NCBI GenBank assembly: GCA_021791755.1
Contig: JAJYWA010000001.1
Location: 5,416 to 69,415 of the forward strand
Direction: 5' to 3'
Origin: Actinomycetes bacterium
Lineage (GTDB): Bacteria > Actinomycetota > Acidimicrobiia > Acidimicrobiales > JAJZXF01
Length of the DNA: 64,000 nucleotides
Numbering within the stretch: position 1 is the first letter of the stretch; every line of letters starts with the position of its first letter. Positions 1-64,000 of the stretch are shown piece after piece. Made by a program: the position numbers and the translations under genes. The notes under the pieces were generated by a model that was not told the origin of the DNA, ran no database searches, and saw only the letters and a list, made by a program, of their open reading frames with translations.

Positions 1-350
1 GCAATCCATGATGGTCGGTTGAAAGAGGCGCTCGCTGCGGCCAGGTCCTTTGTGTCGGGTGGCTAGTGGCGCCCGCCGGGCCCGCTGTCGCAAGAGCGCC
101 TGAAGGTGGCGTGTGACGGATCGCGCGAGGAGACAACCCACAGCGCTAAGGCGCTGTAGCGCCGTCGGACTGCCGGATGACCGGCTCCAAATCGAGCACT
201 GGGCGCCGCCAACTAAGCCCCCGAGAAGCTATAGCTCTGTCGGGACCAGATCGCGAGCGGGCAGTCGAGCCGTTGCTGGAACAGCCGCTCTTCCAGCTCT
301 CGGGCACGCGGCTTTGGCGTCGCTGCCAAGCAGATGACATCGTAAGTCAC

Positions 351-1418
351 ATGACACGTTGCACACGGATTGTGGTCTGCGATGGGGACGAAACAGGCCA
401 AGAGCTTCTGGAGCAGTCACTACGCGTCCTGACAGCCCCAGCTCTCGGCGTCCCGGTGGAGATAACACGTTTCGACCTGTCACTCGGGAACCGGCGGCGA
501 ACTCGCAACGGGATCGTCCGCGATGCCGCCGAGGCAATGCGTGAAGTTGGGCTCGGGTTGAAAGCGGCGACGATCACGCCCACCGCGATAGGAGACGTGG
601 GCTCACCGAACCGGATCCTGCGAGAAGCGGTCGGTGGGTCGGTGATCGTCCGTACTGGTCGGCGAATTCCCGGGGTGCCTCCGCTGGCGCCGGTGGTGCA
701 CCCGATCGTCGTGGTCCGGATGGCAGTAGGCGATGCCTACGGAGCTGACGAGAAGCGGACCGGAGCACAGGGGAGTATCGACGAGCAAGCCTCGCGTACC
801 GAGGTCATAGACCGTGGCACGTGCCGCAACGTCGCTGAGTTCGCGTTCCGCACAGCGAAGACCATGGACGCGTGCGTCTATGGCGGGCCCAAGTGGACCG
901 TTTCAGCGCTATACGAAGGGTTGCTGAAAGAAGAGATGGACGCCGCTGCGGCCCGCCACCAGACAGTGCGCTACCAGCCGATCCTCATCGATGCCGCGTA
1001 TGCAGGCCTCCTGACGGCAGCTGGGGACCAGCCGCTCGTGATACCGGCGCTCAACCGAGACGGCGATTGCCTTTCGGATCTGGTGCTGGCGCTTTTCGGC
1101 TCCATCGCCGGCTCCGAGTCGGTGTTGCTGGCCCTTGATGACACGCTATCCCCGACAGTTGCGATGGCGGAGGCGCCGCATGGAACGGCGCCATCGCTAA
1201 TGGGCAAGGACGTTGCAAATCCAATGGGCATGGTCCTTGCGTGCGCAGCGGTGCTCGATCATGCAGGCGCGAGAGGAGACCCAACGGCCACAGCCGCGGC
1301 GCACGCTGTCCGTTCGGCGACGCTCGAAGCGGCAGCTGACGGTGTCAGGACCTTCGATCTCGGAGGCAGCGCCTCGACAACCGGCGTCATCGACGAGATC
1401 CTCTCGCGCCTCGGGTAA
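351..1418 (+). CDS. isocitrate/isopropylmalate dehydrogenase family protein (beta-decarboxylating dehydrogenase)
   Basis: ORF 177..1418. Family-typical segments are 'RIVVCDGDETGQE', 'GLKAATITP' and the C-terminal 'EAPHGTAPSLMGKDVANPMGMVLA'. Start placed at the internal ATG 351 (MTRCTRIVV), where similarity begins; the upstream 58 codons look non-coding. Confidence 0.8.
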   Translation: MTRCTRIVVCDGDETGQELLEQSLRVLTAPALGVPVEITRFDLSLGNRRRTRNGIVRDAAEAMREVGLGLKAATITPTAIGDVGSPNRILREAVGGSVIVRTGRRIPGVPPLAPVVHPIVVVRMAVGDAYGADEKRTGAQGSIDEQASRTEVIDRGTCRNVAEFAFRTAKTMDACVYGGPKWTVSALYEGLLKEEMDAAAARHQTVRYQPILIDAAYAGLLTAAGDQPLVIPALNRDGDCLSDLVLALFGSIAGSESVLLALDDTLSPTVAMAEAPHGTAPSLMGKDVANPMGMVLACAAVLDHAGARGDPTATAAAHAVRSATLEAAADGVRTFDLGGSASTTGVIDEILSRLG

Positions 1419-1536
1419 CGTGCAGACGCTGGGCGCCGTGGGGCAAGCGAACAAGAGCGGAGAGAACATTGCCTCTGTGAACACGAACCGCAGGCCACCG
1501 CAGGCAACGCACGCCGGACCACCACAACGGCCGCCC

Positions 1537-1620
1537 TTCCTGACGCCTCTTCCTGACGCCTCTTCCTGACGCCTCGGCCTGACGCCTCGGCCTGACGCCT
1601 CTTCCTGACGCCTCGGCCTG
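1537..1620. repeat. 13-bp tandem repeat, 6.5 copies (ttcctgacgcctc / ggcctgacgcctc variants, order T T T G G T G)
   Basis: Read directly. Units at 1537, 1550, 1563, 1576, 1589 and 1602, plus a partial unit at 1615. The period is not a multiple of 3, the array is intergenic, and it ends 20 nt before the gpmA GTG start. Confidence 0.95.
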
Positions 1621-1640
1621 CGAGAAGGTACGCTCGAGAT

Positions 1641-2387
1641 GTGTCGACCCTCATCTTGGTACGCCATGGTCAGAGTACGTGGAACCAACAGAACAAGTTC
1701 ACCGGATGGGTAGACATTGACCTGAGCCCACAGGGAGAAGACGAGGCCAGGGCCGCTGGACAGCTACTGGCATCTGAAAAAGATATCCATATTGACGTTC
1801 TCCACACATCACTGCTCACTCGAGCTATCCGCACTGCAAACCTCGCCCTAGACGAGCTGGGGCGATCCTGGATCCCTATTCGCAAGCACTGGCGGTTGAA
1901 CGAGCGCCATTACGGAGCGCTCCAAGGACTGGACAAGAAGGATGCGGCAAAGCGCTTCGGACCGGAGCTGGTCAAGGCCTGGCGGAGAAGCTACGACGTA
2001 CCGCCGCCTCCGCTCGAAGCCGACAGCCCGCTCCACCCGCGCCACGACCCACGCTATGCAACACTTGCTCCCGAGGTCCTGCCTTCCAGCGAATGCCTCG
2101 CGAATGTGGTCACTCGAATCCTTCCCTATTGGCAGGATCACATAGTGGCGGATCTGCGAGCTGGGCTCACGGTGTGCGTCGTGGCTCACGGCAACAGCCT
2201 CCGCGCACTGGTAAAGCACTTGGAGCGCATCTCGGACACAGACGTGGTGTCGTTGGACATTCCTACCGGAATCCCACGTATATACCAGCTGTCGACCGAC
2301 AATCTTGAAGTCCTTGACGCCCGATATCTGGGAGATCCGGACGCAGTGGCCGCTGCAGCCCTGCAGGTTGCGCGCCAAGCTGGGTGA
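1641..2387 (+). CDS. gpmA: 2,3-bisphosphoglycerate-dependent phosphoglycerate mutase
   Basis: 248 aa. 'LVRHGQSTWNQQNKFTGWVD' (RHG catalytic motif), 'ERHYGALQG' and 'AHGNSLRAL' are hallmark dPGM segments. GTG start at 1641. Confidence 0.95.
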   Translation: MSTLILVRHGQSTWNQQNKFTGWVDIDLSPQGEDEARAAGQLLASEKDIHIDVLHTSLLTRAIRTANLALDELGRSWIPIRKHWRLNERHYGALQGLDKKDAAKRFGPELVKAWRRSYDVPPPPLEADSPLHPRHDPRYATLAPEVLPSSECLANVVTRILPYWQDHIVADLRAGLTVCVVAHGNSLRALVKHLERISDTDVVSLDIPTGIPRIYQLSTDNLEVLDARYLGDPDAVAAAALQVARQAG

Positions 2388-2399
2388 GGTGACCCGGGA

Positions 2400-3025
2400 G
2401 CTCGAACTGCCGGCCGAGTTGGAGCGCACCTCCTTGCGATCTGGACCTGCCGGAACGCAGCGTGTCCTCGTGCGCTCCGCGGCAAGAAGACTCCCGCCCT
2501 CAGGCGGAAGATGAACCCTGCGCTGGCGCTTCAGCTCCTTGCTGGGGCGCTCCAACGGGTTTGCGGTCCACGGCTGACGCCACTGAGAGCGCGGGAAGGA
2601 ACTGAACGCAAGGGTCTCTTCATTCGGCTCATCCACGAGACCGGGCATCTATGCATCGACGAGCCGCGCTCGGCGAACGTCGTTCTCATGTCGTTCCAGC
2701 AGATCCGAGATCTCCTCTCTTGTCGCTTGGGCAAAGATCGTCCAGAGGCGGCAGACATCATCTCGCGGCCGCCCTTGGGCACGGCCACGAGCAGGTTTCT
2801 CTTTGCGAAGTGGACTCGGCAGCGTTGATACGGACGCCTTGGAAGCAACGGCCGATGGCCGCGGCACGGCCGGCGGCTTAGGTCGCGATGGTCTGTGGAC
2901 GATGCCCGATGGCTCGACGAGGCGCCCTCGCCGGCACGGAGCACGCCGAGCAGCGTGGACAGGCGATGCTTTTCAGTGGTGATCACTGGGTCGTTCTCCT
3001 GCCATGCATTCGGCCACCAGGGCAT
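2400..3025 (-). pseudogene. IS256-family (Mutator-type) transposase remnant: C-terminal half, frameshifted
   Basis: Three minus-strand frames carry consecutive IS256 transposase signatures: 'YQRCRVHFAKRNLL..VPKGG', 'LWTIFAQATREE' and 'TLAFSSFPRSQWRQPWTANPLERPSKELKRQRRV'. The N-terminal half is absent and there are at least 2 frame changes. Confidence 0.7.
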
Positions 3026-3137
3026 ATGGCGACCACCCCGCTAGAACCTTTGTGCTGCACCATCCTGGCGCCTCAAACCTCATCACTTGGGGGAGCTCAC
3101 ACTTTGAGCGGGACGCGCCTTCCAGGAATATTTAATG

Positions 3138-3169
3138 TGTGCACATAGCGTATAGCAAAGTGTACACTT
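3138..3169 (+). promoter_or_regulatory. AT-rich promoter/operator region of the Phd-VapC operon with two palindromes
   Basis: Perfect palindromes 'tgtgcaca' (3138-3145) and 'aagtgtacactt' (3158-3169) flank a 'tatagc' -10-like hexamer. They lie 8-40 nt upstream of the ATG at 3177. This is the locally lowest-GC stretch. Confidence 0.4.
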
Positions 3170-3176
3170 TCGTCCC

Positions 3177-3446
3177 ATGGAGGTCGGTATTAGAGAGCTA
3201 CGACGTAACCTCAGTGGCTACCTGGCCAAAGTTAGTGAAGGCGACGAGGTGATCGTCACGGACCGAGGTACCGCTGTCGCCAAGATTCTCTCGATCTCCG
3301 GTGACCGGGCCGGTGACCGGGCCTTCGACCGGGCAGTCGCGGACGGGCTCGTCACCCCGGCGTCGCACCGGGAGCGGAGTCGACCCGCTCGGCGGGTGAA
3401 GAGTAGTGCGAACGTAAGCGACCTAGTCGGCGACCAGCGTCGTTGA
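3177..3446 (+). CDS. Phd/YefM-type antitoxin
   Basis: 89 aa. 'IRELRRNLSGYLAKVSEGDEVIVTDRGTAVAKI' is the classic Phd/YefM N-terminal fold signature. Its stop overlaps the next start (TTGA at 3443-3446). Confidence 0.85.
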   Translation: MEVGIRELRRNLSGYLAKVSEGDEVIVTDRGTAVAKILSISGDRAGDRAFDRAVADGLVTPASHRERSRPARRVKSSANVSDLVGDQRR

Positions 3447-3874
3447 TCGTCTACTTCGAGACGTCCGCGATTGTGCCCATAGTGATCGAAGAGACGTCGA
3501 GCACTGTTGCGTCACGGCTCTGGGACGAAGCGGACCACGTCTTGTCATCACGTCTGGTCTACGCCGAGGGCCGCGCCGCGCTGGCTACGGCGCGACGTAT
3601 GGACAGCATCGACGAACAAGAGCTCAGAGAGGCCCTCGATGCCTTTGAGGCACTACACGACCAGCTCGACGTGATCGAGATCACCGAGGGGCTCGTCCGA
3701 GACGCTGGAGCCTTGGCCGAACAACTGAGCCTTCGGGGCCACGACGCCGTCCACTTGGCCTCAGCCCGCCTGGTAGACGACCCAGAGATGGTGATCGCGA
3801 CTAGAGACCAAGCTCTTATTGCAGCTGCCAGAGACCTGGGAATGGCTACAGCAGTCTGGACTCCCTCGTCCTGA
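3443..3874 (+). CDS. vapC: PIN-domain ribonuclease toxin
   Basis: 143 aa. 'IVYFETSAIV' supplies the first acidic PIN residue, and 'RGHDAVHLASA' matches the conserved D-A-x-H-L-A segment. Coupled to the upstream antitoxin. Confidence 0.88.
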   Translation: MIVYFETSAIVPIVIEETSSTVASRLWDEADHVLSSRLVYAEGRAALATARRMDSIDEQELREALDAFEALHDQLDVIEITEGLVRDAGALAEQLSLRGHDAVHLASARLVDDPEMVIATRDQALIAAARDLGMATAVWTPSS

Positions 3875-3924
3875 TGTGCGATACCGGACATCGTGCTGAC
3901 ACGCACCACTGCCTTTACCGTTGG

Positions 3925-3951
3925 CTGAGTCCAGGACTCCTGACACAGGGG
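3925..3951. repeat. 27-bp repeat, copy A (inverted partner at 17670..17696)
   Basis: 'ctgagtccaggactcctgacacagggg' equals the reverse complement of 17670-17696 at 26 of 27 positions. Confidence 0.9.
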
Positions 3952-4042
3952 GGCGCCCATAGTACCTGAGCTGGAACCATCCAACACCTGCGGCTTTCTG
4001 TGTGATCAGAACGCGCAGAATATTTCGACGATCTGGAAGGGC

Positions 4043-4700
4043 TTGGCAATGGCTGAAAAGGTTGCGAGACTGACTGAGGTGCAACAGCCGCTGCCGCTCT
4101 CTCCGGTCGGATCGGTTCAGATAGCGGACGGCATCGCGCTCTTCGAAGATGCGGATCACTCCGGCACGGTGTTCGTCTGGGGGCAGGCAACCTGGTGCTG
4201 GAGTGCGTCGGACCCGGCTATGCGCAGGCTCTGCGCTGTGCAACTCGTGAACGCGGACACAGGACGCCAGCGCGCCGTGTCGGGGTGGCCACGAAGGAGT
4301 CCCTCCTCGAGCTCGTCGATGCCGCCTGGGACCCTGGACGGAGCGTTGCCGGCGCCTGCGGTGAGCTCGATCTCTCCGAGAGGCGAGCGTACCGGTGGAT
4401 GAGACGAGCGTACCGGTGGATGGGGCGCCGGAAGATCTGGGAACTGCCGGAGCGGGTCGTCCGCCACAGCCTCATGCATGGATTGCTCGACAGCGACATA
4501 GCCACGATCGTGAAGCCCTACCCGCCTGGGAGGAGATCGAGCGCTCGCATCACAAGCTCACCTACCGGGCCTCTACCTCGGGCGCGTGTGGGCGTCGCCA
4601 TCGTCGCTGCGGCTTGCACCGACTGGCAAGGGGCTGCATCTCGAACCACCGCAGCCGGGCTTCTTCGTAGACACGCCATTCCCCGAGCGGGTCGAGCGCC
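4043..4700 (+). pseudogene. DDE (rve/integrase-core type) transposase remnant with HTH N-terminus, multiply frameshifted
   Basis: Three frames carry pieces: 'FVWGQATWCWSASDPAMRRLCAVQLV', an HTH-like 'RSVAGACGELDLSERRAYRW', and 'WEEIERSHHKLTYRAS', which resembles the 'DRSHRKLAHRGSY' segment of actinobacterial rve-type transposases. Contains a 21-bp tandem duplication at 4384-4425. Family assignment is from memory only. Confidence 0.45.
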
Positions 4701-5330
4701 GCCCGAGCCAGACTTCTACCTACGACGCGACACGCGTCACGAGGTGAAGTCAGACCTCACGTCATCGAGTGCCGTGTCAGCCGCAAGCAGGTCGTCGACA
4801 CCCTTGTCTCCGGTGAAGACCTCGTCCCAGGCCGAGATCGTCCACACCGACGCGCTGGACGCCGAGGGCCTTCTCGAGCTCGTCACGGCAAGAGCCAACG
4901 GGATCGTGAAACCCACGTCGACGACGCGACCCAGCCGATCCTGCTCGCTGCCTCGGCCAATGCACCACCGATGACCTAGGCATCGACGCGCGAGCTTATG
5001 GCGCTGTGCGCGATCGCCCAGCGCTTCGGCCGGCCGGACTTACCGCCGTCTGCCAGCGCCGGATCAGGCCTGCCTTCATGCCGGGATCAGCTGATGACTC
5101 CGAACAACGAGCACGACGGGAAAAACCCGGACATCCGCAACGCACGGGAGGCAGGCTTGGAATCACCGTGCCTTGGCCGGCTCGCCTATTATCGCAATCA
5201 AGGGCACCGGAACCCGACCGGGTGGGCCACGATATGTCGTCAGGTTCAACAAGACTCTCTGTCACGGAGTATGAACAGGTCATCTCGGGTTGACATCGGC
5301 ACGAGTGGAGGCAGGGAGTAAGGAGGGCTC

Positions 5331-6082
5331 ATGACAAACAGGCTGTCGATCTTCGTCGATGCCGGTCGCTTTGTCTCGGATCTAGCTACCTGGCTCTGTG
5401 ACATGTATCCCAACGAGGAGCTCCTGCGCACATACTGGTACGACGTCGCTAAGAACGTGTCGAGCACTGACCAACTCAATGTGGCTGCCTCCCTTTCGTC
5501 AAGATGCGCCTGGGTCACATCAACACCGCGGGCCAGCGGAAGGGGGTTGACATACTCATGGTCCAGAACTTAATGGTCTTGTCACAGAAGCGATCGATCC
5601 AACATGCAGTAGTGCTCTCGGGAGACGAGGATCTCCGGGAGGGCATCGAGTACGCCCAAGAACGCGGGGTACGGGTGGCGGTCGTCGGCATCGATGCGAG
5701 CGGCGATCTGAACCAGTCACCCGAGCTCGTGCGTGAAGCAGACCAGACACTGGTCCTTCCGGTCAATATCATCTCGAACAACCCCCACCGGACGCCGGCC
5801 GCTGTTCCGGTCGCACTGAGCGCCTCGGCGCCTCCGCCAATGTCCTCCTCGAATCGCCCACGTGACACAACGGCGCCCACAGCCGACAATCCGTTCGCGA
5901 CCCACGCAGTAGCCTTCACACATACCTGGCTCACGGAAGCCCCTCAGCGCTCCCTGACAAGCCTCGTCGAAGGGAGGCCGACGATTACGCGCGACATCGA
6001 CGCGCAGATGCTTCGCTTTGTGGCCTACCGTCGACAACGACGCCAGACTGACGGACATGCGAGGACGCACGCGGCGGAGTGA
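5331..6082 (+). pseudogene. NYN/LabA-like (DUF88) domain protein, interrupted by one frameshift near 5490-5500
   Basis: Frame 0 (5331-5573) gives 'LSIFVDAGRF...LLRTYWYD'. Another frame (from 5471) continues with 'QRKGVDILMVQNLMVLSQKRSIQHAVVLSGDEDLREGIEYAQERGVRVAVVG', the NYN core. An 'aaggaggg' RBS lies 6 nt before the ATG at 5331. Confidence 0.65.
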
Positions 6083-6155
6083 CCACGGATAACCTCTCCA
6101 GTCGTGTTCGCCAGGGCCCTGTTGGCCTTCGGGCGCAATCAGCAGCGAGTAAGCC

Positions 6156-6740
6156 ATGACTATCTATTTCACCGCCGACCAGCACTTCGGTCACCTGAAC
6201 ATCATCGAGTACTGCGGCCGGCCGTTTCACAGCGTCGGGGAGATGAACGCAATTCTCATCGCGAACTGGAACGCCGTCGTCGGCCAGGACGACACCGTCC
6301 ACGTCCTCGGCGACATCGCCATGGGTCGGCGGGAGGAGTCGATGCCACTCATCGGCCGGCTCGCAGGCCGCAAGATCTTGTACCCAGGGAACCACGACCG
6401 CTGCTGGTACGGCCACGGAGACCGTGCCCTCCAGCTCGAGCAGCAGTACCTCGACGCCGGGTTCGCAGAGATTCGCCAGGGTCCACGCACCGTGACGGTA
6501 GGCAACCGGGAGGTCATGGTATGTCACCTCCCGTACTACGGCGACAGCGACGACACCGAGCGCTACAGCAGGTTCAGACCTGCCGACAAGGGAATGTGGC
6601 TGCTCCATGGCCACGTCCACGAGAAGTGGCGCCAGCAGGGACACATGATCAACGTCGGCGTGGATGTCTGGAACTTCACGCCGGTCGCCGAAAAGGTGAT
6701 CAGCCGGCTGACGGACGCGACCCCGCTTGCGAGCTCCTGA
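6156..6740 (+). CDS. calcineurin-like metallophosphoesterase
   Basis: 194 aa. 'IYFTADQHFGH', 'VHVLGDIAMG', 'YPGNHDRCW' and 'LHGHVHEKW' are the four metal-binding motifs (DxH, GD, GNHD/E, GH). Confidence 0.85.
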   Translation: MTIYFTADQHFGHLNIIEYCGRPFHSVGEMNAILIANWNAVVGQDDTVHVLGDIAMGRREESMPLIGRLAGRKILYPGNHDRCWYGHGDRALQLEQQYLDAGFAEIRQGPRTVTVGNREVMVCHLPYYGDSDDTERYSRFRPADKGMWLLHGHVHEKWRQQGHMINVGVDVWNFTPVAEKVISRLTDATPLASS

Positions 6741-6841
6741 TGGGCCGTGCCTCGTGCCGACGACCATTCCCGCGACGATGCTCCAGCCGGACGTGCGGCG
6801 TCTCGATCGTCCCGGGAGTCTCTGTTCGGCCGCTAGGCGAC

Positions 6842-7228
6842 TTAGCTCAGGCTCAGCTCCCTCGCGGCTTCCGGCGCGATGGTCCTGCAGCTCGCCCGCG
6901 CAGCCACTCCTCCAAGCGGTCGCGACTGACCTGGTGGCCGCGATGGAGACGCGCTCACCACCAGCTGGAGATACTTGTAGTCGACATCGGGCGGGTACCG
7001 GAGCCTGCTGCGGACGCCGGGGGCCCACGCCCCTGGCAGATCGGGGTGGGCGATCTCGCTGGCTTCGTTGACCACCTGGCGAGGCATGGCAATTCGCCCC
7101 TCCTCTACCAGCTGCTCCAACAGCTTGAAAGCGGCCCACTGGTCCGACACGCTGATGAGCGTCTTGAAGTTGATCAGTGCAGAAGTGTCCACGATCCAGA
7201 CCGGATCTGGCTCAAGTCCCGGTAGCAA
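6842..7228 (-). CDS. DUF4411-like PIN-fold protein (putative toxin/effector partner of the ImmA protein)
   Basis: ORF 6842..7318. The N-terminal 'VWIVDTSALINFK' resembles a PIN-like first strand, and the position immediately after an HTH-ImmA gene is the usual DUF4411 context. The start is uncertain (TTG 7228 overlapping the ImmA stop, or GTG 7192). The C-terminal third is low-complexity. Confidence 0.5.
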   Translation of the reverse strand: MLPGLEPDPVWIVDTSALINFKTLISVSDQWAAFKLLEQLVEEGRIAMPRQVVNEASEIAHPDLPGAWAPGVRSRLRYPPDVDYKYLQLVVSASPSRPPGQSRPLGGVAARASCRTIAPEAARELSLS

Positions 7229-8372
7229 CGAGGCTCCGGAGATCGTCGACCTGTCCCGTGGTGAGATGCAGGCAGTCCGAGAGATCCGAGCGAGTGAGCC
7301 GGTTGTGCTCGGTAGCATCGATCAGGATGGCGGGAATTCGCGCTCCGAGCTCGCCGAGACGCTTCTCGGGGGCGGGCCGGCCCCCGCCGCCTCCCGCCTG
7401 GGCATTCCAGTCACGATCGGCAAGCTCGCGCTCAACCATTCCGTACAAGGACGCCGGCGCAAGGCGTAGCTCCTGGAGCCTCAGGCTGGCGGCGCGGGTG
7501 CTGACATTGAACCGTCCCGCAATCCGTCGAGCGGTCTCCACATCGCTGACCTGGGCGTGTTCCGACATCCCGAGACGCGACGTGACGGTACGCAAGGCGT
7601 CAGCCGGGATGAGGAGCTCGGCGGCGAACCGATCGCACCAACGCTCGGCGCCCACCTCGACGTCGCTCGGTACGACGAAACCGATACAGGCCGCGTCCGT
7701 GCGAGTGACGAGATGCCCGACCTCATGGAAGAGGGTGAAGATCCGCGCCGTCGGGTGGTAGGCGGTGTTGACCCCGACAATCGGGGCGTGATCGTCCCAG
7801 GCAGAAAAGCCCCGCACGCTCTCTCGACCGAGTTGTAGCTGAACCACGAGGATGCCGAGCTCCTCGAGGACTTCTCGCCACCGCCGGAAAGCCTCGCTCG
7901 GGCTCTCCCACGCAAGCTGCTCCGCTGGCGTAACCCCGAGCATCCGTCGCACGCTTGCCGCTGCATCAAGCGAGTTGTCGTTCGTCGAGAACTGAGGCAG
8001 CGCCACCGGGGCGTCGTCCTCGTCACGCAGCACCCACCCGACGATCTCTTGCAGCCGACGCGCCCAACGGATCTGGCGAACCTCTTCCTTCGACAGGCGG
8101 TGCCCCATCAGGCCAGGGACGGAGCGCAGGCTCGTCGGCAACCCTGCCCGGCTGGGCGGCTCGGGAAGGAAGAAGAGGGCAGTCGGTCGCCGAAGCAGTT
8201 CAGCGAGCCGGCTGAACTGTCCGCGAGTGGGATACGCCTCGCCAGCCTCCCAAGCGCGAACAGCGTCGGGCTCTACGTCCAAATCGGCAGCAACCTCGGC
8301 ACGCGTCAGCGCCGCTTCTTCACGAGCCCACACCAGCACCGAGCCGGTAATGGGCACCTCTCGTCGAGCCAT
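7212..8372 (-). CDS. XRE-family HTH fused to ImmA/IrrE (DUF955, COG2856) zinc metalloprotease
   Basis: N-terminal HTH: 'LVWAREEAALTRAEVAADLDVEPDAVRAWEAGEAYPTRGQFSRLAELL'. The HExxH motif 'FHEVGHL' is encoded at 7713-7727, followed by 'ERWCDRFAAELLIPADAL'. The ATG at 8372 lies 2 nt after the helicase stop. Confidence 0.85.
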   Translation of the reverse strand: MARREVPITGSVLVWAREEAALTRAEVAADLDVEPDAVRAWEAGEAYPTRGQFSRLAELLRRPTALFFLPEPPSRAGLPTSLRSVPGLMGHRLSKEEVRQIRWARRLQEIVGWVLRDEDDAPVALPQFSTNDNSLDAAASVRRMLGVTPAEQLAWESPSEAFRRWREVLEELGILVVQLQLGRESVRGFSAWDDHAPIVGVNTAYHPTARIFTLFHEVGHLVTRTDAACIGFVVPSDVEVGAERWCDRFAAELLIPADALRTVTSRLGMSEHAQVSDVETARRIAGRFNVSTRAASLRLQELRLAPASLYGMVERELADRDWNAQAGGGGGRPAPEKRLGELGARIPAILIDATEHNRLTRSDLSDCLHLTTGQVDDLRSLVATGT

Positions 8373-8374
8373 CG

Positions 8375-11300
8375 TCACAGCTTGTCGCCGATCGAGAGCT
8401 CTCCCAGCTGCTCGGCGATCGTGATTGGGGCAGGGGCGATGGCAAGCCATGCGATTAGGTGGACGTCGTCGTGGTCGATCTCCGGCAGGAGCTCAGGAGG
8501 CGGGCTCGGCTCCAGACCGAGCTCTGCCACCAGATCGGCAATGCCGCTGACCTGGTCGACCGGAAACTCGGACGAGGCCATGGCGGCACGCACAAGCTTG
8601 AGGATCCGCTCGGGGTATGGGGTCTCGAGGATCTCGACTAGCCGGTCGGCCTCTTCCACCGTCATCTCGGCAGGCCGGTGGTCCCTCACCAGCTCGGCTG
8701 CCCGCTGCATCGTGAGGGGAACGGGGGGAACCAGGTTGGCCGGATCGGCTGCCTTGTTCCAGCTCTCTACGATGTCGTCGAGCGCGTACCGCCACGCATC
8801 GAAGGCTCGCGCGTAGGTACCATCCGAAAGGACCCTCGGCGTGTCGAACCCTTCGGGCGGCCTGGCGGTGTCGAGGCAGGTAAGCGTGTCTGCCGTTACG
8901 GTCGGCGACGCTTCGTCGCTCAGGTCGACATAGCGGAACTGCGGGCGCTCGTAGTCCGCGACCCGGGCGCAGAACACGTAACCCGGACCGCTGCGCCCGG
9001 TCGTCATGCCGCTGCCCGTGCCCCAGGGCAGAGCCCTGATGCGCGCGTCGAGATCGTCGTTCTCGAGCGCTCGGCGCAGCTCCTGGCGGTACTCCTCCCC
9101 GCTCAGCGCCTGGCGTCCCGCGCCCCCTTGCTCGAAGATCCCCGCATCTCCGGCGCGTAGGCGCTCGATCTCCTCACGGGTCTCGGTGAAGACCACGTCC
9201 TCGGTCCTGCTGCCGGGCAGGATCTCGCCACCGATGCCCACCGAAGCGGCGGCCTGCTTGATCTTTCGGTGCAGGCGCTCTTCGAGACCGAGAAGCTCGT
9301 CGAGCTGCGCGTCGGGGAAGATGCAGCGAAGGAACACCTCCCGGTGCGGCGAGCCGATGCGGTCGACGCGTCCGTGGCGCTGGACCAGGCGCATCGGGTT
9401 CCACGGCAGGTCGTAGTTGACGATGTGTCGTGCCTGCTGGAGGTTGACGCCCTCGGCAAGCACATCGGTCGTCACCACGATGTCGTAGCGGTCCTCGTCT
9501 CGCCCGTCGGGCGCGTCGGTCGTTCTCGGGGCAAAGCCCCAGAGCACGTCGTCCTTCGTACCTCTGGAGCCAGAGATCGACGCAATGCGACCCGCATATG
9601 CCGCCAGCCTTGGGTCGGTCCGGGTGACCTCCTTCAAGTGCTCGGTTATCCACTCCACCGTATCGGCGAAGTAGCTGAAGACCAGCGCCTTTCTCTTGTC
9701 TCGGACGTCGTCGTCTCCGATGCCCTCGAGCGACGCTTGGTCTGCGATCGCCGCAAGGTGCTCGCCGAGGACCCGTAGCTTGGGATCATCCTCCCTGCGC
9801 ACCCGCTCAGCCTCCTCCGCGAAGGCGAGGAGAAGGTCCCGATCTCCCCGCACGTCGGCAGTGAGCGCGTCGGTATCGTATGCCGCCGCGTCGTCGAGCA
9901 CGTCGCGATGACTGTCAAGATAGTTGTCGTAGCCGTCGACGTCGTCGGAGTCGGTGGCCGCCCAGTCCGCCAGGGCCGCGCCGGTCGCCACCTTGCCCTT
10001 CTCCAGCAGAGAGAGGAAGGCGTCATGGCTATTGGCCATCTTGCGACACGTGCAGGCAAAGGCGTAGGCGGAGGACTCGAAACGCTTCAGGAGCCCGGAG
10101 CGCAAGAGGCCCGCGAGCTGCACCTCGTAGGCATCGGCAACGCCGTCCAAGCGATAACGCGAGGGCGCGTAGCGCCCCAGGGTGAGCACCTCCGGGTCGC
10201 CGACCGACCCGCCCGGGAGGGGACCGTCGAGCGCGTGAGCAAAGCGCTGGAAGAAGCCGGGCATGCTGTCATCGAGGTCGTAGGCAACCTTGATCACCCG
10301 AGGGGTAGGGAAGGTGATCGACACCTGACGGCCACCGATCTCGAGGCTGTCGCTCGGGTAGTAGCGCTTCACGAACGGCCGAGTCCGCCGTACAGCGACG
10401 GCATCGAGCACGTCGAAGAGGTACTCGGGCGAGAGGTCATCGGGGTTCATCGCCATCGCCGCGGCGAAGTGGTCTCGCAGCGAACGGATGCCCACGTCGG
10501 CGAACGCGCTGTCGCTCTTCAAGAAGTAGCCGAGCAGAAAGTAGAGATCCCAGAGGGAGTTGTTGACTGGCGTGGCGGTGATGAGCACTAGGTCCTTCGG
10601 CGGGGAGCCCGCCAGCAACCTGCGGAGCGCCGCCGCTCGCTGGGTCGTCGGGTTCCGCAGGTTGTGCGCCTCGTCGATGACCACCATCGCGTACTCGATG
10701 GGGTTGAACCGGAAGGCCTGCCTTGACCCCTCCGGGTTGAGCCGTCGGTCGCTGGCGAGCTCCTCGAACGAGCACGTCTCGACGCCGAGCTGGTAGGTGG
10801 CGAGCAGATGGCGCCATGGTCCGTCACGAAGGGTGGCCGGGGCTATGACGAGCACCCGCTGGCGGCGCTCCTCCACTGCGTGACGGATGAGCTCCCCGGC
10901 TAAGAAGGTCTTGCCGAGCCCGACCTCGTCCGCGATAAGCACCCCGTGGCGACCTTCGAGAAGGCGCCGCGCCCGGAAGAGCCCGTCGCGCTGGAACGAC
11001 GTCAGGTGGATACGGGAAGCGCCATCGGCCGCAGCCTCATCGGCCAGCTCGGCGCCGTAGCGCTCGAGGAGCATACGCAGGTAGACGAGCTGGGGTGGGT
11101 GAGCCTCGAAGCGCTCGGCGTAGAGCGCGGCGAGGTCGTAGGCATTGGCCCTCTCCCACAGCTCATCGAACCATTCGAGGACCTGGTGGACCACGTAGGG
11201 CTGGTACTGGCCGAGGTTGAGCTCGACATTGGTGGCGAGACCGGCGTAGGTGAAGTTCGAGCTGCCGGCGATCACGCCTTCTTCGTGGCTGGCGACGATG

Positions 11301-11752
11301 AAAGCCTTACCGTGGAGGAAGCCGTCCTCCAAGCGTCGCACCTCCACCTTCCCCGAATGAAGCCACTCGACGAGGCGCCGGGCGTCGGCGTCGGCTTCCT
11401 TCGTGAAGCCGAGGAGGTCCCGGTCCTCTGCCAGGGTTCGGGCATGGCCTTCGAGCACACGGCGCAGCTCGGCGCGCGCCGCGCGGGCCGGCGACGTGGA
11501 GTCGGCGAGGCAACGGACGGCGCGCTCGGGCACGGTCGGCTCTGCCCCAAGGAGGAGACGGACCTTCGCCACCTGGTCCAGCTCGTCAGCGAGGAGACTG
11601 TAGCCGCCGGGGTTGAAGTAGGCCGTTGCGATCGCGAGCTCCGGCGGATTAGCAAGCGTCTCCCTGAGATGCGCCAGGTGAGCGCAGATGGCATCGGCCA
11701 CCCGCTCGCCAGACCGGTTGGTGGCGAACTCCGGCTTCGCGGAAAGGCTCAC
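8375..11752 (-). CDS. PLD/HKD-nuclease domain fused to an SNF2-family helicase
   Basis: N-terminus: 'LHGKAFIVASHEEGVIAGSSNFTYAGL' (HxK...GSxN; HGK at 11306-11314). SNF2 core: 'LIADEVGLGKT', 'VIDEAHNLRN', 'ITATPVNNS'. Helicase-C: 'VTTDVLAEGVNLQQARHIVNYDLPWNPMRLVQRHGRVDRIGS'. The GTG start at 11752 overlaps the methyltransferase TGA (GTGA, 11749-11752). Confidence 0.9.
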   Translation of the reverse strand: MSLSAKPEFATNRSGERVADAICAHLAHLRETLANPPELAIATAYFNPGGYSLLADELDQVAKVRLLLGAEPTVPERAVRCLADSTSPARAARAELRRVLEGHARTLAEDRDLLGFTKEADADARRLVEWLHSGKVEVRRLEDGFLHGKAFIVASHEEGVIAGSSNFTYAGLATNVELNLGQYQPYVVHQVLEWFDELWERANAYDLAALYAERFEAHPPQLVYLRMLLERYGAELADEAAADGASRIHLTSFQRDGLFRARRLLEGRHGVLIADEVGLGKTFLAGELIRHAVEERRQRVLVIAPATLRDGPWRHLLATYQLGVETCSFEELASDRRLNPEGSRQAFRFNPIEYAMVVIDEAHNLRNPTTQRAAALRRLLAGSPPKDLVLITATPVNNSLWDLYFLLGYFLKSDSAFADVGIRSLRDHFAAAMAMNPDDLSPEYLFDVLDAVAVRRTRPFVKRYYPSDSLEIGGRQVSITFPTPRVIKVAYDLDDSMPGFFQRFAHALDGPLPGGSVGDPEVLTLGRYAPSRYRLDGVADAYEVQLAGLLRSGLLKRFESSAYAFACTCRKMANSHDAFLSLLEKGKVATGAALADWAATDSDDVDGYDNYLDSHRDVLDDAAAYDTDALTADVRGDRDLLLAFAEEAERVRREDDPKLRVLGEHLAAIADQASLEGIGDDDVRDKRKALVFSYFADTVEWITEHLKEVTRTDPRLAAYAGRIASISGSRGTKDDVLWGFAPRTTDAPDGRDEDRYDIVVTTDVLAEGVNLQQARHIVNYDLPWNPMRLVQRHGRVDRIGSPHREVFLRCIFPDAQLDELLGLEERLHRKIKQAAASVGIGGEILPGSRTEDVVFTETREEIERLRAGDAGIFEQGGAGRQALSGEEYRQELRRALENDDLDARIRALPWGTGSGMTTGRSGPGYVFCARVADYERPQFRYVDLSDEASPTVTADTLTCLDTARPPEGFDTPRVLSDGTYARAFDAWRYALDDIVESWNKAADPANLVPPVPLTMQRAAELVRDHRPAEMTVEEADRLVEILETPYPERILKLVRAAMASSEFPVDQVSGIADLVAELGLEPSPPPELLPEIDHDDVHLIAWLAIAPAPITIAEQLGELSIGDKL

Positions 11753-14700
11753 CGCACCTCCTTTGCCAGCCGGCCCATGTATGCAAGTGCAGCCTCGAGC
11801 CGGACCTGGTAACGCCATCCGAAATGGAAGGTCTCGAAGATATGCGTGAGGTCGGTCTCGTCGAGGCCGTAGCAGAGCGCGACAGCAGCGTCGAGCTCGG
11901 CGACGAGGTCCTCCTTCTCGGACGCTTTGACGCTGCCGACCGGCACGCCGACCATTTCTGCCCAGGCGGCATAGCGGCGATCGACCGCGGCGAGCCGACC
12001 GGCGATCTCCTCCACCCGGCGACGCAGCGGGTCCTTCCGGCTGGGGCGGGGGATAGGGAAGGCGTTGAAGAGGTGGAAGTTCACGTGCGTCTCCACCACC
12101 CGGCGCGCGTACCAGTCGAGCGGCGCCGAGCAGAGGACCCCCAAGAGGTAGGCCTGGTCGCGCTCGTCACCCTTCGGCCACAGGAGATAGGGAGCCTGAT
12201 TGGTGATCACGATCTCGGGCGGGACGAGCGCGGCGATGACCGTCCGGCTGTTGGTGCGGTTCGTGACGTCTCGGAAGGCGATACGCGGGTGGAAGCACGG
12301 CAACGTGGTGCGCTCGGCAGCCCAGTCGCGGGGCATCTCGGCGAAGGCGGAGCGCGCGGTGCGATGCTGGCGGAGGCGCTTGTGGTAGAGGACCTCGGCG
12401 ATCTGGTCTGGATCGACCCAGGCGTAGTAGACGCCGGTGTCGGGCTCCCAGATGTTGAAGGAGGCGCCCTTGTAGACCGGCCACATAGAGTCATCGGCGT
12501 CCTCGTCATCGAGAACGAAGTGCTTCTTGTCATTCGTCGCGTTGAAGTCGCCCTGAACGGGCCGACAATACCAAGCACCGGGAGTTCCGATCGACGGATG
12601 TGCTCGCAGCTTCAAGAAGATCCGGAGCGCCTGCTCCGTCGGAATGAGCGGGAACGACGCACCTTCAGACCAGCTCCGCAGGTCTGCTGCGGCGATCTCT
12701 GCAGGTGGATGCGTCAATCCGGCGCGGTAGGCGCCGAGGCTCGCGTAGGGGCCGCGAAGGTGGATGACGCCTGACTGACCGGGGCCTTTGCGGATGACAA
12801 GGAGACCGATGGTGTAGCGGTGCTCGGCATCGTCGAACACCCAACCTCCGCTGTTCAGCAGCATCGTGACGTCCTCGAAGGCGCCGCCGTCAAGAACAGC
12901 CTCGCGCCAGCGCGTCGATCCCGCGCCAGACAGGGCAGTGCGTGGGAGAACGACACCAATCGCGCCACCTTCGCGGACGAGCAGCCAGAAGCGCCAACAG
13001 AACGCCTTGTAGAGATCCGCATTGCCCTCATTCATCTGGGGGAACTGCCCGCACGACAGCAGGGCGCGGAGCTCGTCGGTCGTCGCCACTTCGGCCTCAT
13101 ACTCGCTCACGACGTCAGCTCGCTCCCGCCTCAAGCGAGTGATTTCGCGCTTCCGTGCGCCCGCAGAGAGTGAGCGAATTCCAGGAAACCGCAGTGACCA
13201 GAAGGAGTGCTCGTCGACCATCACCTCCTCCCAGGGCGGATTCCCCACGATAACGTCGAAGCCCGGCCGCTCCCGCAAGAAGACCTCCGGGAACACGACC
13301 GGAAAGTGCACCGACCCAAGCGATGCGACGAGAGCCCGCGCTGCGGCAAGATCCTCGTGGGCCGCGAAGCGCTCCTCGTCGACGCCGTAGGGGAGCGCGG
13401 CCTTTCCAATTCTTGCGGAAACGAGCAGGTCGAAGAGGTCCTTCGCTGGCTGGACCGCGGCCAGCGCCTCGAGGTGCGCCGATCGAGCAGCAGCCACCTC
13501 AATGGTCGTGGTCTCGCTGATAGCGGCCAGGCGCCGTAGCGCCTTCTCCGCCCGGGCGAGGAATTCCATGAGCTGGCCATAGAAGAGCGAGTCATGGCCA
13601 GCCTCGGACCCCGGCTCCAAGACGGCGACCGCCTCGTCTATCGTACCGATGCCGGTCAAGCTGTCGCCTTCGACGAGGTTGTGATCGAGGAACGAGAGCG
13701 GCAGGCCGGGCACGAAGGTGTGGATCCAGACCGCCAGCCGGGCGAGCTCCACTGCGATGCGGTTGCGGTCGACCCCGTAGATGCAGCGCCGGGCCACCTG
13801 CCTGCGGAGCAGGCTGGTCGTCTCGATCTCCACCCCGTCGGCGAGCTCGCCAAGTGCACTGAACGCCGCGGTGCGCAACCGTTCGAGCTCGGCGAGAACA
13901 GTTGGTACCGGGTGCAGTGATAGGAACGCCGAGAGCCTGGCCTCGATGCGGTCGACAGCGGCGACGAGAAAATGACCTGAGCCCATGGCGAGATCCACGC
14001 AGCGAAAGTCGAAGAACCGGTCGGCCGCACTGGCTTCGTCCCCGGCGTCGAACAGGGCCCGGAGCGATGCGATGTGGTCTTCGAGCGCCGCGTCGAGCGC
14101 GTGGTCGAGCAGGTGCTCGACGGCGAAGGGCTTCGTGAAGTAGGAGCCGGTTGCCTTGCGGGCCCCCGATCGGTTGTGGAAGTAAACGTCGCCTGCGTGG
14201 ACGACGACGTTGCTATGTCCAGTGGCTGCAGGGATGAAGTTCCCCTGGGAGTCGAGAGCGAGGTCGTCCGGGGCAACAGACAGGCGCGACTCGAGCAGGC
14301 CCTCGTAGATCGTGCCGAACTCGCGAACCGACAGGCTCCGGAAATCAACTGGCCCAACGACGCCGTCAGGACCGACGTCTACCAGGAGCGCGGTGAGGGC
14401 CGGGCCGAACGCTGCGTCAGACAGCGAGAGCGTGGCGATCGCGGCTCCCGCGGGATTGACCTGCGGGTCGTCGCTGAACAGGCCACCGTCGTAGGGGGGA
14501 ACACCCCACCCGGCGTTGCCAGCTTCGACCGCGTGCCAGAGCGCTCGCACGTCGTCCCACAGGTCCGTCGCCTGGTCGTCGAATGGTGCGGTGTCCTTGG
14601 CTCGCCACGCGGCAAGCCGGCGCGCCAGGCGCTTCAACGAATGGTCGTTGTACCTGCCGTTAGTGCGGTAGGGGAGAAGATCCTTGTCCTCGGCATAGGC

Positions 14701-15810
14701 GATGAAGAGGAGCCGGAACAACACCACGAGGGTCTCCTCGTAGGCGGCGGCGAGCTCCTCCTCGTCGGGGTCGGCCCGATGTGCCCCCCGGGCCACCGCG
14801 GTAGCAAGCTGCGGCACGGCTTCGAAGTAGATGCGGTCGCGCAGCCGCGCCCCGAGTTCGGCGGCGAAGTCTGCGGAACGATCGAGGATCTCCTCGATGG
14901 TCCCTCTGTCTTCCAGCGCTCCGGCGCCGAACAGGAGCGGCACGAACCCCGCGTGGTCTTCGGGGAGGAGCGCCAGGTCTACTTCGACATAGGTGTCGGC
15001 CCGCCCCTTGCGTCCCACACCCACCTCGACCCGGGCCGAGTACAGCCGCACCTGCCGGGACCGCGTCAGCAGCACCCACGGGAGCCCTTCTCGGTCGGCG
15101 AGCGCGAGCGCCTGGGAGACAGGGCTCGTGCCGAACCGTTCCCCAGCGGCATCGAAGGCCTCCCCCTCGTCGAGGAAGATCGCAACGGCGCGCTTGGCAT
15201 CCCCCGCCTTGAGGACCGACGACGTGATCCCGAGAGGCTCCACGCTGAACCCGAGCCGCTCGACGAGCGCCCGACCACGCAGCGTGAGCACTTCCTTGCC
15301 TCGCGCGCAGGCCTGGCGCCAGTCCGATCGCTGAGGCACGCCGTGGCGGAGCTCCTGGGTGGCAAGAAGCCCGCTGTTGCGCAGCCCTGGGAGGTCCGAG
15401 CCCACCTCGGGAAGCATGGCCACGAGCAGCCGCACGGCGGCATGCCGGCTGGGCTCGGCCAGCGCAGCACTCGCCAGGCGCTCCACCTGGGACAGCTCCA
15501 GATCAGCCACGAGCGGCGGGTTCTCGCCGACTACGCCGCAGACGGTGACCCGGACACCGTCGTGGTCCTCGTAGGCGACGACGAGGAGGAGTGGGCTGGG
15601 CCGACGGCCCTGGCGGAGCTTCCAGAGAGCCCTCACGTCGTCGGCCTTCGGGCGGCGCCGGCTGGTGGCCAGCGCGACCTCGAGCGCATGGTCACCCTCG
15701 CCAAAGAATAGCATCTGTGGAGCTATGCCGATCGGGGCCGCGTCGGGCGCCGACCACCGACGAGGTTCGCGATCAGCAAGGAAGTCGTCCGCGATGGTCT
15801 GCGCCCTCAA
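11749..15810 (-). CDS. large Eco57I/PglX-type N6-adenine DNA methyltransferase (type IIG-like architecture) with an uncharacterised ~330-aa N-terminal domain
   Basis: 1353 aa. Motif I is 'CVDLAMGSGHFLVAAV' (about 13968-13997) and motif IV is 'VIVGNPPWEEV' (NPPW at 13231-13242). The C-terminal target-recognition-like region reads 'RIAFRDVTNRTNSRTVIAALVP...LLGVLCSAPLDWYARR'. TTG start at 15810, with 'ggggag' 11 nt upstream and an in-frame TAG just before. Confidence 0.9.
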   Translation of the reverse strand: MRAQTIADDFLADREPRRWSAPDAAPIGIAPQMLFFGEGDHALEVALATSRRRPKADDVRALWKLRQGRRPSPLLLVVAYEDHDGVRVTVCGVVGENPPLVADLELSQVERLASAALAEPSRHAAVRLLVAMLPEVGSDLPGLRNSGLLATQELRHGVPQRSDWRQACARGKEVLTLRGRALVERLGFSVEPLGITSSVLKAGDAKRAVAIFLDEGEAFDAAGERFGTSPVSQALALADREGLPWVLLTRSRQVRLYSARVEVGVGRKGRADTYVEVDLALLPEDHAGFVPLLFGAGALEDRGTIEEILDRSADFAAELGARLRDRIYFEAVPQLATAVARGAHRADPDEEELAAAYEETLVVLFRLLFIAYAEDKDLLPYRTNGRYNDHSLKRLARRLAAWRAKDTAPFDDQATDLWDDVRALWHAVEAGNAGWGVPPYDGGLFSDDPQVNPAGAAIATLSLSDAAFGPALTALLVDVGPDGVVGPVDFRSLSVREFGTIYEGLLESRLSVAPDDLALDSQGNFIPAATGHSNVVVHAGDVYFHNRSGARKATGSYFTKPFAVEHLLDHALDAALEDHIASLRALFDAGDEASAADRFFDFRCVDLAMGSGHFLVAAVDRIEARLSAFLSLHPVPTVLAELERLRTAAFSALGELADGVEIETTSLLRRQVARRCIYGVDRNRIAVELARLAVWIHTFVPGLPLSFLDHNLVEGDSLTGIGTIDEAVAVLEPGSEAGHDSLFYGQLMEFLARAEKALRRLAAISETTTIEVAAARSAHLEALAAVQPAKDLFDLLVSARIGKAALPYGVDEERFAAHEDLAAARALVASLGSVHFPVVFPEVFLRERPGFDVIVGNPPWEEVMVDEHSFWSLRFPGIRSLSAGARKREITRLRRERADVVSEYEAEVATTDELRALLSCGQFPQMNEGNADLYKAFCWRFWLLVREGGAIGVVLPRTALSGAGSTRWREAVLDGGAFEDVTMLLNSGGWVFDDAEHRYTIGLLVIRKGPGQSGVIHLRGPYASLGAYRAGLTHPPAEIAAADLRSWSEGASFPLIPTEQALRIFLKLRAHPSIGTPGAWYCRPVQGDFNATNDKKHFVLDDEDADDSMWPVYKGASFNIWEPDTGVYYAWVDPDQIAEVLYHKRLRQHRTARSAFAEMPRDWAAERTTLPCFHPRIAFRDVTNRTNSRTVIAALVPPEIVITNQAPYLLWPKGDERDQAYLLGVLCSAPLDWYARRVVETHVNFHLFNAFPIPRPSRKDPLRRRVEEIAGRLAAVDRRYAAWAEMVGVPVGSVKASEKEDLVAELDAAVALCYGLDETDLTHIFETFHFGWRYQVRLEAALAYMGRLAKEVR

Positions 15811-16492
15811 CTCGAGCTCGGCTCCCCGAAAATACGACGTGGGCTACAGCGCATTCATTCCAGCGTACAAGACGGGTACGACACGGACGGGGACCACGAA
15901 GCTGCGATGAGCGCATCGCGTAATCCCTCATACCTCGTCGCGTGGCCCACACTGCCGTGCTCGTCCGCAGCGGCGCTCGCTCGCGCCAGGCACGCCGGTG
16001 ACTTACAACGGCGGAACAGGGCTTGCAACAGGACTCCGACCAGCGGAGTGATCTCACTCGACGGGCCTCAGTGTGGTCGTTCCCACGCGCGCACCCCGAT
16101 CGCAGGCGTTGCAGCAGACCTACCCGGCTTCGCCGACGCCGATCTGATCGAGGGGCCCGGAGCTCGACGCAACTTGCGGGCGTAACGTTCAAGGTCATCC
16201 GCGTACAGACGCGTCGTGCGTCCCTTGCGCGTTACCCACTGTCTATTCGCGGACGAGGTGGTGTAAGGCGTCCAGTGGGTTGTCCGGGCTATTGAGCGTG
16301 TTCAACAGTCAGCGTCGGGGACCCAACCGGTCCAGAGCGTCCACCGGCCGCCAGAGGCGAGCCCGTGAGACAAAGAAAGCCTCGGAGGTCTGAGTTGCAC
16401 GCGACGCTGTCGCACACCCGCCGAGCGCGGAGCTAGCGCTGGCGAAGTGAAACAGGCTCTCCTATCCGACGTGGTGGCCGGGCCAACCAGGC

Positions 16493-16885
16493 CTACTCGA
16501 CAATCCGGCGCAGGCCTTGGGCGATCTCGGCGACGGGTTGCCGGCCGGCCGCCAGGCCCATCACGAAGCCGTACACGTCGTCGTTCGACGCGTGAGTTGC
16601 CTCCACGCCGTTGAGCTGCAGGAACACGGCGGTGGCCAGCCACCCGAGGCGCTTGTTGCCATCGACCAGAGGGTGGTTCTTCACAGTGGACTGCAGCAGG
16701 GCCGCCGCCTTGAGCCAGATGTCCGGGTAGGCATCCTCTCCGAAAGCGCTGGAGCTCGGGCGGGCAGCCGCCGACCCGAGCAGACCGAGGTCGCAAACCG
16801 GAGGCGGGTCACCGAGCAGCTGCGCGGCCAGGGCGACGAGGTCTTCGACGTCGAGATACTCGATGCCGCTTTGCTCAGCGGCCAA
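16493..16885 (-). CDS. doc: Fic/Doc-family toxin (death-on-curing)
   Basis: 130 aa. 'NHPLVDGNKRLGWLATAVFLQLNG' matches the Doc variant of the Fic motif (HxFxDGNKR). Confidence 0.9.
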   Translation of the reverse strand: MAAEQSGIEYLDVEDLVALAAQLLGDPPPVCDLGLLGSAAARPSSSAFGEDAYPDIWLKAAALLQSTVKNHPLVDGNKRLGWLATAVFLQLNGVEATHASNDDVYGFVMGLAAGRQPVAEIAQGLRRIVE

Positions 16886-17078
16886 GGCGGTCCAGGGCCT
16901 CGGCGTGGACCTCCATCACACGCTCGGCCGCGTGGCTAACGCGGTCACGATGCTCGGCTCGCGCCACGTAATCCCGGACTGCCTGGCGCGCTGCTTCTTG
17001 CATCGAGATCCCGTCGAGGTCGGCCCTTCGCTGCAGGGCCGCTTGCTCCTCGTTCGTGAGCCTCAGAGTCATCGCCAT
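16875..17078 (-). CDS. ribbon-helix-helix antitoxin of Doc
   Basis: 67 aa. 'MTLRLTNEEQAALQRRADLDGISMQEAARQAVRDYV' is an RHH/CopG-like pattern. It overlaps the doc start by 11 nt. Confidence 0.75.
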   Translation of the reverse strand: MAMTLRLTNEEQAALQRRADLDGISMQEAARQAVRDYVARAEHRDRVSHAAERVMEVHAEALDRLGR

Positions 17079-17106
17079 AGGTTCTATGGTATCAAGTTGA
17101 TACCAT
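17075..17106 (-). promoter_or_regulatory. nested palindromic operator at the RHH/Doc operon start
   Basis: A 15-bp palindrome 'ccatag gtt ctatgg' (17075-17089) covers the ATG itself. It overlaps a 21-bp perfect palindrome 'atggtatcaa g ttgataccat' (17086-17106). The stretch is locally AT-rich. Confidence 0.5.
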
Positions 17107-17669
17107 CAGGGCATCGCCTACTTCTGTTGCTTCGACGCCTTTACACTTCGGCGCTTGTCGCTCCTTGGTGGCTGCCCTGATAGCGGACGATGGCATTCGA
17201 ACAAGCCGTAGACGGTACCGCCAACTCTCTGCTGGTCGCCTCGCGGGCAACCAGCACGACGCGGATCCCCTTGGTTGCTCTCATCCGGCGGCTGAAGTCG
17301 GACATATTGCGGCTGCTGGCAGACACCTCCATCAGTAGCTAGGCGCCGTTGACCGATACAGCTTGTCCGTGGTCTGCAGCGACCACAAGAATTCCACACT
17401 GATGACCGGCTCGGAGACCTCCTCGGCGTGCTTGCCGGCGCCGCTCGGAAGGAGAAGTTCGACGCCTACCGCAAGCTCGGACTCCAGCTGACCCACGACC
17501 CAGCCCGCAGAGAGCGACCGACGAGTCGCACCTCAGGCCCGACGGCAACAACTCGCCGCCACGATGCCGACGGCAAAACACGTGCCTGACCTCGGGCGCG
17601 CCGACCAAGCCGCCCGAACGCGTGGGCCAGAGTCAGTGAATGGAGGACTGATGGCTCTGCACGGACTTT

Positions 17670-17696
17670 CCCCTGTGTCAGGAGTCCTGGAGTCAG
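17670..17696. repeat. 27-bp repeat, copy B (inverted partner of 3925..3951)
   Basis: 'cccctgtgtcaggagtcctggagtcag'. It lies inside the zinc-ribbon-coding part of a serine-recombinase remnant. Confidence 0.9.
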
Positions 17697-18189
17697 GTGC
17701 GGATGCTGTCGACGTGTCATCCAGGGCGCGGTCGGCGGTCGGCGGACCTACTACCGCTGCAAGTTCGCCGACGAGTACGCCCTCGCCAGCGAGCTCAGGC
17801 ACCCCAAGTCGGTCAACCTCCACGAAGACGGCCTAGTACACCCAGCTCGATGCCTGGCTGGCTCAACTCTTCGGAGAGGAGCACCCGGACGACACCTGCT
17901 CGGCCATGACCGAGGCCATGGCCGAGCAGCCGGCCATCGTTGCCGAGTGGATCAAACAGGTGACCAAAGAACGAGCGTCGGCTGAGGCGGAGTTGGAGCA
18001 GGTACGCCTCACCTCGACCGGGCAAATAAGCATCGCCCAGCTCCGTGCCGAACTGGAAACGGTCGGCGGGCTCCTCCCCTGCCCGAGTCGAGCAACCCAG
18101 TACCTGAAGGCCCGCTTCTACGAAGAAGTCGGCCTCGAAGGCACTTACGATCCCCACGCGAAATTCCTCGAGGCACGTGTCCTCAACGG

Positions 18190-18208
18190 TCGTGTCGGAG
18201 GGGGGACT
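18190..18208. repeat. 19-bp direct repeat = displaced copy of the tRNA-Leu 3' end (att-like)
   Basis: 'tcgtgtcggaggggggact' is identical to 20986-21004. Confidence 0.9.
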
Positions 18209-18307
18209 CGCTGCAACCCGCAATACGAGGTAGGGACCACCGAACTGTGGCTCTAAGCAGCCTGAACAGGTAATACGATGAGACTCACCGGACGGTGCTC
18301 GGGGATT

Positions 18308-18343
18308 GCTGCAAGACTGCCTAGAAGTGTGTAGTCTTGCAGC
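18308..18343 (+). promoter_or_regulatory. 11-bp inverted repeat abutting the antitoxin start codon (operator or RBS-occluding hairpin)
   Basis: 'gctgcaagact' (18308-18318) and 'agtcttgcagc' (18333-18343) are separated by a 14-nt spacer. The ATG is at 18345. Confidence 0.45.
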
Positions 18344-18344
18344 C

Positions 18345-18647
18345 ATGAGCGCACTCCGTATGCCTGTCGCCACCGCCGCACGCAAGGGTGTCTCGAAGCT
18401 CGCCGCGGAAGCCGAGACACATCGGGTCATTCTCACCAGTCACGGCCGTCCGGTGGCCGTTGTGGATTCAGCCGAACGCCTCGACGAGGACATTCGGCGA
18501 GTCCGTGAGGCAAGTCAGTTGGTCGTCGAAGCCGCTGGGGAGCTGGCTCTCCAACGCTCCAACCGGCTGTCCCTGGAAGATGTGTGTGCCAGGTTGAACA
18601 TCGACCCTCAACGAGTCCGCTCCCGTGCGGCAGCGAAGCGAGGGTGA
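18345..18647 (+). CDS. Phd/YefM-type antitoxin
   Basis: 'VSKLAAEAETHRVILTSHGRPVAVVDSAERLDE' is a Phd/YefM signature. Start taken at ATG 18345 within ORF 18306..18647. Its stop overlaps the next start (GTGA, 18644-18647). Confidence 0.75.
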   Translation: MSALRMPVATAARKGVSKLAAEAETHRVILTSHGRPVAVVDSAERLDEDIRRVREASQLVVEAAGELALQRSNRLSLEDVCARLNIDPQRVRSRAAAKRG

Positions 18648-19369
18648 GACGCGGGAGCCGATTACCTGACGATCAAGCCGAGATCGTCTTCTCCGACATC
18701 ATCATCGAGCAGCTGGAGCAGTTCACCGAGGACCAACGGATCGACGTTCTCGCCGAGATCATCCACCTCTGTGATGACCCCGGAGGCAAGCATCCGCTCC
18801 ACACTCCCCTCTCGGGATGGAACACGCTCGACGCCTTGGGCGCCGAGTTTCGGGTGGTGTACAAAGCCACCGTTCCTGGCGGCGTCGGACTCTTGGAAGT
18901 GCTCTGCATCGGACCTCGGTCGGATTCGGAGGTCTACGACATGGCAATTGGCATTACCCGAACCGGCCTCCTGTCCGAAGATGAGGTCACCCAGCTCTGG
19001 GAAGCAATCGGCCTCTTGGATGTCATGACCGAGGATATCGGCTTGGAGGGATGGGACTACCGTCCCGCGGCCGCCTCCGAAGGCATGCGTCGAGCTGCCG
19101 TCAGCTCAGGGTTGCTCAGCCAAGACACTGCGAACCTCTTGGCCAAAGACGAGCTGGAAGCTGCCATGACCTCCGGGTGGGGGCCGGATGGGGCCGATCC
19201 AGAGAAGGCACTCCTCGCCGCCCTGGAGCGCGCCCGCGGGAGCGCAGACTTCTCCGTCCGCAAGATTCTAGAAGTCCGCAGAGACGACCGGTGCGGGGCC
19301 TTCATGGTCAGAACAAGATCAACCTGCGTCCGCCGGGCCGGTCACCCCGGTCCACACCGTTCGGGGTAA
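18644..19369 (+). CDS. RelE/ParE-like toxin domain with a ~125-aa uncharacterised C-terminal extension
   Basis: The N-terminal ~110 aa, 'GKHPLHTPLSGWNTLDALGAEFRVVYKATVPGGVGLLEVLCIGPRSDSEVY', follow the RelE/ParE pattern (G..L.G....R.G.YRvvY.....v.vl.ig.R..vY). The C-terminal part has no recognisable family and ends 'RCGAFMVRTRSTCVRRAGHPGPH'. Confidence 0.65.
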   Translation: MRRGSRLPDDQAEIVFSDIIIEQLEQFTEDQRIDVLAEIIHLCDDPGGKHPLHTPLSGWNTLDALGAEFRVVYKATVPGGVGLLEVLCIGPRSDSEVYDMAIGITRTGLLSEDEVTQLWEAIGLLDVMTEDIGLEGWDYRPAAASEGMRRAAVSSGLLSQDTANLLAKDELEAAMTSGWGPDGADPEKALLAALERARGSADFSVRKILEVRRDDRCGAFMVRTRSTCVRRAGHPGPHRSG

Positions 19370-19679
19370 TTCTTCATAAGAGAAGTTAGCTGCGAGCGTC
19401 TTGTCCTTGCGCCCCGTCACTTCGTGGAGCACTCGTCACATTTGCCGAAGCGCAGATCGTCTCTAATCCAAGCTCCGGTAATCCTCGCTTCACCGAGGCC
19501 GACTGGGGAATACGTCCGCCGGCTCACCACCGGCAACCTGGTAGGCGAGCTCCAGGCCGCCCTCGACGCGGTGAGCGCCGCTGACCCGTTACTCGGCGTT
19601 GCACAGACCCCGACGCCAATTCCAGCTACTGATCTGTCCCCGCCCGTCGAGTGATCATCATTGACTAGTGCCTGGCAGT

Positions 19680-19717
19680 CCGCTTGGCCGTGTTCGCTTG
19701 GCCGTGTTCGCTTGGCC
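19680..19717. repeat. 14-bp tandem repeat 'cgcttggccgtgtt', 2.7 copies
   Basis: Read directly: 19680-19693, 19694-19707, and a partial copy at 19708-19717. Confidence 0.9.
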
Positions 19718-20120
19718 GCAGGGAGCTAGCCGTTCGCTCTCCCCGATGACGAGGTGGACTTGCCCACCAGCCGGCACTGGCGATTACCCCAAGCCCTCCA
19801 CAGATCCCGGCAGGGGCAGCTCTCGCGTCTACTCGACGGGTTTGGCCCCTCGGCTCGCGATGGCGTCCGCCATCCGCATACCGAGATGTTCGGAGTCCTC
19901 GATCCCTGCCCCCCCGGACAAGGCGGCCATCGCCGCGTCCCGCTACGGCCCGAATGCCCAGTGGCTCGACTCTCCAGCCTGACGGCGCTCGTCACCGCCG
20001 GGCACGCCACCCGGTCCTGTCGTCCCATCCACCCACGATCCTGTCCGAGTCCCACCGACCAAGTGCCTCTCGACACACACTCACCACCAGCGCCGTCAGG
20101 CCACCGAGAGGTGAGGATCC

Positions 20121-20990
20121 TTGCCTTTGCTCCCCTCCCCTGCCACACTCACAGCCAGGAAGCCCAAGGCTCCGTCATCGCGAATTTCGATGATCGAAAA
20201 ACGCGAAGATCGGCTGATCACAGACACGGTTCCAAGGGCCAGGCTTTCTCCGCGCCGAGACCACCTGGCGCCAGGCGCAGACCGACTGGGCTCCTGCCAC
20301 CCCCGGACCACCCCCGGACCACGACCCGGGCGACCCGAGCACAGCCGCTATGCACTGTGGGGCTTGCTGATCTGCGCTCGCTGTGGCCACATGATGCAAG
20401 GGCACGTCGTCAGCCGCCGCAACGGCGCCCAACGTCTCGGCTACCAATGCACCTACCGCAACGACTATCCCGGCGACGACAGCCACCCCACGACCCTCTT
20501 CGTGGCCGAGTATCGCGTCCTGCCCGCCGTCGATCACTGGCTGGCCGACCTGACCTCGCCCGAACGACTCGACGCCACCGTGTCCGACATCCTCGAAGCC
20601 GATCGGCGGCAGCTCGATGAGCCCCGCCCGGGCTTCGCCGTCCACGCCGCCAGGCGACCGACGCCCGCAAGCGGCTCGATCAGTACCTCGCTGCGCTCGA
20701 CGCGGGAATGGACCCTGGTCTGATCACCGAGCGCACCCGAACGGCCCAAGCCGATCTCGCCGCCGCCGAGGCCGTTATCGACGCCTAGGAGTCCTCCGGC
20801 CCACGCAAGATGACGGGCCTACAGGTGTACGGGTTACTCGAAAGCGTCGGGGGCTTGACCGCCCTTCTAATCGAGGCCGACACCAAGGTACGCCAGCCTG
20901 TCTACCGTTCGGCCGGCGTCCACCTGCGTTGGAGGCGCACCGACAAGGGGGAGAAGATCACGGCCTGCCAACACGTGGGGTTGTTTCGTG
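20121..20990 (+). pseudogene. large serine recombinase remnant (zinc-ribbon to C-terminus, frameshifted) running into the tRNA-Leu 3' end
   Basis: 'YALWGLLICARCGHMMQGHVVSRRNGAQRLGYQCTYRNDYPGDDSHPTTLFVAEYRVLPAVDHWL'. Other frames then give '...KRLDQYLAALDAGMDPGLITERT...' and '...VYRSAGVHLRWRRTDKGEKITACQHVGLFRVGGGT*'. No resolvase catalytic domain is present. Confidence 0.6.
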
Positions 20991-21004
20991 TCGGAGGGGG
21001 GACT
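20986..21004. repeat. 19-bp direct repeat (tRNA-Leu 3' end, partner of 18190..18208)
   Basis: 'tcgtgtcggaggggggact'. Positions 20989-21004 are the last 16 nt of the tRNA. Confidence 0.9.
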
Positions 21005-21072
21005 TGAACCCCCACGCCCTTGCGGGCACTAGCCCCTCAAGCTAGCGCGTCTGCCTATTCCGCCACTCCGAC
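20989..21072 (-). tRNA. tRNA-Leu (anticodon GAG)
   Basis: Hand-folded cloverleaf. Acceptor GTCGGAG/CTCCGAC, a 3-bp D stem, anticodon stem CTAGC/GCTAG with loop TTGAGGG, a long variable arm (GCCC-GCAA-GGGC), and T arm GGGGG-TTCAAGT-CCCCC. Discriminator A; CCA is not encoded. Confidence 0.9.
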
Positions 21073-21393
21073 AAGGTAATTATGGGAAAAGCCAATCTGA
21101 GACCATCTGCATCGCCCGCTGGTTCGCCAGACCGATATGCATCTCGCCGCTGAACACCCAACCGCTCCGTGATCACCAGGATCACTATGGAACAGAAGAG
21201 CTCCACAGCTACGACGAGCGCTCTGAGCACCAGGTAGATCGACAACGACTTCAATAATCATAGGCGATCGCCCGCCCGCCCGCCTCATGCCCTGCCCAGC
21301 CTGCCACGAGCCACCACGAGCCTGCCACCGAGAGCCCGTACCAAGCCGCTAGCCGCCAGCGACCCGCTTGCTCGCCTCACCGACGATGCCCAC

Positions 21394-23340
21394 CTATGAC
21401 CCCGCTTGTGCGGAACCCTGCTTTGGGGCCGGCACGAGAACCTCCCATCGCTGGGCATGCCAAGTGAGACCTTTCATGCTCGCCGCGCCCTGGATGCCCA
21501 GGATTCGGCTGTCCTTCACGATGAGGCTAGGAAGCTGGAACAGCGGAAGAGAGACCATGTCCGCCCAGAGCAACGCGTCGAGGTGAGCATAGGAAACGAA
21601 GGATCGTGACGGGTCCAGCTCCCCGATAGCCTGTGCGTAAAGAGCGTCAACACGAAGGTCCTCGAAGCGCGTGAAGTCACGCAGCCCACCAGGCCCGCCC
21701 GGAGCGACCATCGCGGCAGTTGGCCCGATCGAGCCAGGAGTGGTTGCGCCGTCCACGCCTGGCGCTGCACCCGCCGGGAGAAGGGTCCTCGGGGCCCCCG
21801 ATCCCAGGGTCCTGCTCATTACCTCGGAGTACTGATCAACGCTCACAGACGGAAAGGGGCTTGCCGTCACCCTGACAAGAGCGATGTCATAGTTCCCACT
21901 CGGAAGGATTTTCCCATAGAGGGTGGCAGCGCTCGCGTTCTCTGCTGTCACGAGGACTCCAAGACGCCGCATCTGCTCCTCGAAAAGCTTCTCCACCTGC
22001 ATGTCGAGCGGGCTGTTCCGATCGGCGGCGATCCGGAGGGTCAGGGTTTGGCCCGCGAGCTGGAAGTACCCTGACGGGCCTTGCACGAACCCAGCGCTCT
22101 CGAGCAGCTTGCGCGCTGTGGCAATATGCGGACGGTCGTAGCCGGCGCCTGCGCTCGTATAGCCAGCTTGCGATGGAAGCAGCAGGTGATCTCCGACGAG
22201 CCCTATGTGTGACATTACCTGGCCTAACGTGGCATTGAGAATGGCTTCCCGGTCAGTTGCCTTTGCGATCGCCTGACGAACTGCGGTGATCGCCAGCAAA
22301 GGACTCGCCTCGTTGAAGTCGAGCTGCAGAAAGGACGAGCTGAGCCCCAAGTCGAAGGTAGCCCACGGCAGGGAGCTCAGGGCCGCGAGATCGCCCATCT
22401 GCGCTGATGTAATAGGGGCCATGTACGCCATTGAAGCCTTGCGCTGCAGAATGGCTTGGAGCTCCCCCGAAAGACCTGCGACGATCCGGAACACGATCTT
22501 CGCCACCCGTGGCTTGGCGCCCCACCACCGCGGGTTCCTCGTCAGGACGATCTGGGCGCCGGGCGAGAACGAGCTGATCATGTACGGCCCGCCCGAGATG
22601 ACGTCACGTGGGTTGAAGGAGTTGAAGCCAGTGTTCCAACCAGCGCGAAGCGCTATATGCGCTGGCGCCAAGTCGTTGAAGAGCGACATCCAGTCTGCGA
22701 ACGGTGTCTTGAAGACCACCGTCACGGTCTTTCCTCCGTTCGACCCTGTAACGGACTGGATCTCCCTGTAGCCGAACGTCGACGCGTCACTGAATGGCAC
22801 GCCGCCCACGTCTGTGCCGATACCAGCGCTTGCCTGCCAGTTGTAAATGAAGTCAGCTGCGCTGATCGGCACACCGTCAGACCAGGTCGCGCTTGGATTG
22901 ATCTGGTAGACGACGGTCTGCGGGTCGAGGCGTACGAGCTCAGCGCTCGTAACGACGTTCGTGTTCAGTGAGGGCCCAAGGCCGGATGTCATCCTGAAGA
23001 CCTGGGGCCAGACCTGTTGCATGACCATCCTGGCCAAAGGCGTGGACCCTTGGACAGTGTTGGGATTGAAGCTGTTGATGACGCCATGGACAGCCACCAC
23101 TACGGTCTGATCGTGCCCAACGACCATGTGCACCACATAGTGGCCACGCGTCGTGATCCCACCACTGGACCCGAAAACGCCGCACCCCGAGGCGACCACA
23201 AGAATGGCGCTGGCCAGCGCGAGAGCGAGCCAGGCCGGTGTCGCCTTGACCTGGCCCGGCCTCAGGTTTCGCTCGGAGACCGCCGACTTTTGCGTAGGCC
23301 CTGGCACTAAGGCTCGCCAGGACACGAGACGCCTCCTCAC
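21394..23340 (-). CDS. ABC transporter substrate-binding lipoprotein, family 5 (peptide/nickel type)
   Basis: 648 aa. Lipobox 'LVVASGCG'. 'GGPYMISSFSPGAQIVLTRNPRWWGAKPRV' is typical of DppA/OppA-like binding proteins. The GTG start overlaps the secG stop (GTGA, 23337-23340). Confidence 0.88.
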   Translation of the reverse strand: MRRRLVSWRALVPGPTQKSAVSERNLRPGQVKATPAWLALALASAILVVASGCGVFGSSGGITTRGHYVVHMVVGHDQTVVVAVHGVINSFNPNTVQGSTPLARMVMQQVWPQVFRMTSGLGPSLNTNVVTSAELVRLDPQTVVYQINPSATWSDGVPISAADFIYNWQASAGIGTDVGGVPFSDASTFGYREIQSVTGSNGGKTVTVVFKTPFADWMSLFNDLAPAHIALRAGWNTGFNSFNPRDVISGGPYMISSFSPGAQIVLTRNPRWWGAKPRVAKIVFRIVAGLSGELQAILQRKASMAYMAPITSAQMGDLAALSSLPWATFDLGLSSSFLQLDFNEASPLLAITAVRQAIAKATDREAILNATLGQVMSHIGLVGDHLLLPSQAGYTSAGAGYDRPHIATARKLLESAGFVQGPSGYFQLAGQTLTLRIAADRNSPLDMQVEKLFEEQMRRLGVLVTAENASAATLYGKILPSGNYDIALVRVTASPFPSVSVDQYSEVMSRTLGSGAPRTLLPAGAAPGVDGATTPGSIGPTAAMVAPGGPGGLRDFTRFEDLRVDALYAQAIGELDPSRSFVSYAHLDALLWADMVSLPLFQLPSLIVKDSRILGIQGAASMKGLTWHAQRWEVLVPAPKQGSAQAGS

Positions 23341-23618
23341 TGCATGCGTAGCGCCAGCGAAAGGGTCGTGAAGGTGAAGATAACAGCGAGCGTGATCGTG
23401 ATGCGATCCAGGTTCTTCTCCACAACCGTCGACCCGGACGCCGTCGTGCCCATCGATGCCCCGAACATGTCAGAGAGCCCACCGCCCCTGCCACTGTGCA
23501 TGAGGATAAGCATGATGAGGCCCAGAGACACCAGTACCTGGAGCACGATCAGCACGATGGTAAGCAAGTTTCTTCCTCCCAGGGAAAGCTCATCGGCCTG
23601 CACAGGCCGGATAGACAC
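23337..23618 (-). CDS. secG: preprotein translocase subunit SecG
   Basis: 'LLTIVLIVLQVLVSLGLIMLILMHSGRGGGLSDMFG' followed by a second TM segment. The start may be internal. Confidence 0.85.
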   Translation of the reverse strand: MSIRPVQADELSLGGRNLLTIVLIVLQVLVSLGLIMLILMHSGRGGGLSDMFGASMGTTASGSTVVEKNLDRITITLAVIFTFTTLSLALRMQ

Positions 23619-23700
23619 AAACTATTGCTCAGGCGAGCGCCGCTGGCGGGCGACCCTGCCGACGCGAGCAACGCTAGCAGGAGTCGAGCCACCGCCGCCG

Positions 23701-24516
23701 TCAGCCAGCGCGAGCCGCCGCGGAGATGATCGCTGCGAATGAACCCGCATCCAAGCTGGCGCCGCCGACCAGGACGCCGTCGAACCCAGTCGCCGTCAGC
23801 ATCTCCCTGGTATTGTCCGGGTTCACCGAGCCTCCGTACTGGATCCGGATCGACCTGGAGGCTCCGTCTCCCGACAGCCCGGCCACGACCGAACGAATCA
23901 AGTCGCATGCCTGCCGAGCCTCAGGAACCGATGGCGTCAAACCAGTGCCGATGGCCCAGATCGGCTCGTAAGCAAACACCAGCCGTGCTGTCGCTTCCTC
24001 CTCCAGACCCGCAATCGCAGCAGTGACCTGAGCTTCGACGCGATCCGCGGTAGAGCCTCGCTCGCGCTCATCAAACGTCTCGCCTACGCAGACTATCGGC
24101 CGCATGCGATGTCGGAGAACGGCATCCAGCTTCGCCCTGACCACCTCATCGGTCTCACCAGATAGCACCCGGCGCTCCGAGTGTCCCACTATCACGTACT
24201 CGACATGCAGCTTGGCAAGCATCGCCGCGCTCACTTCACCGGTGAACGCGCCGGCATCCTCGAAATGACAGTTCTGAGCACCCAACTTGAACGGCATGTC
24301 GTCTGACTCGATAACTGTCTGAACGGAACGAAGCGAAGTGAACGGCGGGTGGATGGACACCTCTACCTTGCGGAGGTCGTCATCGGACGCCATAAGACCA
24401 AGCGCCTGCACTGTTCTAATCGCTGAAAGGTGATCATGGTTCATCTTCCAGTTGCCACTGACCAGCATCCGGCGGTTCGCTACGGCGCCTTGATCAGACA
24501 TTGCCGGCCCTTGCAT
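23701..24516 (-). CDS. tpiA: triosephosphate isomerase
   Basis: 'VSGNWKMN', 'VIVGHSERR' and 'AYEPIWAIGTG' are the catalytic motifs. Confidence 0.95.
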   Translation of the reverse strand: MQGPAMSDQGAVANRRMLVSGNWKMNHDHLSAIRTVQALGLMASDDDLRKVEVSIHPPFTSLRSVQTVIESDDMPFKLGAQNCHFEDAGAFTGEVSAAMLAKLHVEYVIVGHSERRVLSGETDEVVRAKLDAVLRHRMRPIVCVGETFDERERGSTADRVEAQVTAAIAGLEEEATARLVFAYEPIWAIGTGLTPSVPEARQACDLIRSVVAGLSGDGASRSIRIQYGGSVNPDNTREMLTATGFDGVLVGGASLDAGSFAAIISAAARAG

Positions 24517-24588
24517 GGCAAGTGGGCTCCGTCACAAGCAGGCGAAGCTCCCGCCAGCCGGCAGCGAACGCCCACGCGTGGTGTCGCG

Positions 24589-25800
24589 TCACGCCCGCCC
24601 GCCAGCGTGACTGCACAAGGGCGAGCTTCGAAGCGCGGTGAGTCCAGGTAGGTCTCCGTACTCGATCAGGTCGAGCGCCGCTCCGCCACCGGTTGAGACG
24701 AAGTCGACCGTGTCCCCCAAGCCGAAATGGTCAAGAGCGCACACGCTGTCGCCGCCGCCCACCACCGTGAAACCACCACATCGCGCCATCGCCTCGGCGA
24801 CTACACGGCTGCCGTCCTCGAACCGCTTGTCCTCGAAAGCGCCCATGGGCCCGTTCCAGAAGACGGTGCCCGCGCCAGCAAGCTCGTCAGCGAAGGCTTG
24901 AGCCGTTTTCGGCCCGATGTCCATTCCCTTCCACCCCGGTGGTATGTCGCGCCCGACCACTGCCACGGGAGCTGGAACGGAGCCATTCCCAGCCCCATCC
25001 CCGGCCCCGGGCCCGGACCCAGCGTCGCCGGCCTCATCAGGCACAGGAATGACCACGAAGTCCTCGGGCACCATCACCCGCCCCCCTAAGTCAATGAGCT
25101 CCTTGCACGCGCCAATATGCTCCGGATCAACCAACGACTCGCCGACCTCGTGACCCAGTGCCGCCAGGAACGTGAAGGCCATCGCGCCCCCGATCATCAG
25201 CACCTCTGCCTTGATGGCAAGGGTCTTAAGCACCCCGAGCTTGCCGGCCACCTTCGCTCCGCCGACTATTGCCACGAAGGGCCTCGACGGATGCTCGAGC
25301 AGCCCGCCGATCACCTCGACCTCACGCGCCAGGAGGCGTCCAGCTGCGCTCGGAAGCCGGCGCGGTGGTCCGATCACCGACGCATGCCTTCTATGGGCTA
25401 CGCCGAAAGCGTCGTTCACGAAGAGGTCCTGACCAGCGACCAGGCTGTCGATGCTGGCAGGCGATGCGGCCTCCTCGCCAGGATCGAAGCGCAGGTTCTC
25501 CAGGAGCGTCACCCCTGGGGCGAGGGCTTCAAGGCACTCCCTCACCGGGGCAAGGGAGTAGCGCGGGTCTGGACGGCCGTTGGGACGCCCAAGATGGCTG
25601 CAGGCCGTCACCACGGCCCCATGGTCCACCAGCCACTCGATCGTCGGCAGCGCCATCCGGATCCGGTAGTCGTCCTCCACCTCCCACCTTCCCCCAGCTG
25701 CCTGGTGCAAGGGGGTATTGAAGTCGACACGCAGAAGAACGTTCTTTCCCGAAGGATCCGGCAGGTCCTCGAGGAGCGGCAGGCGGTCGCAGGGGCTCAT
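24589..25800 (-). CDS. pgk: phosphoglycerate kinase
   Basis: 'VLLRVDFNTPL', 'SHLGRP' and 'FWNGPMGAFE'. Confidence 0.95.
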   Translation of the reverse strand: MSPCDRLPLLEDLPDPSGKNVLLRVDFNTPLHQAAGGRWEVEDDYRIRMALPTIEWLVDHGAVVTACSHLGRPNGRPDPRYSLAPVRECLEALAPGVTLLENLRFDPGEEAASPASIDSLVAGQDLFVNDAFGVAHRRHASVIGPPRRLPSAAGRLLAREVEVIGGLLEHPSRPFVAIVGGAKVAGKLGVLKTLAIKAEVLMIGGAMAFTFLAALGHEVGESLVDPEHIGACKELIDLGGRVMVPEDFVVIPVPDEAGDAGSGPGAGDGAGNGSVPAPVAVVGRDIPPGWKGMDIGPKTAQAFADELAGAGTVFWNGPMGAFEDKRFEDGSRVVAEAMARCGGFTVVGGGDSVCALDHFGLGDTVDFVSTGGGAALDLIEYGDLPGLTALRSSPLCSHAGGRA

Positions 25801-25810
25801 CTGGGCTGGC

Positions 25811-26947
25811 TCACCGATCCTGGCTCTGAGCCTTGCCCGCCGGCGCCCCTCCCCCTGCCAGAGCCCCTCCCACCAGGAGGGCTGCGTCGACCAGCCGGTT
25901 GGAGTACCCCCACTCGTTGTCGTACCAGCCGAACACCTTCACCAGCGTGGCAGCGAGCGTCGTGGGAACAGGAGGCCCACCACTCGAATGATCGCCTCCC
26001 CCACCCGCATCGCCCGGCGCCAGCGCGCCAACGTTCATCGTCATGGTCATCGCTGAGTCGAACGTGCACGAGGCCGGCGACCCTACGATGTCCGATGAGA
26101 CCACCGGCTCGTCGGTGTAGTCGAGCACGTGCTCGAGCGGCCCCGAGAGAGCCGCTGCCCGGAAAGCTTCGTTGACATCTCCGGCGGTCAGCTCTCCGAC
26201 CACAAGAGCCGTGAAGTCCGTGATGGACCCTACTGGCACCGGCACCCTCAGCGCCGTGCCATCGAGGCGGCCCTTCATCGCCGAGAGCACGAGGCTCGTA
26301 GCCCTGGCTGCCCCCGTAGACGCAGGGACGATGTTCACTGCCGCCGCCCGGCTTCGGCGGAGATCCTTGTGCGTCAGATCGAGAAGGTTCTGATCGTTGG
26401 TGTAGGCGTGCACGGTGGTCATGAGGCCGTGGCGCACCCCGAAGGCGTCGTCTAGGACCTTCACCATTGGCACGAAGCAATTGGTCGTGCAAGATGCGTT
26501 CGACACGACGAAGTGATGATCCGGATCGAAGTCCATGTCGTTCACGCCCATGACCAGGGTCGTATCTGCATCTGCTGCCGGAGCCGAGATGATGACACGC
26601 TTCGCTCCCGCGCCCAGGTGCACCGCTGCACGATCGCGGGACGTGAACCTTCCAGTGCTCTCGATAACGACGTCTACTCCAAGCTCTCTCCACGGCAGCA
26701 GCTCAGGGGAGCTCTCGGAGAGCACCCGGACGGCCATCCTGCCGACCTTGATCGCCCCGTCATGGACCTCGACCCCGGCCGCCAGGCGCCCGTAGCTCGA
26801 GTCATAGCGGAGCAAGTGAGCATTGCTCTCTATCGACGCCAGATCATTCAGCGCCACCACGTCGAGATCCGCTTCGGAAGCCAACGCTGCACGCAGGAAG
26901 TTCCTTCCGATTCTCCCAAATCCATTGATTGCCACTCTGACGGGCAT
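25811..26947 (-). CDS. gap: type I glyceraldehyde-3-phosphate dehydrogenase (with a Gly/Pro-rich insertion and a C-terminal tail)
   Basis: 'VAINGFGRIGRNFLR', 'SNASCTTNC' and 'WYDNEWGYSNR'. At 378 aa it is about 45 aa longer than typical GapA. Confidence 0.95.
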   Translation of the reverse strand: MPVRVAINGFGRIGRNFLRAALASEADLDVVALNDLASIESNAHLLRYDSSYGRLAAGVEVHDGAIKVGRMAVRVLSESSPELLPWRELGVDVVIESTGRFTSRDRAAVHLGAGAKRVIISAPAADADTTLVMGVNDMDFDPDHHFVVSNASCTTNCFVPMVKVLDDAFGVRHGLMTTVHAYTNDQNLLDLTHKDLRRSRAAAVNIVPASTGAARATSLVLSAMKGRLDGTALRVPVPVGSITDFTALVVGELTAGDVNEAFRAAALSGPLEHVLDYTDEPVVSSDIVGSPASCTFDSAMTMTMNVGALAPGDAGGGGDHSSGGPPVPTTLAATLVKVFGWYDNEWGYSNRLVDAALLVGGALAGGGAPAGKAQSQDR

Positions 26948-27035
26948 CTATACAATCACCTCGTTAGCTGACCAACGGTCGCCTACCCTATAGCCAGCGG
27001 CCTACCCTACAAGCTGAACCGGCTGAAGCCGCAGG

Positions 27036-27911
27036 TTAGCTCACCAGGTCCCGGAGGGCCACTGCGAGCTTCTCTGGGTCATGGGCCAGCCCGTTCTCCT
27101 TGGCGAGGTGAAGATCGACGTACTCCTTCGAGAGCGCTCCGAGGCTCATGCCCGAGCTGTCGCACAAGACGACGTCTATGTCCACGCCGTGGGCTTCAAG
27201 CGCCGCGACGTGATCCGCCACGCCGTAACCGGCAGCCTCAGGCGCTTGGGCACGCAGGTTGCACACGTACACCCGCCGTGCGCCAGTGGCGCCGATCGCT
27301 TCTCGCAGGCGCGGCGCCACCACTGCTGCAAGGACGCTCGTGTACAGGGAGCCAGGCCCGATGATCACCTGGTCAGCACTGCGGATCGCCTCCACAGCGC
27401 CCTCCGGCGGCTCCGGGTCGTCCGGTTCCAAGAAGATCCGGCCAATGTGCCTCGTCGACGCAACCGCCACCTGACCGCCGACCTCGGCGTCACGAGCGAC
27501 TGCCTTGAGCACCACCGCGTCCAGCGTGGCCGGCAGGACGGCGCCCACCGCGCCCACCAGGCGCTCGACCTCCGCCAGCGCCGTAAGGACGTTCCCCGAG
27601 ACCTCCGCGAGGCCGGCGATGAGCAGGTTCCCGAGCGCATGGCCCTCCAGCTCGCCGGCGTCGAAACGGTAGTCGAGCGATGACGACAGCAGTAGAGCGG
27701 GATCTGCCAGAGCCACGAGGCACTTGCGCAGATCTCCCGGCGGCACTGCGTCCATTGCCTCACGCAGCCTCCCGCTGGAGCCGCCGTCGTCAGCAGCCGA
27801 GACGATCGCGGTGATCTCGCCAGCGTACTTTCTTACAGCTCTCAGGGTCGCGGCAAGACCATGGCCGCCACCCAAGGCCACCACCTTCGGCCCGCCGACA
27901 ACGAGGCTCAC
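27036..27911 (-). CDS. yvcK: gluconeogenesis factor YvcK family (CofD-like, UPF0052)
   Basis: 'VVALGGGHGLAATLRAVRKYAGEITAIVSAADDGGSSGRLR'. Start set at GTG 27911, which overlaps the rapZ stop (GTGA); the longest ORF starts at 27965. Confidence 0.88.
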   Translation of the reverse strand: MSLVVGGPKVVALGGGHGLAATLRAVRKYAGEITAIVSAADDGGSSGRLREAMDAVPPGDLRKCLVALADPALLLSSSLDYRFDAGELEGHALGNLLIAGLAEVSGNVLTALAEVERLVGAVGAVLPATLDAVVLKAVARDAEVGGQVAVASTRHIGRIFLEPDDPEPPEGAVEAIRSADQVIIGPGSLYTSVLAAVVAPRLREAIGATGARRVYVCNLRAQAPEAAGYGVADHVAALEAHGVDIDVVLCDSSGMSLGALSKEYVDLHLAKENGLAHDPEKLAVALRDLVS

Positions 27912-28762
27912 AGCTGTATGTCCCGGTGGAAGGCGGTGGCCTCGAACCCCCTGGTCCTCATCCACCTGGCGAGCTCCTCTGCCAGCACGACCGAGCGATG
28001 CCTGCCGCCAGTGCAGCCCATCGCAACCGTCAGGTAGGACTTGCCCTCACTGCGATATGCAGGCAGCAGCAGGTCGAAGAGCGAGGTGAGCTTCTCCATG
28101 AACGCTGCGGTGTTCTCGTGGCGCATGACGAACTCGCGCACCGGCTCGTCAAGACCGGTCTGCTCACGAAGGCCCTCCACCCAGTACGGATTGGGCAGGA
28201 AGCGGCAGTCGAGGACAAGGTCCACATCACGAGGCATGCCGTGCTTGTAGCCGAACGAGGTGACCGTGGTCTTCATCGTGTATCCCGGCGCTTCGCCCTC
28301 GAAGAGCTCGATAAGACGCTGGCGCAACTGGTTCGAGCTCAGATCGCCGGTGTCGACCACCAGATCCGCCGCCTCTTTGATAAGAGCCAGCGCAAGACGC
28401 TCCCGTACGATAGCGGCCGAGACTCCCTCGGCCGCGACCGGGTGCCTCCGACGCGTCCCTTCGAAGCGCCGGACCAGCACGTCGTCAGGGGCATCCAGGA
28501 AGAGGACCCGGACGCGCTCCTTGCGCGACCGCAGGGCCCTCAGCGACTCCTCCAGCTCTGCCAGGTGCTCGTCGCCGCCTCGCCCGATGACGAAGGCGAC
28601 CTTCTCCGTCTCCGACCCCGGCACTCCGACCAGCTCCACCACACGGGTCATCAACGCGGGGGGAACATTGTCAATGACGAACCACCCCAGATCTTCAACC
28701 GTCGCCGCGGCCGTGGAGCGACCCGCCCCCGACAACCCTGCGATGACAAGGTACTCAGCCAA
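27908..28762 (-). CDS. rapZ: RNase adapter / nucleotide-binding protein RapZ (YvcJ)
   Basis: Walker A 'IAGLSGAGRS', 'FVIDNVPP' and the C-terminal 'GCTGGRHRSV'. Confidence 0.9.
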   Translation of the reverse strand: MAEYLVIAGLSGAGRSTAAATVEDLGWFVIDNVPPALMTRVVELVGVPGSETEKVAFVIGRGGDEHLAELEESLRALRSRKERVRVLFLDAPDDVLVRRFEGTRRRHPVAAEGVSAAIVRERLALALIKEAADLVVDTGDLSSNQLRQRLIELFEGEAPGYTMKTTVTSFGYKHGMPRDVDLVLDCRFLPNPYWVEGLREQTGLDEPVREFVMRHENTAAFMEKLTSLFDLLLPAYRSEGKSYLTVAMGCTGGRHRSVVLAEELARWMRTRGFEATAFHRDIQL

Positions 28763-30677
28763 TATCCTCCGCTCTCTCCAAAGGTTCCGCGTCTTGCGCT
28801 CCTTGGTGAAGCCGATCGTAGACGCTCCGCGCCACCCGCTCCGGCAGCCAGCCGAGCCCCAGCAGACGATCGAGCGACGCCGACCGCACCGCCGCCGCCC
28901 CGCCGAGCTCGGCCAGCAGGCGCCGGCGCCTGGCCTCGCCCAACCCGCTCACACCGTCGAGAAAGCCGCGCTTTACACGATGGCTCCTGAGCTTGCGATG
29001 GTACTCGATCGCGAAGCGGTGGGCCTCGTCCCGAACCTGCTGGAGCAGGTAGAGCGCCTCCGAGCCCCGCGGTATGCGAACCGGGCCTGCGCGCCCGGGA
29101 ACGAAGACCTCCTCGAAGCTCTTGGCCAGAGCCGCCACGGGGATCCTCTCGGACAGGCCAAGGTCTCGAAGGACCCTCATCCCCACGCTCAGCTGTCCCC
29201 TCCCGCCATCGAGCAGCAGTAGCTGAGGCGGGTATGCGAACCTGCGCTCCTTGTCCGAACGCGGCTCTCCAACCTTCGACAGCCTCCTGCGCAGCACCTC
29301 CGCCATCGCTGCGTAGTCGTCGTTGCCCGCCACCGTGCTGACCTTGAACCTGCGGTACTCGGAGCGCTTGACCAGCGCGTCCTCCATGACGACCATTGAT
29401 CCCACGTAGTCCGTCCCCTGGAGGTGGCTCATGTCATAGCACTCGATGCGCAACGGTGCCTCGGTGAGCCCCAGAGCGTCCTGCAAGGCATTCAGCGCAC
29501 GAGCCCTCGCGTTGTGGTCGCTCGCGCGCTTCAACCGGTGCGATCTCAAAGCCTCTGATGCGTTGCGAGAGACCGTCTCGAGCAGGCGCCGCTTGCTGCC
29601 CCTGCGAGGCATCCTGACCACGACGCGGCTTCCCCTGATGCCCGACAGCCACTCGGCGAAGAGCTCTGGATCCTCTGGCTCCTCGGGAACGAGGATCGTC
29701 TTCGGCACACCGCCTCCCTGGCCGGCCATGACAGTGTCGCGCGCGTAGAACTGCTCCAGCGCCCGCGACACGACCCCGCGGCCGGAGATCTCCTCAACCT
29801 TGTCGAGAATGAAGCCGTCGCGACCCACCACTCTTCCCGAGCGAACGAAAAAGACCTGGACCGAAGCCTCGAGCTCGTCCTCGGCCACCCCTATGACATC
29901 GAAGTCCTCTTCGACGCTGGCGACCATCTCCTGGCCCTCGACCGCAGCGAGGACCGACTCCAGGCGATCTCTCGCCCGCGCCGCGTCCTCGAAGCGCAGC
30001 TCGCTCGAGGCTGCGGTCATCTCAGCTGTGAGACGCTTCACGACCGGTGCGCTGTCGCCGTCCAAGAACGACATGAGCTGGGCGAGCATCGCTCCGTACT
30101 CCTCGTGGCCGACCCTGCCGACACATGGACCACAGCACCGCTTGATGTGGTAGAGCAAGCAGGGACTTCCCAGTCTCTGATGTCGAAGCAGTTTGGCATC
30201 AGAGCAGGTTCTCACCGGAAAGGACTTGAGCAGCAGGTCGAGGGTGGATCGTATGGCGTTCACATGAGCGTAAGGCCCGAAGTACCGGACTCCCTTGCGC
30301 TTCGCGCCGCGCACGATGCTTGCTCGAGGCCACTCGTGCGCCAGGGTGACCGCGAGGAACGGATAGCTCTTGTCGTCCATCAAGCGCACGTTGAAGCGGG
30401 GCTTGTACGTCTTGATGAGGTTCCACTCGAGCATCAGCGCCTCGACGTCGTTGCGGACCTGGATCCACTCCACTGACTCGGCAACCGAGAGCATCTGGAC
30501 CGTTCTGGCCGCGAGATGTGACGGATCCTGGAAGTAGCTGGACAGCCGCTGGCGAAGCGACCGAGCCTTGCCTACGTAGATCATGCGGCCGTCGCGATCG
30601 CAGAACTGGTAGGAGCCTGGGGAATCAGGAACATCACCGAGCGACTCACGAGTGAGCATGTCACCACTGTTGCGCAC
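28755..30677 (-). CDS. uvrC: excinuclease ABC subunit C
   Basis: GIY-YIG N-terminus 'PGSYQFCDRDGRMIYVGKARSLRQR', a UvrBC-interaction region, and a C-terminal (HhH)2 'LDGVSGLGEARRRRLL'. Confidence 0.95.
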   Translation of the reverse strand: MRNSGDMLTRESLGDVPDSPGSYQFCDRDGRMIYVGKARSLRQRLSSYFQDPSHLAARTVQMLSVAESVEWIQVRNDVEALMLEWNLIKTYKPRFNVRLMDDKSYPFLAVTLAHEWPRASIVRGAKRKGVRYFGPYAHVNAIRSTLDLLLKSFPVRTCSDAKLLRHQRLGSPCLLYHIKRCCGPCVGRVGHEEYGAMLAQLMSFLDGDSAPVVKRLTAEMTAASSELRFEDAARARDRLESVLAAVEGQEMVASVEEDFDVIGVAEDELEASVQVFFVRSGRVVGRDGFILDKVEEISGRGVVSRALEQFYARDTVMAGQGGGVPKTILVPEEPEDPELFAEWLSGIRGSRVVVRMPRRGSKRRLLETVSRNASEALRSHRLKRASDHNARARALNALQDALGLTEAPLRIECYDMSHLQGTDYVGSMVVMEDALVKRSEYRRFKVSTVAGNDDYAAMAEVLRRRLSKVGEPRSDKERRFAYPPQLLLLDGGRGQLSVGMRVLRDLGLSERIPVAALAKSFEEVFVPGRAGPVRIPRGSEALYLLQQVRDEAHRFAIEYHRKLRSHRVKRGFLDGVSGLGEARRRRLLAELGGAAAVRSASLDRLLGLGWLPERVARSVYDRLHQGAQDAEPLERAEDIG

Positions 30678-30848
30678 TTCGGAGCGGCTTGCAGCAGCTG
30701 GCCGCCTTACGGATTATACTGGCGATAGAGCCGGCCTGGTGACCCGGCTACATAACTGAAGCTCTCGGGCCGACAACCCCGCGGATGGGCGACCAGGCTG
30801 TCCCCGCCGGCCTTACGGGAGCACGGCACATAGAAGGGATAAACCATC

Positions 30849-31946
30849 ATGGTTCGTCTTCAGGAAGCACTCCCCGAGCGCTACACAAAGGCATCTCCAG
30901 AGGAGCTGGAGAACTGGATCGACGCTGCAAAGCAACGCCTCGGCCGGAGGTTGCTCATCCTCGGCCACCACTACCAGCGCGACGAAGTGATGAGATGGGC
31001 AGACGCAAGAGGCGACTCGCTCCGGCTTTCGAGTATCGCCGCGAAGCGCAAGGACGCGAAGTACGTCATCTTCTGCGGGGTGCACTTCATGGCGGAGGCC
31101 GCCGACATCCTCACCTCAGACGACCAGCAGGTGGTGCTGCCGGACCTGAACGCAGGGTGCTCCATGGCGGACATGGCCGACCTCGACGATGTCGAGGAGG
31201 CATGGAACGGCCTCGCCCAGGCGATCGACGTAGACCGCCTGGTCCCGATCACCTACATCAACTCGTCCGCCGCGCTGAAGGCCTTCGTCGGGCGCAACGG
31301 AGGAAGCGTGTGCACCTCGTCCAACGCTCGCGCCGTATTGACCTGGGCTCTCGAGACTGCGGGCAACCAGGTGCTCTTCTTCCCGGATCAGCACCTCGGG
31401 CGCAACACCGCCTACCAGCTGGGCTTCTCCGAGCGCGACATGAGCCTGTGGGACCCGCGCAAGAGCGACGGTGGTCTCTCCGAAGTCGAGATGAAAGAGT
31501 CCACGATCCTGCTGTGGAAGGGTCACTGCTCGGTGCACCAGCGCTTCCGGCCCGAGCACGTGGCGCAGTTCCGCGCAACCTATCCCAACGGCATCGTGGT
31601 GGTCCATCCCGAGTGCTCGCACGAGCTGGTGGAGGTCGCCGATGAGGCAGGGTCCACCGACTTCATCATCCGGATGGTCGACCAAGCTCCGCCCGGAGCC
31701 GTGCTGGGAGTGGGAACGGAGATCCATCTGGTCAAGCGGCTGGCCGACGAGCACCCCGACAAGACGGTCGTCTCGCTCGACCCGCTCGTGTGCCCGTGCT
31801 CGACCATGTACAGGATCGATGAGCCACACCTGGCCTGGGTGCTCGAAGGCCTCGTGAGCGGGGAGGTCCACAACCGCATAACCGTCCCGGCCGACACCGC
31901 GGCCGAGGCTCGCGTCGCTCTGGAGCGAATGCTCGAGATCGTGTGA
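30849..31946 (+). CDS. nadA: quinolinate synthase
   Basis: 365 aa. 'LLILGHHYQRDEV', 'FCGVHFMAE', 'TYINSSA' and 'VHPEC' segments match the long-form NadA. Confidence 0.88.
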   Translation: MVRLQEALPERYTKASPEELENWIDAAKQRLGRRLLILGHHYQRDEVMRWADARGDSLRLSSIAAKRKDAKYVIFCGVHFMAEAADILTSDDQQVVLPDLNAGCSMADMADLDDVEEAWNGLAQAIDVDRLVPITYINSSAALKAFVGRNGGSVCTSSNARAVLTWALETAGNQVLFFPDQHLGRNTAYQLGFSERDMSLWDPRKSDGGLSEVEMKESTILLWKGHCSVHQRFRPEHVAQFRATYPNGIVVVHPECSHELVEVADEAGSTDFIIRMVDQAPPGAVLGVGTEIHLVKRLADEHPDKTVVSLDPLVCPCSTMYRIDEPHLAWVLEGLVSGEVHNRITVPADTAAEARVALERMLEIV

Positions 31947-31979
31947 CCGTGCTCAGCCCTGGAGCGTGCGACAGGTCGC

Positions 31980-32378
31980 TTGATGATCCTGCCACCCGAT
32001 ACTTTGCTACACAATATTCTCGTGGAGATCCGAAACTCCGCCCTCAAGCACGGCTGCAGTCCCGATGATGTCCGCCATGCCATTGCCAACGCACTCACTG
32101 CCTACGACGACCTGACCGAACCCCGTAAAGCCAAGACCGGCGAGACGATGGACGACGAGTGCTGGCGGCGAGCCGAAGAGAAGGCTGACGCCGGCCTCGA
32201 TCCCTCCCGGCTACGACGCCGTGTCGGTCGCCCCGCTCTCGGCGACGAGCCGGCAGGAATGACCGCGGTCCGTCTCCCGCCCGAGGTCCGCAGGGCACTC
32301 AACCACCGGGCCGCCGAATAGCACACCTCCGCCAGCGAGGTCATCCGCCGCGCCCTGGAGCAGTACGTCGCGAGCTAG
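31980..32378 (+). pseudogene. decayed toxin-antitoxin remnant (toxin N-terminal fragment fused to a CopG/RHH antitoxin with an in-frame TAG)
   Basis: 'GRPALGDEPAGMTAVRLPPEVRRALNHRAAE*HTSASEVIRRALEQYVAS*'. The RHH pattern continues straight through the TAG at 32319-32321. Confidence 0.45.
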
Positions 32379-32699
32379 ACAGTCAGCTCAGCCAACGCGC
32401 GGGGGCCGGCCAGAAGGTCAACCGAGCTCGAATAGAGGCAACGCAACACCACGTGATGCACCCCCCGTCGACGGTGGTCTGAGTTAAGACCGCATCGACC
32501 TTGACCTCCCGGGTGTGCGCCCGCCTTTCGGGATCGCCTTCGGCGCCACGGGTTCTGGCTGTCCAACAGGATCACCCCGGGGACCCGGCAGCGACAGGTG
32601 CGCCTGGCTCTGTCTGGTTGTGACTACAACAACCCGACTCACACGCGTCCCTTTGCCTTGCTGGCGGCTCATGACGGCGCCTACGTTCATGTCACACAC

Positions 32700-35581
<2,882 letters not shown>

Positions 35582-35585
<4 letters not shown>

Positions 35586-37687
35586 TCACATAGCTCGGCG
35601 AGCTCGCGCCTCAGCTCTGCAACCTCATCGCGCAGCAACGCCGCCTCTTCGAAACGCAGGTCGGCCGCCGCCGCATGCATCCCAACCCCCAGCTGGTCGA
35701 TGAGAAGCTCGATCTCGTCGCGTGCGGAGCCAACCGGTACGCGGTCGTCAACAGGACCCCGAGTTGCAAAAGCCCGAGATGCCGCATCGCCTCGCCCGCT
35801 TGCTGCGACCCGGCCACTCACCGGGGCGCCAGCTGCGACGCGGGAACGGCCCGCCGAGTGCTTCGCAGGCGCTTTCGCAGATGGACCGCGGGAGCCGAGC
35901 TGGCCGAGGATGTCTCTGACCGCCTTACGGATCGTCTGCGGGTCGATCCCGTGGCGCTCGTTGTACTCCTGCTGGCGCTTCCTTCTCCGCGCTGTCTCGG
36001 AGATCGCCTCGCGCATCGAAGGGGTCGTGGTATCCGCGTACATGATCACCTTCCCGCTGACGTTGCGTGCCGCGCGCCCGATCGTCTGGACAAGCGATGT
36101 CACGCTACGCAGGAACCCCTCCTTGTCCGCGTCGAGGATCGCCACGAGCGACACCTCTGGAAGGTCGAGCCCCTCACGAAGCAGGTTGATCCCGATCAGA
36201 ACATCAAACTCTCCAAGGCGAAGATCCCTCAAGATCTCGATCCGCGAGAGCGTGTCGACGTTCGAGTGGAGGTAGCGGGCACGCACCCCCATCTCCAGCA
36301 GGTAGTCCGACAAGTCCTCCGCCATCTTCTTGGTGAGCGTGGTCACGAGCGCCCGCTCTCCTCTTGCCACCACCTGCCCCACCTCGGCGATGAGATCGTC
36401 TACCTGTCCCTCGGTCGGCTTCACCACTATCTCAGGATCGAGGAGCCCGGTGGGCCGCACTATCTGCTCCACCACCTGGCTCGACTCCTCCAGCTCGAAG
36501 GAGGACGGAGTCGCGGACAGGAATATGCACGTGCGAAGCCGATCGTAGAGCTCGCCGAACTTGAGTGGACGGTTGTCGAGCGCGGAAGGAAGCCTGAAGC
36601 CGTGCTCTACGAGGGTCTCCTTGCGGGAACGATCACCCTCGTACTGCCCGCGCAGCTGTGGAACGGCAATATGGCTCTCGTCGATGACGACCAGATAGTC
36701 GTCGGGAAAATAGTCCAGGAGCGTGCTCGGCGGCTCACCAGGGGCACGCCCGTCGATGTGGCGGCTGTAGTTCTCGACGCCGTTGCACACCCCTGCCTCG
36801 ACCAGCATCTCCAGGTCATAGCGGGTGCGCATCCTGAGCCTCTGCGCCTCCAGCAGCTTGCCCTCTCGTTCGAGGAGCGCCAGCTGCTCGGCAAGCTCCG
36901 TCTCTATCGAGGCAATCGCCCGCTTGAGCCGTTCGGCGCCCGCTACATAGTGGCTGGCAGGGAAGACCACGAGCTCGTCCAGGGTTTCGAGGATCTCACC
37001 ACTGAGCGGGTCGAATCGCACCATCCTTTCGACCTCGTCCCCGAACAGCTCGACACGCACGCAAGTCTCCTCGTAGGCAGGGAATATCTCGATCGCATCG
37101 CCCCGAACCCGGAACCTGCCCCTCGCGAGCTGGTAGTCGTTGCGCTCGTAGTGCATGTCGACCAGCCGGGACAGTATCGCCCGCTGATCCCGCTCCTCGG
37201 CCGCCTCGAGGACGAGGATGCGCTCCGAGTACTCCTCGGGCGAACCCAGGCCGTAGATGCACGACACCGATGCGACCACGATCACGTCGCGGCGCGTGAG
37301 CAGGCTCGACGTAGCGGCGTGCCGCAGCCTGTCCACCTCGTCGTTGATCGCCGAGTCCTTTTCGATGTAGGTGTCGCTGGAGGGGATGTACGCCTCAGGC
37401 TGGTAGTAGTCGTAGTAGGAGACGAAGTACGCCACCTTGTTCTCGCCGAACAGCTCCCCGAGCTCGCTCGCGAGCTGAGCCGCGAGCGACTTGTTCGGCT
37501 CGATGATAAGAGTGGGCCGCTGCACCGCCTCGATCGTCCATGCAATTGTCGCCGTCTTTCCGCTCCCGGTGATGCCGAGGAGGGTCTGGAAGCGGTCGCC
37601 CCGTTCCACGCCTGCCACAAGCCTCTCGATCGCCCGCGGCTGATCACCGGCGGGAGAGAGATCCGAGATCACCTTGAAAGGCGGCAC
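35582..37687 (-). CDS. uvrB: excinuclease ABC subunit B
   Basis: 701 aa. '[10 protein letters not shown]', 'VIDESH' and the C-terminal UVR domain '[13 protein letters not shown]'. Confidence 0.97.
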
Positions 37688-37714
37688 CTCCGGTATTCTA
37701 CCTGGAGGCGGCGT

Positions 37715-38443
37715 CTAGATATTGTCCGGCGGCGCCGGCGCCACCCGATCCCACACCCGGTCCACCTCGCTGCGCAGGTGGGCAATCGAAGAAGAGTTGT
37801 CTATCACGAAGTCTGCGATCGCTCGCCGCTGCCCCCTCGCGGCTTGAGCCGCAATCCGCGCGAGCGCCTCCTCGCGAGACATCTGCCGGCCCGCCTCGAG
37901 CCTCCTCAGGACCACCTCCTCCGGCGCGTCGACGACGACCACCACCTTCGGTCTCAGCGGGTCCACCTCGCCGTCAGCCTCTTCGGCGCCATCTCTGCTC
38001 CGGGCGCCGTCAGCGCTCTGCGCGCTCTCCTCGCGTGCTGGCTCGCCGCCCGTACCTGCTGGCTCGCCGCCCGCCGGAGCTCTCGTCACCTCTGCGAGCA
38101 GGGGAATCTCGAGCACGAGAACACGGCACGATGCCGGAGCGCCGACCACACGGCGCGCCATCTCCGCTGCGATCACCGGATGGGTCAGCGACTCGAGATC
38201 CCTCCTCGCCGCGGGATCGGCGAACACGATCCTGGCCAGCTCTTTGCGATCCAACAAGCCTCGAGCGTCGACGATCTGGGAACCGAAACGGTCCCGGACA
38301 GCCTTGAAAACGCTGCTACCAGGCATCATCACGTCGCGTGCCACCGCGTCGGCGTCCACGACGAACGCGCCCTTCGCCGCGAAGAGCCCCGCGACAGTTG
38401 ACTTGCCCGACCCGATGCCCCCCGTAAGAGCAACGGAGATCAT
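37715..38443 (-). CDS. coaE: dephospho-CoA kinase (with a ~40-aa acidic low-complexity insertion)
   Basis: 'ISVALTGGIGSGKSTVAGLF', 'VVDADAVARDV' and 'IPLLAE...VVVVVDAPEEVVLRRL'. The ATG at 38443 lies 4 nt after the upstream gene's stop. Confidence 0.85.
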   Translation of the reverse strand: MISVALTGGIGSGKSTVAGLFAAKGAFVVDADAVARDVMMPGSSVFKAVRDRFGSQIVDARGLLDRKELARIVFADPAARRDLESLTHPVIAAEMARRVVGAPASCRVLVLEIPLLAEVTRAPAGGEPAGTGGEPAREESAQSADGARSRDGAEEADGEVDPLRPKVVVVVDAPEEVVLRRLEAGRQMSREEALARIAAQAARGQRRAIADFVIDNSSSIAHLRSEVDRVWDRVAPAPPDNI

Positions 38444-38447
38444 GGCC

Positions 38448-39239
38448 TCACGAAGAGCGCAGAGGTGACGACGCGACCCCGAGCAGCACCAGCGCGTCGA
38501 CACTCGGATCGTCGGAGATGAAGTAGTCGTCCGCCGTGATCCCCGTCGCGCCTGAGGTGTCCTGCCTTGCCAGGAGGCGGTAGGCGACGGGCAGTACCCG
38601 GGTGTACAAGCCGATGTACCAGCTTCGGGGCATCCTGTGGCGCAAGTCGAGGAAGTCGAACCTCAACAGCTTCTCAGCCTTGGCCCGCCGGGCCGCGAAG
38701 TCCGCATGAACACGAGGCGTAGCGCCCATCCCGAGAACTTCGACAGCTGCAAAGTGGGCGCCGAGCAACGTCTTCAGGTCGTCTCGCTCGAACTGCACCA
38801 GATGGAACGGGTTCTCGAAGTCAAAGGGGCGGTTTGGGGTGAGGAAGAACGCCGTCCCGTCGTCTCTGAGGACGCGGCTCACCTCCCGCACGTGGTCCTC
38901 AGGCCTCTCGAAGTGCTCGACGACGTGCGAAGAGCACACGAAGGACATCGACCCATCGCGCACCCCCAGCCTCAACGCGTCCATCCCGGCTAGATGCAGC
39001 CCCTTCGCCGACCACTTGCGCGACGCCTCCACGGCTACCTCCACGCTGTAGTCGATGCCGACCACCATCCGATCCGCTGCGAGAAAACTCGCCGACTCGA
39101 AGCCATCGCCGCAGCCGACATCGAGGACCCTGCCCGGACCGAGCCTTTCGCGTACAGCCCGGTACCCTGCCTCGTGCAACGCGAGCAGCGAGTCCGGCGT
39201 GACCCCTTCGACGGGACGCTCCCCGGTCAGCTTGGACAT
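38448..39239 (-). CDS. class I SAM-dependent methyltransferase
   Basis: 'RVLDVGCGDGFES' is the SAM-binding motif I. The ATG at 39239 is preceded by an 'aggagg' RBS. Confidence 0.8.
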   Translation of the reverse strand: MSKLTGERPVEGVTPDSLLALHEAGYRAVRERLGPGRVLDVGCGDGFESASFLAADRMVVGIDYSVEVAVEASRKWSAKGLHLAGMDALRLGVRDGSMSFVCSSHVVEHFERPEDHVREVSRVLRDDGTAFFLTPNRPFDFENPFHLVQFERDDLKTLLGAHFAAVEVLGMGATPRVHADFAARRAKAEKLLRFDFLDLRHRMPRSWYIGLYTRVLPVAYRLLARQDTSGATGITADDYFISDDPSVDALVLLGVASSPLRSS

Positions 39240-39451
39240 CGATCCTCCTGTGGTTGATGGGTTATTGCGTTCGGCGGCCACCAGCGGCGACGCCTGCCTG
39301 CCTGCCTGCCGCCGACGCTACAGGGCAGACAGCTCTTCCGGGCGCGCCCCGAGCGCTCGCGAGTGCGCCCGTAGTGCTCGTCGCATCAAAGCTAGCGTCA
39401 AAGCTATAGGAAACCTGCCAGCGCCACCTCGCAGGCGCCATCTTGCGCTCG

Positions 39452-39870
39452 CTATCTTGGTCGCTCGGGTGCAGCCACCGTCAGCCCGCAGGACTCCGCG
39501 GCTTCTCGGAACCTTCCGTCGTAGGTGAAGAGCACGCCCATCTCCGTGCCAAGGGCCAGCGCGGTGGCCAGGTGGACCGCGTCGAGCGACGACACACCGG
39601 TGGGTGCGAGATCGCCAGCCCGATCCAGCATCAGCTCGTCCACGCTGACGAGGTGGAGCGTACGGAGCAACTGGCAAACCCGGCCCACGAGCTGGTCGTT
39701 CCCCGAGCGCCGGAGGGCTCGCACCGTCTCGATCCGGAGAAGAGCCGATGAAGCGTGCCGGCCATCGCACCACGCTACGACGGAGCGCCTCCGACTCCTC
39801 CTCGATCGCAAGGAGCTTCACGAACGATCTCCCCGCGTGCAACCCGCTTCATGACAGCGCTTGCATGCTG
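39452..39870 (-). pseudogene. PIN-domain (VapC-like) toxin remnant, frameshifted
   Basis: The C-terminal part is intact ('LDAVHLATALALGTEMGVLFTYDGRFREAA'). The N-terminal part sits in another frame ('FVKLLAIEEESEALRR'). An upstream VapB-like scrap 'DIDEAVARVKAALG' lacks a start codon. Confidence 0.5.
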
Positions 39871-40078
39871 GCTCGAGCACAATCTCCAGCGCTATGCCAA
39901 GCGCGGCCTTCACCCGGGCGACCGCTTCATCGATATCCGCCGCCGGCTGGGGTCAGCTCCAGCCCTCACCGGCCGCCACAACAGAGATGGAAGGCTCGAG
40001 TAGCCCTTGCCCTTTGCACGCGGATCTGAGGCCTCAGAGAGCACGTGGAGCATTTGCGGGAGACCGGCTACGGGCAGT

Positions 40079-41749
40079 CTAGGCCGGGCGATGCGGGAAC
40101 AGAACACGTAGAGGCACTCGGAAGCGAATGACATGCACGCCCCTTGGTGGCCGCCATTCGAGCGCGATGATTCCATCGCGGTTCGCGATCGGTCGGGCAT
40201 GCAGGACACGGCGAATGTAGCCAACGACGAACGCGACGACTCCGGGGGGCGCCGCGCCGATCCCGCGAGGAGCCCTCTCGTCTACGACGAATACCACCTC
40301 GCTAGCCGACACCGGCTCTTCGAGGTCCAGACGCAGGACTGGGGAGACCCCGACCTGCCTCAAGCCAAGAAAGGGATAGACCCATCTCCGGCCCGCGAAC
40401 CGGCCGATGATATAGGGCGTCACCACCGCCTCGGCCCCGGCTGGCGCCTTGCCGCGCACCACTGCGATCTCGTGGCTGGCGCCTGCGTTCATGCCGGACA
40501 GCGTTCGGAACAAGGTCGGCGTCCACATGGCCGCCATCGTGAGGGTCTGGGACAACGACAGCACTGCGAGCACCGCAGCCGTGATGCGCGCCCGGCGAGA
40601 CCGCCGCCAGAGCCAGCACAGGACGAAGACGCCGCCTACCGAGATGAACGGCTCAGCGGGAAAGCTCTGAAAAGCTATCGTCGGCTGAAGAAACCCCCCC
40701 GAGTTGAGAGCATTCGCGATGAGCACAACAAGCGCAATTCCTGCCGTCTCAGGTGAAACGATGCCGATCAGCCCCGGCCCGGCAAGCACGCGGTAAAGCC
40801 CGGTGAGGTGCGTGCCGATCATCCTTGCCGGAACCGACGGATGGCGCAGGGCCCCTGTCGCGATAGCAACCAACCCAGCGGCGCCTGCCGGCAGTGTTGC
40901 AGCGCCTGCCAGGTACCCGTAAGCCGTGGGAAGCGACGATGCCGCGTTGGCGTGAAGGGCCGAGATCAGCGCCAGCCACAAACCTCCCAGCACGACCAAT
41001 CCAATCGCCTGGCGGCGGGCCGGCTTGCCTGCAAAGAGACGCGATAGACCCAAGCCAACGACATAGGTGCTTGCCACGTCACCGCAGAGCAGCACACCGG
41101 CGATCCAGATCCAGCTCCTCCGCCGGCCGCGCGACCACATCTCCCTCGCGGCCAGGAGAGCACAGAGCGCCGCGAGCGCCTGCAGGTGGAAGTTCAATAG
41201 GCTCGCCCAGTAAACCCACGGGTTGACCAGAAGAGAAACAAGCAGCAGGACGGCGATCCAGGCAGCGCCCCGCTGGCTGCCGCGCCAGCGTTCTCGCAGG
41301 ATGTCAAGACCCCACAGGTAGGCGACGGCGACTGCACCCGCCGTGCAGAGGTCTTGGATGACAAGCAGCACCATCGAGCTGGGGAACACGCCGCCGAGAA
41401 GGGCGAGCGGCCACATCACGAGCTCGAAGTGGTCGCGCCAGAACGGGCTCCCGTAGTGAGTCGCGCCCGTCGCCAGAAGGGTGTTGACGGGGTCGAGGCG
41501 ACCGTGGGAGATCTCGAAGATCGCCTGGTGGTAGATGCCGAAGTCCACGCTGAGCGCCGACACCGCCCAGAGGTGGATGCTCCAGCTCAACAGAAAGACG
41601 AACAGCGCTCCGGAGCTCACTAGCCCCGCGATCTTCAGCCTCAGCCAGCAACGTGCCGACACCGCACCGCCTGGTGTCGAAGCACCGGAGCCGTTTGCGA
41701 TTGGCTGCGTAGCCGCCTCCGTAGCCGCCTCCGAGCTCGCAGGTCTCAC
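40079..41749 (-). CDS. polytopic membrane protein, DUF2079-like (putative GT-C-type glycosyltransferase)
   Basis: More than 10 predicted TM segments; 'LSVDFGIYHQAIFEISHGRL' resembles the DUF2079 N-terminal motif. Start set at GTG 41749, because 41750-41800 is AT-rich and looks intergenic; the longest ORF reaches 41992. Confidence 0.65.
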   Translation of the reverse strand: MRPASSEAATEAATQPIANGSGASTPGGAVSARCWLRLKIAGLVSSGALFVFLLSWSIHLWAVSALSVDFGIYHQAIFEISHGRLDPVNTLLATGATHYGSPFWRDHFELVMWPLALLGGVFPSSMVLLVIQDLCTAGAVAVAYLWGLDILRERWRGSQRGAAWIAVLLLVSLLVNPWVYWASLLNFHLQALAALCALLAAREMWSRGRRRSWIWIAGVLLCGDVASTYVVGLGLSRLFAGKPARRQAIGLVVLGGLWLALISALHANAASSLPTAYGYLAGAATLPAGAAGLVAIATGALRHPSVPARMIGTHLTGLYRVLAGPGLIGIVSPETAGIALVVLIANALNSGGFLQPTIAFQSFPAEPFISVGGVFVLCWLWRRSRRARITAAVLAVLSLSQTLTMAAMWTPTLFRTLSGMNAGASHEIAVVRGKAPAGAEAVVTPYIIGRFAGRRWVYPFLGLRQVGVSPVLRLDLEEPVSASEVVFVVDERAPRGIGAAPPGVVAFVVGYIRRVLHARPIANRDGIIALEWRPPRGVHVIRFRVPLRVLFPHRPA

Positions 41750-41945
41750 GAGCGGATCGTAACGAGCATGTATCGAATCATATAGGAACGTAGTCACACA
41801 GGTCGCTGGTCTGCGGCGGCGGGCTCTGCAGCGGCGGGCTCTGCAGCGGCTCATCTGCCGTGGACGGCCGGGGCCCGGTACGGGCTGAACAGCCGATGAC
41901 CAGCGCGAGCTGAAGGGACGCCAGCGATCTGCAACTATTGCGGGA

Positions 41946-44900
41946 ATGTCAGATGACGCGCTCCCGCGCCATGCCCGCCGCCGGAGAGGCAACCGCCAGA
42001 CCGGCGTCCTGCCACGGACTCGGATCTCCGAGGCCGGCGCCGTCCTGCGCAGCCTTCGCTCACATCTACCCGTTTCGTGGGCCAGCCATCTCGTTCTTGC
42101 CGCAGTCGCCTACGTGCCGATGCTGCTGGCGAAGCCGGGTTGGGTAGCAGCCGACACCAAGCAGTACCTCTACCTCGATCCAGGCCGGATGCTCGCTGCG
42201 GCTAGCTACATGTGGAACCCGAGCTCCAACCTCGGAACGGTCACACATGAGAACATCGGGTACCTGCTCCCGATGGGGCCCTTCTTCTGGATCACTGCCC
42301 ACCTCGGCATCGCGACCTGGGTCGCCCAGAGGCTCTGGGTGGGAACGATCCTCTTCGCTGCGGGTGCAGGCGTCCTGTTCCTATGTCGCACGCTCGCCCT
42401 CTCGGGACCAGGGCAGGTCGTGTCTGCACTGGCTTACATGCTCAGCCCGTACCTGCTCCAGTACGTGGGACGAATGTCGGTCATCCTCCTGCCCTGGGCT
42501 GGCTTGCCCTGGCTCGTAGCGCTAGCCGCTCGCAGCCTCCGCCAGCGGTCATGGCGCTATCCGGCGATCTTTGCTCTGGTCGTCACCCTGGTCAGCGGCG
42601 TGAACGCAACGGCCATCCTCTACGCAGGGCTCGCACCGGTTGGCTGGATCATCTACGCAACCTGGATCCGTCGCGAGACCACGGCCAAACGCGCCGGCAT
42701 CGTCGTCGGGCAGATTGCAGTGCTCACGACCTTGACGTCGCTATGGTGGGCGGCCGGACTGCGGGTCGAGGCCGCCTACGGCATCAACGTTCTCAAGTAC
42801 ACCGAGACATTGCCGGCCGTCGCGAGCACGTCGCTTGCCTCGGAGTCCCTCCGAGGCCTCGGCTACTGGTACTTCTACGGAGGCGGGCGCCTGGGCCCCT
42901 GGCTGGGAGCGTCGGTCCAGTACACACAGCAGGTCTGGCTGCTCGCACTGAGCTTCGCGGCGCCAGCGCTCGCCGTGGCTGCAGCGCTCGTCACCAGATG
43001 GCGGCATCGCCTCTACTTCGCGCTTGTCGGCTTCATCGGCCTCGTGCTGAGCGTGGGCACGTACCCGTTCAAGCATCCCTCCATCGTCGGTGGCGCATTG
43101 AAGACGTTCATGACCCAGACGACAGCCGGCCTGGCCCTCAGGTCAACGGACAGGGCGACGCCGCTTCTCATCCTCTCGATGTCGATCCTTCTTGGAGCTG
43201 GCATAACCGCCCTCTACCGAAAAGCTCGAGTAACCGGGATGATAACTGCGGTTGCCGCCGCAGCGCTGGTAGCCGCCGCCAACCCACCCATGTGGAATGG
43301 CTCTACGATCGCCAAGGACTTCGTGCGCCCATCGCAACTCCCTTCCTACTACTATCAGGCCGCGAAGTGGTTGAGCTCTCACGGGTCGGGCACGCGCGTG
43401 CTGGCGATCCCCGGGGCCAACTTCGCCGCACACAGCTGGGGCGACACCATAGACCCGGTCATGCCCGGGCTGCTGGTCAACCGCCCCTACGTAACACGTG
43501 CGCAGCTCGTACAGGGCTCGCTGCCCACGGCGAACCTCCTCTACGCGCTCGACGCGCCCCTTCAGGGGGGCCGCTTCAACCCCGCTACGCTGGCACCGAT
43601 AGCGCGCCTCATGAGCGCAGGCGACGTGCTGGTGAGATCAGACCTTGCATACTGGCGCTACAACCTCGCAACACCCCGAGCCACATGGCAGCTCCTGACC
43701 TCGCCGCCTCCGGCCGGAGTGGGCCAACCCGTCGCCTTTGGCTCGCCGGTGAGATCGCTGTCGCCTATTGCGATGCTCGATGAAACCGCTCTCGCACAAG
43801 ACCCCAACCTGGCCATCCCCCCGCCCCTTGCTGCACTGCCCATCTCGAACCCGAGGCCGCTGGTCCGCGCGGAGTCCCCACAGGGCGTGCTGCTGATCGA
43901 CGGAGATGCGTCCGGGCTGGTGGCCGCAGCCGATGCAGGGCTTCTCGCCAACAACCCGACCGTGCTGTACGCGGGCTCGGTCGCCCAGCACCCCAAGGCG
44001 ATGGCTCGCCTCCTCAAGTCCAGCACGGATCTCGTGCTCACCGACACCAACCGGCTGCGCGGCTATCGCTGGGACTCACTGAGAGCGAACGTCGGCTACA
44101 CCGAGACGGCTCACCACCACGCTACGAGCTACGACCCATCGAACGCGCCTATGGTCATCTTTCCGGGCGCGCCCAAGGATGCCTACACGCTTGCTCAGCA
44201 ACGAGGCGTTACATCCATAACAGCATCCTCCTACGGCAACCCGGTGACCTTCACGCCAGAAGATCGCGCAGCGATGGCGATGGACGGCAACCTGAACACC
44301 GCGTGGCAGACGGGAGCATTCTCCTCCGCCAGGGGCCAGTGGCTCCGTATCGAGCTCACCAAGCCGGTCACGACCAGCAGCATCGGCCTCGTGCAGCCCG
44401 TGCACGGCAACCCGCTCCGCTGGATCACAAAGGTGACGATCACCTTTGACGGCAAGCACCGCATCACGGCCAAGCTCGGACCAGCGTCGCGCACGCCGGC
44501 TGGCCAGACCATCCACTTCAGCCGGCGCACCTTCAGGACGGTGAAGATCACCATCGACACGACCAGCCAGGCGTTCGGATCGAACACCGCCGCGCTGAAC
44601 GCAGTCGGCTTCGCTGAGGTACGCATAGACCACCAGCACGTGAACGAGGTCATCTCCATGCCGGAGGACATGCTGAGGTCCGCGGGGGCCGCGTCGCTCT
44701 CGCATCGCCTCACGGTGATAATGACACGAGAGCGCGTCGCACCGGTGCCGCCCCGGACCGACCCCGAGCGCTACATGGCTCGTTCCTTCTGGCTGCCGAC
44801 GCAGAGGACATTCACCCTATCGGGCACAGCACGCATATCGGCGTTGATACCCGACAGCATGATCGACAGCCTGCTCGGCGTCCCAGGCTCCAACGGAAGC

Positions 44901-46631
44901 GGCATCGTCGCCACCTCGTTGGGTCGGCTTCCGGGAGATCTCAATGCACGCGCGTCGTCCGCTCTGGACGGCAACCTCACAACCTCTTGGAGCCCGGGCT
45001 TTGGCTATGCCCACCAGATCGGCGTCTGGCTCCAGTACACGCTTCCGCACCCGATCACCTTCGATCACCTGAACCTGGCTGTGGTGGCAGACGGACGTCA
45101 CTCGGTGCCCACACGCATCAGGATCAGCACCCAGCAGGGGTACCGCGACGTCACGCTTCCGCCGATAGCAGACAGCTCAGTGCCCAACGCAGCGGTGTCA
45201 GTACCACTTCACTTCGCTCCCCTCACCGGCAGCAACATCCGGATCACTGTGGAGGCGATACGGGCCGAGAAGACGAAGAACTACTACTCGGGAAGTCCCA
45301 TCACCGAGCCCGTGGCGATCGCAGAGGCAGGGATACCAGGCCTGAAGATGCCACCGGTTCCGCCACAGCTCCCCGCTGGCTGCCAGTCGAACCTGATCTC
45401 CATAGACAACAAGCCGGTAAGCGTGAAGATCGTCGGATCCACAAGTCGGGCCAGCTCGCTTCAGGGAATGAGCATAGCGCCGTGCGGACCGGACGCCTCC
45501 GGCATCACCCTCGGCCCTGGCTACCACACAGTCCAGACCGTCTCGGGTCACGCCACCGGATGGAACATCGACCGCCTCATACTTGATTCAGCGCCCGGAG
45601 GGGGGCCGGAGCCCGCCGCGTCGCCCCCGGTCACGCCCTCTGCCTCTGCCAGCACCCTGCCCAATCCGCCAGCGCCTGGCCAGACGCCGGCGACGACCGT
45701 CAGGAAGGTCAGCCCTACGATGTGGCACATTGGCGTGGGCGCCGCATCGAAACCGTTCTGGTTGGTGCTAGGCGAGAGCATAAACCGTGGTTGGACTGCG
45801 ACGACATCGAACGGCCATTCGCTGGGGGCTCCGCAGCTGATAGACGGCTTCGCGAATGGCTGGTACGTGAACCCGGCCAAGCTTGGCCTCAGCGGCAAGA
45901 AGCCCTTTTCGATCACGCTCAACTGGACGCCCCAGAACTTGATCTGGATTGCCCTCCTCCTCTCGGGGCTCGGGCTGCTGGCCTGCTTGATCCTCGGCCT
46001 CTGGCCGCTCGGCATGTGGCCACGCGGAGGAGCCAGCGCAGAATCCTCGCTGTCAGAGCCTGATGGGCGCAGGAAGCGACGCTGGCTTCGCAGAAGGCAT
46101 CTGCGCCACGCCAGAGAAACCGATGTCGGTCCAGATCCCGCCCCGGGGCACGTGGCTCACGACGCGACCAGACCTTCGTTCGTTCGCGAGCCAGATACGC
46201 ACGGACCTCGGCTCTCGTCGCCGCTTACAGCTGGCGGGAAACGGCCGCGTATACCAATTATCATCGTTGCCACTGTCGTCTCCGGAGGCATCGCCGCCGT
46301 GACTATCACCCCAGTGGCCGGCTTGGCTATCGCAGCCCTGACTGCCTGCGCGACCACGCTGGGACCCACTCGGTGGCTGCTTGGCCTAGGCGCGCTGGGG
46401 TCAGTGACAGCAAGCGGCGCTTACACGACGATCATGCAAGCCATCCACCACTACCCTCCGGGAGCGTTCTGGCCTGGGCACTTCGCGACAGCGAGCCAGC
46501 TAGCATGGCTTGGTCTCGCTATGCTGACCGCCGACGTGGTGGTGGAGCTGGCGCGCTGGGGACGCGGTACGAACCGCTATGGCGCCAGCACGGCCGACCG
46601 TTCCCAAGCCAGCCACTCGCCCTCGCCCTGA
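41946..46631 (+). CDS. AftD-like alpha-(1->3)-arabinofuranosyltransferase family protein (DUF3367), 1561 aa
   Basis: N-terminal 'AADTKQYLYLDPGRMLAAASYMWNPSSNLGTVTHENIGYLLPMGPFFW' is the AftD/DUF3367 hallmark. It is followed by about 12 TM helices, a large extracytoplasmic region with discoidin-like segments ('AMDGNLNTAWQT', 'ALDGNLTTSWSP'), and C-terminal TM helices. Confidence 0.85.
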   Translation: MSDDALPRHARRRRGNRQTGVLPRTRISEAGAVLRSLRSHLPVSWASHLVLAAVAYVPMLLAKPGWVAADTKQYLYLDPGRMLAAASYMWNPSSNLGTVTHENIGYLLPMGPFFWITAHLGIATWVAQRLWVGTILFAAGAGVLFLCRTLALSGPGQVVSALAYMLSPYLLQYVGRMSVILLPWAGLPWLVALAARSLRQRSWRYPAIFALVVTLVSGVNATAILYAGLAPVGWIIYATWIRRETTAKRAGIVVGQIAVLTTLTSLWWAAGLRVEAAYGINVLKYTETLPAVASTSLASESLRGLGYWYFYGGGRLGPWLGASVQYTQQVWLLALSFAAPALAVAAALVTRWRHRLYFALVGFIGLVLSVGTYPFKHPSIVGGALKTFMTQTTAGLALRSTDRATPLLILSMSILLGAGITALYRKARVTGMITAVAAAALVAAANPPMWNGSTIAKDFVRPSQLPSYYYQAAKWLSSHGSGTRVLAIPGANFAAHSWGDTIDPVMPGLLVNRPYVTRAQLVQGSLPTANLLYALDAPLQGGRFNPATLAPIARLMSAGDVLVRSDLAYWRYNLATPRATWQLLTSPPPAGVGQPVAFGSPVRSLSPIAMLDETALAQDPNLAIPPPLAALPISNPRPLVRAESPQGVLLIDGDASGLVAAADAGLLANNPTVLYAGSVAQHPKAMARLLKSSTDLVLTDTNRLRGYRWDSLRANVGYTETAHHHATSYDPSNAPMVIFPGAPKDAYTLAQQRGVTSITASSYGNPVTFTPEDRAAMAMDGNLNTAWQTGAFSSARGQWLRIELTKPVTTSSIGLVQPVHGNPLRWITKVTITFDGKHRITAKLGPASRTPAGQTIHFSRRTFRTVKITIDTTSQAFGSNTAALNAVGFAEVRIDHQHVNEVISMPEDMLRSAGAASLSHRLTVIMTRERVAPVPPRTDPERYMARSFWLPTQRTFTLSGTARISALIPDSMIDSLLGVPGSNGSGIVATSLGRLPGDLNARASSALDGNLTTSWSPGFGYAHQIGVWLQYTLPHPITFDHLNLAVVADGRHSVPTRIRISTQQGYRDVTLPPIADSSVPNAAVSVPLHFAPLTGSNIRITVEAIRAEKTKNYYSGSPITEPVAIAEAGIPGLKMPPVPPQLPAGCQSNLISIDNKPVSVKIVGSTSRASSLQGMSIAPCGPDASGITLGPGYHTVQTVSGHATGWNIDRLILDSAPGGGPEPAASPPVTPSASASTLPNPPAPGQTPATTVRKVSPTMWHIGVGAASKPFWLVLGESINRGWTATTSNGHSLGAPQLIDGFANGWYVNPAKLGLSGKKPFSITLNWTPQNLIWIALLLSGLGLLACLILGLWPLGMWPRGGASAESSLSEPDGRRKRRWLRRRHLRHARETDVGPDPAPGHVAHDATRPSFVREPDTHGPRLSSPLTAGGKRPRIPIIIVATVVSGGIAAVTITPVAGLAIAALTACATTLGPTRWLLGLGALGSVTASGAYTTIMQAIHHYPPGAFWPGHFATASQLAWLGLAMLTADVVVELARWGRGTNRYGASTADRSQASHSPSP

Positions 46632-46712
46632 TCACGTCCCTCACACCTGGGCGTCCCACAGGTCAAGCCCAATTGTTGTCGCACGGATCAAGCCAAACTG
46701 TTGTCCCGCGGA

Positions 46713-47951
46713 TCAGGCCCACCTCGAGGCTTCTGGTTCGGCGAGCTCACCGTGCGCACGACCGTCGTCAACCCGGATGATCGCAGGATCTAGCTGGGGG
46801 ATCAAGCGTGTTGGTAGAGCGGGAAGATCGAGCTGGAGCATCGCAGGATCAAGGTCCACCCGGTTCACACGAGCGACCTCTGCGGCAAGCACCTGTAGGG
46901 TTTGCCTCGCGGTCGCATCCCATGTCAGGCAGCTTGCGCTGGCTAGCGCGCCCTTCGAAAGCTTCGATCTCAGCCCATCATCGCTCAGCACCGTGTCAAG
47001 AGCTCCCACAAGCTCTTCGCGATCAGCGGCAAGCAAGCCCGTTACCCCGGAGTCCACCGTGTCCACCTGGCCGACGACCTTCGTAGCTACCGCGGGAGTC
47101 CCACACGCTCCGGCTTCAGTGATGGTCATCCCCCATCCCTCTCGGGCTGATGCCGATACCAGCACCCAGGCCCGGCGGTACAGATCCACCAGCTCGTCGT
47201 CGGTCAGACGACCAGGAAGCTGGATCCAATCCTCTGCGCCGTTCGCACGCAGAGCCTCGACTATCTGCGTGCGCATATAGCCTTCACCCGCGATAACTGC
47301 CTGGAGATCAGGGTGGCGGCGCTTGAGCATTACCAGGGCATCGACGACCATCGCGTGGCGCTTCACGGGCACCAGACGTCCCACGCACGCCACTAGGGGC
47401 TGCCGAGAGCGCTGGCCACCCGGGCTGAAAGCAGGGTCGATGCCCGGAGGAACCACCACGACGTTCCGAGCCGGCAGGCGCAACGCGCTCACGATCTCGC
47501 TTCGCGACGACTCGGACAAGGTAACGACCTTCGTCCTGCGGTAGAAAGGTGGCGCCAGAGAGCGTTCCACGCCCTGGCCAAGACGCGCCAGCGGGGCCGG
47601 AAGGACCATGCGCCACATCTCCGCGTGGACGTGATGGATGAACGTCATCCGTGGACCACGGTGCCAGATCGGAGAGAAGAACGGCATTCCGTTCCAGATC
47701 TCCACCAGAGCGTCGCCTGGGGCCGACCGCCTCAGGATGCCACGAGCTGCAGTGCGCGGAAAGACCAGGTAACGCCCACCGCGGCGCACGACCGCGTACC
47801 CGTCCCTCGTAGACGTCGCCGGGTGCCCGGACGCCGCCGACGACTCCATGGTCACGTCGATGCCTGCTCTCGCCCACAGCTGCGCTACACGATGAGCATG
47901 CAGCTCCGAGCCACCAGACTCCGGATCATCGAGATCTCGCCACGCGACCAT
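46713..47951 (-). CDS. glycosyltransferase family 4 (GT-B)
   Basis: 'GEGYMRTQIVEAL...LPGRLTDDELVDLYRRAWVLVSASAREGWGMTITEAGACGTPAVAT' is the E-x7-E region of GT4 enzymes. Start uncertain (ATG 47951; the ORF extends to 48113). Confidence 0.85.
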   Translation of the reverse strand: MVAWRDLDDPESGGSELHAHRVAQLWARAGIDVTMESSAASGHPATSTRDGYAVVRRGGRYLVFPRTAARGILRRSAPGDALVEIWNGMPFFSPIWHRGPRMTFIHHVHAEMWRMVLPAPLARLGQGVERSLAPPFYRRTKVVTLSESSRSEIVSALRLPARNVVVVPPGIDPAFSPGGQRSRQPLVACVGRLVPVKRHAMVVDALVMLKRRHPDLQAVIAGEGYMRTQIVEALRANGAEDWIQLPGRLTDDELVDLYRRAWVLVSASAREGWGMTITEAGACGTPAVATKVVGQVDTVDSGVTGLLAADREELVGALDTVLSDDGLRSKLSKGALASASCLTWDATARQTLQVLAAEVARVNRVDLDPAMLQLDLPALPTRLIPQLDPAIIRVDDGRAHGELAEPEASRWA

Positions 47952-48374
47952 GCGAACACGCTTGAGACCGACAGCATCAGCTATATGGGACAAGCCCGGC
48001 GCCCCACGCAAATTTTCTCGAGCCCCGCTCACCTGATGCTCCAATCGCCTTCCCCGGCTCGCGCCAACCGTAGCCAGCGCCCTAGACAAGCATACGGCCC
48101 TGCATCTTGACACGCGCGGACCGCATCTCGACCTACCTCACAGCGCATGCGCCTAGGCGCCTCGCAACTCACCTTTCACCCATCAGCACTACACGCGCAC
48201 CCAATTCGACCGGCCCACTACACAAGCTCCTACAACCTCATACAGCCTGGTGCAACCAGCGCCTGCAAACAAGTCGCTCCTGTCATTGCAGCCCCTGGCT
48301 GTGCATCTCAAGGTTAGTACGCTCAGGTACGCATCCCGCAAAGAGACCCACCGTTTCCGATACCGGCGCCGAGA

Positions 48375-50036
48375 TCAAGCCTCTTGCGGCAGATGCCTTG
48401 AAGCCAAGACCGGGGCCGACCTACCCGTACGATCCGCACCCGAGGACAGCTTCGGCATCCCAGCGATGCCCTCCTCCCCGTCGTCGGGACCTTGCCGGCA
48501 ACTGGCACCGGAGGACTCCTCGTGGTACTCGTCCTCCACGTTGACAGACCAGACGTCGTGGTGCGCACCGTAGATGTTCTCCACACTGAGCATCGCGGTG
48601 CACATAGAATGATCCTGGTTGTTGTACTTGTGCATGCCGTTCCTGCCGACCGGGTGCACATTGGGAGCGTTCTCCTCGAGCCACTTGCGTAGCACTGCGA
48701 CGTGCTCGCGGTAGCTGGCATCGTAGACAGGATACGCCTTCGGCATTCGCACGACGTACCCAGCCTCCACCATCCCAGCGCTCACCAAGCCGAGCACCTC
48801 GAGCTCCCGAGAAGCAAACGCGACCAGGCTGGCGTCGTCCATGCTCCACAGCTCGTCGCCTTCGAAGACGAAGTACTCGAGCCCCAAGCAGGTGCGACCG
48901 TCCTGGACCATGTACGGAGACCATGAGCCGAAGTTCTGGATCCTGCCTACCCGCACCCCAGGTGAATGAACATAGATCCAGTTGTCACGAAAGACACCAG
49001 CAGCTGGGACCACCAGGGAAACAGTTAGGAAGTCTCTATGACGAAGGCCTTCCGCTGCATCGAGGACCTCTGCTGGCGGAGGAGGTTCCATGCACTTCAC
49101 CAGCGAGCCAAGAGGCATCGAGGACACCACATGGGTTGCAGGCCACGCCTTCTCAGCTTCGCCCACACGCGCAGTGACGCTCACCGCCAAACCGCGCTCG
49201 TGGCAGATCCTGACAACGGGAGCGCTCATGACCACCTCGATCCCCATCTGCTCGACAAGCAGCCGAGCTCTCTCCCACATCATCCCCGGACCATACTTCG
49301 GGTAGCGAAACTCCTCGATGAGGCTGGTGATCTCCTCCCGGCCCCGTCCAGGTAGCACTGCGCGCGCCACGGCCTTACCAAGGGTGAGGCTCTTGATGCG
49401 TTGAGCCGCCCAGTCAGCCTGGATCTCGGTCGCAGGGGCACCCCAGACCTTTTCTGTGTAGGTCTTGAAAAACTTGCGATAGAGCCTCCAACCAAAGCGC
49501 GAGGCTGTCCAACCCTCGAAGCTCTGCGTGTCCGCAGGGGGACGGACGCGTACAGACATGTAGGAGAGAACACACAGGAACGTCTCTATCAGCCCCAATC
49601 CCTTCAACGCATTGAGCGGGCGCAACGGGTAGTCGAAGAACTTTCCGTCGTAATATATCCGGCTCAACCGCGGGCGCCTGAGGAAGTCTCCGTCAGGCAG
49701 GATCTCGGACCAGAGCGCCTCGACCGAGGGCACTTTGGTAAAGAACCGATGACCGCCGATGTCAAACCTCCAGCCGTCCCTTTCGACCGTGCGGCTGATG
49801 CCTCCAACCACGGAGTCGGCCTCGAGAACAACGCAGCTGTCTCCCCTCTCGTCTCTCTCGGCCATCTTCCCCAACTGGTAGGCGGCGGTGAGACCGGCCG
49901 GCCCGGCGCCGATGACCACAACTGCTACCGGCGGTCGCTCTGATATCGGAGGACCGCCGCTTCGAGCACAGCCGACCCAGCCATGAGAGCTCGCCTCGAC
50001 ATGCGCGGCGCGCTCAGACGGCATCCGATACCTCAT
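48375..50036 (-). CDS. FAD-dependent oxidoreductase (amine-oxidase/UDP-galactopyranose-mutase-like fold)
   Basis: Dinucleotide-binding 'VVVIGAGPAGLTAAYQL...VLEADSVVGGISRT' and 'FDIGGHRFF'. It sits in a glycan-cluster context. Confidence 0.78.
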   Translation of the reverse strand: MRYRMPSERAAHVEASSHGWVGCARSGGPPISERPPVAVVVIGAGPAGLTAAYQLGKMAERDERGDSCVVLEADSVVGGISRTVERDGWRFDIGGHRFFTKVPSVEALWSEILPDGDFLRRPRLSRIYYDGKFFDYPLRPLNALKGLGLIETFLCVLSYMSVRVRPPADTQSFEGWTASRFGWRLYRKFFKTYTEKVWGAPATEIQADWAAQRIKSLTLGKAVARAVLPGRGREEITSLIEEFRYPKYGPGMMWERARLLVEQMGIEVVMSAPVVRICHERGLAVSVTARVGEAEKAWPATHVVSSMPLGSLVKCMEPPPPAEVLDAAEGLRHRDFLTVSLVVPAAGVFRDNWIYVHSPGVRVGRIQNFGSWSPYMVQDGRTCLGLEYFVFEGDELWSMDDASLVAFASRELEVLGLVSAGMVEAGYVVRMPKAYPVYDASYREHVAVLRKWLEENAPNVHPVGRNGMHKYNNQDHSMCTAMLSVENIYGAHHDVWSVNVEDEYHEESSGASCRQGPDDGEEGIAGMPKLSSGADRTGRSAPVLASRHLPQEA

Positions 50037-50379
50037 ACCATACGAGCGCTGGTTTTGCGCTCAGACCGTTGCAATCGAGCGCTCCTCCACGCCCTCGCAG
50101 TCTCGCATGCCCGTTGCAACCCAACCGTTACCACACCACGAGCTGCCAGCCACGGGCGCATGCTACCAGAAAAGGCCCACGCCTCAGAGCAGGATGAAGC
50201 CACAGCGCCAGCACACGATCGAGCTACCCATGGCACATTTCCGTACGCGGGCTGCAAGCGACTATGGTATGAAGTGGTGACCGGCCACAGACCACGCAGA
50301 GCCGGCGCAGTCGCAGGATTCCGAAGCGGACTCCAGCAAGGAAGATAACGTGCGTGGAGTCTAAGGAGCAATACAAGTT

Positions 50380-50583
50380 ATGCCAGTGGGCACGGTCAAA
50401 TGGTTCAATGCCACCAAGGGTTTCGGTTTCATTACCCCCGACGAGGGCGGCGACGATCTCTTCGTTCACCAGTCAGAGATCCAAACCTCGGGGTACCGAG
50501 ACCTCGCTGAGGGCCAGCGAGTCGAGTTTGAGGTCACTCAGGGTCGCAAGGGAAAGCAGGCCAGCTCGGTCAAGCCAGCCTGA
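50380..50583 (+). CDS. cspA: cold-shock protein (CspA family)
   Basis: 67 aa. '[18 protein letters not shown]' (RNP1) and 'DLFVHQSEI' (RNP2). Confidence 0.95.
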
Positions 50584-50640
50584 CGCGCTGTGGGCGGCCG
50601 GTAGGCGACACGCCACGGCCAACGAATCCTACCACCGTAT

Positions 50641-50672
50641 CGCTCCACTGGACCGTTCCAGTGGAGCGTTTC
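50641..50672 (+). terminator. hairpin downstream of cspA (candidate intrinsic terminator)
   Basis: An 11-bp perfect stem, 'cgctccactgg' (50641-50651) with 'ccagtggagcg' (50658-50668), has a 6-nt loop and is followed by 'ttt'. The U-tract is short. Confidence 0.45.
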
Positions 50673-50839
50673 GGATCCAGGACCCAGGTTCCAGCATGGG
50701 TCCTGCGGAGCTGACCATACTGATCGACGATCAGCCAAGCATCACCGCTTGGGTTCAGCGCCTGACACGTCATGTGACCCAACGACGCGCTTGGACAGCC
50801 AGCTCGCCAGCCCCTGGTGAGACGTGAAGACGTCTGTCG

Positions 50840-50912
50840 CACCCCCAACGGGATTCGAACCCGTGCTACCACCTTGAAAGGGTGGCGTCCTAGGCCACTA
50901 GACGATGGGGGC
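50840..50912 (-). tRNA. tRNA-Glu (anticodon UUC)
   Basis: Hand-folded. Acceptor GCCCCCA/TGGGGGT (G1-U72 wobble), anticodon stem CCACC/GGTGG with loop CTTTCAA, and T arm ACGGG-TTCGAAT-CCCGT. 73 nt; CCA is not encoded. Confidence 0.88.
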
Positions 50913-51060
50913 ATGTCCGGCAAAGCATGTCAGCACGCGAGCGCTACAGGCTCATCGCGCCCTGAGAATGGGCACAGAGCAACCTTACAGAGTTACAGAG
51001 TAAAGGTTGAAAGAGCCCGCCGATGGCCCTCGCTGATAGTACATGACGACGAAACATCGA

Positions 51061-52650
51061 TCACTTGTCCGGCGGAGCCACGTTCTGGTCCTGGCCCTGG
51101 CTGCGCTCGCTCCACACAGTAATGAGGTCAGCCCACGTCTCGATACCAGGAAGCTCCCACGTCGCACCCGTAGACGCATCATGCACGCGTATTCCAAGAG
51201 AGGCAAGGATTTCGCGCGTAGCGTCAGCTTCCTTCCAGCGTCTCTCCGCCCGGGCCAGCTCGCGCAAGCCAAGCACCTCCTCGACCACCGGCGCCAACAC
51301 CTTCCTGGGGTCATCAAGGACACGCGCGGCAAGCACTGCAAGCTCATTGATCATGTACCTGAGGCCGGTCCGTGATCGGTCTCGCTCGTCTGACTGGGTT
51401 GTATCAGCTGACCAGGCTTCGAGATCCTCTTCGAGCTCGCAGATGATGCGCGCAGCGCCACCGATATTGCGAGCCTTGACAGCCTCACGAAATCGTTCTT
51501 CGTGCTCATTAACCATCTTCAGCAGCGGCGACAGCCCGGGCTGTAGCGACACAGCGTCCTCGCTCTCGCTCCCGCTCGCGAGTTGGCCGCTCACCACCTT
51601 CGCGAGTGCAGATCCATGTGATCCATCCGTCTTGCCGGAGCTATTCACGACTGGTCCGTGCATCTCCGCGCCATAGACCACAGAGCTTGTGGCAGGAGCG
51701 CTTGAAGCAACAGAGCCGCGACTGCTCAGCTCGGAGCCGATCGCGGCTAGCTCGGCCGTGGTGATGCTGGTCCCACCCGGGATCACCACGGCTGATCCAC
51801 CTGCTCGGACCGTAAGCACCCCCAGGCCTGACACGGTGACCATACCACGAGCCAGATCGATTACGCAGGCAGTATGCTCATCGACACCCAGCACAAAAAC
51901 ATTCTCGGGCAACTGGCTTTCCATTGTGCGAAGCCGCTCTTCTCCGAGGTAGCAATAGCGGGTATCGTGGGTTCCCCCTTCAGCGTTGTTGAAATGGGGT
52001 ATCACGGCTGCAGGCAGACCAGCGAGGTTCAACAAGTCCAGTCCATCGAGCCAGTGCGGCTCCTCCCCAACCTTGTATATCTCATACACCGGCACCGTAC
52101 GGACTCCGAGGGTCAACGCCGCAGCGCTTGCAAAGACCACGGCCCCCCCAGACAGCAACTTCTCCGCGAGAAGCTTTGGCACCAGTGTCTTTCGCCAGTT
52201 CCGCAGCGCGTACGATGGGCTGCCGGGTCCAGCAAAAACGTAACTCGCCGAGATGATCGCGGCGTGCACACGATCCAGTTGCGCTCTGTCAAGACCATCA
52301 GCGGACTCGAGGTGGCTTACATCCACCGCCACGCCGACGCTGTCACGAAAGTACTTGACTGCCCGAGCGGCGATCTCAGCCGCATTGGTCTGGAACCCGA
52401 AGGGTGTGTCGATCAACACCGCAGGCACGGCGCCCGTTCCCAAACGGGCGAGCACATCCCTGTGGACATTCACCATGGTCGGACTTGTCTCCCCTGACCC
52501 CATGATCACGAGGAGCCGTTCCGCGTTGAGATCGTCCTCACCAGATCGGCCCGCGCCCTTGCTTGTCGGAGAGGTTCCGCCAGCAATCAAAGTAGCAGGC
52601 CCGGGCCTGCTGTGGGCCCCCGGGGCCCACGAGTCGATCGGGGATTTCAC
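51061..52650 (-). CDS. peptidase S51/cyanophycinase-like (class I glutamine amidotransferase-like fold) protein with a CysRS-C-terminal-like helical domain
   Basis: N-terminal half: 'LLVIMGSGETSP...VLIDTPFGFQ...YVFAGPGSPSYAL...GGAVVFASAAAL'. C-terminal end: 'ARAERRWKEADATREILASLGIRVHDASTGATWEL'. GTGA overlap with the upstream gene at 52647-52650. The assignment is tentative. Confidence 0.55.
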   Translation of the reverse strand: MKSPIDSWAPGAHSRPGPATLIAGGTSPTSKGAGRSGEDDLNAERLLVIMGSGETSPTMVNVHRDVLARLGTGAVPAVLIDTPFGFQTNAAEIAARAVKYFRDSVGVAVDVSHLESADGLDRAQLDRVHAAIISASYVFAGPGSPSYALRNWRKTLVPKLLAEKLLSGGAVVFASAAALTLGVRTVPVYEIYKVGEEPHWLDGLDLLNLAGLPAAVIPHFNNAEGGTHDTRYCYLGEERLRTMESQLPENVFVLGVDEHTACVIDLARGMVTVSGLGVLTVRAGGSAVVIPGGTSITTAELAAIGSELSSRGSVASSAPATSSVVYGAEMHGPVVNSSGKTDGSHGSALAKVVSGQLASGSESEDAVSLQPGLSPLLKMVNEHEERFREAVKARNIGGAARIICELEEDLEAWSADTTQSDERDRSRTGLRYMINELAVLAARVLDDPRKVLAPVVEEVLGLRELARAERRWKEADATREILASLGIRVHDASTGATWELPGIETWADLITVWSERSQGQDQNVAPPDK

Positions 52651-53174
52651 GTAGAGGTGTCCGTCGATGGCGGAAGAGAGGCAGACATTGCATCGACAAC
52701 CTGCCCTTCGAGCCAGCTTAGATACGTGTACGCACCTACTGTGCTCGAACTGAAGCCGCCTTCGGTCTCGAGATCATCTAGGTTCTCTGACACATCGAGG
52801 TGGGTGCCTATCACCAGACGGAGCGAGTTCAGTGCCGCAAGAAACGCCGCCATCTCCTCGTCGTCCACCTCGGGAGAGTGCGTCACATGATCAACGGCGT
52901 TCAGCGCCCGAGCTCGCTGCGCGACCAGGTCTCCGCGCACCAAGTCTTGGTAGCTCCGCTCTGCGTCTTCATCATCAACATAGGCAGGAGGGAATAGCCT
53001 CCGCATGCTTGGATCGGCATACGGCTCCTCTGAGCCCAAGATCGTTGCAAGATGCGTCGACAAGACCATCAGCAGCAGGCGCTCTGCTGCCGGGAGTCGA
53101 ACACGGTACTTTCCGCCAGGCAGCCGGCGCACTCTACGACTGCGCTTCAATCCGACCTCTCCATGGTCGCCCAC
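52647..53174 (-). CDS. DUF2017 domain protein (ClpS-associated, actinobacterial)
   Basis: '[21 protein letters not shown]' and '[22 protein letters not shown]...[15 protein letters not shown]' match the DUF2017 pattern as recalled. It follows clpS immediately. Confidence 0.6.
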
Positions 53175-53455
53175 AGACCGTGCGCGTGAAGGCGAAATAC
53201 GTCCATCTCGGCGCGCTCTCTCGTTCCAGTTGCGACCGCTGCTCGTCCCTTATGGTGCACGTCGAGCATCAGGCGAGTGGCCTTTTCCCTGCTGTAGCCG
53301 AAGAGCTTCTGGAAAACGTACGTTACGTAGGTCATGAGGTTGATCGGGTCATTCCAGACGATCACAACCCACGGCTTGCCCAGTTCAGTCTCCTTGACGG
53401 AGAAGACCCCCTGAGAGGCATCAGGGCGCGTCGATACGCTCGATGTAGACGTCAT
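53147..53455 (-). CDS. clpS: ATP-dependent Clp protease adaptor ClpS
   Basis: '[47 protein letters not shown]'. Confidence 0.9.
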
Positions 53456-53841
53456 CTAACCATGCGGTGAGACGCACGTCTCGAGCACTCGAATGACCGC
53501 AAGGCAATGCGTGAACTGGACCGCTCCGGCGCCTGTTCCGGAGTACGTACCCGGCCCGTGCGCGATCCCGTACAGGCCAGCGAGGACTCAAGAGACAGCT
53601 CTAAGACGTTCACAGACGACAATCCCATGACATTCCTTATGTTAGAGCACGTGGCACAACATCTCTCGCGCTCGGTTCTCTGACTGAGCATGCGTTCCGC
53701 GCGGACAGGGGCAGCTGTGGCGAAGGCCGGCCATGGCCAACGCGACGTTCGACCTCCTTGGCGCGAGGAGCCACTTTCTCACACGGGCGCCGCTCGGCGA
53801 GCACTCATTGATTGCAACGTCCTCGAAGTGGCGGTGATGCC

Positions 53842-55125
53842 TCAACGAACGCTGGCCAGAGCGAGAGTCCTACTGGTGGGCGTCGTCGTCTGGTCGTTCG
53901 CGTCGCTCTGGTAAGTGATCGTGCCGACCGCGACGCAACTCACGTCGACTGCGCAGACAATCCCCTCGAGCACATTGTCCCAGCAGCTCGCAGCGCCACA
54001 TCCGAGGAAATAAGGGTCTCCGAGCGAGCGACTACCTCCCGCTTCAGGAGCTGGCTCCAACGACCAGCGCCTCTCAGCGAATCGAAGGAGCAGGCTCTGG
54101 CGAATGCCAGACTGATCTCTATAGGTCCCAGCTGCAACGCAGGCGCCGCTGGAGACACAGCTGACTGCGACCAGATCGTCACTGCCCGATCCGCGAGCAG
54201 GATCAGGTGTACGCGCCACACGCCACGAGGTCCCGTCGTAAATCACCGCGAGGGTACGGTCTGGCCCCGAAGATCGCTGGGGCTCCGATCCAACGGCGGC
54301 ACACCGCGTTGGCGTTGCACAGGAGATGCTCATGAGCCCACTCTGATCACCCCGGGGCAGTTTGGGCATGCGCATCGCCGCCAATCGCCCGCCGTCGAAG
54401 GAGAAGGCCGCCATGACCTCGCGATCCGAACGGGGCGCAGCTGACATGCCGACTGCGATGCAGAACGTGGCGCCAGGACAGCTCACCCCAGACAGCAAGG
54501 TACTTTGTCCGGCAGCCGTGGGCAGGGGCTCAGCGATTGGATCCAGAGCCGTCCCGTCGAAATGGTAGACGAGCACATGATCGGGGTGCGCGTAACTGAG
54601 CGAGTTAGGGCCATAAGGACCGTAACCGACCATCCAACAGTCGGAGGCGCTCAGGCACGACACGCTCGTGAGTCGACCCCGAATCCCCGCAGACCCTGGC
54701 ACGCTGGCGAGAACCGATCCCGCGATTCGCACCACACCGGCGCCTCCTACGGCAAGACACGCTTCCACGCCAGGGCACGACACCGCGTCGAGCCCCCCTA
54801 CAGCGTCTGACACCACAACGGTTCTCCAGCTGCCTCCCGTCCACCTGAGCACGAGCGGGTGGTGAAAGCCAGCGCCGGTGCTTGCCCAATAGCCGACGGC
54901 AACACAGTCGCGCCGCAATGCGCACGACACCGACGACAGCCCGTCTGCCTCCATGCCGCTGGATCCCAAGTCTCTGGCCGGAAGCGGGCTCGGGGTCGAT
55001 AACAGTGCCCAGGAACGCGTCAGTGATCTGGATTGCTGGGAAACGAACCCACAACCAAGAAGACTGGCTCCGGCAAGAATTGTGGCAATACCGGCAACGC
55101 TCGCCAGGCGGCCAGAGAGCCGCAA
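53842..55125 (-). CDS. lipoprotein with about 7 tandem '[LI]xx[VI]SCx4-5CxAVG' repeats (putative beta-propeller)
   Basis: Start set at TTG 55125, which gives the signal peptide 'RLSGRLASVAGIATILAGASLLGC' with a lipobox; the longest ORF reaches 55278. Repeats include 'LSSVSCALRRDCVAVG', 'LDAVSCPGVEACLAVG', 'LTSVSCLSASDCWMVG', 'LSGVSCPGATFCIAVG', 'LMSISCATPTRCAAVG', 'LVAVSCVSSGACVAAG' and 'VCAVDVSCVAVG'. Confidence 0.65.
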   Translation of the reverse strand: MRLSGRLASVAGIATILAGASLLGCGFVSQQSRSLTRSWALLSTPSPLPARDLGSSGMEADGLSSVSCALRRDCVAVGYWASTGAGFHHPLVLRWTGGSWRTVVVSDAVGGLDAVSCPGVEACLAVGGAGVVRIAGSVLASVPGSAGIRGRLTSVSCLSASDCWMVGYGPYGPNSLSYAHPDHVLVYHFDGTALDPIAEPLPTAAGQSTLLSGVSCPGATFCIAVGMSAAPRSDREVMAAFSFDGGRLAAMRMPKLPRGDQSGLMSISCATPTRCAAVGSEPQRSSGPDRTLAVIYDGTSWRVARTPDPARGSGSDDLVAVSCVSSGACVAAGTYRDQSGIRQSLLLRFAERRWSLEPAPEAGGSRSLGDPYFLGCGAASCWDNVLEGIVCAVDVSCVAVGTITYQSDANDQTTTPTSRTLALASVR

Positions 55126-55508
55126 ACACGAACGGCAAGCTACTTCCGTCCGTCGTTCACGTAGCAACCAGCAGCGCGCGGGCCTACAGGTCACCTTGCA
55201 CATCGCCGACCACCAGCGCGCCCAGGGGAGCTGTGAGATCGGCTCGTCAGGCATGTCCAATGCGTCCGGGACCTCCACGACGCGCCATACCTATATAGTA
55301 CTCCTGGCCTTCGTTGCGCTCACCCACCAGGTCAATCCTCGACTAGACACCGGCTTCAGATCTTCTGACAGGCAAATGCGACACACCTGTGACCGGATCA
55401 CGAAAACGCCGAGTCCACCAGCCCGCAACCGTTCCAATCAGAGATCCAATGGGAGAAGAGTTGTCAACTCGCTTTGTATAGGTTCGGCCGTGGACCTATC
55501 GTCAGTAC

Positions 55509-56441
55509 GTGGCTCTTGCCGGCTCCCGCTCCAACAGCGCCTTCCTCGCGTATGGCGCCACTGCTCGCAAGTGGACGTCGCGCGTCGCGGACTACGTGGC
55601 TCTCACGAAGCCTCGCATCATCGAGCTCCTACTCATCACGACGCTACCCGCAATGCTTCTTGCAAGGCGTAGTGTGCCGTCGGGCTGGTTGGTGCTCTCG
55701 ACGCTCGCAGGGGGCGCACTCGCTGCAGCAGGCGCAAATGCCGCGAACATGTTCGTTGATCGCGATATCGACAAGCTCATGGAGAGGACTAGGCGACGGC
55801 CTCTCGCAGCAGGAACCGTGGCGCCAGGCGCAGCGATCGCACTGGCCGTGCTCCTCGAAGTCGCCGCGGTGGCGGTCCTCTGGATCGCGGCGAACCTTCT
55901 CAGTGCCGCGATAGCGCTCGCTGCGGCACTTTTCTACGTGTTCGTCTACACGGCCTGGTTGAAACGATCATCTGCTCAGAACATAGTCATCGGAGGTGCT
56001 GCAGGAGCAGCGCCCGCCCTCGTGGGCTGGGTTGCAGTTACCGGCAAGGTGGCCTGGGCGCCTGCGATAATGTGCGTCATTGTCTTCCTGTGGACACCAC
56101 CGCATTTCTGGTCTCTAGCAGTCCGCTACAAGGACGACTACCACGCTGCCGGCGTGCCGATGCTGCCAGCAGTCGCGTCTCTGAAGAAGACAGGGCAGGA
56201 GATCGTACTGTACTCGGCGTTGACGTGCATCACGTCACTCGCCCTAGCGCCGGTTGCCAATATGGGCCCCATCTACGTGATCGCCGCGGTGCTCCTTGGT
56301 GGAGTCCTGATGGCTTGCTCTTTGAACTTCGCCCGCAACCACTCAGCGAAGTCGGCCATGCACCTGTTCCACTGGTCGATCATCTACCTAACCCTGCTCT
56401 TCCTGGCCATAGCCGTGGACGCCGTCGTACGGTTCCGGTGA
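55509..56441 (+). CDS. ctaB: protoheme IX farnesyltransferase (heme O synthase)
   Basis: 'YVALTKPRIIELLLITT', 'NMFVDRDIDKLMERTRRRPL' and 'WTPPHFWSLA'. Confidence 0.9.
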   Translation: MALAGSRSNSAFLAYGATARKWTSRVADYVALTKPRIIELLLITTLPAMLLARRSVPSGWLVLSTLAGGALAAAGANAANMFVDRDIDKLMERTRRRPLAAGTVAPGAAIALAVLLEVAAVAVLWIAANLLSAAIALAAALFYVFVYTAWLKRSSAQNIVIGGAAGAAPALVGWVAVTGKVAWAPAIMCVIVFLWTPPHFWSLAVRYKDDYHAAGVPMLPAVASLKKTGQEIVLYSALTCITSLALAPVANMGPIYVIAAVLLGGVLMACSLNFARNHSAKSAMHLFHWSIIYLTLLFLAIAVDAVVRFR

Positions 56442-56560
56442 GCTCAGGTACCCGGTGAGCCCAGGTCATGCTCTGATCCGGCGGGTGATGAAGTCACCTG
56501 GGTGAAGACGTTTCAGGAACAGCTGCACAGGAACAGCTGCAGGCTTCCCGCGTAACGGAA

Positions 56561-57208
56561 ATGGAGACCAAAGCCAAGACCAAGGCGCTTAGAGCTGTCC
56601 GTCGGGAGAGTAGAGCTGTCCGTCGGGAGAGTAGTCGCCGGGACAAGCGTTCTCACTGGTGGTCGAACGGCTACGCTCAGGCACTCCTCGCACTGGCTGT
56701 CGCGACTGTGGCCGTCATTGCCATTGCGCTTGCTTCTCCAGCGTCGCACATAGAAGGCGAGGCCGCCCCTCCCTTCAAGCTCCCCTCGCTCACGAACCCA
56801 AGCCTTACGGTCGCGTTTACTGCGCATGAACACGAGCCCGTAGTGCTGACTTTCTTCGCGTCATGGTGTGGACCCTGCCGAAAGGAGCTGCCCGTACTGG
56901 CACGGGTTGCCAACGAGGTGGCCGGATCGGCTGCCGGAAGCGCCCGTTTCATCGGAGTCGACGTAGAAGACTCCCGGACCGGCGGCGAGCAGCTGGTGAG
57001 CACCACCGGCGTTGCGTACCCCGTCGGATCAGATCCGAGCGGGAGAGTCGCGGACGGCCTTTACCATCTCGTGGGTCTACCTGCCACGATCTTCATCAGC
57101 GCCGATGGGCGCATCGTCGACGTGCATCGGGGAGCAATCAGCCAAGCCACAGCGCTGTCCTGGATCAAGAGAGCATCGCAGACAGCTCGGAGCGTACCGA
57201 CAGGCTGA
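56561..57208 (+). CDS. TlpA/ResA-like membrane-anchored thiol:disulfide oxidoreductase
   Basis: 'VLTFFASWCGPCRKELPVL' (the CxxC motif) and an N-terminal TM anchor. The N-terminus contains a perfect 21-bp tandem duplication (56591-56632, 'RAVRRES' x2). Confidence 0.8.
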   Translation: METKAKTKALRAVRRESRAVRRESSRRDKRSHWWSNGYAQALLALAVATVAVIAIALASPASHIEGEAAPPFKLPSLTNPSLTVAFTAHEHEPVVLTFFASWCGPCRKELPVLARVANEVAGSAAGSARFIGVDVEDSRTGGEQLVSTTGVAYPVGSDPSGRVADGLYHLVGLPATIFISADGRIVDVHRGAISQATALSWIKRASQTARSVPTG

Positions 57209-57307
57209 GCCGATGTGCAACCGTTCGACCAGTTCAAAGGCCAGTTCCAGCAGATTGCGTCTCTGGCCGCTGGCGTTCGGAGCAAAGGCCTTCTAGCATC
57301 CGATGAC

Positions 57308-58243
57308 ATGTCTGAACGCACGAGAGATATGCCGCGCCGGTCTTGCTTGTCGGTCCCAGGATCAAGCAAGCGTTTTCTCGACAAGGCGCCGACGATACCC
57401 GCCGACATGACCTTCCTGGATCTCGAAGACTCGGTTGCTCCGCTCGAGAAGGAGGCGGCGCGATCAAAGGTCGTCGACGCGATCAAGTCACTGGCTTGGG
57501 ACGACCGGGTGATGTGCGTGCGAGTGAACGCTTGGGACACGAAGTGGACCTATGGCGATGTGATCGAGGTCGTCAGCGGATCGGGCGAGCGCCTGGACGA
57601 GATCATGCTTCCCAAGGTGTCCTCGGCCTTCGAGATACAGGCTCTGGACCTCCTGCTTTCCCAGATCGAAGCCAATTGCGGGCTGCCACCGGGACACATC
57701 GGCATAGAAGCGCAAATAGAGACAACGCAGGGACTGATAAACGTTGAGGAGATCTGCGCGGCATCGTCGCGGCTCGAGACGATCGTCTTCGGTCCCGCTG
57801 ATTTTGCGGCCTCTATGGAGATGCCGATCTTGACCGGGGGTGTTCAGATACCCGAGTACCCAGGCGATCATTTCCACTACGTCTTCTCCAAGATCCTCAT
57901 GGCGGGTCGCGCCAACGGCTTGCAGGTGATCGACGGACCGTTCCTCAAGATACGCGAGCTCGACGCTCTCAGGGACTACTGCAACAGGACCCGCACTCTT
58001 GGCTACGACGGAAAGTGGGCCCTGCATCCAGACCAGGTGACCGTCGTGAACGAGGTCTACTCGCCTACGCAAGAGCAGTTCGACAAGGCCTGCGCAATCC
58101 TGGATGCGTACCGGCAGGCCACCGAGGAGGACCGCACCGGGGCCGTCATGTTCGGTGACGAGATGATCGACGAGGCAAGCCGCAAGATGGCTACCAAGTT
58201 CATAGCCAGGGGCGAGAGAGCAGGGCTGTCCCGCACTTCCTGA
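57308..58243 (+). CDS. HpcH/HpaI aldolase / citrate lyase beta-subunit-like (CitE) acyl-CoA lyase
   Basis: 'RRSCLSVPGSSKRFLDKA', 'FLDLEDSVAP' and 'DGKWALHPDQV'. Start uncertain (ATG 57308 or 57329). Confidence 0.85.
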   Translation: MSERTRDMPRRSCLSVPGSSKRFLDKAPTIPADMTFLDLEDSVAPLEKEAARSKVVDAIKSLAWDDRVMCVRVNAWDTKWTYGDVIEVVSGSGERLDEIMLPKVSSAFEIQALDLLLSQIEANCGLPPGHIGIEAQIETTQGLINVEEICAASSRLETIVFGPADFAASMEMPILTGGVQIPEYPGDHFHYVFSKILMAGRANGLQVIDGPFLKIRELDALRDYCNRTRTLGYDGKWALHPDQVTVVNEVYSPTQEQFDKACAILDAYRQATEEDRTGAVMFGDEMIDEASRKMATKFIARGERAGLSRTS

Positions 58244-58282
58244 ACGCCAGGTCCGAGTCAGAAGCTGGCTGCGTCCTCCAAG

Positions 58283-59923
58283 TCAGGAGTTGGCTGCGTC
58301 CTCCGCCAGCCGGCGCGCTATCACCTTCAGGGCGAGAGTCTCGTCTGCACCTTCGAAGATCGACAGCACTCTGGCGTCAACGAAGTAACGACTCACAGGC
58401 ATCTCCTCTGCGTAGCCCATGCCGCCATGCACCTGCATAGCCTCGCGAGTGACCCACTCTGCCGCGCGGCAAGCGTAAGCCTTGACCATCGATGCCTCGA
58501 GAGCTCCTTGTCCCTTCGCCATCAAGCGGGCCACTTCGTAGCTGAACTGCCGGACCGCCTGCACCGTAACAGCCATCCGAGCGAGCTTGACCTGCGTGAG
58601 CTGGTAGTCAGCCGTTGGACGCCCGAAGACGATCCGGTCCCTGGAGTAGGACAGCGCCGCCTCGTACGCTGCCTGCATGACGCCGAGCGCCCGGGCTGCC
58701 GTCTGGAGCCGCCCGTTCTCGAACCCCTGCATTTGGTAGTAGAAGCCCTTTCCCAGCCCCTGCTCCCCGCCGATGAGGCAGTCGTTGGAGACCCACCAGT
58801 TGTCGAAGGAGACCTCGTAGGAGTGCATTCCCCTATAGCCGATCGTGTCAATGGCTCTACCCTCCATCTTGCCCGGCGAACCGCCATTTGCATGACCTTC
58901 GAGATCGTCTTCCGCCTGGACGAACGAGAAGCTGTGCCCATTGGCTCGCGGTTTTGGGACCAACAACAGCGACAGGCCTCTATGCGCCTTGGTGCGATCC
59001 GGGTCGGTGCGCGCCAAGAGCATGAGAACGTCGGCACGAGCAGCAAACGTACACCAGGTCTTGACGCCGTTCACCACCCATCCCTGGCCGGCTGGAGAAG
59101 CTGTCGTGGTCAAACTGGCCACGTCAGATCCAAAGTCAGGCTCAGTGACGGCGACCGCAGCCATCACGTCACCCGAAGCTAGACGCGGCAACCACGATCG
59201 CTTCTGCTCCGGCGTACCGCCCTTCAACAGCGCTCGGGCGAGTATCTCAGGTCTTGTGATCAACGACCCACCGATGCCCAGAGATGCCCATGACAGCTCC
59301 TCGGTCGCAATGACCATCCCGAGAAAATCGCTCTCTTCGCCAGAGGCAAGCCCGCCATGCTCCTCGGGGATCGAGAGGCCGAAACCTCCGAGCTCCGCTA
59401 AACGGGCGATCACCTCTTCGGGAACGTCGGAGTTCTGTCGGTGCACATCCTCTGCGTAAGGCTTGACCCTCTCCTCGGCGAACCGATGAAACGTCTCCCG
59501 GACCATCTCGAAGTCGGCGTCGAGATGGCGACCTGCGTCAACCTGAGCGAGTGATGCTTGAACCTGCGGGTCGCGCCACACCCGCAGGAAGTCGAGAGCG
59601 GGATCGAGCCATCCACTGCTCAAGCCCCAAAGCCCTTCGCGGGCAAATACGCGAGATTGGATGTCAGCCAGCGCCTCAGCGACGAACACGCAGGAGGTTC
59701 TGGCCTCCTGGTCGCCGTAAGCGCCATATGCAAGCATGCTCTGCGCAACCCTGATAGCGGAGGCTGCGTGCGCCAGGTCATAGGCCACCTGCTGGTTGAG
59801 ATCTATATCTCCCGCCCCGGCCAGCCAGGCTGCAGCGGTAGCGATCGCCCCCTGCGCAGCGGTCACAGCCCGCGATGCGCTTGCAAGTTCGTCTTGGCTC
59901 ATCGCCCACGACGTTACCCGCAT
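58283..59923 (-). CDS. acyl-CoA dehydrogenase with a ~150-aa N-terminal extension
   Basis: The ACAD core includes 'AVTEPDFGSDVASL', 'NGVKTWCT' and 'QVHGGMGYAEE'. At 546 aa it has an unusual N-terminal helical extension. Its start overlaps the upstream methyltransferase stop (TGATG at 59921-59925). Confidence 0.88.
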   Translation of the reverse strand: MRVTSWAMSQDELASASRAVTAAQGAIATAAAWLAGAGDIDLNQQVAYDLAHAASAIRVAQSMLAYGAYGDQEARTSCVFVAEALADIQSRVFAREGLWGLSSGWLDPALDFLRVWRDPQVQASLAQVDAGRHLDADFEMVRETFHRFAEERVKPYAEDVHRQNSDVPEEVIARLAELGGFGLSIPEEHGGLASGEESDFLGMVIATEELSWASLGIGGSLITRPEILARALLKGGTPEQKRSWLPRLASGDVMAAVAVTEPDFGSDVASLTTTASPAGQGWVVNGVKTWCTFAARADVLMLLARTDPDRTKAHRGLSLLLVPKPRANGHSFSFVQAEDDLEGHANGGSPGKMEGRAIDTIGYRGMHSYEVSFDNWWVSNDCLIGGEQGLGKGFYYQMQGFENGRLQTAARALGVMQAAYEAALSYSRDRIVFGRPTADYQLTQVKLARMAVTVQAVRQFSYEVARLMAKGQGALEASMVKAYACRAAEWVTREAMQVHGGMGYAEEMPVSRYFVDARVLSIFEGADETLALKVIARRLAEDAANS

Positions 59924-60570
59924 CAGCGCTCTGGCGCCTGCGCCAGGATGGTCACCAACGGTGGGAGGATCACGGGATCATCACCGGGATCGACACCTGT
60001 CAGAGAGGTTATATAGTCGATCACTGGACCTTGTCGGGCCCCCGCTGGCGCTTCCGCCCAAGCGTCGACCAGCGTCAGCCCAACCTCCATGACCAGCGAC
60101 GGAAGGTACGCTCCAATGTCCGGGTGTCGCGCGGCCGGCATCGAGAACGGGGCCCCGCCGATCCGGCCAGCTGAGGTGATCGGCTCTTGGGCCACCACCC
60201 ATCCTCCTGGTCGTACGGAGCGGCGCATCCGAGCGAGCACCACCTGTGGACTGTGGACGTGCATCAAGAGAAACCGGCAGAAAGCCAGATCCACCAGCTC
60301 AGGCAGAAGCAAGTCCTCGCCGGCCTGCGTCACTGCAAGCACCTGGCTGTGGGCCGATGCCGCTGCTGCCACGACGTCGCGCGAACGCGGGTCGCTGTCG
60401 ACGGCATAGACACGACCCGCATGCCCCACGATCTCAGCCAGCGCGACGGATACGTCCCCACCGCCTGCGCCGACGTCGACGCAACGCCATCCTGAGCCGA
60501 TCTCGAGCCTCTTCAGCGCCGTGGCGAGCGGCCTGCGGTAGACATCGTTTCGTAAGCCGAGCTCGGTCAT
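59923..60570 (-). CDS. class I SAM-dependent methyltransferase
   Basis: 'WRCVDVGAGGGDVSVALAEIV' (motif I) and 'VYAVDSDP'. Start set at ATG 60570 within the longer ORF. Confidence 0.72.
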   Translation of the reverse strand: MTELGLRNDVYRRPLATALKRLEIGSGWRCVDVGAGGGDVSVALAEIVGHAGRVYAVDSDPRSRDVVAAAASAHSQVLAVTQAGEDLLLPELVDLAFCRFLLMHVHSPQVVLARMRRSVRPGGWVVAQEPITSAGRIGGAPFSMPAARHPDIGAYLPSLVMEVGLTLVDAWAEAPAGARQGPVIDYITSLTGVDPGDDPVILPPLVTILAQAPER

Positions 60571-60726
60571 CGTAGGCTGGTGGGCAACAGAGCCCAGGAT
60601 GACAATAGAAAGAACGATAGAAAGAGATGTTGCGTTGGACCTGACATCATCTATGAAACGTAGCCCCTTGCCGCCGGTTCCCGCCGCAAGAGCGCCCGTT
60701 GCCGCAAGAAAACACGCTGGTTTGCA

Positions 60727-61164
60727 ATGAACGCGACCATGCTCCTGTGCGATGCGGCTCAAGTAGCTGATGGAAAGCTCTATGTGCTCGGAGGAGGCTG
60801 GAGCATCACAGGCCCAGAGCCGACTCCGTCGGGCATCGCGATGAAGCTCGACGTCGCGTGGAGCGAAGCCGACCTACGGCATCAATGGGAGCTCTACCTG
60901 ATCGACCAGGACGGACAGCCGGTTACTGTGGAGACGCCGGCCGGCCGGCAGGCAATCGAAGTTCGCGGCGAGTTCCAGGTGGGACGCTCCAGCGCCGTGC
61001 CCGAGGGAAGCCCGATCGATGTAGCGCTCGCGGTCAACTTCGGCCCGCTGCCGCTACGTCCAGGCAACCGCTACACATGGCGCCTGTCGATCGATGGCGA
61101 GTCCGAGACAAACTGGGCCCTCAGCTTCACGACAAGGCCCGTGATGCCTCCGTCAGAGCCTTGA
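60727..61164 (+). CDS. conserved hypothetical protein
   Basis: 145-aa ORF with coding-like composition ('CDAAQVADGKLYVLGGGWSI'). No family recognised. Confidence 0.55.
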   Translation: MNATMLLCDAAQVADGKLYVLGGGWSITGPEPTPSGIAMKLDVAWSEADLRHQWELYLIDQDGQPVTVETPAGRQAIEVRGEFQVGRSSAVPEGSPIDVALAVNFGPLPLRPGNRYTWRLSIDGESETNWALSFTTRPVMPPSEP

Positions 61165-61219
61165 CCTGGACATCGGCGCCAGCGCGCCACCGGCGACCGA
61201 CACGGCGCCTGCAACCAGC

Positions 61220-61804
61220 TTGCCAATGTCCTCCAGCGGCCCCACCCCGCCAGAGTGGACGAATGCCGCTCCCGAGTACTACACCCGAGACATGACAGTT
61301 CACGAACGCCCATTTGGCCGGTACTTCGAAGACTTCACAGCTGGTGATGTGCTGAGGCATTGGCCAGGCAAGACCATCACCGAGTATGACGATCATCTGT
61401 TCTGCATGATCACAATGAACCATCATCCCCTGCACACCAATGAGTGGTTTGCAGAGTCCGAGTCCGTCCACGGCAAGAACGTGGTGGTCGGGAACCTGGT
61501 CTATTCGCTCGCGCTCGGCATGAGCGTGCCCGACGTGAGTGGATCTTGCATTGCCAACTTGGAAGTAGAGTCGCTCGTTCACCGCAACCCGACCTATCAC
61601 GGCGACACGATCTATGCGGAGACCCGTGTTCTCGACAAGGTGGAGTCAAGGTCCAAAGCGGACCGAGGCATCGTGTCGGTGGAGACGAAGGCGTTCAACC
61701 AGCGCGGCGAGGAAGTCTGCTATTTCCGCCGCAAAGTGCTTGTCTGGAAGCGTGATGCGGCGCCAGCCCGCAAGCGTCCATACCCTGAGGACGCCTGGAC
61801 CTGA
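61220..61804 (+). CDS. MaoC-like (R)-specific enoyl-CoA hydratase/dehydratase
   Basis: 'FGRYFEDFTAGDVLRHWPGKTITEYDDHLFCMITMNHHPLHTN' is a hot-dog fold hydratase signature. The start may instead be ATG 61292. Confidence 0.82.
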   Translation: MPMSSSGPTPPEWTNAAPEYYTRDMTVHERPFGRYFEDFTAGDVLRHWPGKTITEYDDHLFCMITMNHHPLHTNEWFAESESVHGKNVVVGNLVYSLALGMSVPDVSGSCIANLEVESLVHRNPTYHGDTIYAETRVLDKVESRSKADRGIVSVETKAFNQRGEEVCYFRRKVLVWKRDAAPARKRPYPEDAWT

Positions 61805-61883
61805 CAGTCCACTACGTCCAGCGTCGTTAGCTGGCCGTGGTCGTGATGCATCAGACCGGTCCCGGCGACCTAACGTTGCCTAC

Positions 61884-62489
61884 ATGACGCCTCGCACACG
61901 GCGGCGCAAGCACAGAACGTTCGCCACCGGATGCCTAGTGCTGCTCGGGCTGCTGCTCGGGGCTTCCTTGCTCACCGCGTGCGCAAGCACCACAACGCCC
62001 CGGACTAGGACTTCGCCCACGACTCCAACACCACGGCCGGCTCAGGCACCCACTGCTGCGGCACGCCAGCCTGGCGCGGGCCCGACAGGCCACCCAGCCG
62101 CACGTGCCGGCGCCACCTACTCGACAGGGACGAAGGCGCCGAGCAGCTTCCCAAGCTCGGTGCCACTCCCCGGCGGTTATAGATCGATCACCTCTACAAC
62201 GAGCCAGCGACCTGGCGCTGGCTGGATGCTCGCCGTCGCCATCAAGGGACCAGCATCAGATGCAATCCAGTCCTACCGCCGCCAGTTGGAAGCAGCCGGT
62301 TTCACAGTTGCCAACCCCGTCCAATCCGGCCTGGAGGAGTACATCACTGCCCGGAGCAGCCGGTGGATCGTGAACGCAAGCGTCGCGACGCTTGCCGGCG
62401 CCGCTGGGCAAGCGTCGCCGGGCGGCTATGTAGAGATGAGCATTGCAGTAGGACCGATCTCAACGCTGCGCACGCTATCGGGCGGCTGA
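61884..62489 (+). CDS. putative lipoprotein (Pro/Thr/Ala-rich linker)
   Basis: The internal ATG at 61884 gives 'MTPRTRRRKHRTFATGCLVLLGLLLGASLLTACAS', a signal peptide plus lipobox. The C-terminal domain is unrecognised. Confidence 0.55.
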   Translation: MTPRTRRRKHRTFATGCLVLLGLLLGASLLTACASTTTPRTRTSPTTPTPRPAQAPTAAARQPGAGPTGHPAARAGATYSTGTKAPSSFPSSVPLPGGYRSITSTTSQRPGAGWMLAVAIKGPASDAIQSYRRQLEAAGFTVANPVQSGLEEYITARSSRWIVNASVATLAGAAGQASPGGYVEMSIAVGPISTLRTLSGG

Positions 62490-64000
62490 CACTTGACCCG
62501 CTGAACCGTCCGGCGTGGCCACAGCCGAACCGTCCGGCGTGGCTGCCGACGCTGCTGCAAGAGAGCCATCAGCAGAAGCATCTCCGCCAGGGACACCTCG
62601 GGCAGCGTTGACAAGGCTGAGCACTTCTGCGCCGTCCACAGTCTCCTTCTCTAGTAGTGCAGTAGCCACGGCAATCAAGCCGTCCTTGTTCTCGGTGAGA
62701 AGCTTCACGGCTCTCTCTTCCTGCTCGCGCAGGATCCGCTCCACCTCTTCGTCGATGACCTTGCTCGTGTTCTCCGAGTAGTCACGCGAGTGCAGCAAGT
62801 CCTCGCCCAAGAAGACCATCCCCTGCGAGCCCCATGCCATAGGACCGACCTGGTTGCTCATGCCCCACTCCCGGACCATCTTGCGAGCAAGCTCCGTGTT
62901 GCCGACAAGGTCGTTGCTGGCTCCCGTGGAGAGATCCCCATAGATGATCATCTCGGCAGCACGCCCTCCCATCCGGACCGCGAGCGAATCTTCGATATGG
63001 CCACGAGGGTAGATGTGGCGCTCCTCGATCGGCAGCTGCTGAGTGACGCCAAGAGCCATGCCCGTGGGCAGGATCGTCACCTTGTGAACTGGATCGGCGT
63101 TGGGCAGCGTGCAGGCCAATACCGCATGCCCTGCTTCATGGTATGCGACGCGCTCTTTCTCCTCGTCGGAGAGGACAAGGCTCTCGCGGCGCTGGCCCAT
63201 GAGGACTCGATCTCTCGCCGCTTCGAAGTCCATCGTCTCGATCTGGGCGCTGCCGCGCCGGACCGCATGAAGCGCAGCTTCGTTCACCAAGTTGGCAAGG
63301 TCGGCGCCGCTCATCCCCGGAGTTCCCCGCGCCAGGACAGACAGATCCACGTCTTGGGCCACCCGCTTGTCCTTGCAGTGCACCTGGATGATGGGTAGCC
63401 GCTCGTCGAGATCCGGAAGGGGAACGACTATCTGGCGATCAAAACGGCCGGGACGGAGCAAGGCCGGATCGAGAATGTCAGGGCGGTTGGTCGCCGCCAT
63501 CATGACGATGCCTTCGGTGGCGTCGAAGCCATCCATCTCCGAGAGCATCTGGTTCAAGGTCTGCTCTCGCTCGTCGTGACCGCCTCCGAGGCCCGCACCC
63601 CTCTTGCGACCGATCGAGTCGACCTCGTCCACGAAGATAATGGCCGGCGCCTGCTTGCGGGCGACTTGGAACATGTCGCGAACACGGCTCGCTCCGACCC
63701 CGACGAACATCTCCATGAAGTCCGACCCACTGACCGACATGAAAGGGACACCGGCCTCACCCGCCACCGCTCTTGCCAGAAGGGTCTTGCCGGTCCCAGG
63801 CGGACCCACAAGCAGGATCCCCTTAGGTATACGCGCGCCGATGTCGCGGAAGCGGCCGGGCTGTTTCAAGAAGTCGACCACCTCGGATATCTCTTGCTTG
63901 ACGCCCGGGTAGCCAGCGACGTCAGCAAAGGTGGTATGCGGCCGTTCGGTGCTGTACGTCTTGGCCTTCGACCGCCCGATCGACATGATGCCGGACATCT
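62475..64000 (-). CDS. ftsH: ATP-dependent zinc metalloprotease FtsH (N-terminus lies beyond the window end)
   Basis: AAA+ '[14 protein letters not shown]', 'IIFVDEVD' and the zinc motif 'HEAGHAV'. The C-terminal tail contains a 24-bp in-frame duplication ('[16 protein letters not shown]'). Confidence 0.95.

Follow-up and report, generated by a model that had tools for sequence, protein, structure and literature searches.

Closest described systems

VapBC52 of Mycobacterium tuberculosis (Rv2515c-Rv2514c; PDB 9vzy; PMC13273310) is the experimentally characterised representative of a class of toxin-antitoxin modules that had been predicted computationally (PMC5499597), and to which a first-pass annotation, made from sequence, had assigned the locus described here; that assignment holds. 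The VapBC52 antitoxin consists of an N-terminal HTH domain, a HEXXH zinc peptidase with a Cys 9 residues past the second His, a hydrophobic-Arg motif at the junction of the N-terminal domain and the peptidase, and a C-terminal helical tail, an architecture shared with the ImmA protein of the present locus. Its toxin (9vzy_D) matches the DUF4411 profile at E=0.0039, pointing to a common DUF4411 PIN family, and in both systems the antitoxin gene precedes and overlaps the toxin gene. The N-terminal domain of VapB52 structurally resembles the controller protein C.Csp231I (PMC13273310). Unlike VapBC52, the present locus, contained in a 64,000-nt stretch of an Acidimicrobiia genome (hereafter the window), has a toxin gene truncated after ~92 codons and an antitoxin with a shorter C-terminal domain, and its leaderless module is appended to a methyltransferase/helicase operon at the 3' end. 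The likeness stands at ~30-35% identity.

RosmerTA (RmrT/RmrA; bioRxiv 10.1101/2022.05.11.491447; PMC10440598) shares the concept of an antitoxin that combines an HTH domain with an ImmA-type Zn-peptidase and is paired with a swappable toxin. The RmrA antitoxin node has been associated with PIN-like toxins (PMC10440598), whereas the RmrT toxins tested experimentally belong to other families, including a membrane-depolarising toxin. A literature search on 9VZY and RmrA/RmrT returned nothing beyond PMC10440598. Under the PADLOC definition of RosmerTA, the window contains the RmrA component but no adjacent RmrT toxin, and no PADLOC model matched any of three full-length DUF4411 relatives.

The gene pair corresponds exactly to modules described by Matelska et al. 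2017 (PMC5499597), in which DUF4411.1 lies downstream of a fused HTH-DUF955 gene in a predicted HTH/DUF955(COG2856)/PIN-like module, with an intact toxin bearing four conserved acidic residues. DUF4411.1 was reported to be monocistronic in most Actinobacteria (PMC5499597), whereas DUF4411 is paired with ImmA in nearly all of the Acidimicrobiia loci analysed. Three PIN + HsdM/HsdS operons and one island of a toxin-antitoxin system with a type I restriction-modification (R-M) system have also been described (PMC5499597), in which a module of toxin-antitoxin type likewise shares an operon with restriction-like genes; unlike these islands, the window has a type-IIG-like methyltransferase with an HKD-SNF2 helicase, a 2-nt junction and a decayed toxin. 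A common logic, that of a protease activated by DNA damage or ssDNA, extends to CapP/CapH of CBASS, ImmA/ImmR of ICEBs1 and IrrE/DdrO. CapP, ImmA and IrrE cleave a separate repressor, whereas a VapB52-type protease carries its HTH substrate in the same polypeptide and cuts it in cis; a separate repressor gene is absent at the window locus.

Antitoxin gene and the adjoining operon

The locus comprises the following features, in which L001, L004 and L005 are related loci:

6842..6951, minus strand: read-through tail of ~36 codons plus TAA stop, non-homologous (match to L005 3377-3484)
6941..6952, no strand: deletion junction (flanks compared with L005)
6952..7228, minus strand: 5' remnant, ~92 codons, of a DUF4411 PIN-like toxin gene (amino acid identity to full-length DUF4411; end of blastn homology at 6952)
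7212..8372, minus strand: intact HTH and zinc-metallopeptidase gene (ImmA/IrrE, M78), 386 aa (Pfam, PADLOC, PDB match, alignment)
8373..8374, minus strand: 2-nt spacer between helicase stop and ImmA start (same junction in L001 and L004)
8375..11818, minus strand: PLD/HKD and SNF2-family helicase, 1147 aa (Pfam PLDc_2, SNF2-rel_dom, Helicase_C; PADLOC)
11749..15810, minus strand: Eco57I-family, type-IIG-like DNA methyltransferase, 1353 aa (Pfam Eco57I; PADLOC)

The 386-aa ORF at 7212-8372(-) carries HTH_3/HTH_31 (E~1e-6) and Peptidase_M78 (E=5.6e-16) domains in Pfam together with an HEVGH motif, in agreement with its earlier designation as an HTH-ImmA/IrrE protein. A Cys 9 residues past the second His of HEVGH occupies the 'cysteine switch' position, the glutamate of ERWC is kept as the coordinating Glu of the VapB52 type, and LR (L82-R83) stands where VapB52 has its FR cleavage motif. 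VapB52 itself (9vzy_A) matches residues 9-353 at E=7.7e-37, and 15 RmrA models of PADLOC match, the best (6.4e-26) over residues 11-376; the M78 domain also matches CapP (3e-14, PADLOC) and the IrrE structure 3dte (E~1e-3). When the protein was aligned with 21 relatives of 374-389 aa and the aligned fragment of VapB52 (9vzy_A, 356 residues), HEVGH...C and ERWC proved conserved across 22 sequences, and the full-length window protein showed no degenerative change despite the loss of its toxin. The gene product is thus predicted to be an antitoxin of the VapB52/RmrA type.

The methyltransferase matches REase_MTase_IIG in PADLOC at 5.7e-279 (residues 59-1342 of 1353) and Eco57I in Pfam at 1.2e-12, the latter representing the N6-adenine methyltransferase region of type IIG. 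A nuclease for this system could be supplied by the adjacent HKD (PLD) helicase, for which PADLOC returns 'HKD+Snf2' (3.5e-46) and a DrmD-like match (8.6e-37). DISARM class 1 is defined by a DrmA + DrmB core with DrmC/DrmD/DrmMI; the operon holds only a DrmMI-like (2.7e-68) and a DrmD-like protein, and neither Pfam nor PADLOC detected DUF1998/DrmB among its four genes.

The helicase stop (8375-8377) is followed after 2 nt by the ImmA ATG (8372-8370), just where the first-pass annotation had placed this junction, which is also found in L001 and L004; judged by gene spacing, ImmA is probably co-transcribed with the helicase operon. Scans for sigma-70 promoters and intrinsic terminators, which are uninformative for an actinobacterial genome of 64% GC, gave nothing above shuffles around the pair or upstream of the methyltransferase. 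Inverted repeats of at least 10 nt (7-nt seed) were absent from 15750-16520, a search that shorter or degenerate boxes would escape, and no inverted repeats occurred in 6700-7000. The window HTH is fused to a 386-aa protease, in contrast to a stand-alone small C protein, and its suggested C-protein-like control of the operon finds no support here.

The Rfam scan of 6000-21500 matched a tRNA alone. The pair is preceded, at a distance of 10-14 kb, by a tRNA-Leu gene and a 2.8-kb integrative remnant. A single tRNA-Leu island covering the whole of 6952-20988 was considered; the 2.8-kb element (18190-21004) is all that the 19-nt repeat of the tRNA 3' end encloses. The block from Fic to ImmA is absent from the related locus L026.

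Truncated toxin gene and the deletion junction

The toxin gene starts with TTG at 7228, overlapping the 3' end of ImmA (stop 7212-7214) by 17 nt. The naming of this small ORF as DUF4411 in the first-pass annotation is correct for its first ~92 codons, which share 83-87% amino acid identity with genuine DUF4411 proteins of 165-185 aa, but the gene is incomplete and represents a 3'-truncated remnant. Taken alone, ORF 6842-7228 gives no significant match to Pfam DUF4411 (E=0.068 over profile positions 2-50 of 159), and PADLOC gave the remnant no match below E=0.01. In blastn comparisons with L001, L003, L004, L005 and L026, homology ends at window base 6952 in every case; tblastn with four full-length DUF4411 relatives matched only residues ~1-93 in any frame, and no frame of the 64-kb window encodes a fragment complementing the C-terminal half. 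The last ~36 codons (6951-6845) are read-through without homology to DUF4411, which bears out an earlier suspicion that the C-terminal third of the ORF, described there as low-complexity, might be non-coding. A frameshift rather than a deletion was also considered, as 'RVSIAAT' and 'RDRLEEW' slightly resembled '...RISIATACDRLG'; it was refuted by tblastn (word size 2, E up to 100; no other-frame match for the C-terminal half) and by the mapping of the tail to L005.

The remnant retains D20 and E61 (numbering of P0008, the full-length L001 toxin) and has lost D114, D137 and D140. The alignment shows the nearly invariant A113-D114-P115, V134-T135, D137 and D140 to be missing, and the retained 92 codons keep all invariant N-terminal residues, with one L->P at a conserved position. 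An AF2 model of a full-length DUF4411 relative (pLDDT 88) adopts a PIN fold, with matches to PAE2754 and VapC; its helix 114-126 and the strands at 131-134 and 158-160 fall after the break. With D114, D137, D140 and some of the PIN sheet missing, the product is very unlikely to be a nuclease, and the stump would not be expected to fold as a PIN domain or to cut RNA. It may nevertheless retain a residual role, such as antitoxin binding.

Relative to the L005-type arrangement, ~2,988 bp (L005 389-3376) are absent from the window, the flanks mapping to L005 388 and 3377. The missing segment contains DUF4411 codons ~94-170, a 689-aa ORF and a 183-aa PRiA4_ORF3 gene, and the read-through tail shares ~72% identity with L005 3377-3484, a segment that in L005 follows the DUF4411 gene at a distance of ~3 kb. 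A deletion of ~3 kb removed the catalytic half of the toxin and two downstream genes. The same truncation is carried by L002, a Logan contig from another assembly (SRR13203224), which covers 8978 to 6644, crossing the junction and extending into the convergent gene downstream, at 99.96% identity over 2,335 nt; an artefact of the one assembly is for this reason unlikely. The deletion looks recent, since no clear sign of decay is seen in the 92 codons that are left. Possibly the window and L002 stem from one population, so that the truncation may not be fixed.

A dN/dS estimate for the stump was dropped: the one other sequence with this truncation does not differ from the window there, which leaves zero post-truncation substitutions to count.

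Relatives of the gene pair

In about 30 loci, DUF4411 directly follows ImmA, and a complete DUF4411 toxin with the four conserved acidic residues is present in L001 and L003-L024. The linkage to methyltransferase and helicase genes suggested by the first reading applies to the closest clade (L001 and L004, with the same 2-nt junction) and breaks down beyond it: among the loci compared, homologues of the window helicase and methyltransferase occur only in L001, L002 and L004, and about 25 more distant loci have the pair without these genes, which argues that the pair is probably an autonomous module captured by the operon and not an integral R-M component. The neighbours of the pair in the distant loci are heterogeneous and in most cases include no R-M genes; in L006, type III-like mod+res lie 97 nt upstream, and in L022 an MTase-HNH adjoins the pair.

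Stand-alone relatives possess a leader of their own, 27-590 nt long and at least 66 nt in all but one. One subclade of these leaders shares the motif '...TAGCCT/TAGGCT...GCTTTCC...', which has no counterpart in the window. A further string, 'TTGACGATT', common to the L006 leader and the helicase 3' ends of L001 and L004, is not preserved in the window and was regarded as a chance match.

In L025 the toxin is cut at ~residue 115 with ImmA intact, in L026 the toxin is frameshifted and ImmA absent, and in protein P0002 the EDADP...VVTDD core is internally deleted. Together with the window, these cases suggest that toxin decay recurs in the family.

Proposed history of the locus and alternative explanations

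The family is already known and characterised (VapBC52/RosmerTA-like), and the window copy is a decayed member of it. The locus is most probably a decayed VapBC52/RosmerTA-like toxin-antitoxin copy, captured behind a restriction-like operon, in which the catalytic half of the toxin has been deleted. In intact relatives, the antitoxin combines an HTH N-terminal domain, a cysteine-switch zinc peptidase and a C-terminal domain, and the toxin is a DUF4411 PIN-type RNase whose gene overlaps that of the antitoxin. By analogy with VapBC52, a mechanism transferred across only ~30-35% identity and to a window C-terminal domain of ~33 versus 59 residues, the antitoxin would hold the toxin dimer inactive; ssDNA from damage or phage replication would lead the peptidase to remove its own N-terminal domain, and the self-cleaved antitoxin would free the tRNA-cleaving toxin. 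In one Acidimicrobiia clade, the module was captured behind the type-IIG-like methyltransferase and HKD-SNF2 helicase, with a 2-nt junction and no leader, and is probably co-transcribed with the operon. What the deletion left is an orphan antitoxin/regulator, intact and probably expressed, and a toxin stump of ~92 codons followed by ~36 unrelated ones. Gating of a PIN nuclease by the protease, as once proposed for this locus, is inoperable here, the PIN gene lacking its catalytic C-terminal half; with a stump predicted neither to adopt the PIN fold nor to cut RNA, the restriction-like system of this strain would gain no layer of abortive infection from the module.

A more elaborate and rather speculative extension concerns the window clade, with its intact toxins in L001 and L004. 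There, an ssDNA-sensing module of VapBC52 type might be coupled translationally and transcriptionally to the methyltransferase and helicase, with its dose tracking the restriction machinery, and serve as an abortive-infection backstop that comes into play once restriction fails; the window lineage would just have lost the effector and kept the sensor/regulator, possibly as an operon regulator or for anti-addiction immunity.

Among the alternatives, it is unlikely that the orphan HTH-ImmA has been kept as a C-protein-like operon regulator or as an 'anti-addiction' antitoxin that counters homologous toxins arriving from outside. Such retention would suit an ImmA that is full length and undegenerated though its toxin is lost, a pattern repeated in L025 with its truncated toxin, as well as the resemblance of the VapB52 N-terminal domain to C.Csp231I and the neutralisation of VapC52 by non-cognate antitoxins (both PMC13273310). 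However, the search of the 680-nt region upstream of the methyltransferase turned up no inverted repeat or C-box-like element, and the intactness of ImmA may reflect too little time since a recent-looking deletion.

Even less probable is a functional two-layer defence operon, in which the protease senses restriction failure and sets free a working PIN nuclease, the product of 6842-7228. The tight junction conserved in L001 and L004, an intact ImmA with all catalytic motifs, the phage resistance conferred by VapBC52 with its ssDNA-responsive antitoxin (PMC13273310), and the unrelated R-M genes adjoining the pair in L006 and L022 all speak for it, and it may apply to relatives whose toxin is intact, L001 for example. 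The window PIN protein, however, lacks residues ~94-170, among them three of the conserved acidic residues and some of the central sheet, a complementing fragment is absent from the 64 kb, and the pair mostly has no R-M neighbour among relatives.

That the truncation arose in assembly or sequencing, for instance through a chimeric join at 6952, and that the real genome has a complete DUF4411 gene, is scarcely credible: although the break sits in a variable region, L001, L003 and L005 differing downstream of DUF4411, the separately assembled L002 crosses the junction at 99.96% identity, and both sides of the junction match a single relative, L005, collinearly, as a simple deletion predicts.

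Significance for annotation and further use

The main value of recognising a decayed VapBC52/RosmerTA-like copy lies in annotation. Pipelines will probably label the 116-128-aa ORF as hypothetical or as a DUF4411 toxin, and a toxin-antitoxin module that is dead would be tallied in a defence-system census. The locus also offers a natural example of an autonomous cassette found beside differing restriction systems (type-IIG-like in the window, type III-like in L006, MTase-HNH in L022), and suggests that the ImmA-DUF4411 cassette can shed its leader and join an operon, and that the toxin is repeatedly lost first while the antitoxin persists (window, L025). The window copy is unsuitable for testing whether coupling of a VapBC52-type sensor to an R-M-like system provides layered immunity; L001 and L004 are reasonable material for this purpose.

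Organization of the operon

The toxin-antitoxin locus in the window is a decayed module resembling VapBC52 (the M. tuberculosis toxin-antitoxin Rv2515c-Rv2514c) and the anti-phage RosmerTA (RmrT/RmrA) systems, in which the HTH-peptidase antitoxin/sensor looks intact and is probably expressed from an operon, and the toxin stump should be inert. It forms the end of a run of four consecutive ORFs on the minus strand:

11749-15810, minus: methyltransferase, 1353 aa; Pfam Eco57I; PADLOC REase_MTase_IIG, 5.7e-279
8375-11818, minus: helicase, 1147 aa; Pfam PLDc_2, SNF2-rel_dom and Helicase_C; PADLOC 'HKD+Snf2', 3.5e-46
7212-8372, minus: ImmA, 386 aa; HTH_3/HTH_31 and Peptidase_M78 domains; HEVGH motif
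6842-7228, minus: small ORF; 5' part DUF4411-like, 3' part read-through

Only 'cg' separates the helicase TGA from the ImmA ATG, exactly the 2-nt spacing described in the first-pass annotation. The small ORF begins at a TTG, with GGAG 5 nt upstream, and its first 17 nt overlap the end of ImmA, stop codon included. It is reasonable to expect that ImmA is co-transcribed with the methyltransferase/helicase operon in the window clade; scans for consensus promoters and terminators returned nothing and were uninformative. The methyltransferase start is separated from the Fic gene by about 680 nt (15811-16492) devoid of a convincing ORF, an unusually long leader for a defence operon. The ORFs of this interval are only Arg-rich with poor codon bias, and neither Rfam matches nor inverted repeats were found within it.

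The truncated toxin gene

The small ORF is an incomplete DUF4411 gene. Alone, it matches Pfam DUF4411 only at profile positions 2-50 of 159 (E=0.068) and has no PADLOC match below 0.01. A database search recovered 58 homologues, nearly all of 160-185 aa and carrying PF14367, which match no further than the first ~69% of the query. In an alignment of 37 sequences, the window protein follows the family as far as '...DVDYKYLQLV' and then diverges completely, lacking the nearly invariant A113-D114-P115, V134-T135, D137, D140 and A151-C152 (numbered as in P0008, the full-length toxin of relative L001). When four full-length relatives were compared with window 6500-7400 by tblastn, residues ~1-93 matched at 84-85% identity, and the C-terminal half was absent from every frame of this interval even under very permissive settings. 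The DUF4411 assignment thus holds for the first ~93 residues and fails for the C-terminal half. The suspicion first raised over the low-complexity C-terminal third was well placed, as this third is read-through into formerly distant DNA.

The truncation results from a deletion of ~3 kb, as sequence comparison shows. In blastn, the homology of all five related loci (L001, L003, L004, L005 and L026; 5/5) stops at window base 6952. In L005, positions 3-388 correspond to window 7337-6952 (84% identity), 3377-3484 to window 6940-6826 (~72%) and 3606-3667 to window 6831-6771 (81%). Since the flanks map to L005 388 and 3377, the window lacks an equivalent of L005 389-3376 (2,988 bp), which carries the DUF4411 C-terminal half, a 689-aa ORF and a 183-aa PRiA4_ORF3 protein. 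An artefact private to the window assembly is unlikely, because the same junction is present in Logan contig L002 (SRR13203224), which was assembled separately and matches window 8978-6644 at 99.96% identity.

On its 3' side the cassette borders a variable hotspot. The 689-aa protein (L005 644-2713), which has no Pfam match and starts 20 nt past the toxin stop, occurs in L005 only; a PRiA4_ORF3-family protein lies 3' of DUF4411 in L005 (2710-3261) and L003 (2118-2648), and L001 carries a TnpB/Cas12f-like gene downstream instead. In the window, a NYN-domain gene (5504-6082, plus) is followed by a 194-aa ORF (6156-6740, plus) that converges on the deletion junction. This ORF has no Pfam match, and putative metallophosphoesterase-like motifs (DQHFGH, GD, GNHD, GHVH) were read in it by eye.

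The AlphaFold2 model of full-length P0008 (mean pLDDT 88.1, pTM 0.84) has as its best solved-structure matches PIN-domain proteins, namely PAE2754, M. tuberculosis VapC toxins and protein-only RNase P. Placed on this model, the window stump terminates within helix 90-103 and lacks helix 114-126 and strands 131-134 and 158-160; it would be unable to form the PIN sheet or acidic pocket.

The antitoxin and its characterized relatives

ImmA of the window matches PDB 9vzy chain A over residues 9-353 (E=7.7e-37), and the DUF4411 profile matches chain D, a 'DUF4411 family protein' (E=0.0039). With three chains of antitoxin sequence and six of toxin sequence, 9vzy fits the VapB(delta23)C52 crystal of M. 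tuberculosis Rv2515c/Rv2514c (PMC13273310). In VapB52, the N-terminal domain is HTH-like, the zinc peptidase has HEXXH, a Glu and a Cys 'switch' occluding the site, and the C-terminal domain covers the toxin active site; the antitoxin cleaves itself upon an ssDNA trigger at an FR motif at the N-terminal domain/peptidase junction, and VapC52 is tRNA-cleaving and provides resistance to a mycobacteriophage (PMC13273310). Window ImmA similarly has HEVGH, the ERWC glutamate and a Cys exactly 9 residues past the second His, with LR at the FR position ([LF]R in relatives). Its 386 aa are typical of the family (374-389 aa in 21 relatives). By its retained motifs and length, the antitoxin/sensor gene appears to be fully intact. 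ImmA also matches 15 PADLOC RmrA models (best 6.4e-26) and PADLOC CapP (3e-14); full-length DUF4411 proteins matched no PADLOC model.

The pairing of HTH-ImmA with DUF4411, given in the first-pass annotation as a computational prediction, is indeed the one predicted in PMC5499597, and PMC10440598 notes that the ImmA/Rosmer node has PIN-like partners. The family is already known and now experimentally characterized, and the novelty of the locus is low; what is new is the mapped deletion and the fusion, in one clade, of the pair to a type-IIG-like methyltransferase/HKD-SNF2 helicase operon.

Possibly, though with low probability, the orphan antitoxin keeps a function as a regulator or as anti-addiction immunity. 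A C-protein-like role for the ImmA HTH would rest on the VapB52 N-terminal domain resembling C.Csp231I in structure (PMC13273310). A search for palindromes upstream of the methyltransferase found none. The proposal that the protease gates a PIN nuclease fails in the window, where alignment and tblastn show the toxin to be without its C-terminal half; it could apply to relatives with intact toxins.

Conservation and recurrent decay

Scanning GTDB genomes for the pattern of the DUF4411 alignment yielded 32 loci, mostly from Acidimicrobiia with some from Chloroflexota. An ImmA homologue lies immediately 5' of DUF4411 in essentially every locus with upstream DNA (tblastn, 33-87% identity). Linkage to homologues of the window helicase or methyltransferase is confined to three loci (tblastn): L001, an Acidimicrobiales MAG with all four genes and an intact 185-aa toxin; L004, where the 3' end of the helicase is followed by the identical 2-nt junction; and L002, the window strain. 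L001, whose fetched locus begins at methyltransferase codon ~188, aligns from there to the DUF4411 break over 8.3 kb at 75% nucleotide identity. About 25 more distant loci have unrelated genes upstream, including housekeeping neighbours (FAA hydrolase, PP2C, MFS, SBP_5, ferredoxin, MeaB, SDR, HAD), integrases (L010 and L012) and, among other defence-type genes, a MTase-HNH fusion 512 nt upstream (L022) and AAA_21/SMC-like and Schlafen/AlbA_2 proteins (L025). Also of defence type is the neighbour in L006, where a type III-like R-M operon (4691-8769; N6_N4 methylase split into two ORFs, ResIII helicase with a 4-nt overlap) ends 97 nt before the pair, an independent association with a non-homologous restriction system. 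The preceding gene lies 27-590 nt from ImmA in distant loci (at least 66 nt in all but L027), and several leaders share a motif with a TAGNNT-type element. Given these varied neighbours and own leaders, the pair is an autonomous mobile module, often landing in defence islands; in the window clade alone, the leader is gone and the pair forms the tail of the methyltransferase/helicase operon.

Upstream of the operon lie further features:

16493-16885, minus: Fic/DOC toxin gene; Pfam Fic 5.8e-14
16875-17078, minus: overlapping 67-aa ORF upstream of Fic; putative ribbon-helix-helix antitoxin, read by eye
20988-21072: tRNA-Leu(GAG)

An 82.5%-identical copy of the Phd/Doc-type pair occurs in L006 (13338-14226), 3.3 kb downstream of its ImmA-DUF4411 pair; both modules therefore co-occur in two genomes, in different order. 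Nineteen nt of the tRNA-Leu 3' end recur as a perfect direct repeat (18190-18208 and 20986-21004). The 2.8-kb element so bounded, in which ORF 20121-20723 is a recombinase Zn_ribbon_recom fragment, resembles the relic of a small integrative element at this tRNA. The Acidimicrobiaceae MAG L026 shares synteny with window 30810-20988, tRNA included. Beyond the tRNA it has a short match to window 17577-17403 and, ~370 nt on, a twice-frameshifted DUF4411 fragment (~600 nt after tRNA-Leu, in the region 9319-10383); ImmA is reduced to its last ~30 nt, with no helicase or methyltransferase. The same locus has decayed independently in L026.

Toxin inactivation recurs in the DUF4411 family, given L026, L025 (8827-10339; intact ImmA, toxin cut at about residue 115) and relative P0002, whose catalytic core is deleted internally. 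Recurrent toxin inactivation is expected for toxin-antitoxin modules under relaxed selection. L025 also holds a second ImmA C-terminus fragment (15462-15671), 5 kb downstream on the other strand.

Other features of the window

A classical PhdYeFM antitoxin (3177-3446, plus) and PIN (VapC) toxin (3443-3874, plus), overlapping by 4 nt, make up a second PIN toxin-antitoxin module, which appears intact and lies 3 kb from the decayed pair. The gap between Iso_dh and His_Phos_1 contains a tandem array (1526-1629) of about 8 copies of a 13-nt unit (CCTGACGCCTCTT/CGG). The His_Phos_1 ORF (1641-2387, plus; E=6.5e-36) is overlapped by an ORF (1848-2648, minus) that matches a Mutator-family transposase over a short C-terminal stretch (profile 311-351 of 379); this transposase hit is probably either spurious or a remnant.

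Follow-up and report, generated by a model that had tools for sequence, protein, structure and literature searches.

DISARM encodes a PLD nuclease and an SNF2 helicase in separate genes (DrmC and DrmD), and the same couple, likewise split over two genes, returns in Dpd (DpdK and DpdE) and in the Zac candidates. Type ISP enzymes (LlaGI, LlaBIII) are single polypeptides with an Mrr-like PD-(D/E)xK nuclease, and they cleave on collision. BfiI and Nuc are constitutive dimers. In DISARM, DrmC is reported as non-essential for defence, and no nuclease activity is reported for DrmAB or DrmC. The two PLD-helicases of solved structure, SauUSI and MtsD of MANTIS, are constitutive dimers with a single active site built in advance from both PLD halves; nuclease activity of MtsD could not be reconstituted in vitro, and in vivo MANTIS favours inverted pairs of sites for restriction (preprint 10.64898/2026.09.23.753747). 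The effector of Type-2 BREX-related systems is a Swi2/Snf2 helicase in which an N-terminal HKD endonuclease replaces the TUDOR domain, with an N6-methyltransferase in trans and a standalone DUF3780 protein in 98% of taxa (PMC12839542). The lactococcal plasmid pLd8 carries a two-gene layout, orf33/orf34, in which the PLD domain was inferred to supply restriction (PMC6098607, 2018), and related loci have been described as a 'type II RM CDS next to a PLD + SNF helicase CDS' (PMC6098607, 2018; PMC9881135, 2023). PADLOC also holds C3a139, 'HKD+Snf2', a type III CRISPR accessory family (PMC6546367). N-terminal HKD-SNF2 fusions are already catalogued in PADLOC, in NCBIfam and among the Type-2 BREX-related effectors, and the pairing analysed here is no new kind of system; an experimental study of the two-gene form was not found in the literature searched.

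Architecture of the PLD-SNF2 fusion protein

We analysed a 64,000-nucleotide stretch of DNA from an Actinomycetes bacterium (the window), in which a PLD-SNF2 fusion gene lies directly downstream of a large methyltransferase gene (Table 1). Counted from its first ATG, the fusion reading frame spans 8375..11818 on the minus strand. The initial annotation had placed the start at the GTG at 11752, which overlaps the methyltransferase stop codon as GTGA and follows an AAGGAGG Shine-Dalgarno sequence at a distance of 4 nt. Public gene calls for the source contig agree on 11752 and on a 1125 aa product.

Table 1. Coordinates of the features discussed in the text.
Feature	Position	Strand	Details and evidence
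HKD(PLD) nuclease-SNF2 translocase fusion	8375..11752	-	1125 aa
Single-HKD PLD domain	11108..11752	-	~aa 1-215; Pfam PLDc_2, AF2 model, Foldseek
Catalytic motif stretch	11222..11317	-	aa 146-177; L-H147-G-K149 ... G163-S-S-N166-F-T ... E177
SNF2 ATPase lobe 1	10253..11017	-	aa ~246-500; Pfam SNF2-rel_dom, ResIII; invariant motifs
Helical insertion and lobe 2/Helicase_C	9263..10252	-	aa ~501-685 and aa ~686-830; Pfam Helicase_C; motif VI QRHGRVDRIG
Family-specific C-terminal region	8375..9262	-	aa 831-1125 (295 aa); conserved within family
Coupling signal	11749..11763	-	Shine-Dalgarno AAGGAGG 11757-11763, GTG 11750-11752, methyltransferase TGA 11749-11751; sequence read directly
Large N6-adenine DNA methyltransferase, Eco57I/type IIG/DrmMI-like	11749..15810	-	1353 aa; Pfam, PADLOC
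HTH (XRE) + ImmA/IrrE metallopeptidase fusion	7212..8372	-	386 aa; Pfam HTH_3/HTH_31 + Peptidase_M78

The initial annotation described a single HKD domain fused without a break to the N-terminus of an SNF2 motor, and Pfam domains together with motifs invariant in 21 homologues bear this out. Each chain has a single PLDc_2 match (E 8.5e-11), which is followed without a gap by SNF2-rel_dom (1e-14), ResIII and Helicase_C (4.7e-15). The presence of the HKD domain stands, and its extent, originally given as ~230 aa, was corrected to ~1-215 plus a helical linker that runs to ~aa 245. Residues 146-168 (LHGKAFIVASHEEGVIAGSSNFT) are the string quoted in that annotation. In the alignment of 21 homologues H147, K149, G163-S-S-N166, E177 and N47 are invariant, and these include all four putative catalytic residues (H147, K149, N166 and E177). 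Of 119 full-length close homologues, 118 carry the strict HxK...GSxN pattern and the remaining one reads GLSN; by this conservation the pattern marks a conserved domain and no chance motif. At the position where the textbook HxK(x)4D motif has its Asp, the fusion protein has Ala154.

To place the N-terminal domain structurally, we relied on an AF2 model (pLDDT 72.8), which contains a low-confidence helical insert at ~aa 76-130. The best Foldseek match of this model was the helicase-fused PLD nuclease SauUSI (7clg_B, E 3.8e-6), followed at ranks 2-3 by phosphatidylserine synthase chains and then by Nuc (1byr, 3.6e-4), Zucchini, BfiI and NucT. The initial annotation had suggested comparing a structure prediction with PLD nucleases; the model shows a PLD fold, probably of the nuclease type, and this fold bears the HxK ... 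GSxN motif and, further along the chain, the Glu that mark the nuclease branch of the PLD/HKD superfamily. A PDB sequence search with the same domain gave marginal PLD matches only (E 0.035-0.55). In profile searches the domain alone matched DrmC, DpdK, ZacB, PLD_Helicase and the N-terminus of NF042964 (2.8e-9). DNA is the substrate that we favour for the PLD domain, as suggested by its fusion to a DNA motor and by the DrmC and DpdK profile matches.

The motor has the full set of SNF2 attributes, namely Walker A, DEAH/Q, motif III, the motif VI arginines and a helical insertion between the lobes. Lobe 1 contains Walker A GLGKT at 10907-10921, DEAH at 10664-10675 and TATPVNN, and among the 21 aligned homologues Walker A (G278-L-G-K281), D360-E-A, TATPVNN and QRHGRxDRIG are invariant. 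The PDB sequence search returned RapA, ISWI and Snf2 for the motor; SauUSI and MtsD were absent among the matches listed for the fusion protein. The whole protein matched the DrmD, DpdE and ZacC profiles as well as C3a139 (3.5e-46), and the DrmD and C3a139 matches extend over the helical insertion and lobe 2. Since the N-terminal domain alone matches DrmC/DpdK/ZacB and the whole protein DrmD/DpdE/ZacC, the fusion is the covalent form of a PLD and SNF2 couple that is encoded elsewhere by separate genes in modification-based defence.

The C-terminal 295 aa matched no Pfam, PADLOC or NCBIfam entry. An AF2 model of the full-length protein, for which 21 sequences were used, was of low quality (pLDDT 59, pTM 0.39) and returned only generic SF2 matches in Foldseek (TM < 0.2), and the region was therefore left unclassified. 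Both this unmatched region and the absent HKD Asp were counted against reading the locus as a restriction module. Windowed conservation revealed no stretch in the helicase as variable as the C-terminal third of the methyltransferase.

The coupled methyltransferase and its genomic setting

The methyltransferase is laid out as a conserved N-terminal and helical region, a catalytic core and a poorly conserved C-terminal third (windowed conservation among 28 homologues 0.22-0.40, vs 0.5-0.78 in the core). Motif I (D606-x-AMGSGHF) and motif IV (NPPW, 857-860) are invariant in the 28 homologues, and the C-terminal third is presumed to be the target-recognition region. Pfam Eco57I matched with E 1.2e-12. 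The best PADLOC model was REase_MTase_IIG (PDLC03620, 5.7e-279), which matched along the entire protein, and the DrmMI match (2.7e-68) was confined to the catalytic core. As in type IIG enzymes, a gamma-class N6-adenine methyltransferase core (NPPW) and a variable C-terminus occur in one chain; the PD-(D/E)xK endonuclease domain of that type was not found in the chain by Pfam or by residue patterns. In the conserved N-terminal region (residues 164-330) neither a PD-(D/E)xK pattern nor an invariant Lys occurs, the protein has no MmeI-type or other nuclease Pfam match, and a PDB sequence search with it found nothing. The type IIG restriction enzyme-methyltransferase label, which would allow for a cryptic N-terminal nuclease, was likewise counted against the module reading.

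Neighbour clustering took in 80 related loci, 74 of which had enough flank for a linkage count. In all 74 the helicase gene is preceded, on the same strand, by a methyltransferase homologue, with a gap of <=110 nt in 41 of them. The modification function had been expected in trans from the upstream gene, and a separate, translationally coupled and invariably linked methyltransferase agrees with this. No other widely conserved partner emerged from the neighbour clusters of the 80 loci; DUF499, DUF3780 and YprA/DrmAB were found neither among the window ORFs scanned with Pfam nor in the conserved clusters that were scanned. The presence of PLD and SNF2 in one chain, with the methyltransferase as sole other conserved partner, argues that PLD and SNF2 work as a unit.

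Some relatives have a RAMA-domain ORF between the two genes, which may have a reader role comparable to that of DUF3780. One representative protein of 1955 aa (P0209) combines an N6_Mtase-like region and HKD-SNF2 in one chain; it was dropped as linkage evidence, since BLAST showed no similarity between its N-terminal part and the window methyltransferase and since the Pfam match is marginal.

An HTH-ImmA gene begins 2 nt past the helicase stop. Its product is probably a regulator, matching the PADLOC models RmrA and CapP (for the label 'RmrA' nothing relevant appeared in the literature searched). Among the 80 related loci the gene recurs only in one (L004) and weakly in another (L006), and it is a local add-on outside the conserved core. 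The pair sits beside tRNA-Leu, in a genomic island that is decayed and that also carries toxin-antitoxin pairs and the remnant of a recombinase. A repeat of the tRNA-Leu 3' end was sought to delimit the island and was not found; the remaining window genes are housekeeping genes. Plasmids of Mycobacterium, Rhodococcus, Euzebya and haloarchaea carry the pair as well. Domain identities, conservation of the catalytic and ATPase residues, strict linkage, the island or plasmid location and the lack of other conserved partners were established directly.

Proposed mechanism and alternatives

We consider it probable, with real room for doubt, that the two genes form an ATP-dependent defence module of restriction-modification-like type, located in a decayed island of the genome. 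The PglX/DrmMI/type-IIG-like N6-adenine methyltransferase, which has a variable target-recognition region of its own, would mark host DNA and would most likely also provide site recognition. The restriction subunit would be the product of the downstream gene, to which the methyltransferase gene is translationally coupled; its single-HKD PLD domain is predicted to pair with that of a second copy into one active site, most likely in a permanent homodimer of the SauUSI and MtsD kind. The SNF2 motor would then move along double-stranded DNA on ATP, allowing foreign DNA that is unmethylated to be reached and cleaved. The defence function, the site recognizer, dimerization, translocation and cleavage are all inferred.

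The initial annotation had made cleavage depend on two translocating motors meeting, and had called the pair a split analogue of type ISP enzymes. The separate methyltransferase and the PLD fold fit that description, and in place of motors meeting a standing dimer is at least as likely, since SauUSI and MtsD are constitutive dimers with one PLD site already formed. In the strict form of the collision model, a monomeric fusion carries a half site on each motor and cuts where motors from separate unmethylated sites meet head-on. With one HKD per chain two chains are needed for activity, as this model requires, and both the preference of MANTIS for inverted site pairs and the collision-dependent cleavage of type ISP enzymes speak for it. 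However, the solved PLD-helicases and also BfiI and Nuc are standing dimers, and the sequence fits collision and standing dimer alike; we regard strict collision gating as unlikely. If the methyltransferase were instead a complete type IIG restriction-modification enzyme that has its own, diverged nuclease at the N-terminus, then the HKD-SNF2 protein would be an accessory, or an independent, modification-dependent enzyme (type IV, SauUSI-like) that merely accompanies it. The full-length REase_MTase_IIG match, the conservation of residues 164-330, the possibility that the helicase C-terminal region is a reader domain, and the RAMA reader gene in some relatives are in line with such a division. 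It is nonetheless quite unlikely in our judgement: the N-terminal region lacks the nuclease patterns, the invariant Lys and any nuclease Pfam match, linkage in 74/74 loci with translational coupling is unexpected for independent systems, and a type IV enzyme beside an active adenine methyltransferase would risk self-attack.

Defence might also proceed without DNA cutting, as a BREX/DISARM-like activity in which the SNF2 motor obstructs the replication or packaging of phage on unmethylated DNA, or displaces it, and the HKD is dispensable or serves DNA binding only. The reports on DrmC and DrmAB given above would suit this, but H147, K149, N166 and E177 are invariant down to representatives of ~50% identity, which argues for selection on catalysis and makes a non-cutting role improbable. 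Also weighing against the module reading, DrmC was reported as non-essential and MtsD nuclease activity was not reconstituted, and PLD-helicase effectors may therefore need non-obvious partners or conditions. We give least credence, and very little of it, to an epigenetic or chromosome-maintenance role of the pair in the host (methylation with remodelling or repair). SNF2 relatives such as RapA do perform housekeeping; yet the distribution is patchy, the pair is plasmid- or island-borne with toxin-antitoxin genes and a recombinase remnant adjoining, the methyltransferase C-terminus is variable, and the best profile matches are all to defence families.

Returning to the two-gene module, a further reading would make it a distinct minimal class of ATP-dependent restriction-modification, in which a PglX/DrmMI-type methyltransferase recognizes and methylates DNA with no AAA+ loader, unlike in MANTIS and BREX, and directly licenses the HKD-SNF2 motor, whose half sites join only when two motors meet on unmethylated DNA. 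We hold this to be doubtful; if true, the pair would be the simplest system in which to reconstitute how BREX/DISARM-type methyltransferases direct restriction. In any case two proteins should be easier to reconstitute than the four to six genes of BREX, DISARM and MANTIS. The value of the pair is practical, for research on methylation-based defence, and it holds no conceptual surprise.

Comparison with known systems

Membership in DISARM, ARMADA, Type-2 BREX-related systems and MANTIS was ruled out in each case by missing defining partner genes. MANTIS resembles the window pair in taking its specificity from a separate methyltransferase; MtsA (the AAA+ ATPase) and MtsB, which define MANTIS/Gao_RL, were not among the conserved genes of the 80 loci. 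SauUSI and MtsD likewise carry a PLD nuclease N-terminal to an SF2 motor and build one PLD site per dimer, but the window motor is SNF2/RapA-like, and SauUSI is directed to modified DNA by a recognition domain that it carries itself. Type ISP enzymes share nuclease, double-stranded DNA translocase, methyltransferase and recognition domain with ATP-driven long-range communication; the window pair differs in its two polypeptides, PLD nuclease and SNF2-type motor. The catalogued PLD-helicase families (C3a139, PADLOC 'PLD_Helicase' and NCBIfam NF042964, 'phospholipase D-like domain-containing anti-phage protein') have the same domain order, but their profiles span 895-948 aa, with no counterpart of the C-terminal region, and the score with NF042964 is 151 bits against a family cut-off of 1100.

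The initial annotation would have given up its proposal had the fusion already been described within a named system, and this is in part the case, through the Type-2 BREX-related effector (PMC12839542) and the pLd8 two-gene layout (PMC6098607). The pLd8-type loci, including the related lactococcal plasmid pJM1F, which carries the pair, encode an N-terminal PLD + SNF2 + Helicase_C protein adjoining a type-IIG-like N6-methyltransferase without a restriction domain. They differ in gene order, with the helicase first, in an identity of ~31% to the window helicase over part only, and in an invertible TaqI-like specificity cassette with its invertase. Type-2 BREX-related systems share the N-terminal HKD on Swi2/Snf2, and their defining DUF499 AAA+ ATPase and DUF3780 were not found in the window or the 80 loci. 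The helicase scores higher with DrmD than with HmaA models in PADLOC; its NCBIfam DISARM_DrmD score of 157 bits lies below the equivalog cut-off of 610. The SNF2 helicase of the pair is DrmD-like, its methyltransferase DrmMI-like and its PLD domain DrmC-like, features shared with class 1 DISARM; the pair differs in having the PLD fused to the helicase and in the lack of DrmA/DrmB (YprA/DUF1998) among window ORFs and conserved neighbour clusters. In composition, the pair amounts to class 1 DISARM minus DrmA/DrmB, with DrmC fused onto DrmD, and equally to a Type-2 BREX-related system minus the DUF499 ATPase and DUF3780.

The HKD domain and the SNF2 motor of the fusion protein

The initial annotation had described a protein with one HKD motif followed without interruption by a complete SNF2 ATPase and helicase-C core, a description borne out by its Pfam domains and by the motifs that are invariant among its homologues. 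Besides the first ATG, the reading frame offers a GTG start that overlaps the methyltransferase stop as GTGA, with an AAGGAGG Shine-Dalgarno sequence four bases before it. Public gene calls (contig DAHWOW010000008.1, MAG GCA_027339165.1) use this same start, which the initial annotation had also taken, and give a protein of 1125 aa. Pfam placed PLDc_2 (8.5e-11), SNF2-rel_dom (1e-14), ResIII and Helicase_C (4.7e-15) in this single unbroken chain. When we aligned 21 homologues of 64-87% identity, H147, K149, G163-S-S-N166, E177 and N47 were invariant in the PLD domain, as were Walker A GLGK, DEA(H/Q), TATPVNN and QRHGRxDRIG in the motor. The HxK...GSxN motif cited in that annotation spans residues 146-168. 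Of 119 full-length close homologues, 118 had it in strict form and the remaining one read GLSN; an exhaustive search yielded 57 full-length representatives, 54 of them with the strict pattern. Ala154 occupies the position of the textbook Asp of HxK(x)4D. The spacing from N166 to E177 is 11, the same as between N125 and E136 of BfiI. Judged by these motifs, the single-HKD domain and the SNF2 motor that carries it both appear catalytically intact. Architectural variants were seen among the homologues: in P0209 (1955 aa) a weak N6_Mtase-like region precedes HKD-SNF2 in the same chain, P0260 has a HARE-HTH at its C-terminus, and P0074 contains a DUF262 domain.

The N-terminal domain was modelled separately with AlphaFold2 (residues 1-245, 25 sequences; pLDDT 72.8), giving a confident beta core and a weak helical insert at ~76-130. 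Foldseek against the PDB returned SauUSI first (7clg_B, E 3.8e-6), an ATP-dependent enzyme of restriction in which a PLD nuclease and an SF2 motor form a fusion, followed by phosphatidylserine synthase chains and then by Nuc (3.6e-4), Zucchini, BfiI (2.6e-3) and NucT. Of the defence profiles, DISARM DrmC, DpdK and ZacB matched the domain on its own, as did PADLOC 'PLD_Helicase' and NCBIfam NF042964 ('phospholipase D-like domain-containing anti-phage protein') with their N-terminal portions. An exhaustive HMMER search with the domain against 1.84 billion representatives gave 1198 clusters at E<=0.001; at E<=1e-30 the number was 114. In the list of 150 matches, those of at least 1000 aa were mostly 1070-1200 aa long, with the domain N-terminal in nearly all. 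By these results, the check proposed in the initial annotation is positive: the domain models as a PLD fold of the nuclease type, with DNA as its probable substrate.

By sequence, the motor is classed as a true SNF2, with RapA, ISWI and Snf2 among its listed sequence matches in the PDB. The best defence profiles for the fusion protein were C3a139 'HKD+Snf2' (3.5e-46) and DrmD (8.6e-37), then PLD_Helicase, BrxHI, DpdE and HmaA; NCBIfam DISARM_DrmD, which has a cut-off of 610 bits, scored 157. The last 295 residues are conserved within the family and had no match in Pfam, PADLOC or NCBIfam. The full-length model was poor and gave no classification of this region, which may contact the methyltransferase or act as a DNA reader.

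The linked methyltransferase and the distribution of the pair

Along its entire length the methyltransferase matched PADLOC REase_MTase_IIG (5.7e-279), and its core matched DrmMI (2.7e-68); motif I and NPPW were invariant in 28 homologues. Pfam found no nuclease domain in it, and the conserved N-terminal region (residues 164-330) showed neither an invariant Lys nor a PD-(D/E)xK pattern across the 28 homologues. In the core, conservation stands at 0.5-0.78; over the last 350 residues it drops to 0.22-0.40, a comparison that includes some truncated ORFs, whereas the helicase is conserved evenly along its length. The C-terminal profile of the methyltransferase looks like that of a variable target-recognition region.

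A scan of one genome per species gave 497 relatives, and we kept 80 loci, mostly from Acidimicrobiia MAGs, many of them bearing the names of sponge-symbiont genera (Candidatus Poriferisocius, Poriferisodalis), and also from Thermoleophilia, Blastococcus, Caldilineaceae and Dehalococcoidia. Of these loci, 74 had sufficient upstream DNA, and in every one of them a methyltransferase homologue preceded the fusion gene on the same strand, at most 110 nt away in 41. The methyltransferase is thus obligately linked to the fusion gene, and the earlier proposal that the upstream gene supplies modification in trans agrees with this linkage of a separate N6-adenine methyltransferase. No further partner proved widely conserved when all neighbouring ORFs were clustered; the next commonest real neighbour was a DUF222-HNH gene (21 of 80 loci), and the remaining neighbours were housekeeping genes. 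The pair is also plasmid-borne in Mycobacterium gallinarum (64% identity), Rhodococcus and Euzebya, and in the haloarchaea Halalkalicoccus and Halorubrum lacusprofundi; in both records inspected (M. gallinarum, H. lacusprofundi) the methyltransferase is labelled 'hypothetical protein'.

Some features of the relatives are absent from the window. Locus L024 (13445-14902) and 20 others have the DUF222 and HNH endonuclease gene immediately downstream of the helicase; this gene may be either a mobile HNH element or a nuclease with an accessory role. In 33 of the 74 loci the methyltransferase and helicase are separated by 260-2700 nt, often with a same-strand ORF of 225-280 aa in between (L014:9282-9956, L037:9240-9953, L055:9177-9971). 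In some relatives the intervening ORF has a RAMA domain, reminiscent of the DUF3780-RAMA fusions of Type-2 BREX-related (BR) systems. A second metagenome contig (L085) encodes a helicase identical in protein sequence to that of the window. Its methyltransferase gene (L085:1171-5231) lacks one base at gene position 1416 (window ~14395), not in a homopolymer, which leaves ORFs of 476 and 745 aa. Unless this deletion is an assembly error, cells tolerate the nuclease-motor when the methyltransferase is broken. Such tolerance would fit a methyltransferase that restriction itself requires, as it does in types I, III and ISP, BREX and MANTIS.

Genomic setting

Housekeeping genes on one side and tRNA-Leu(GAG) on the other bound the ~18 kb region (window ~2400-21000) that holds the pair. 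This region is a decayed genomic island beside the tRNA gene; a second copy of the tRNA-Leu 3' end was looked for and not found. The rest of the window holds UvrABC, triose-phosphate isomerase, an AftD-like transferase and similar genes. The context of the pair, an island here and plasmids in some relatives, is mobile.

Features in and around the island
Feature	Position	Strand	Remark
Phd/PIN toxin-antitoxin pair	3177-3874		in island
NYN-domain gene	5504-6082		in island
Small ORF	6842-7201	minus	~119-128 aa
HTH + ImmA/IrrE metallopeptidase fusion	7212-8372	minus	PADLOC RmrA/CapP-like
HKD-SNF2 fusion gene	8375..11818 from first ATG; GTG start at 11752	minus	1125 aa from the GTG
Last 295 residues of fusion protein	8375-9262	minus	
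Methyltransferase	11749..15810	minus	1353 aa, Eco57I-type N6-adenine (Pfam)
RHH/Doc toxin-antitoxin pair	16493-17078		in island
Serine-recombinase zinc-ribbon remnant	20121-20723		in island
tRNA-Leu(GAG)	20988-21072		

The HTH-ImmA/IrrE gene begins 2 nt past the helicase stop and was found among relatives only in locus L004 and, weakly, in L006. We read it as a locally acquired regulator outside the core, comparable to the CapH/CapP-type modules that accompany other defence systems. The small ORF after it is without a family match, occurs in the closest relatives only, and is possibly the PIN-like partner often seen with HTH-ImmA genes.

Mechanism and comparison with known systems

PLD and SNF2 proteins are separate partners in DISARM, Dpd and Zac and form one chain here, which argues, in the manner of a 'Rosetta stone', that the two activities act together. 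A restriction-type mechanism as a whole seems to us fairly probable. The methyltransferase would mark host DNA and provide site recognition, and the fusion protein would serve as the restriction subunit, two chains together making one active site; ATP-driven movement along double-stranded DNA would then allow unmethylated DNA to be reached and cut. The initial annotation went further in making cutting depend on the collision of two motors. Such a requirement is possible. The solved PLD-helicases SauUSI and MtsD (that of MANTIS) are both standing dimers with a pre-formed site (preprint 10.64898/2026.09.23.753747), and the MANTIS working model ascribes site-orientation effects to translocation and encounters with site-bound complexes. 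Nothing in the present analysis favours two-motor collision. Under the restriction-type reading, the value of the pair would be that of a minimal system in which to reconstitute motor-driven PLD restriction under the direction of a methyltransferase.

Membership in DISARM, ARMADA, Type-2 BR and MANTIS was rejected because the defining partner genes are missing; DUF499, DUF3780 and YprA/DUF1998 were found neither among the neighbour clusters nor among the window ORFs that were scanned. The fusion had been presented as a split analogue of type ISP enzymes, an interpretation that is partly supported. The fusion itself is not new, since 'HKD+Snf2' was listed in 2018 as a type III CRISPR accessory family (PMC6546367) and models of helicases with an N-terminal PLD domain are already in PADLOC and NCBIfam. 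The effector described for Type-2 BR systems is likewise a Swi2/Snf2 helicase that begins with an HKD endonuclease (PMC12839542). The literature search found no experimental work on the two-gene form. On the L. lactis plasmid pLd8, orf34 was described as a type IIG-like methylase lacking any restriction domain, and restriction was attributed to the PLD domain of the adjacent orf33 helicase (PMC6098607); a related lactococcal plasmid carries the same pair plus an invertible specificity cassette. Milman et al. reported Cj0031-like type II RM genes flanked by PLD (cd09178) and SNF helicase genes (PMC9881135). The helicase of the window shares ~31% identity, over part of its length, with the lactococcal one, as a distant member of the same kind. 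In composition the pair equals DrmMI plus a DrmC-DrmD fusion, and it is a divergent representative of an unnamed two-gene kind already described bioinformatically.
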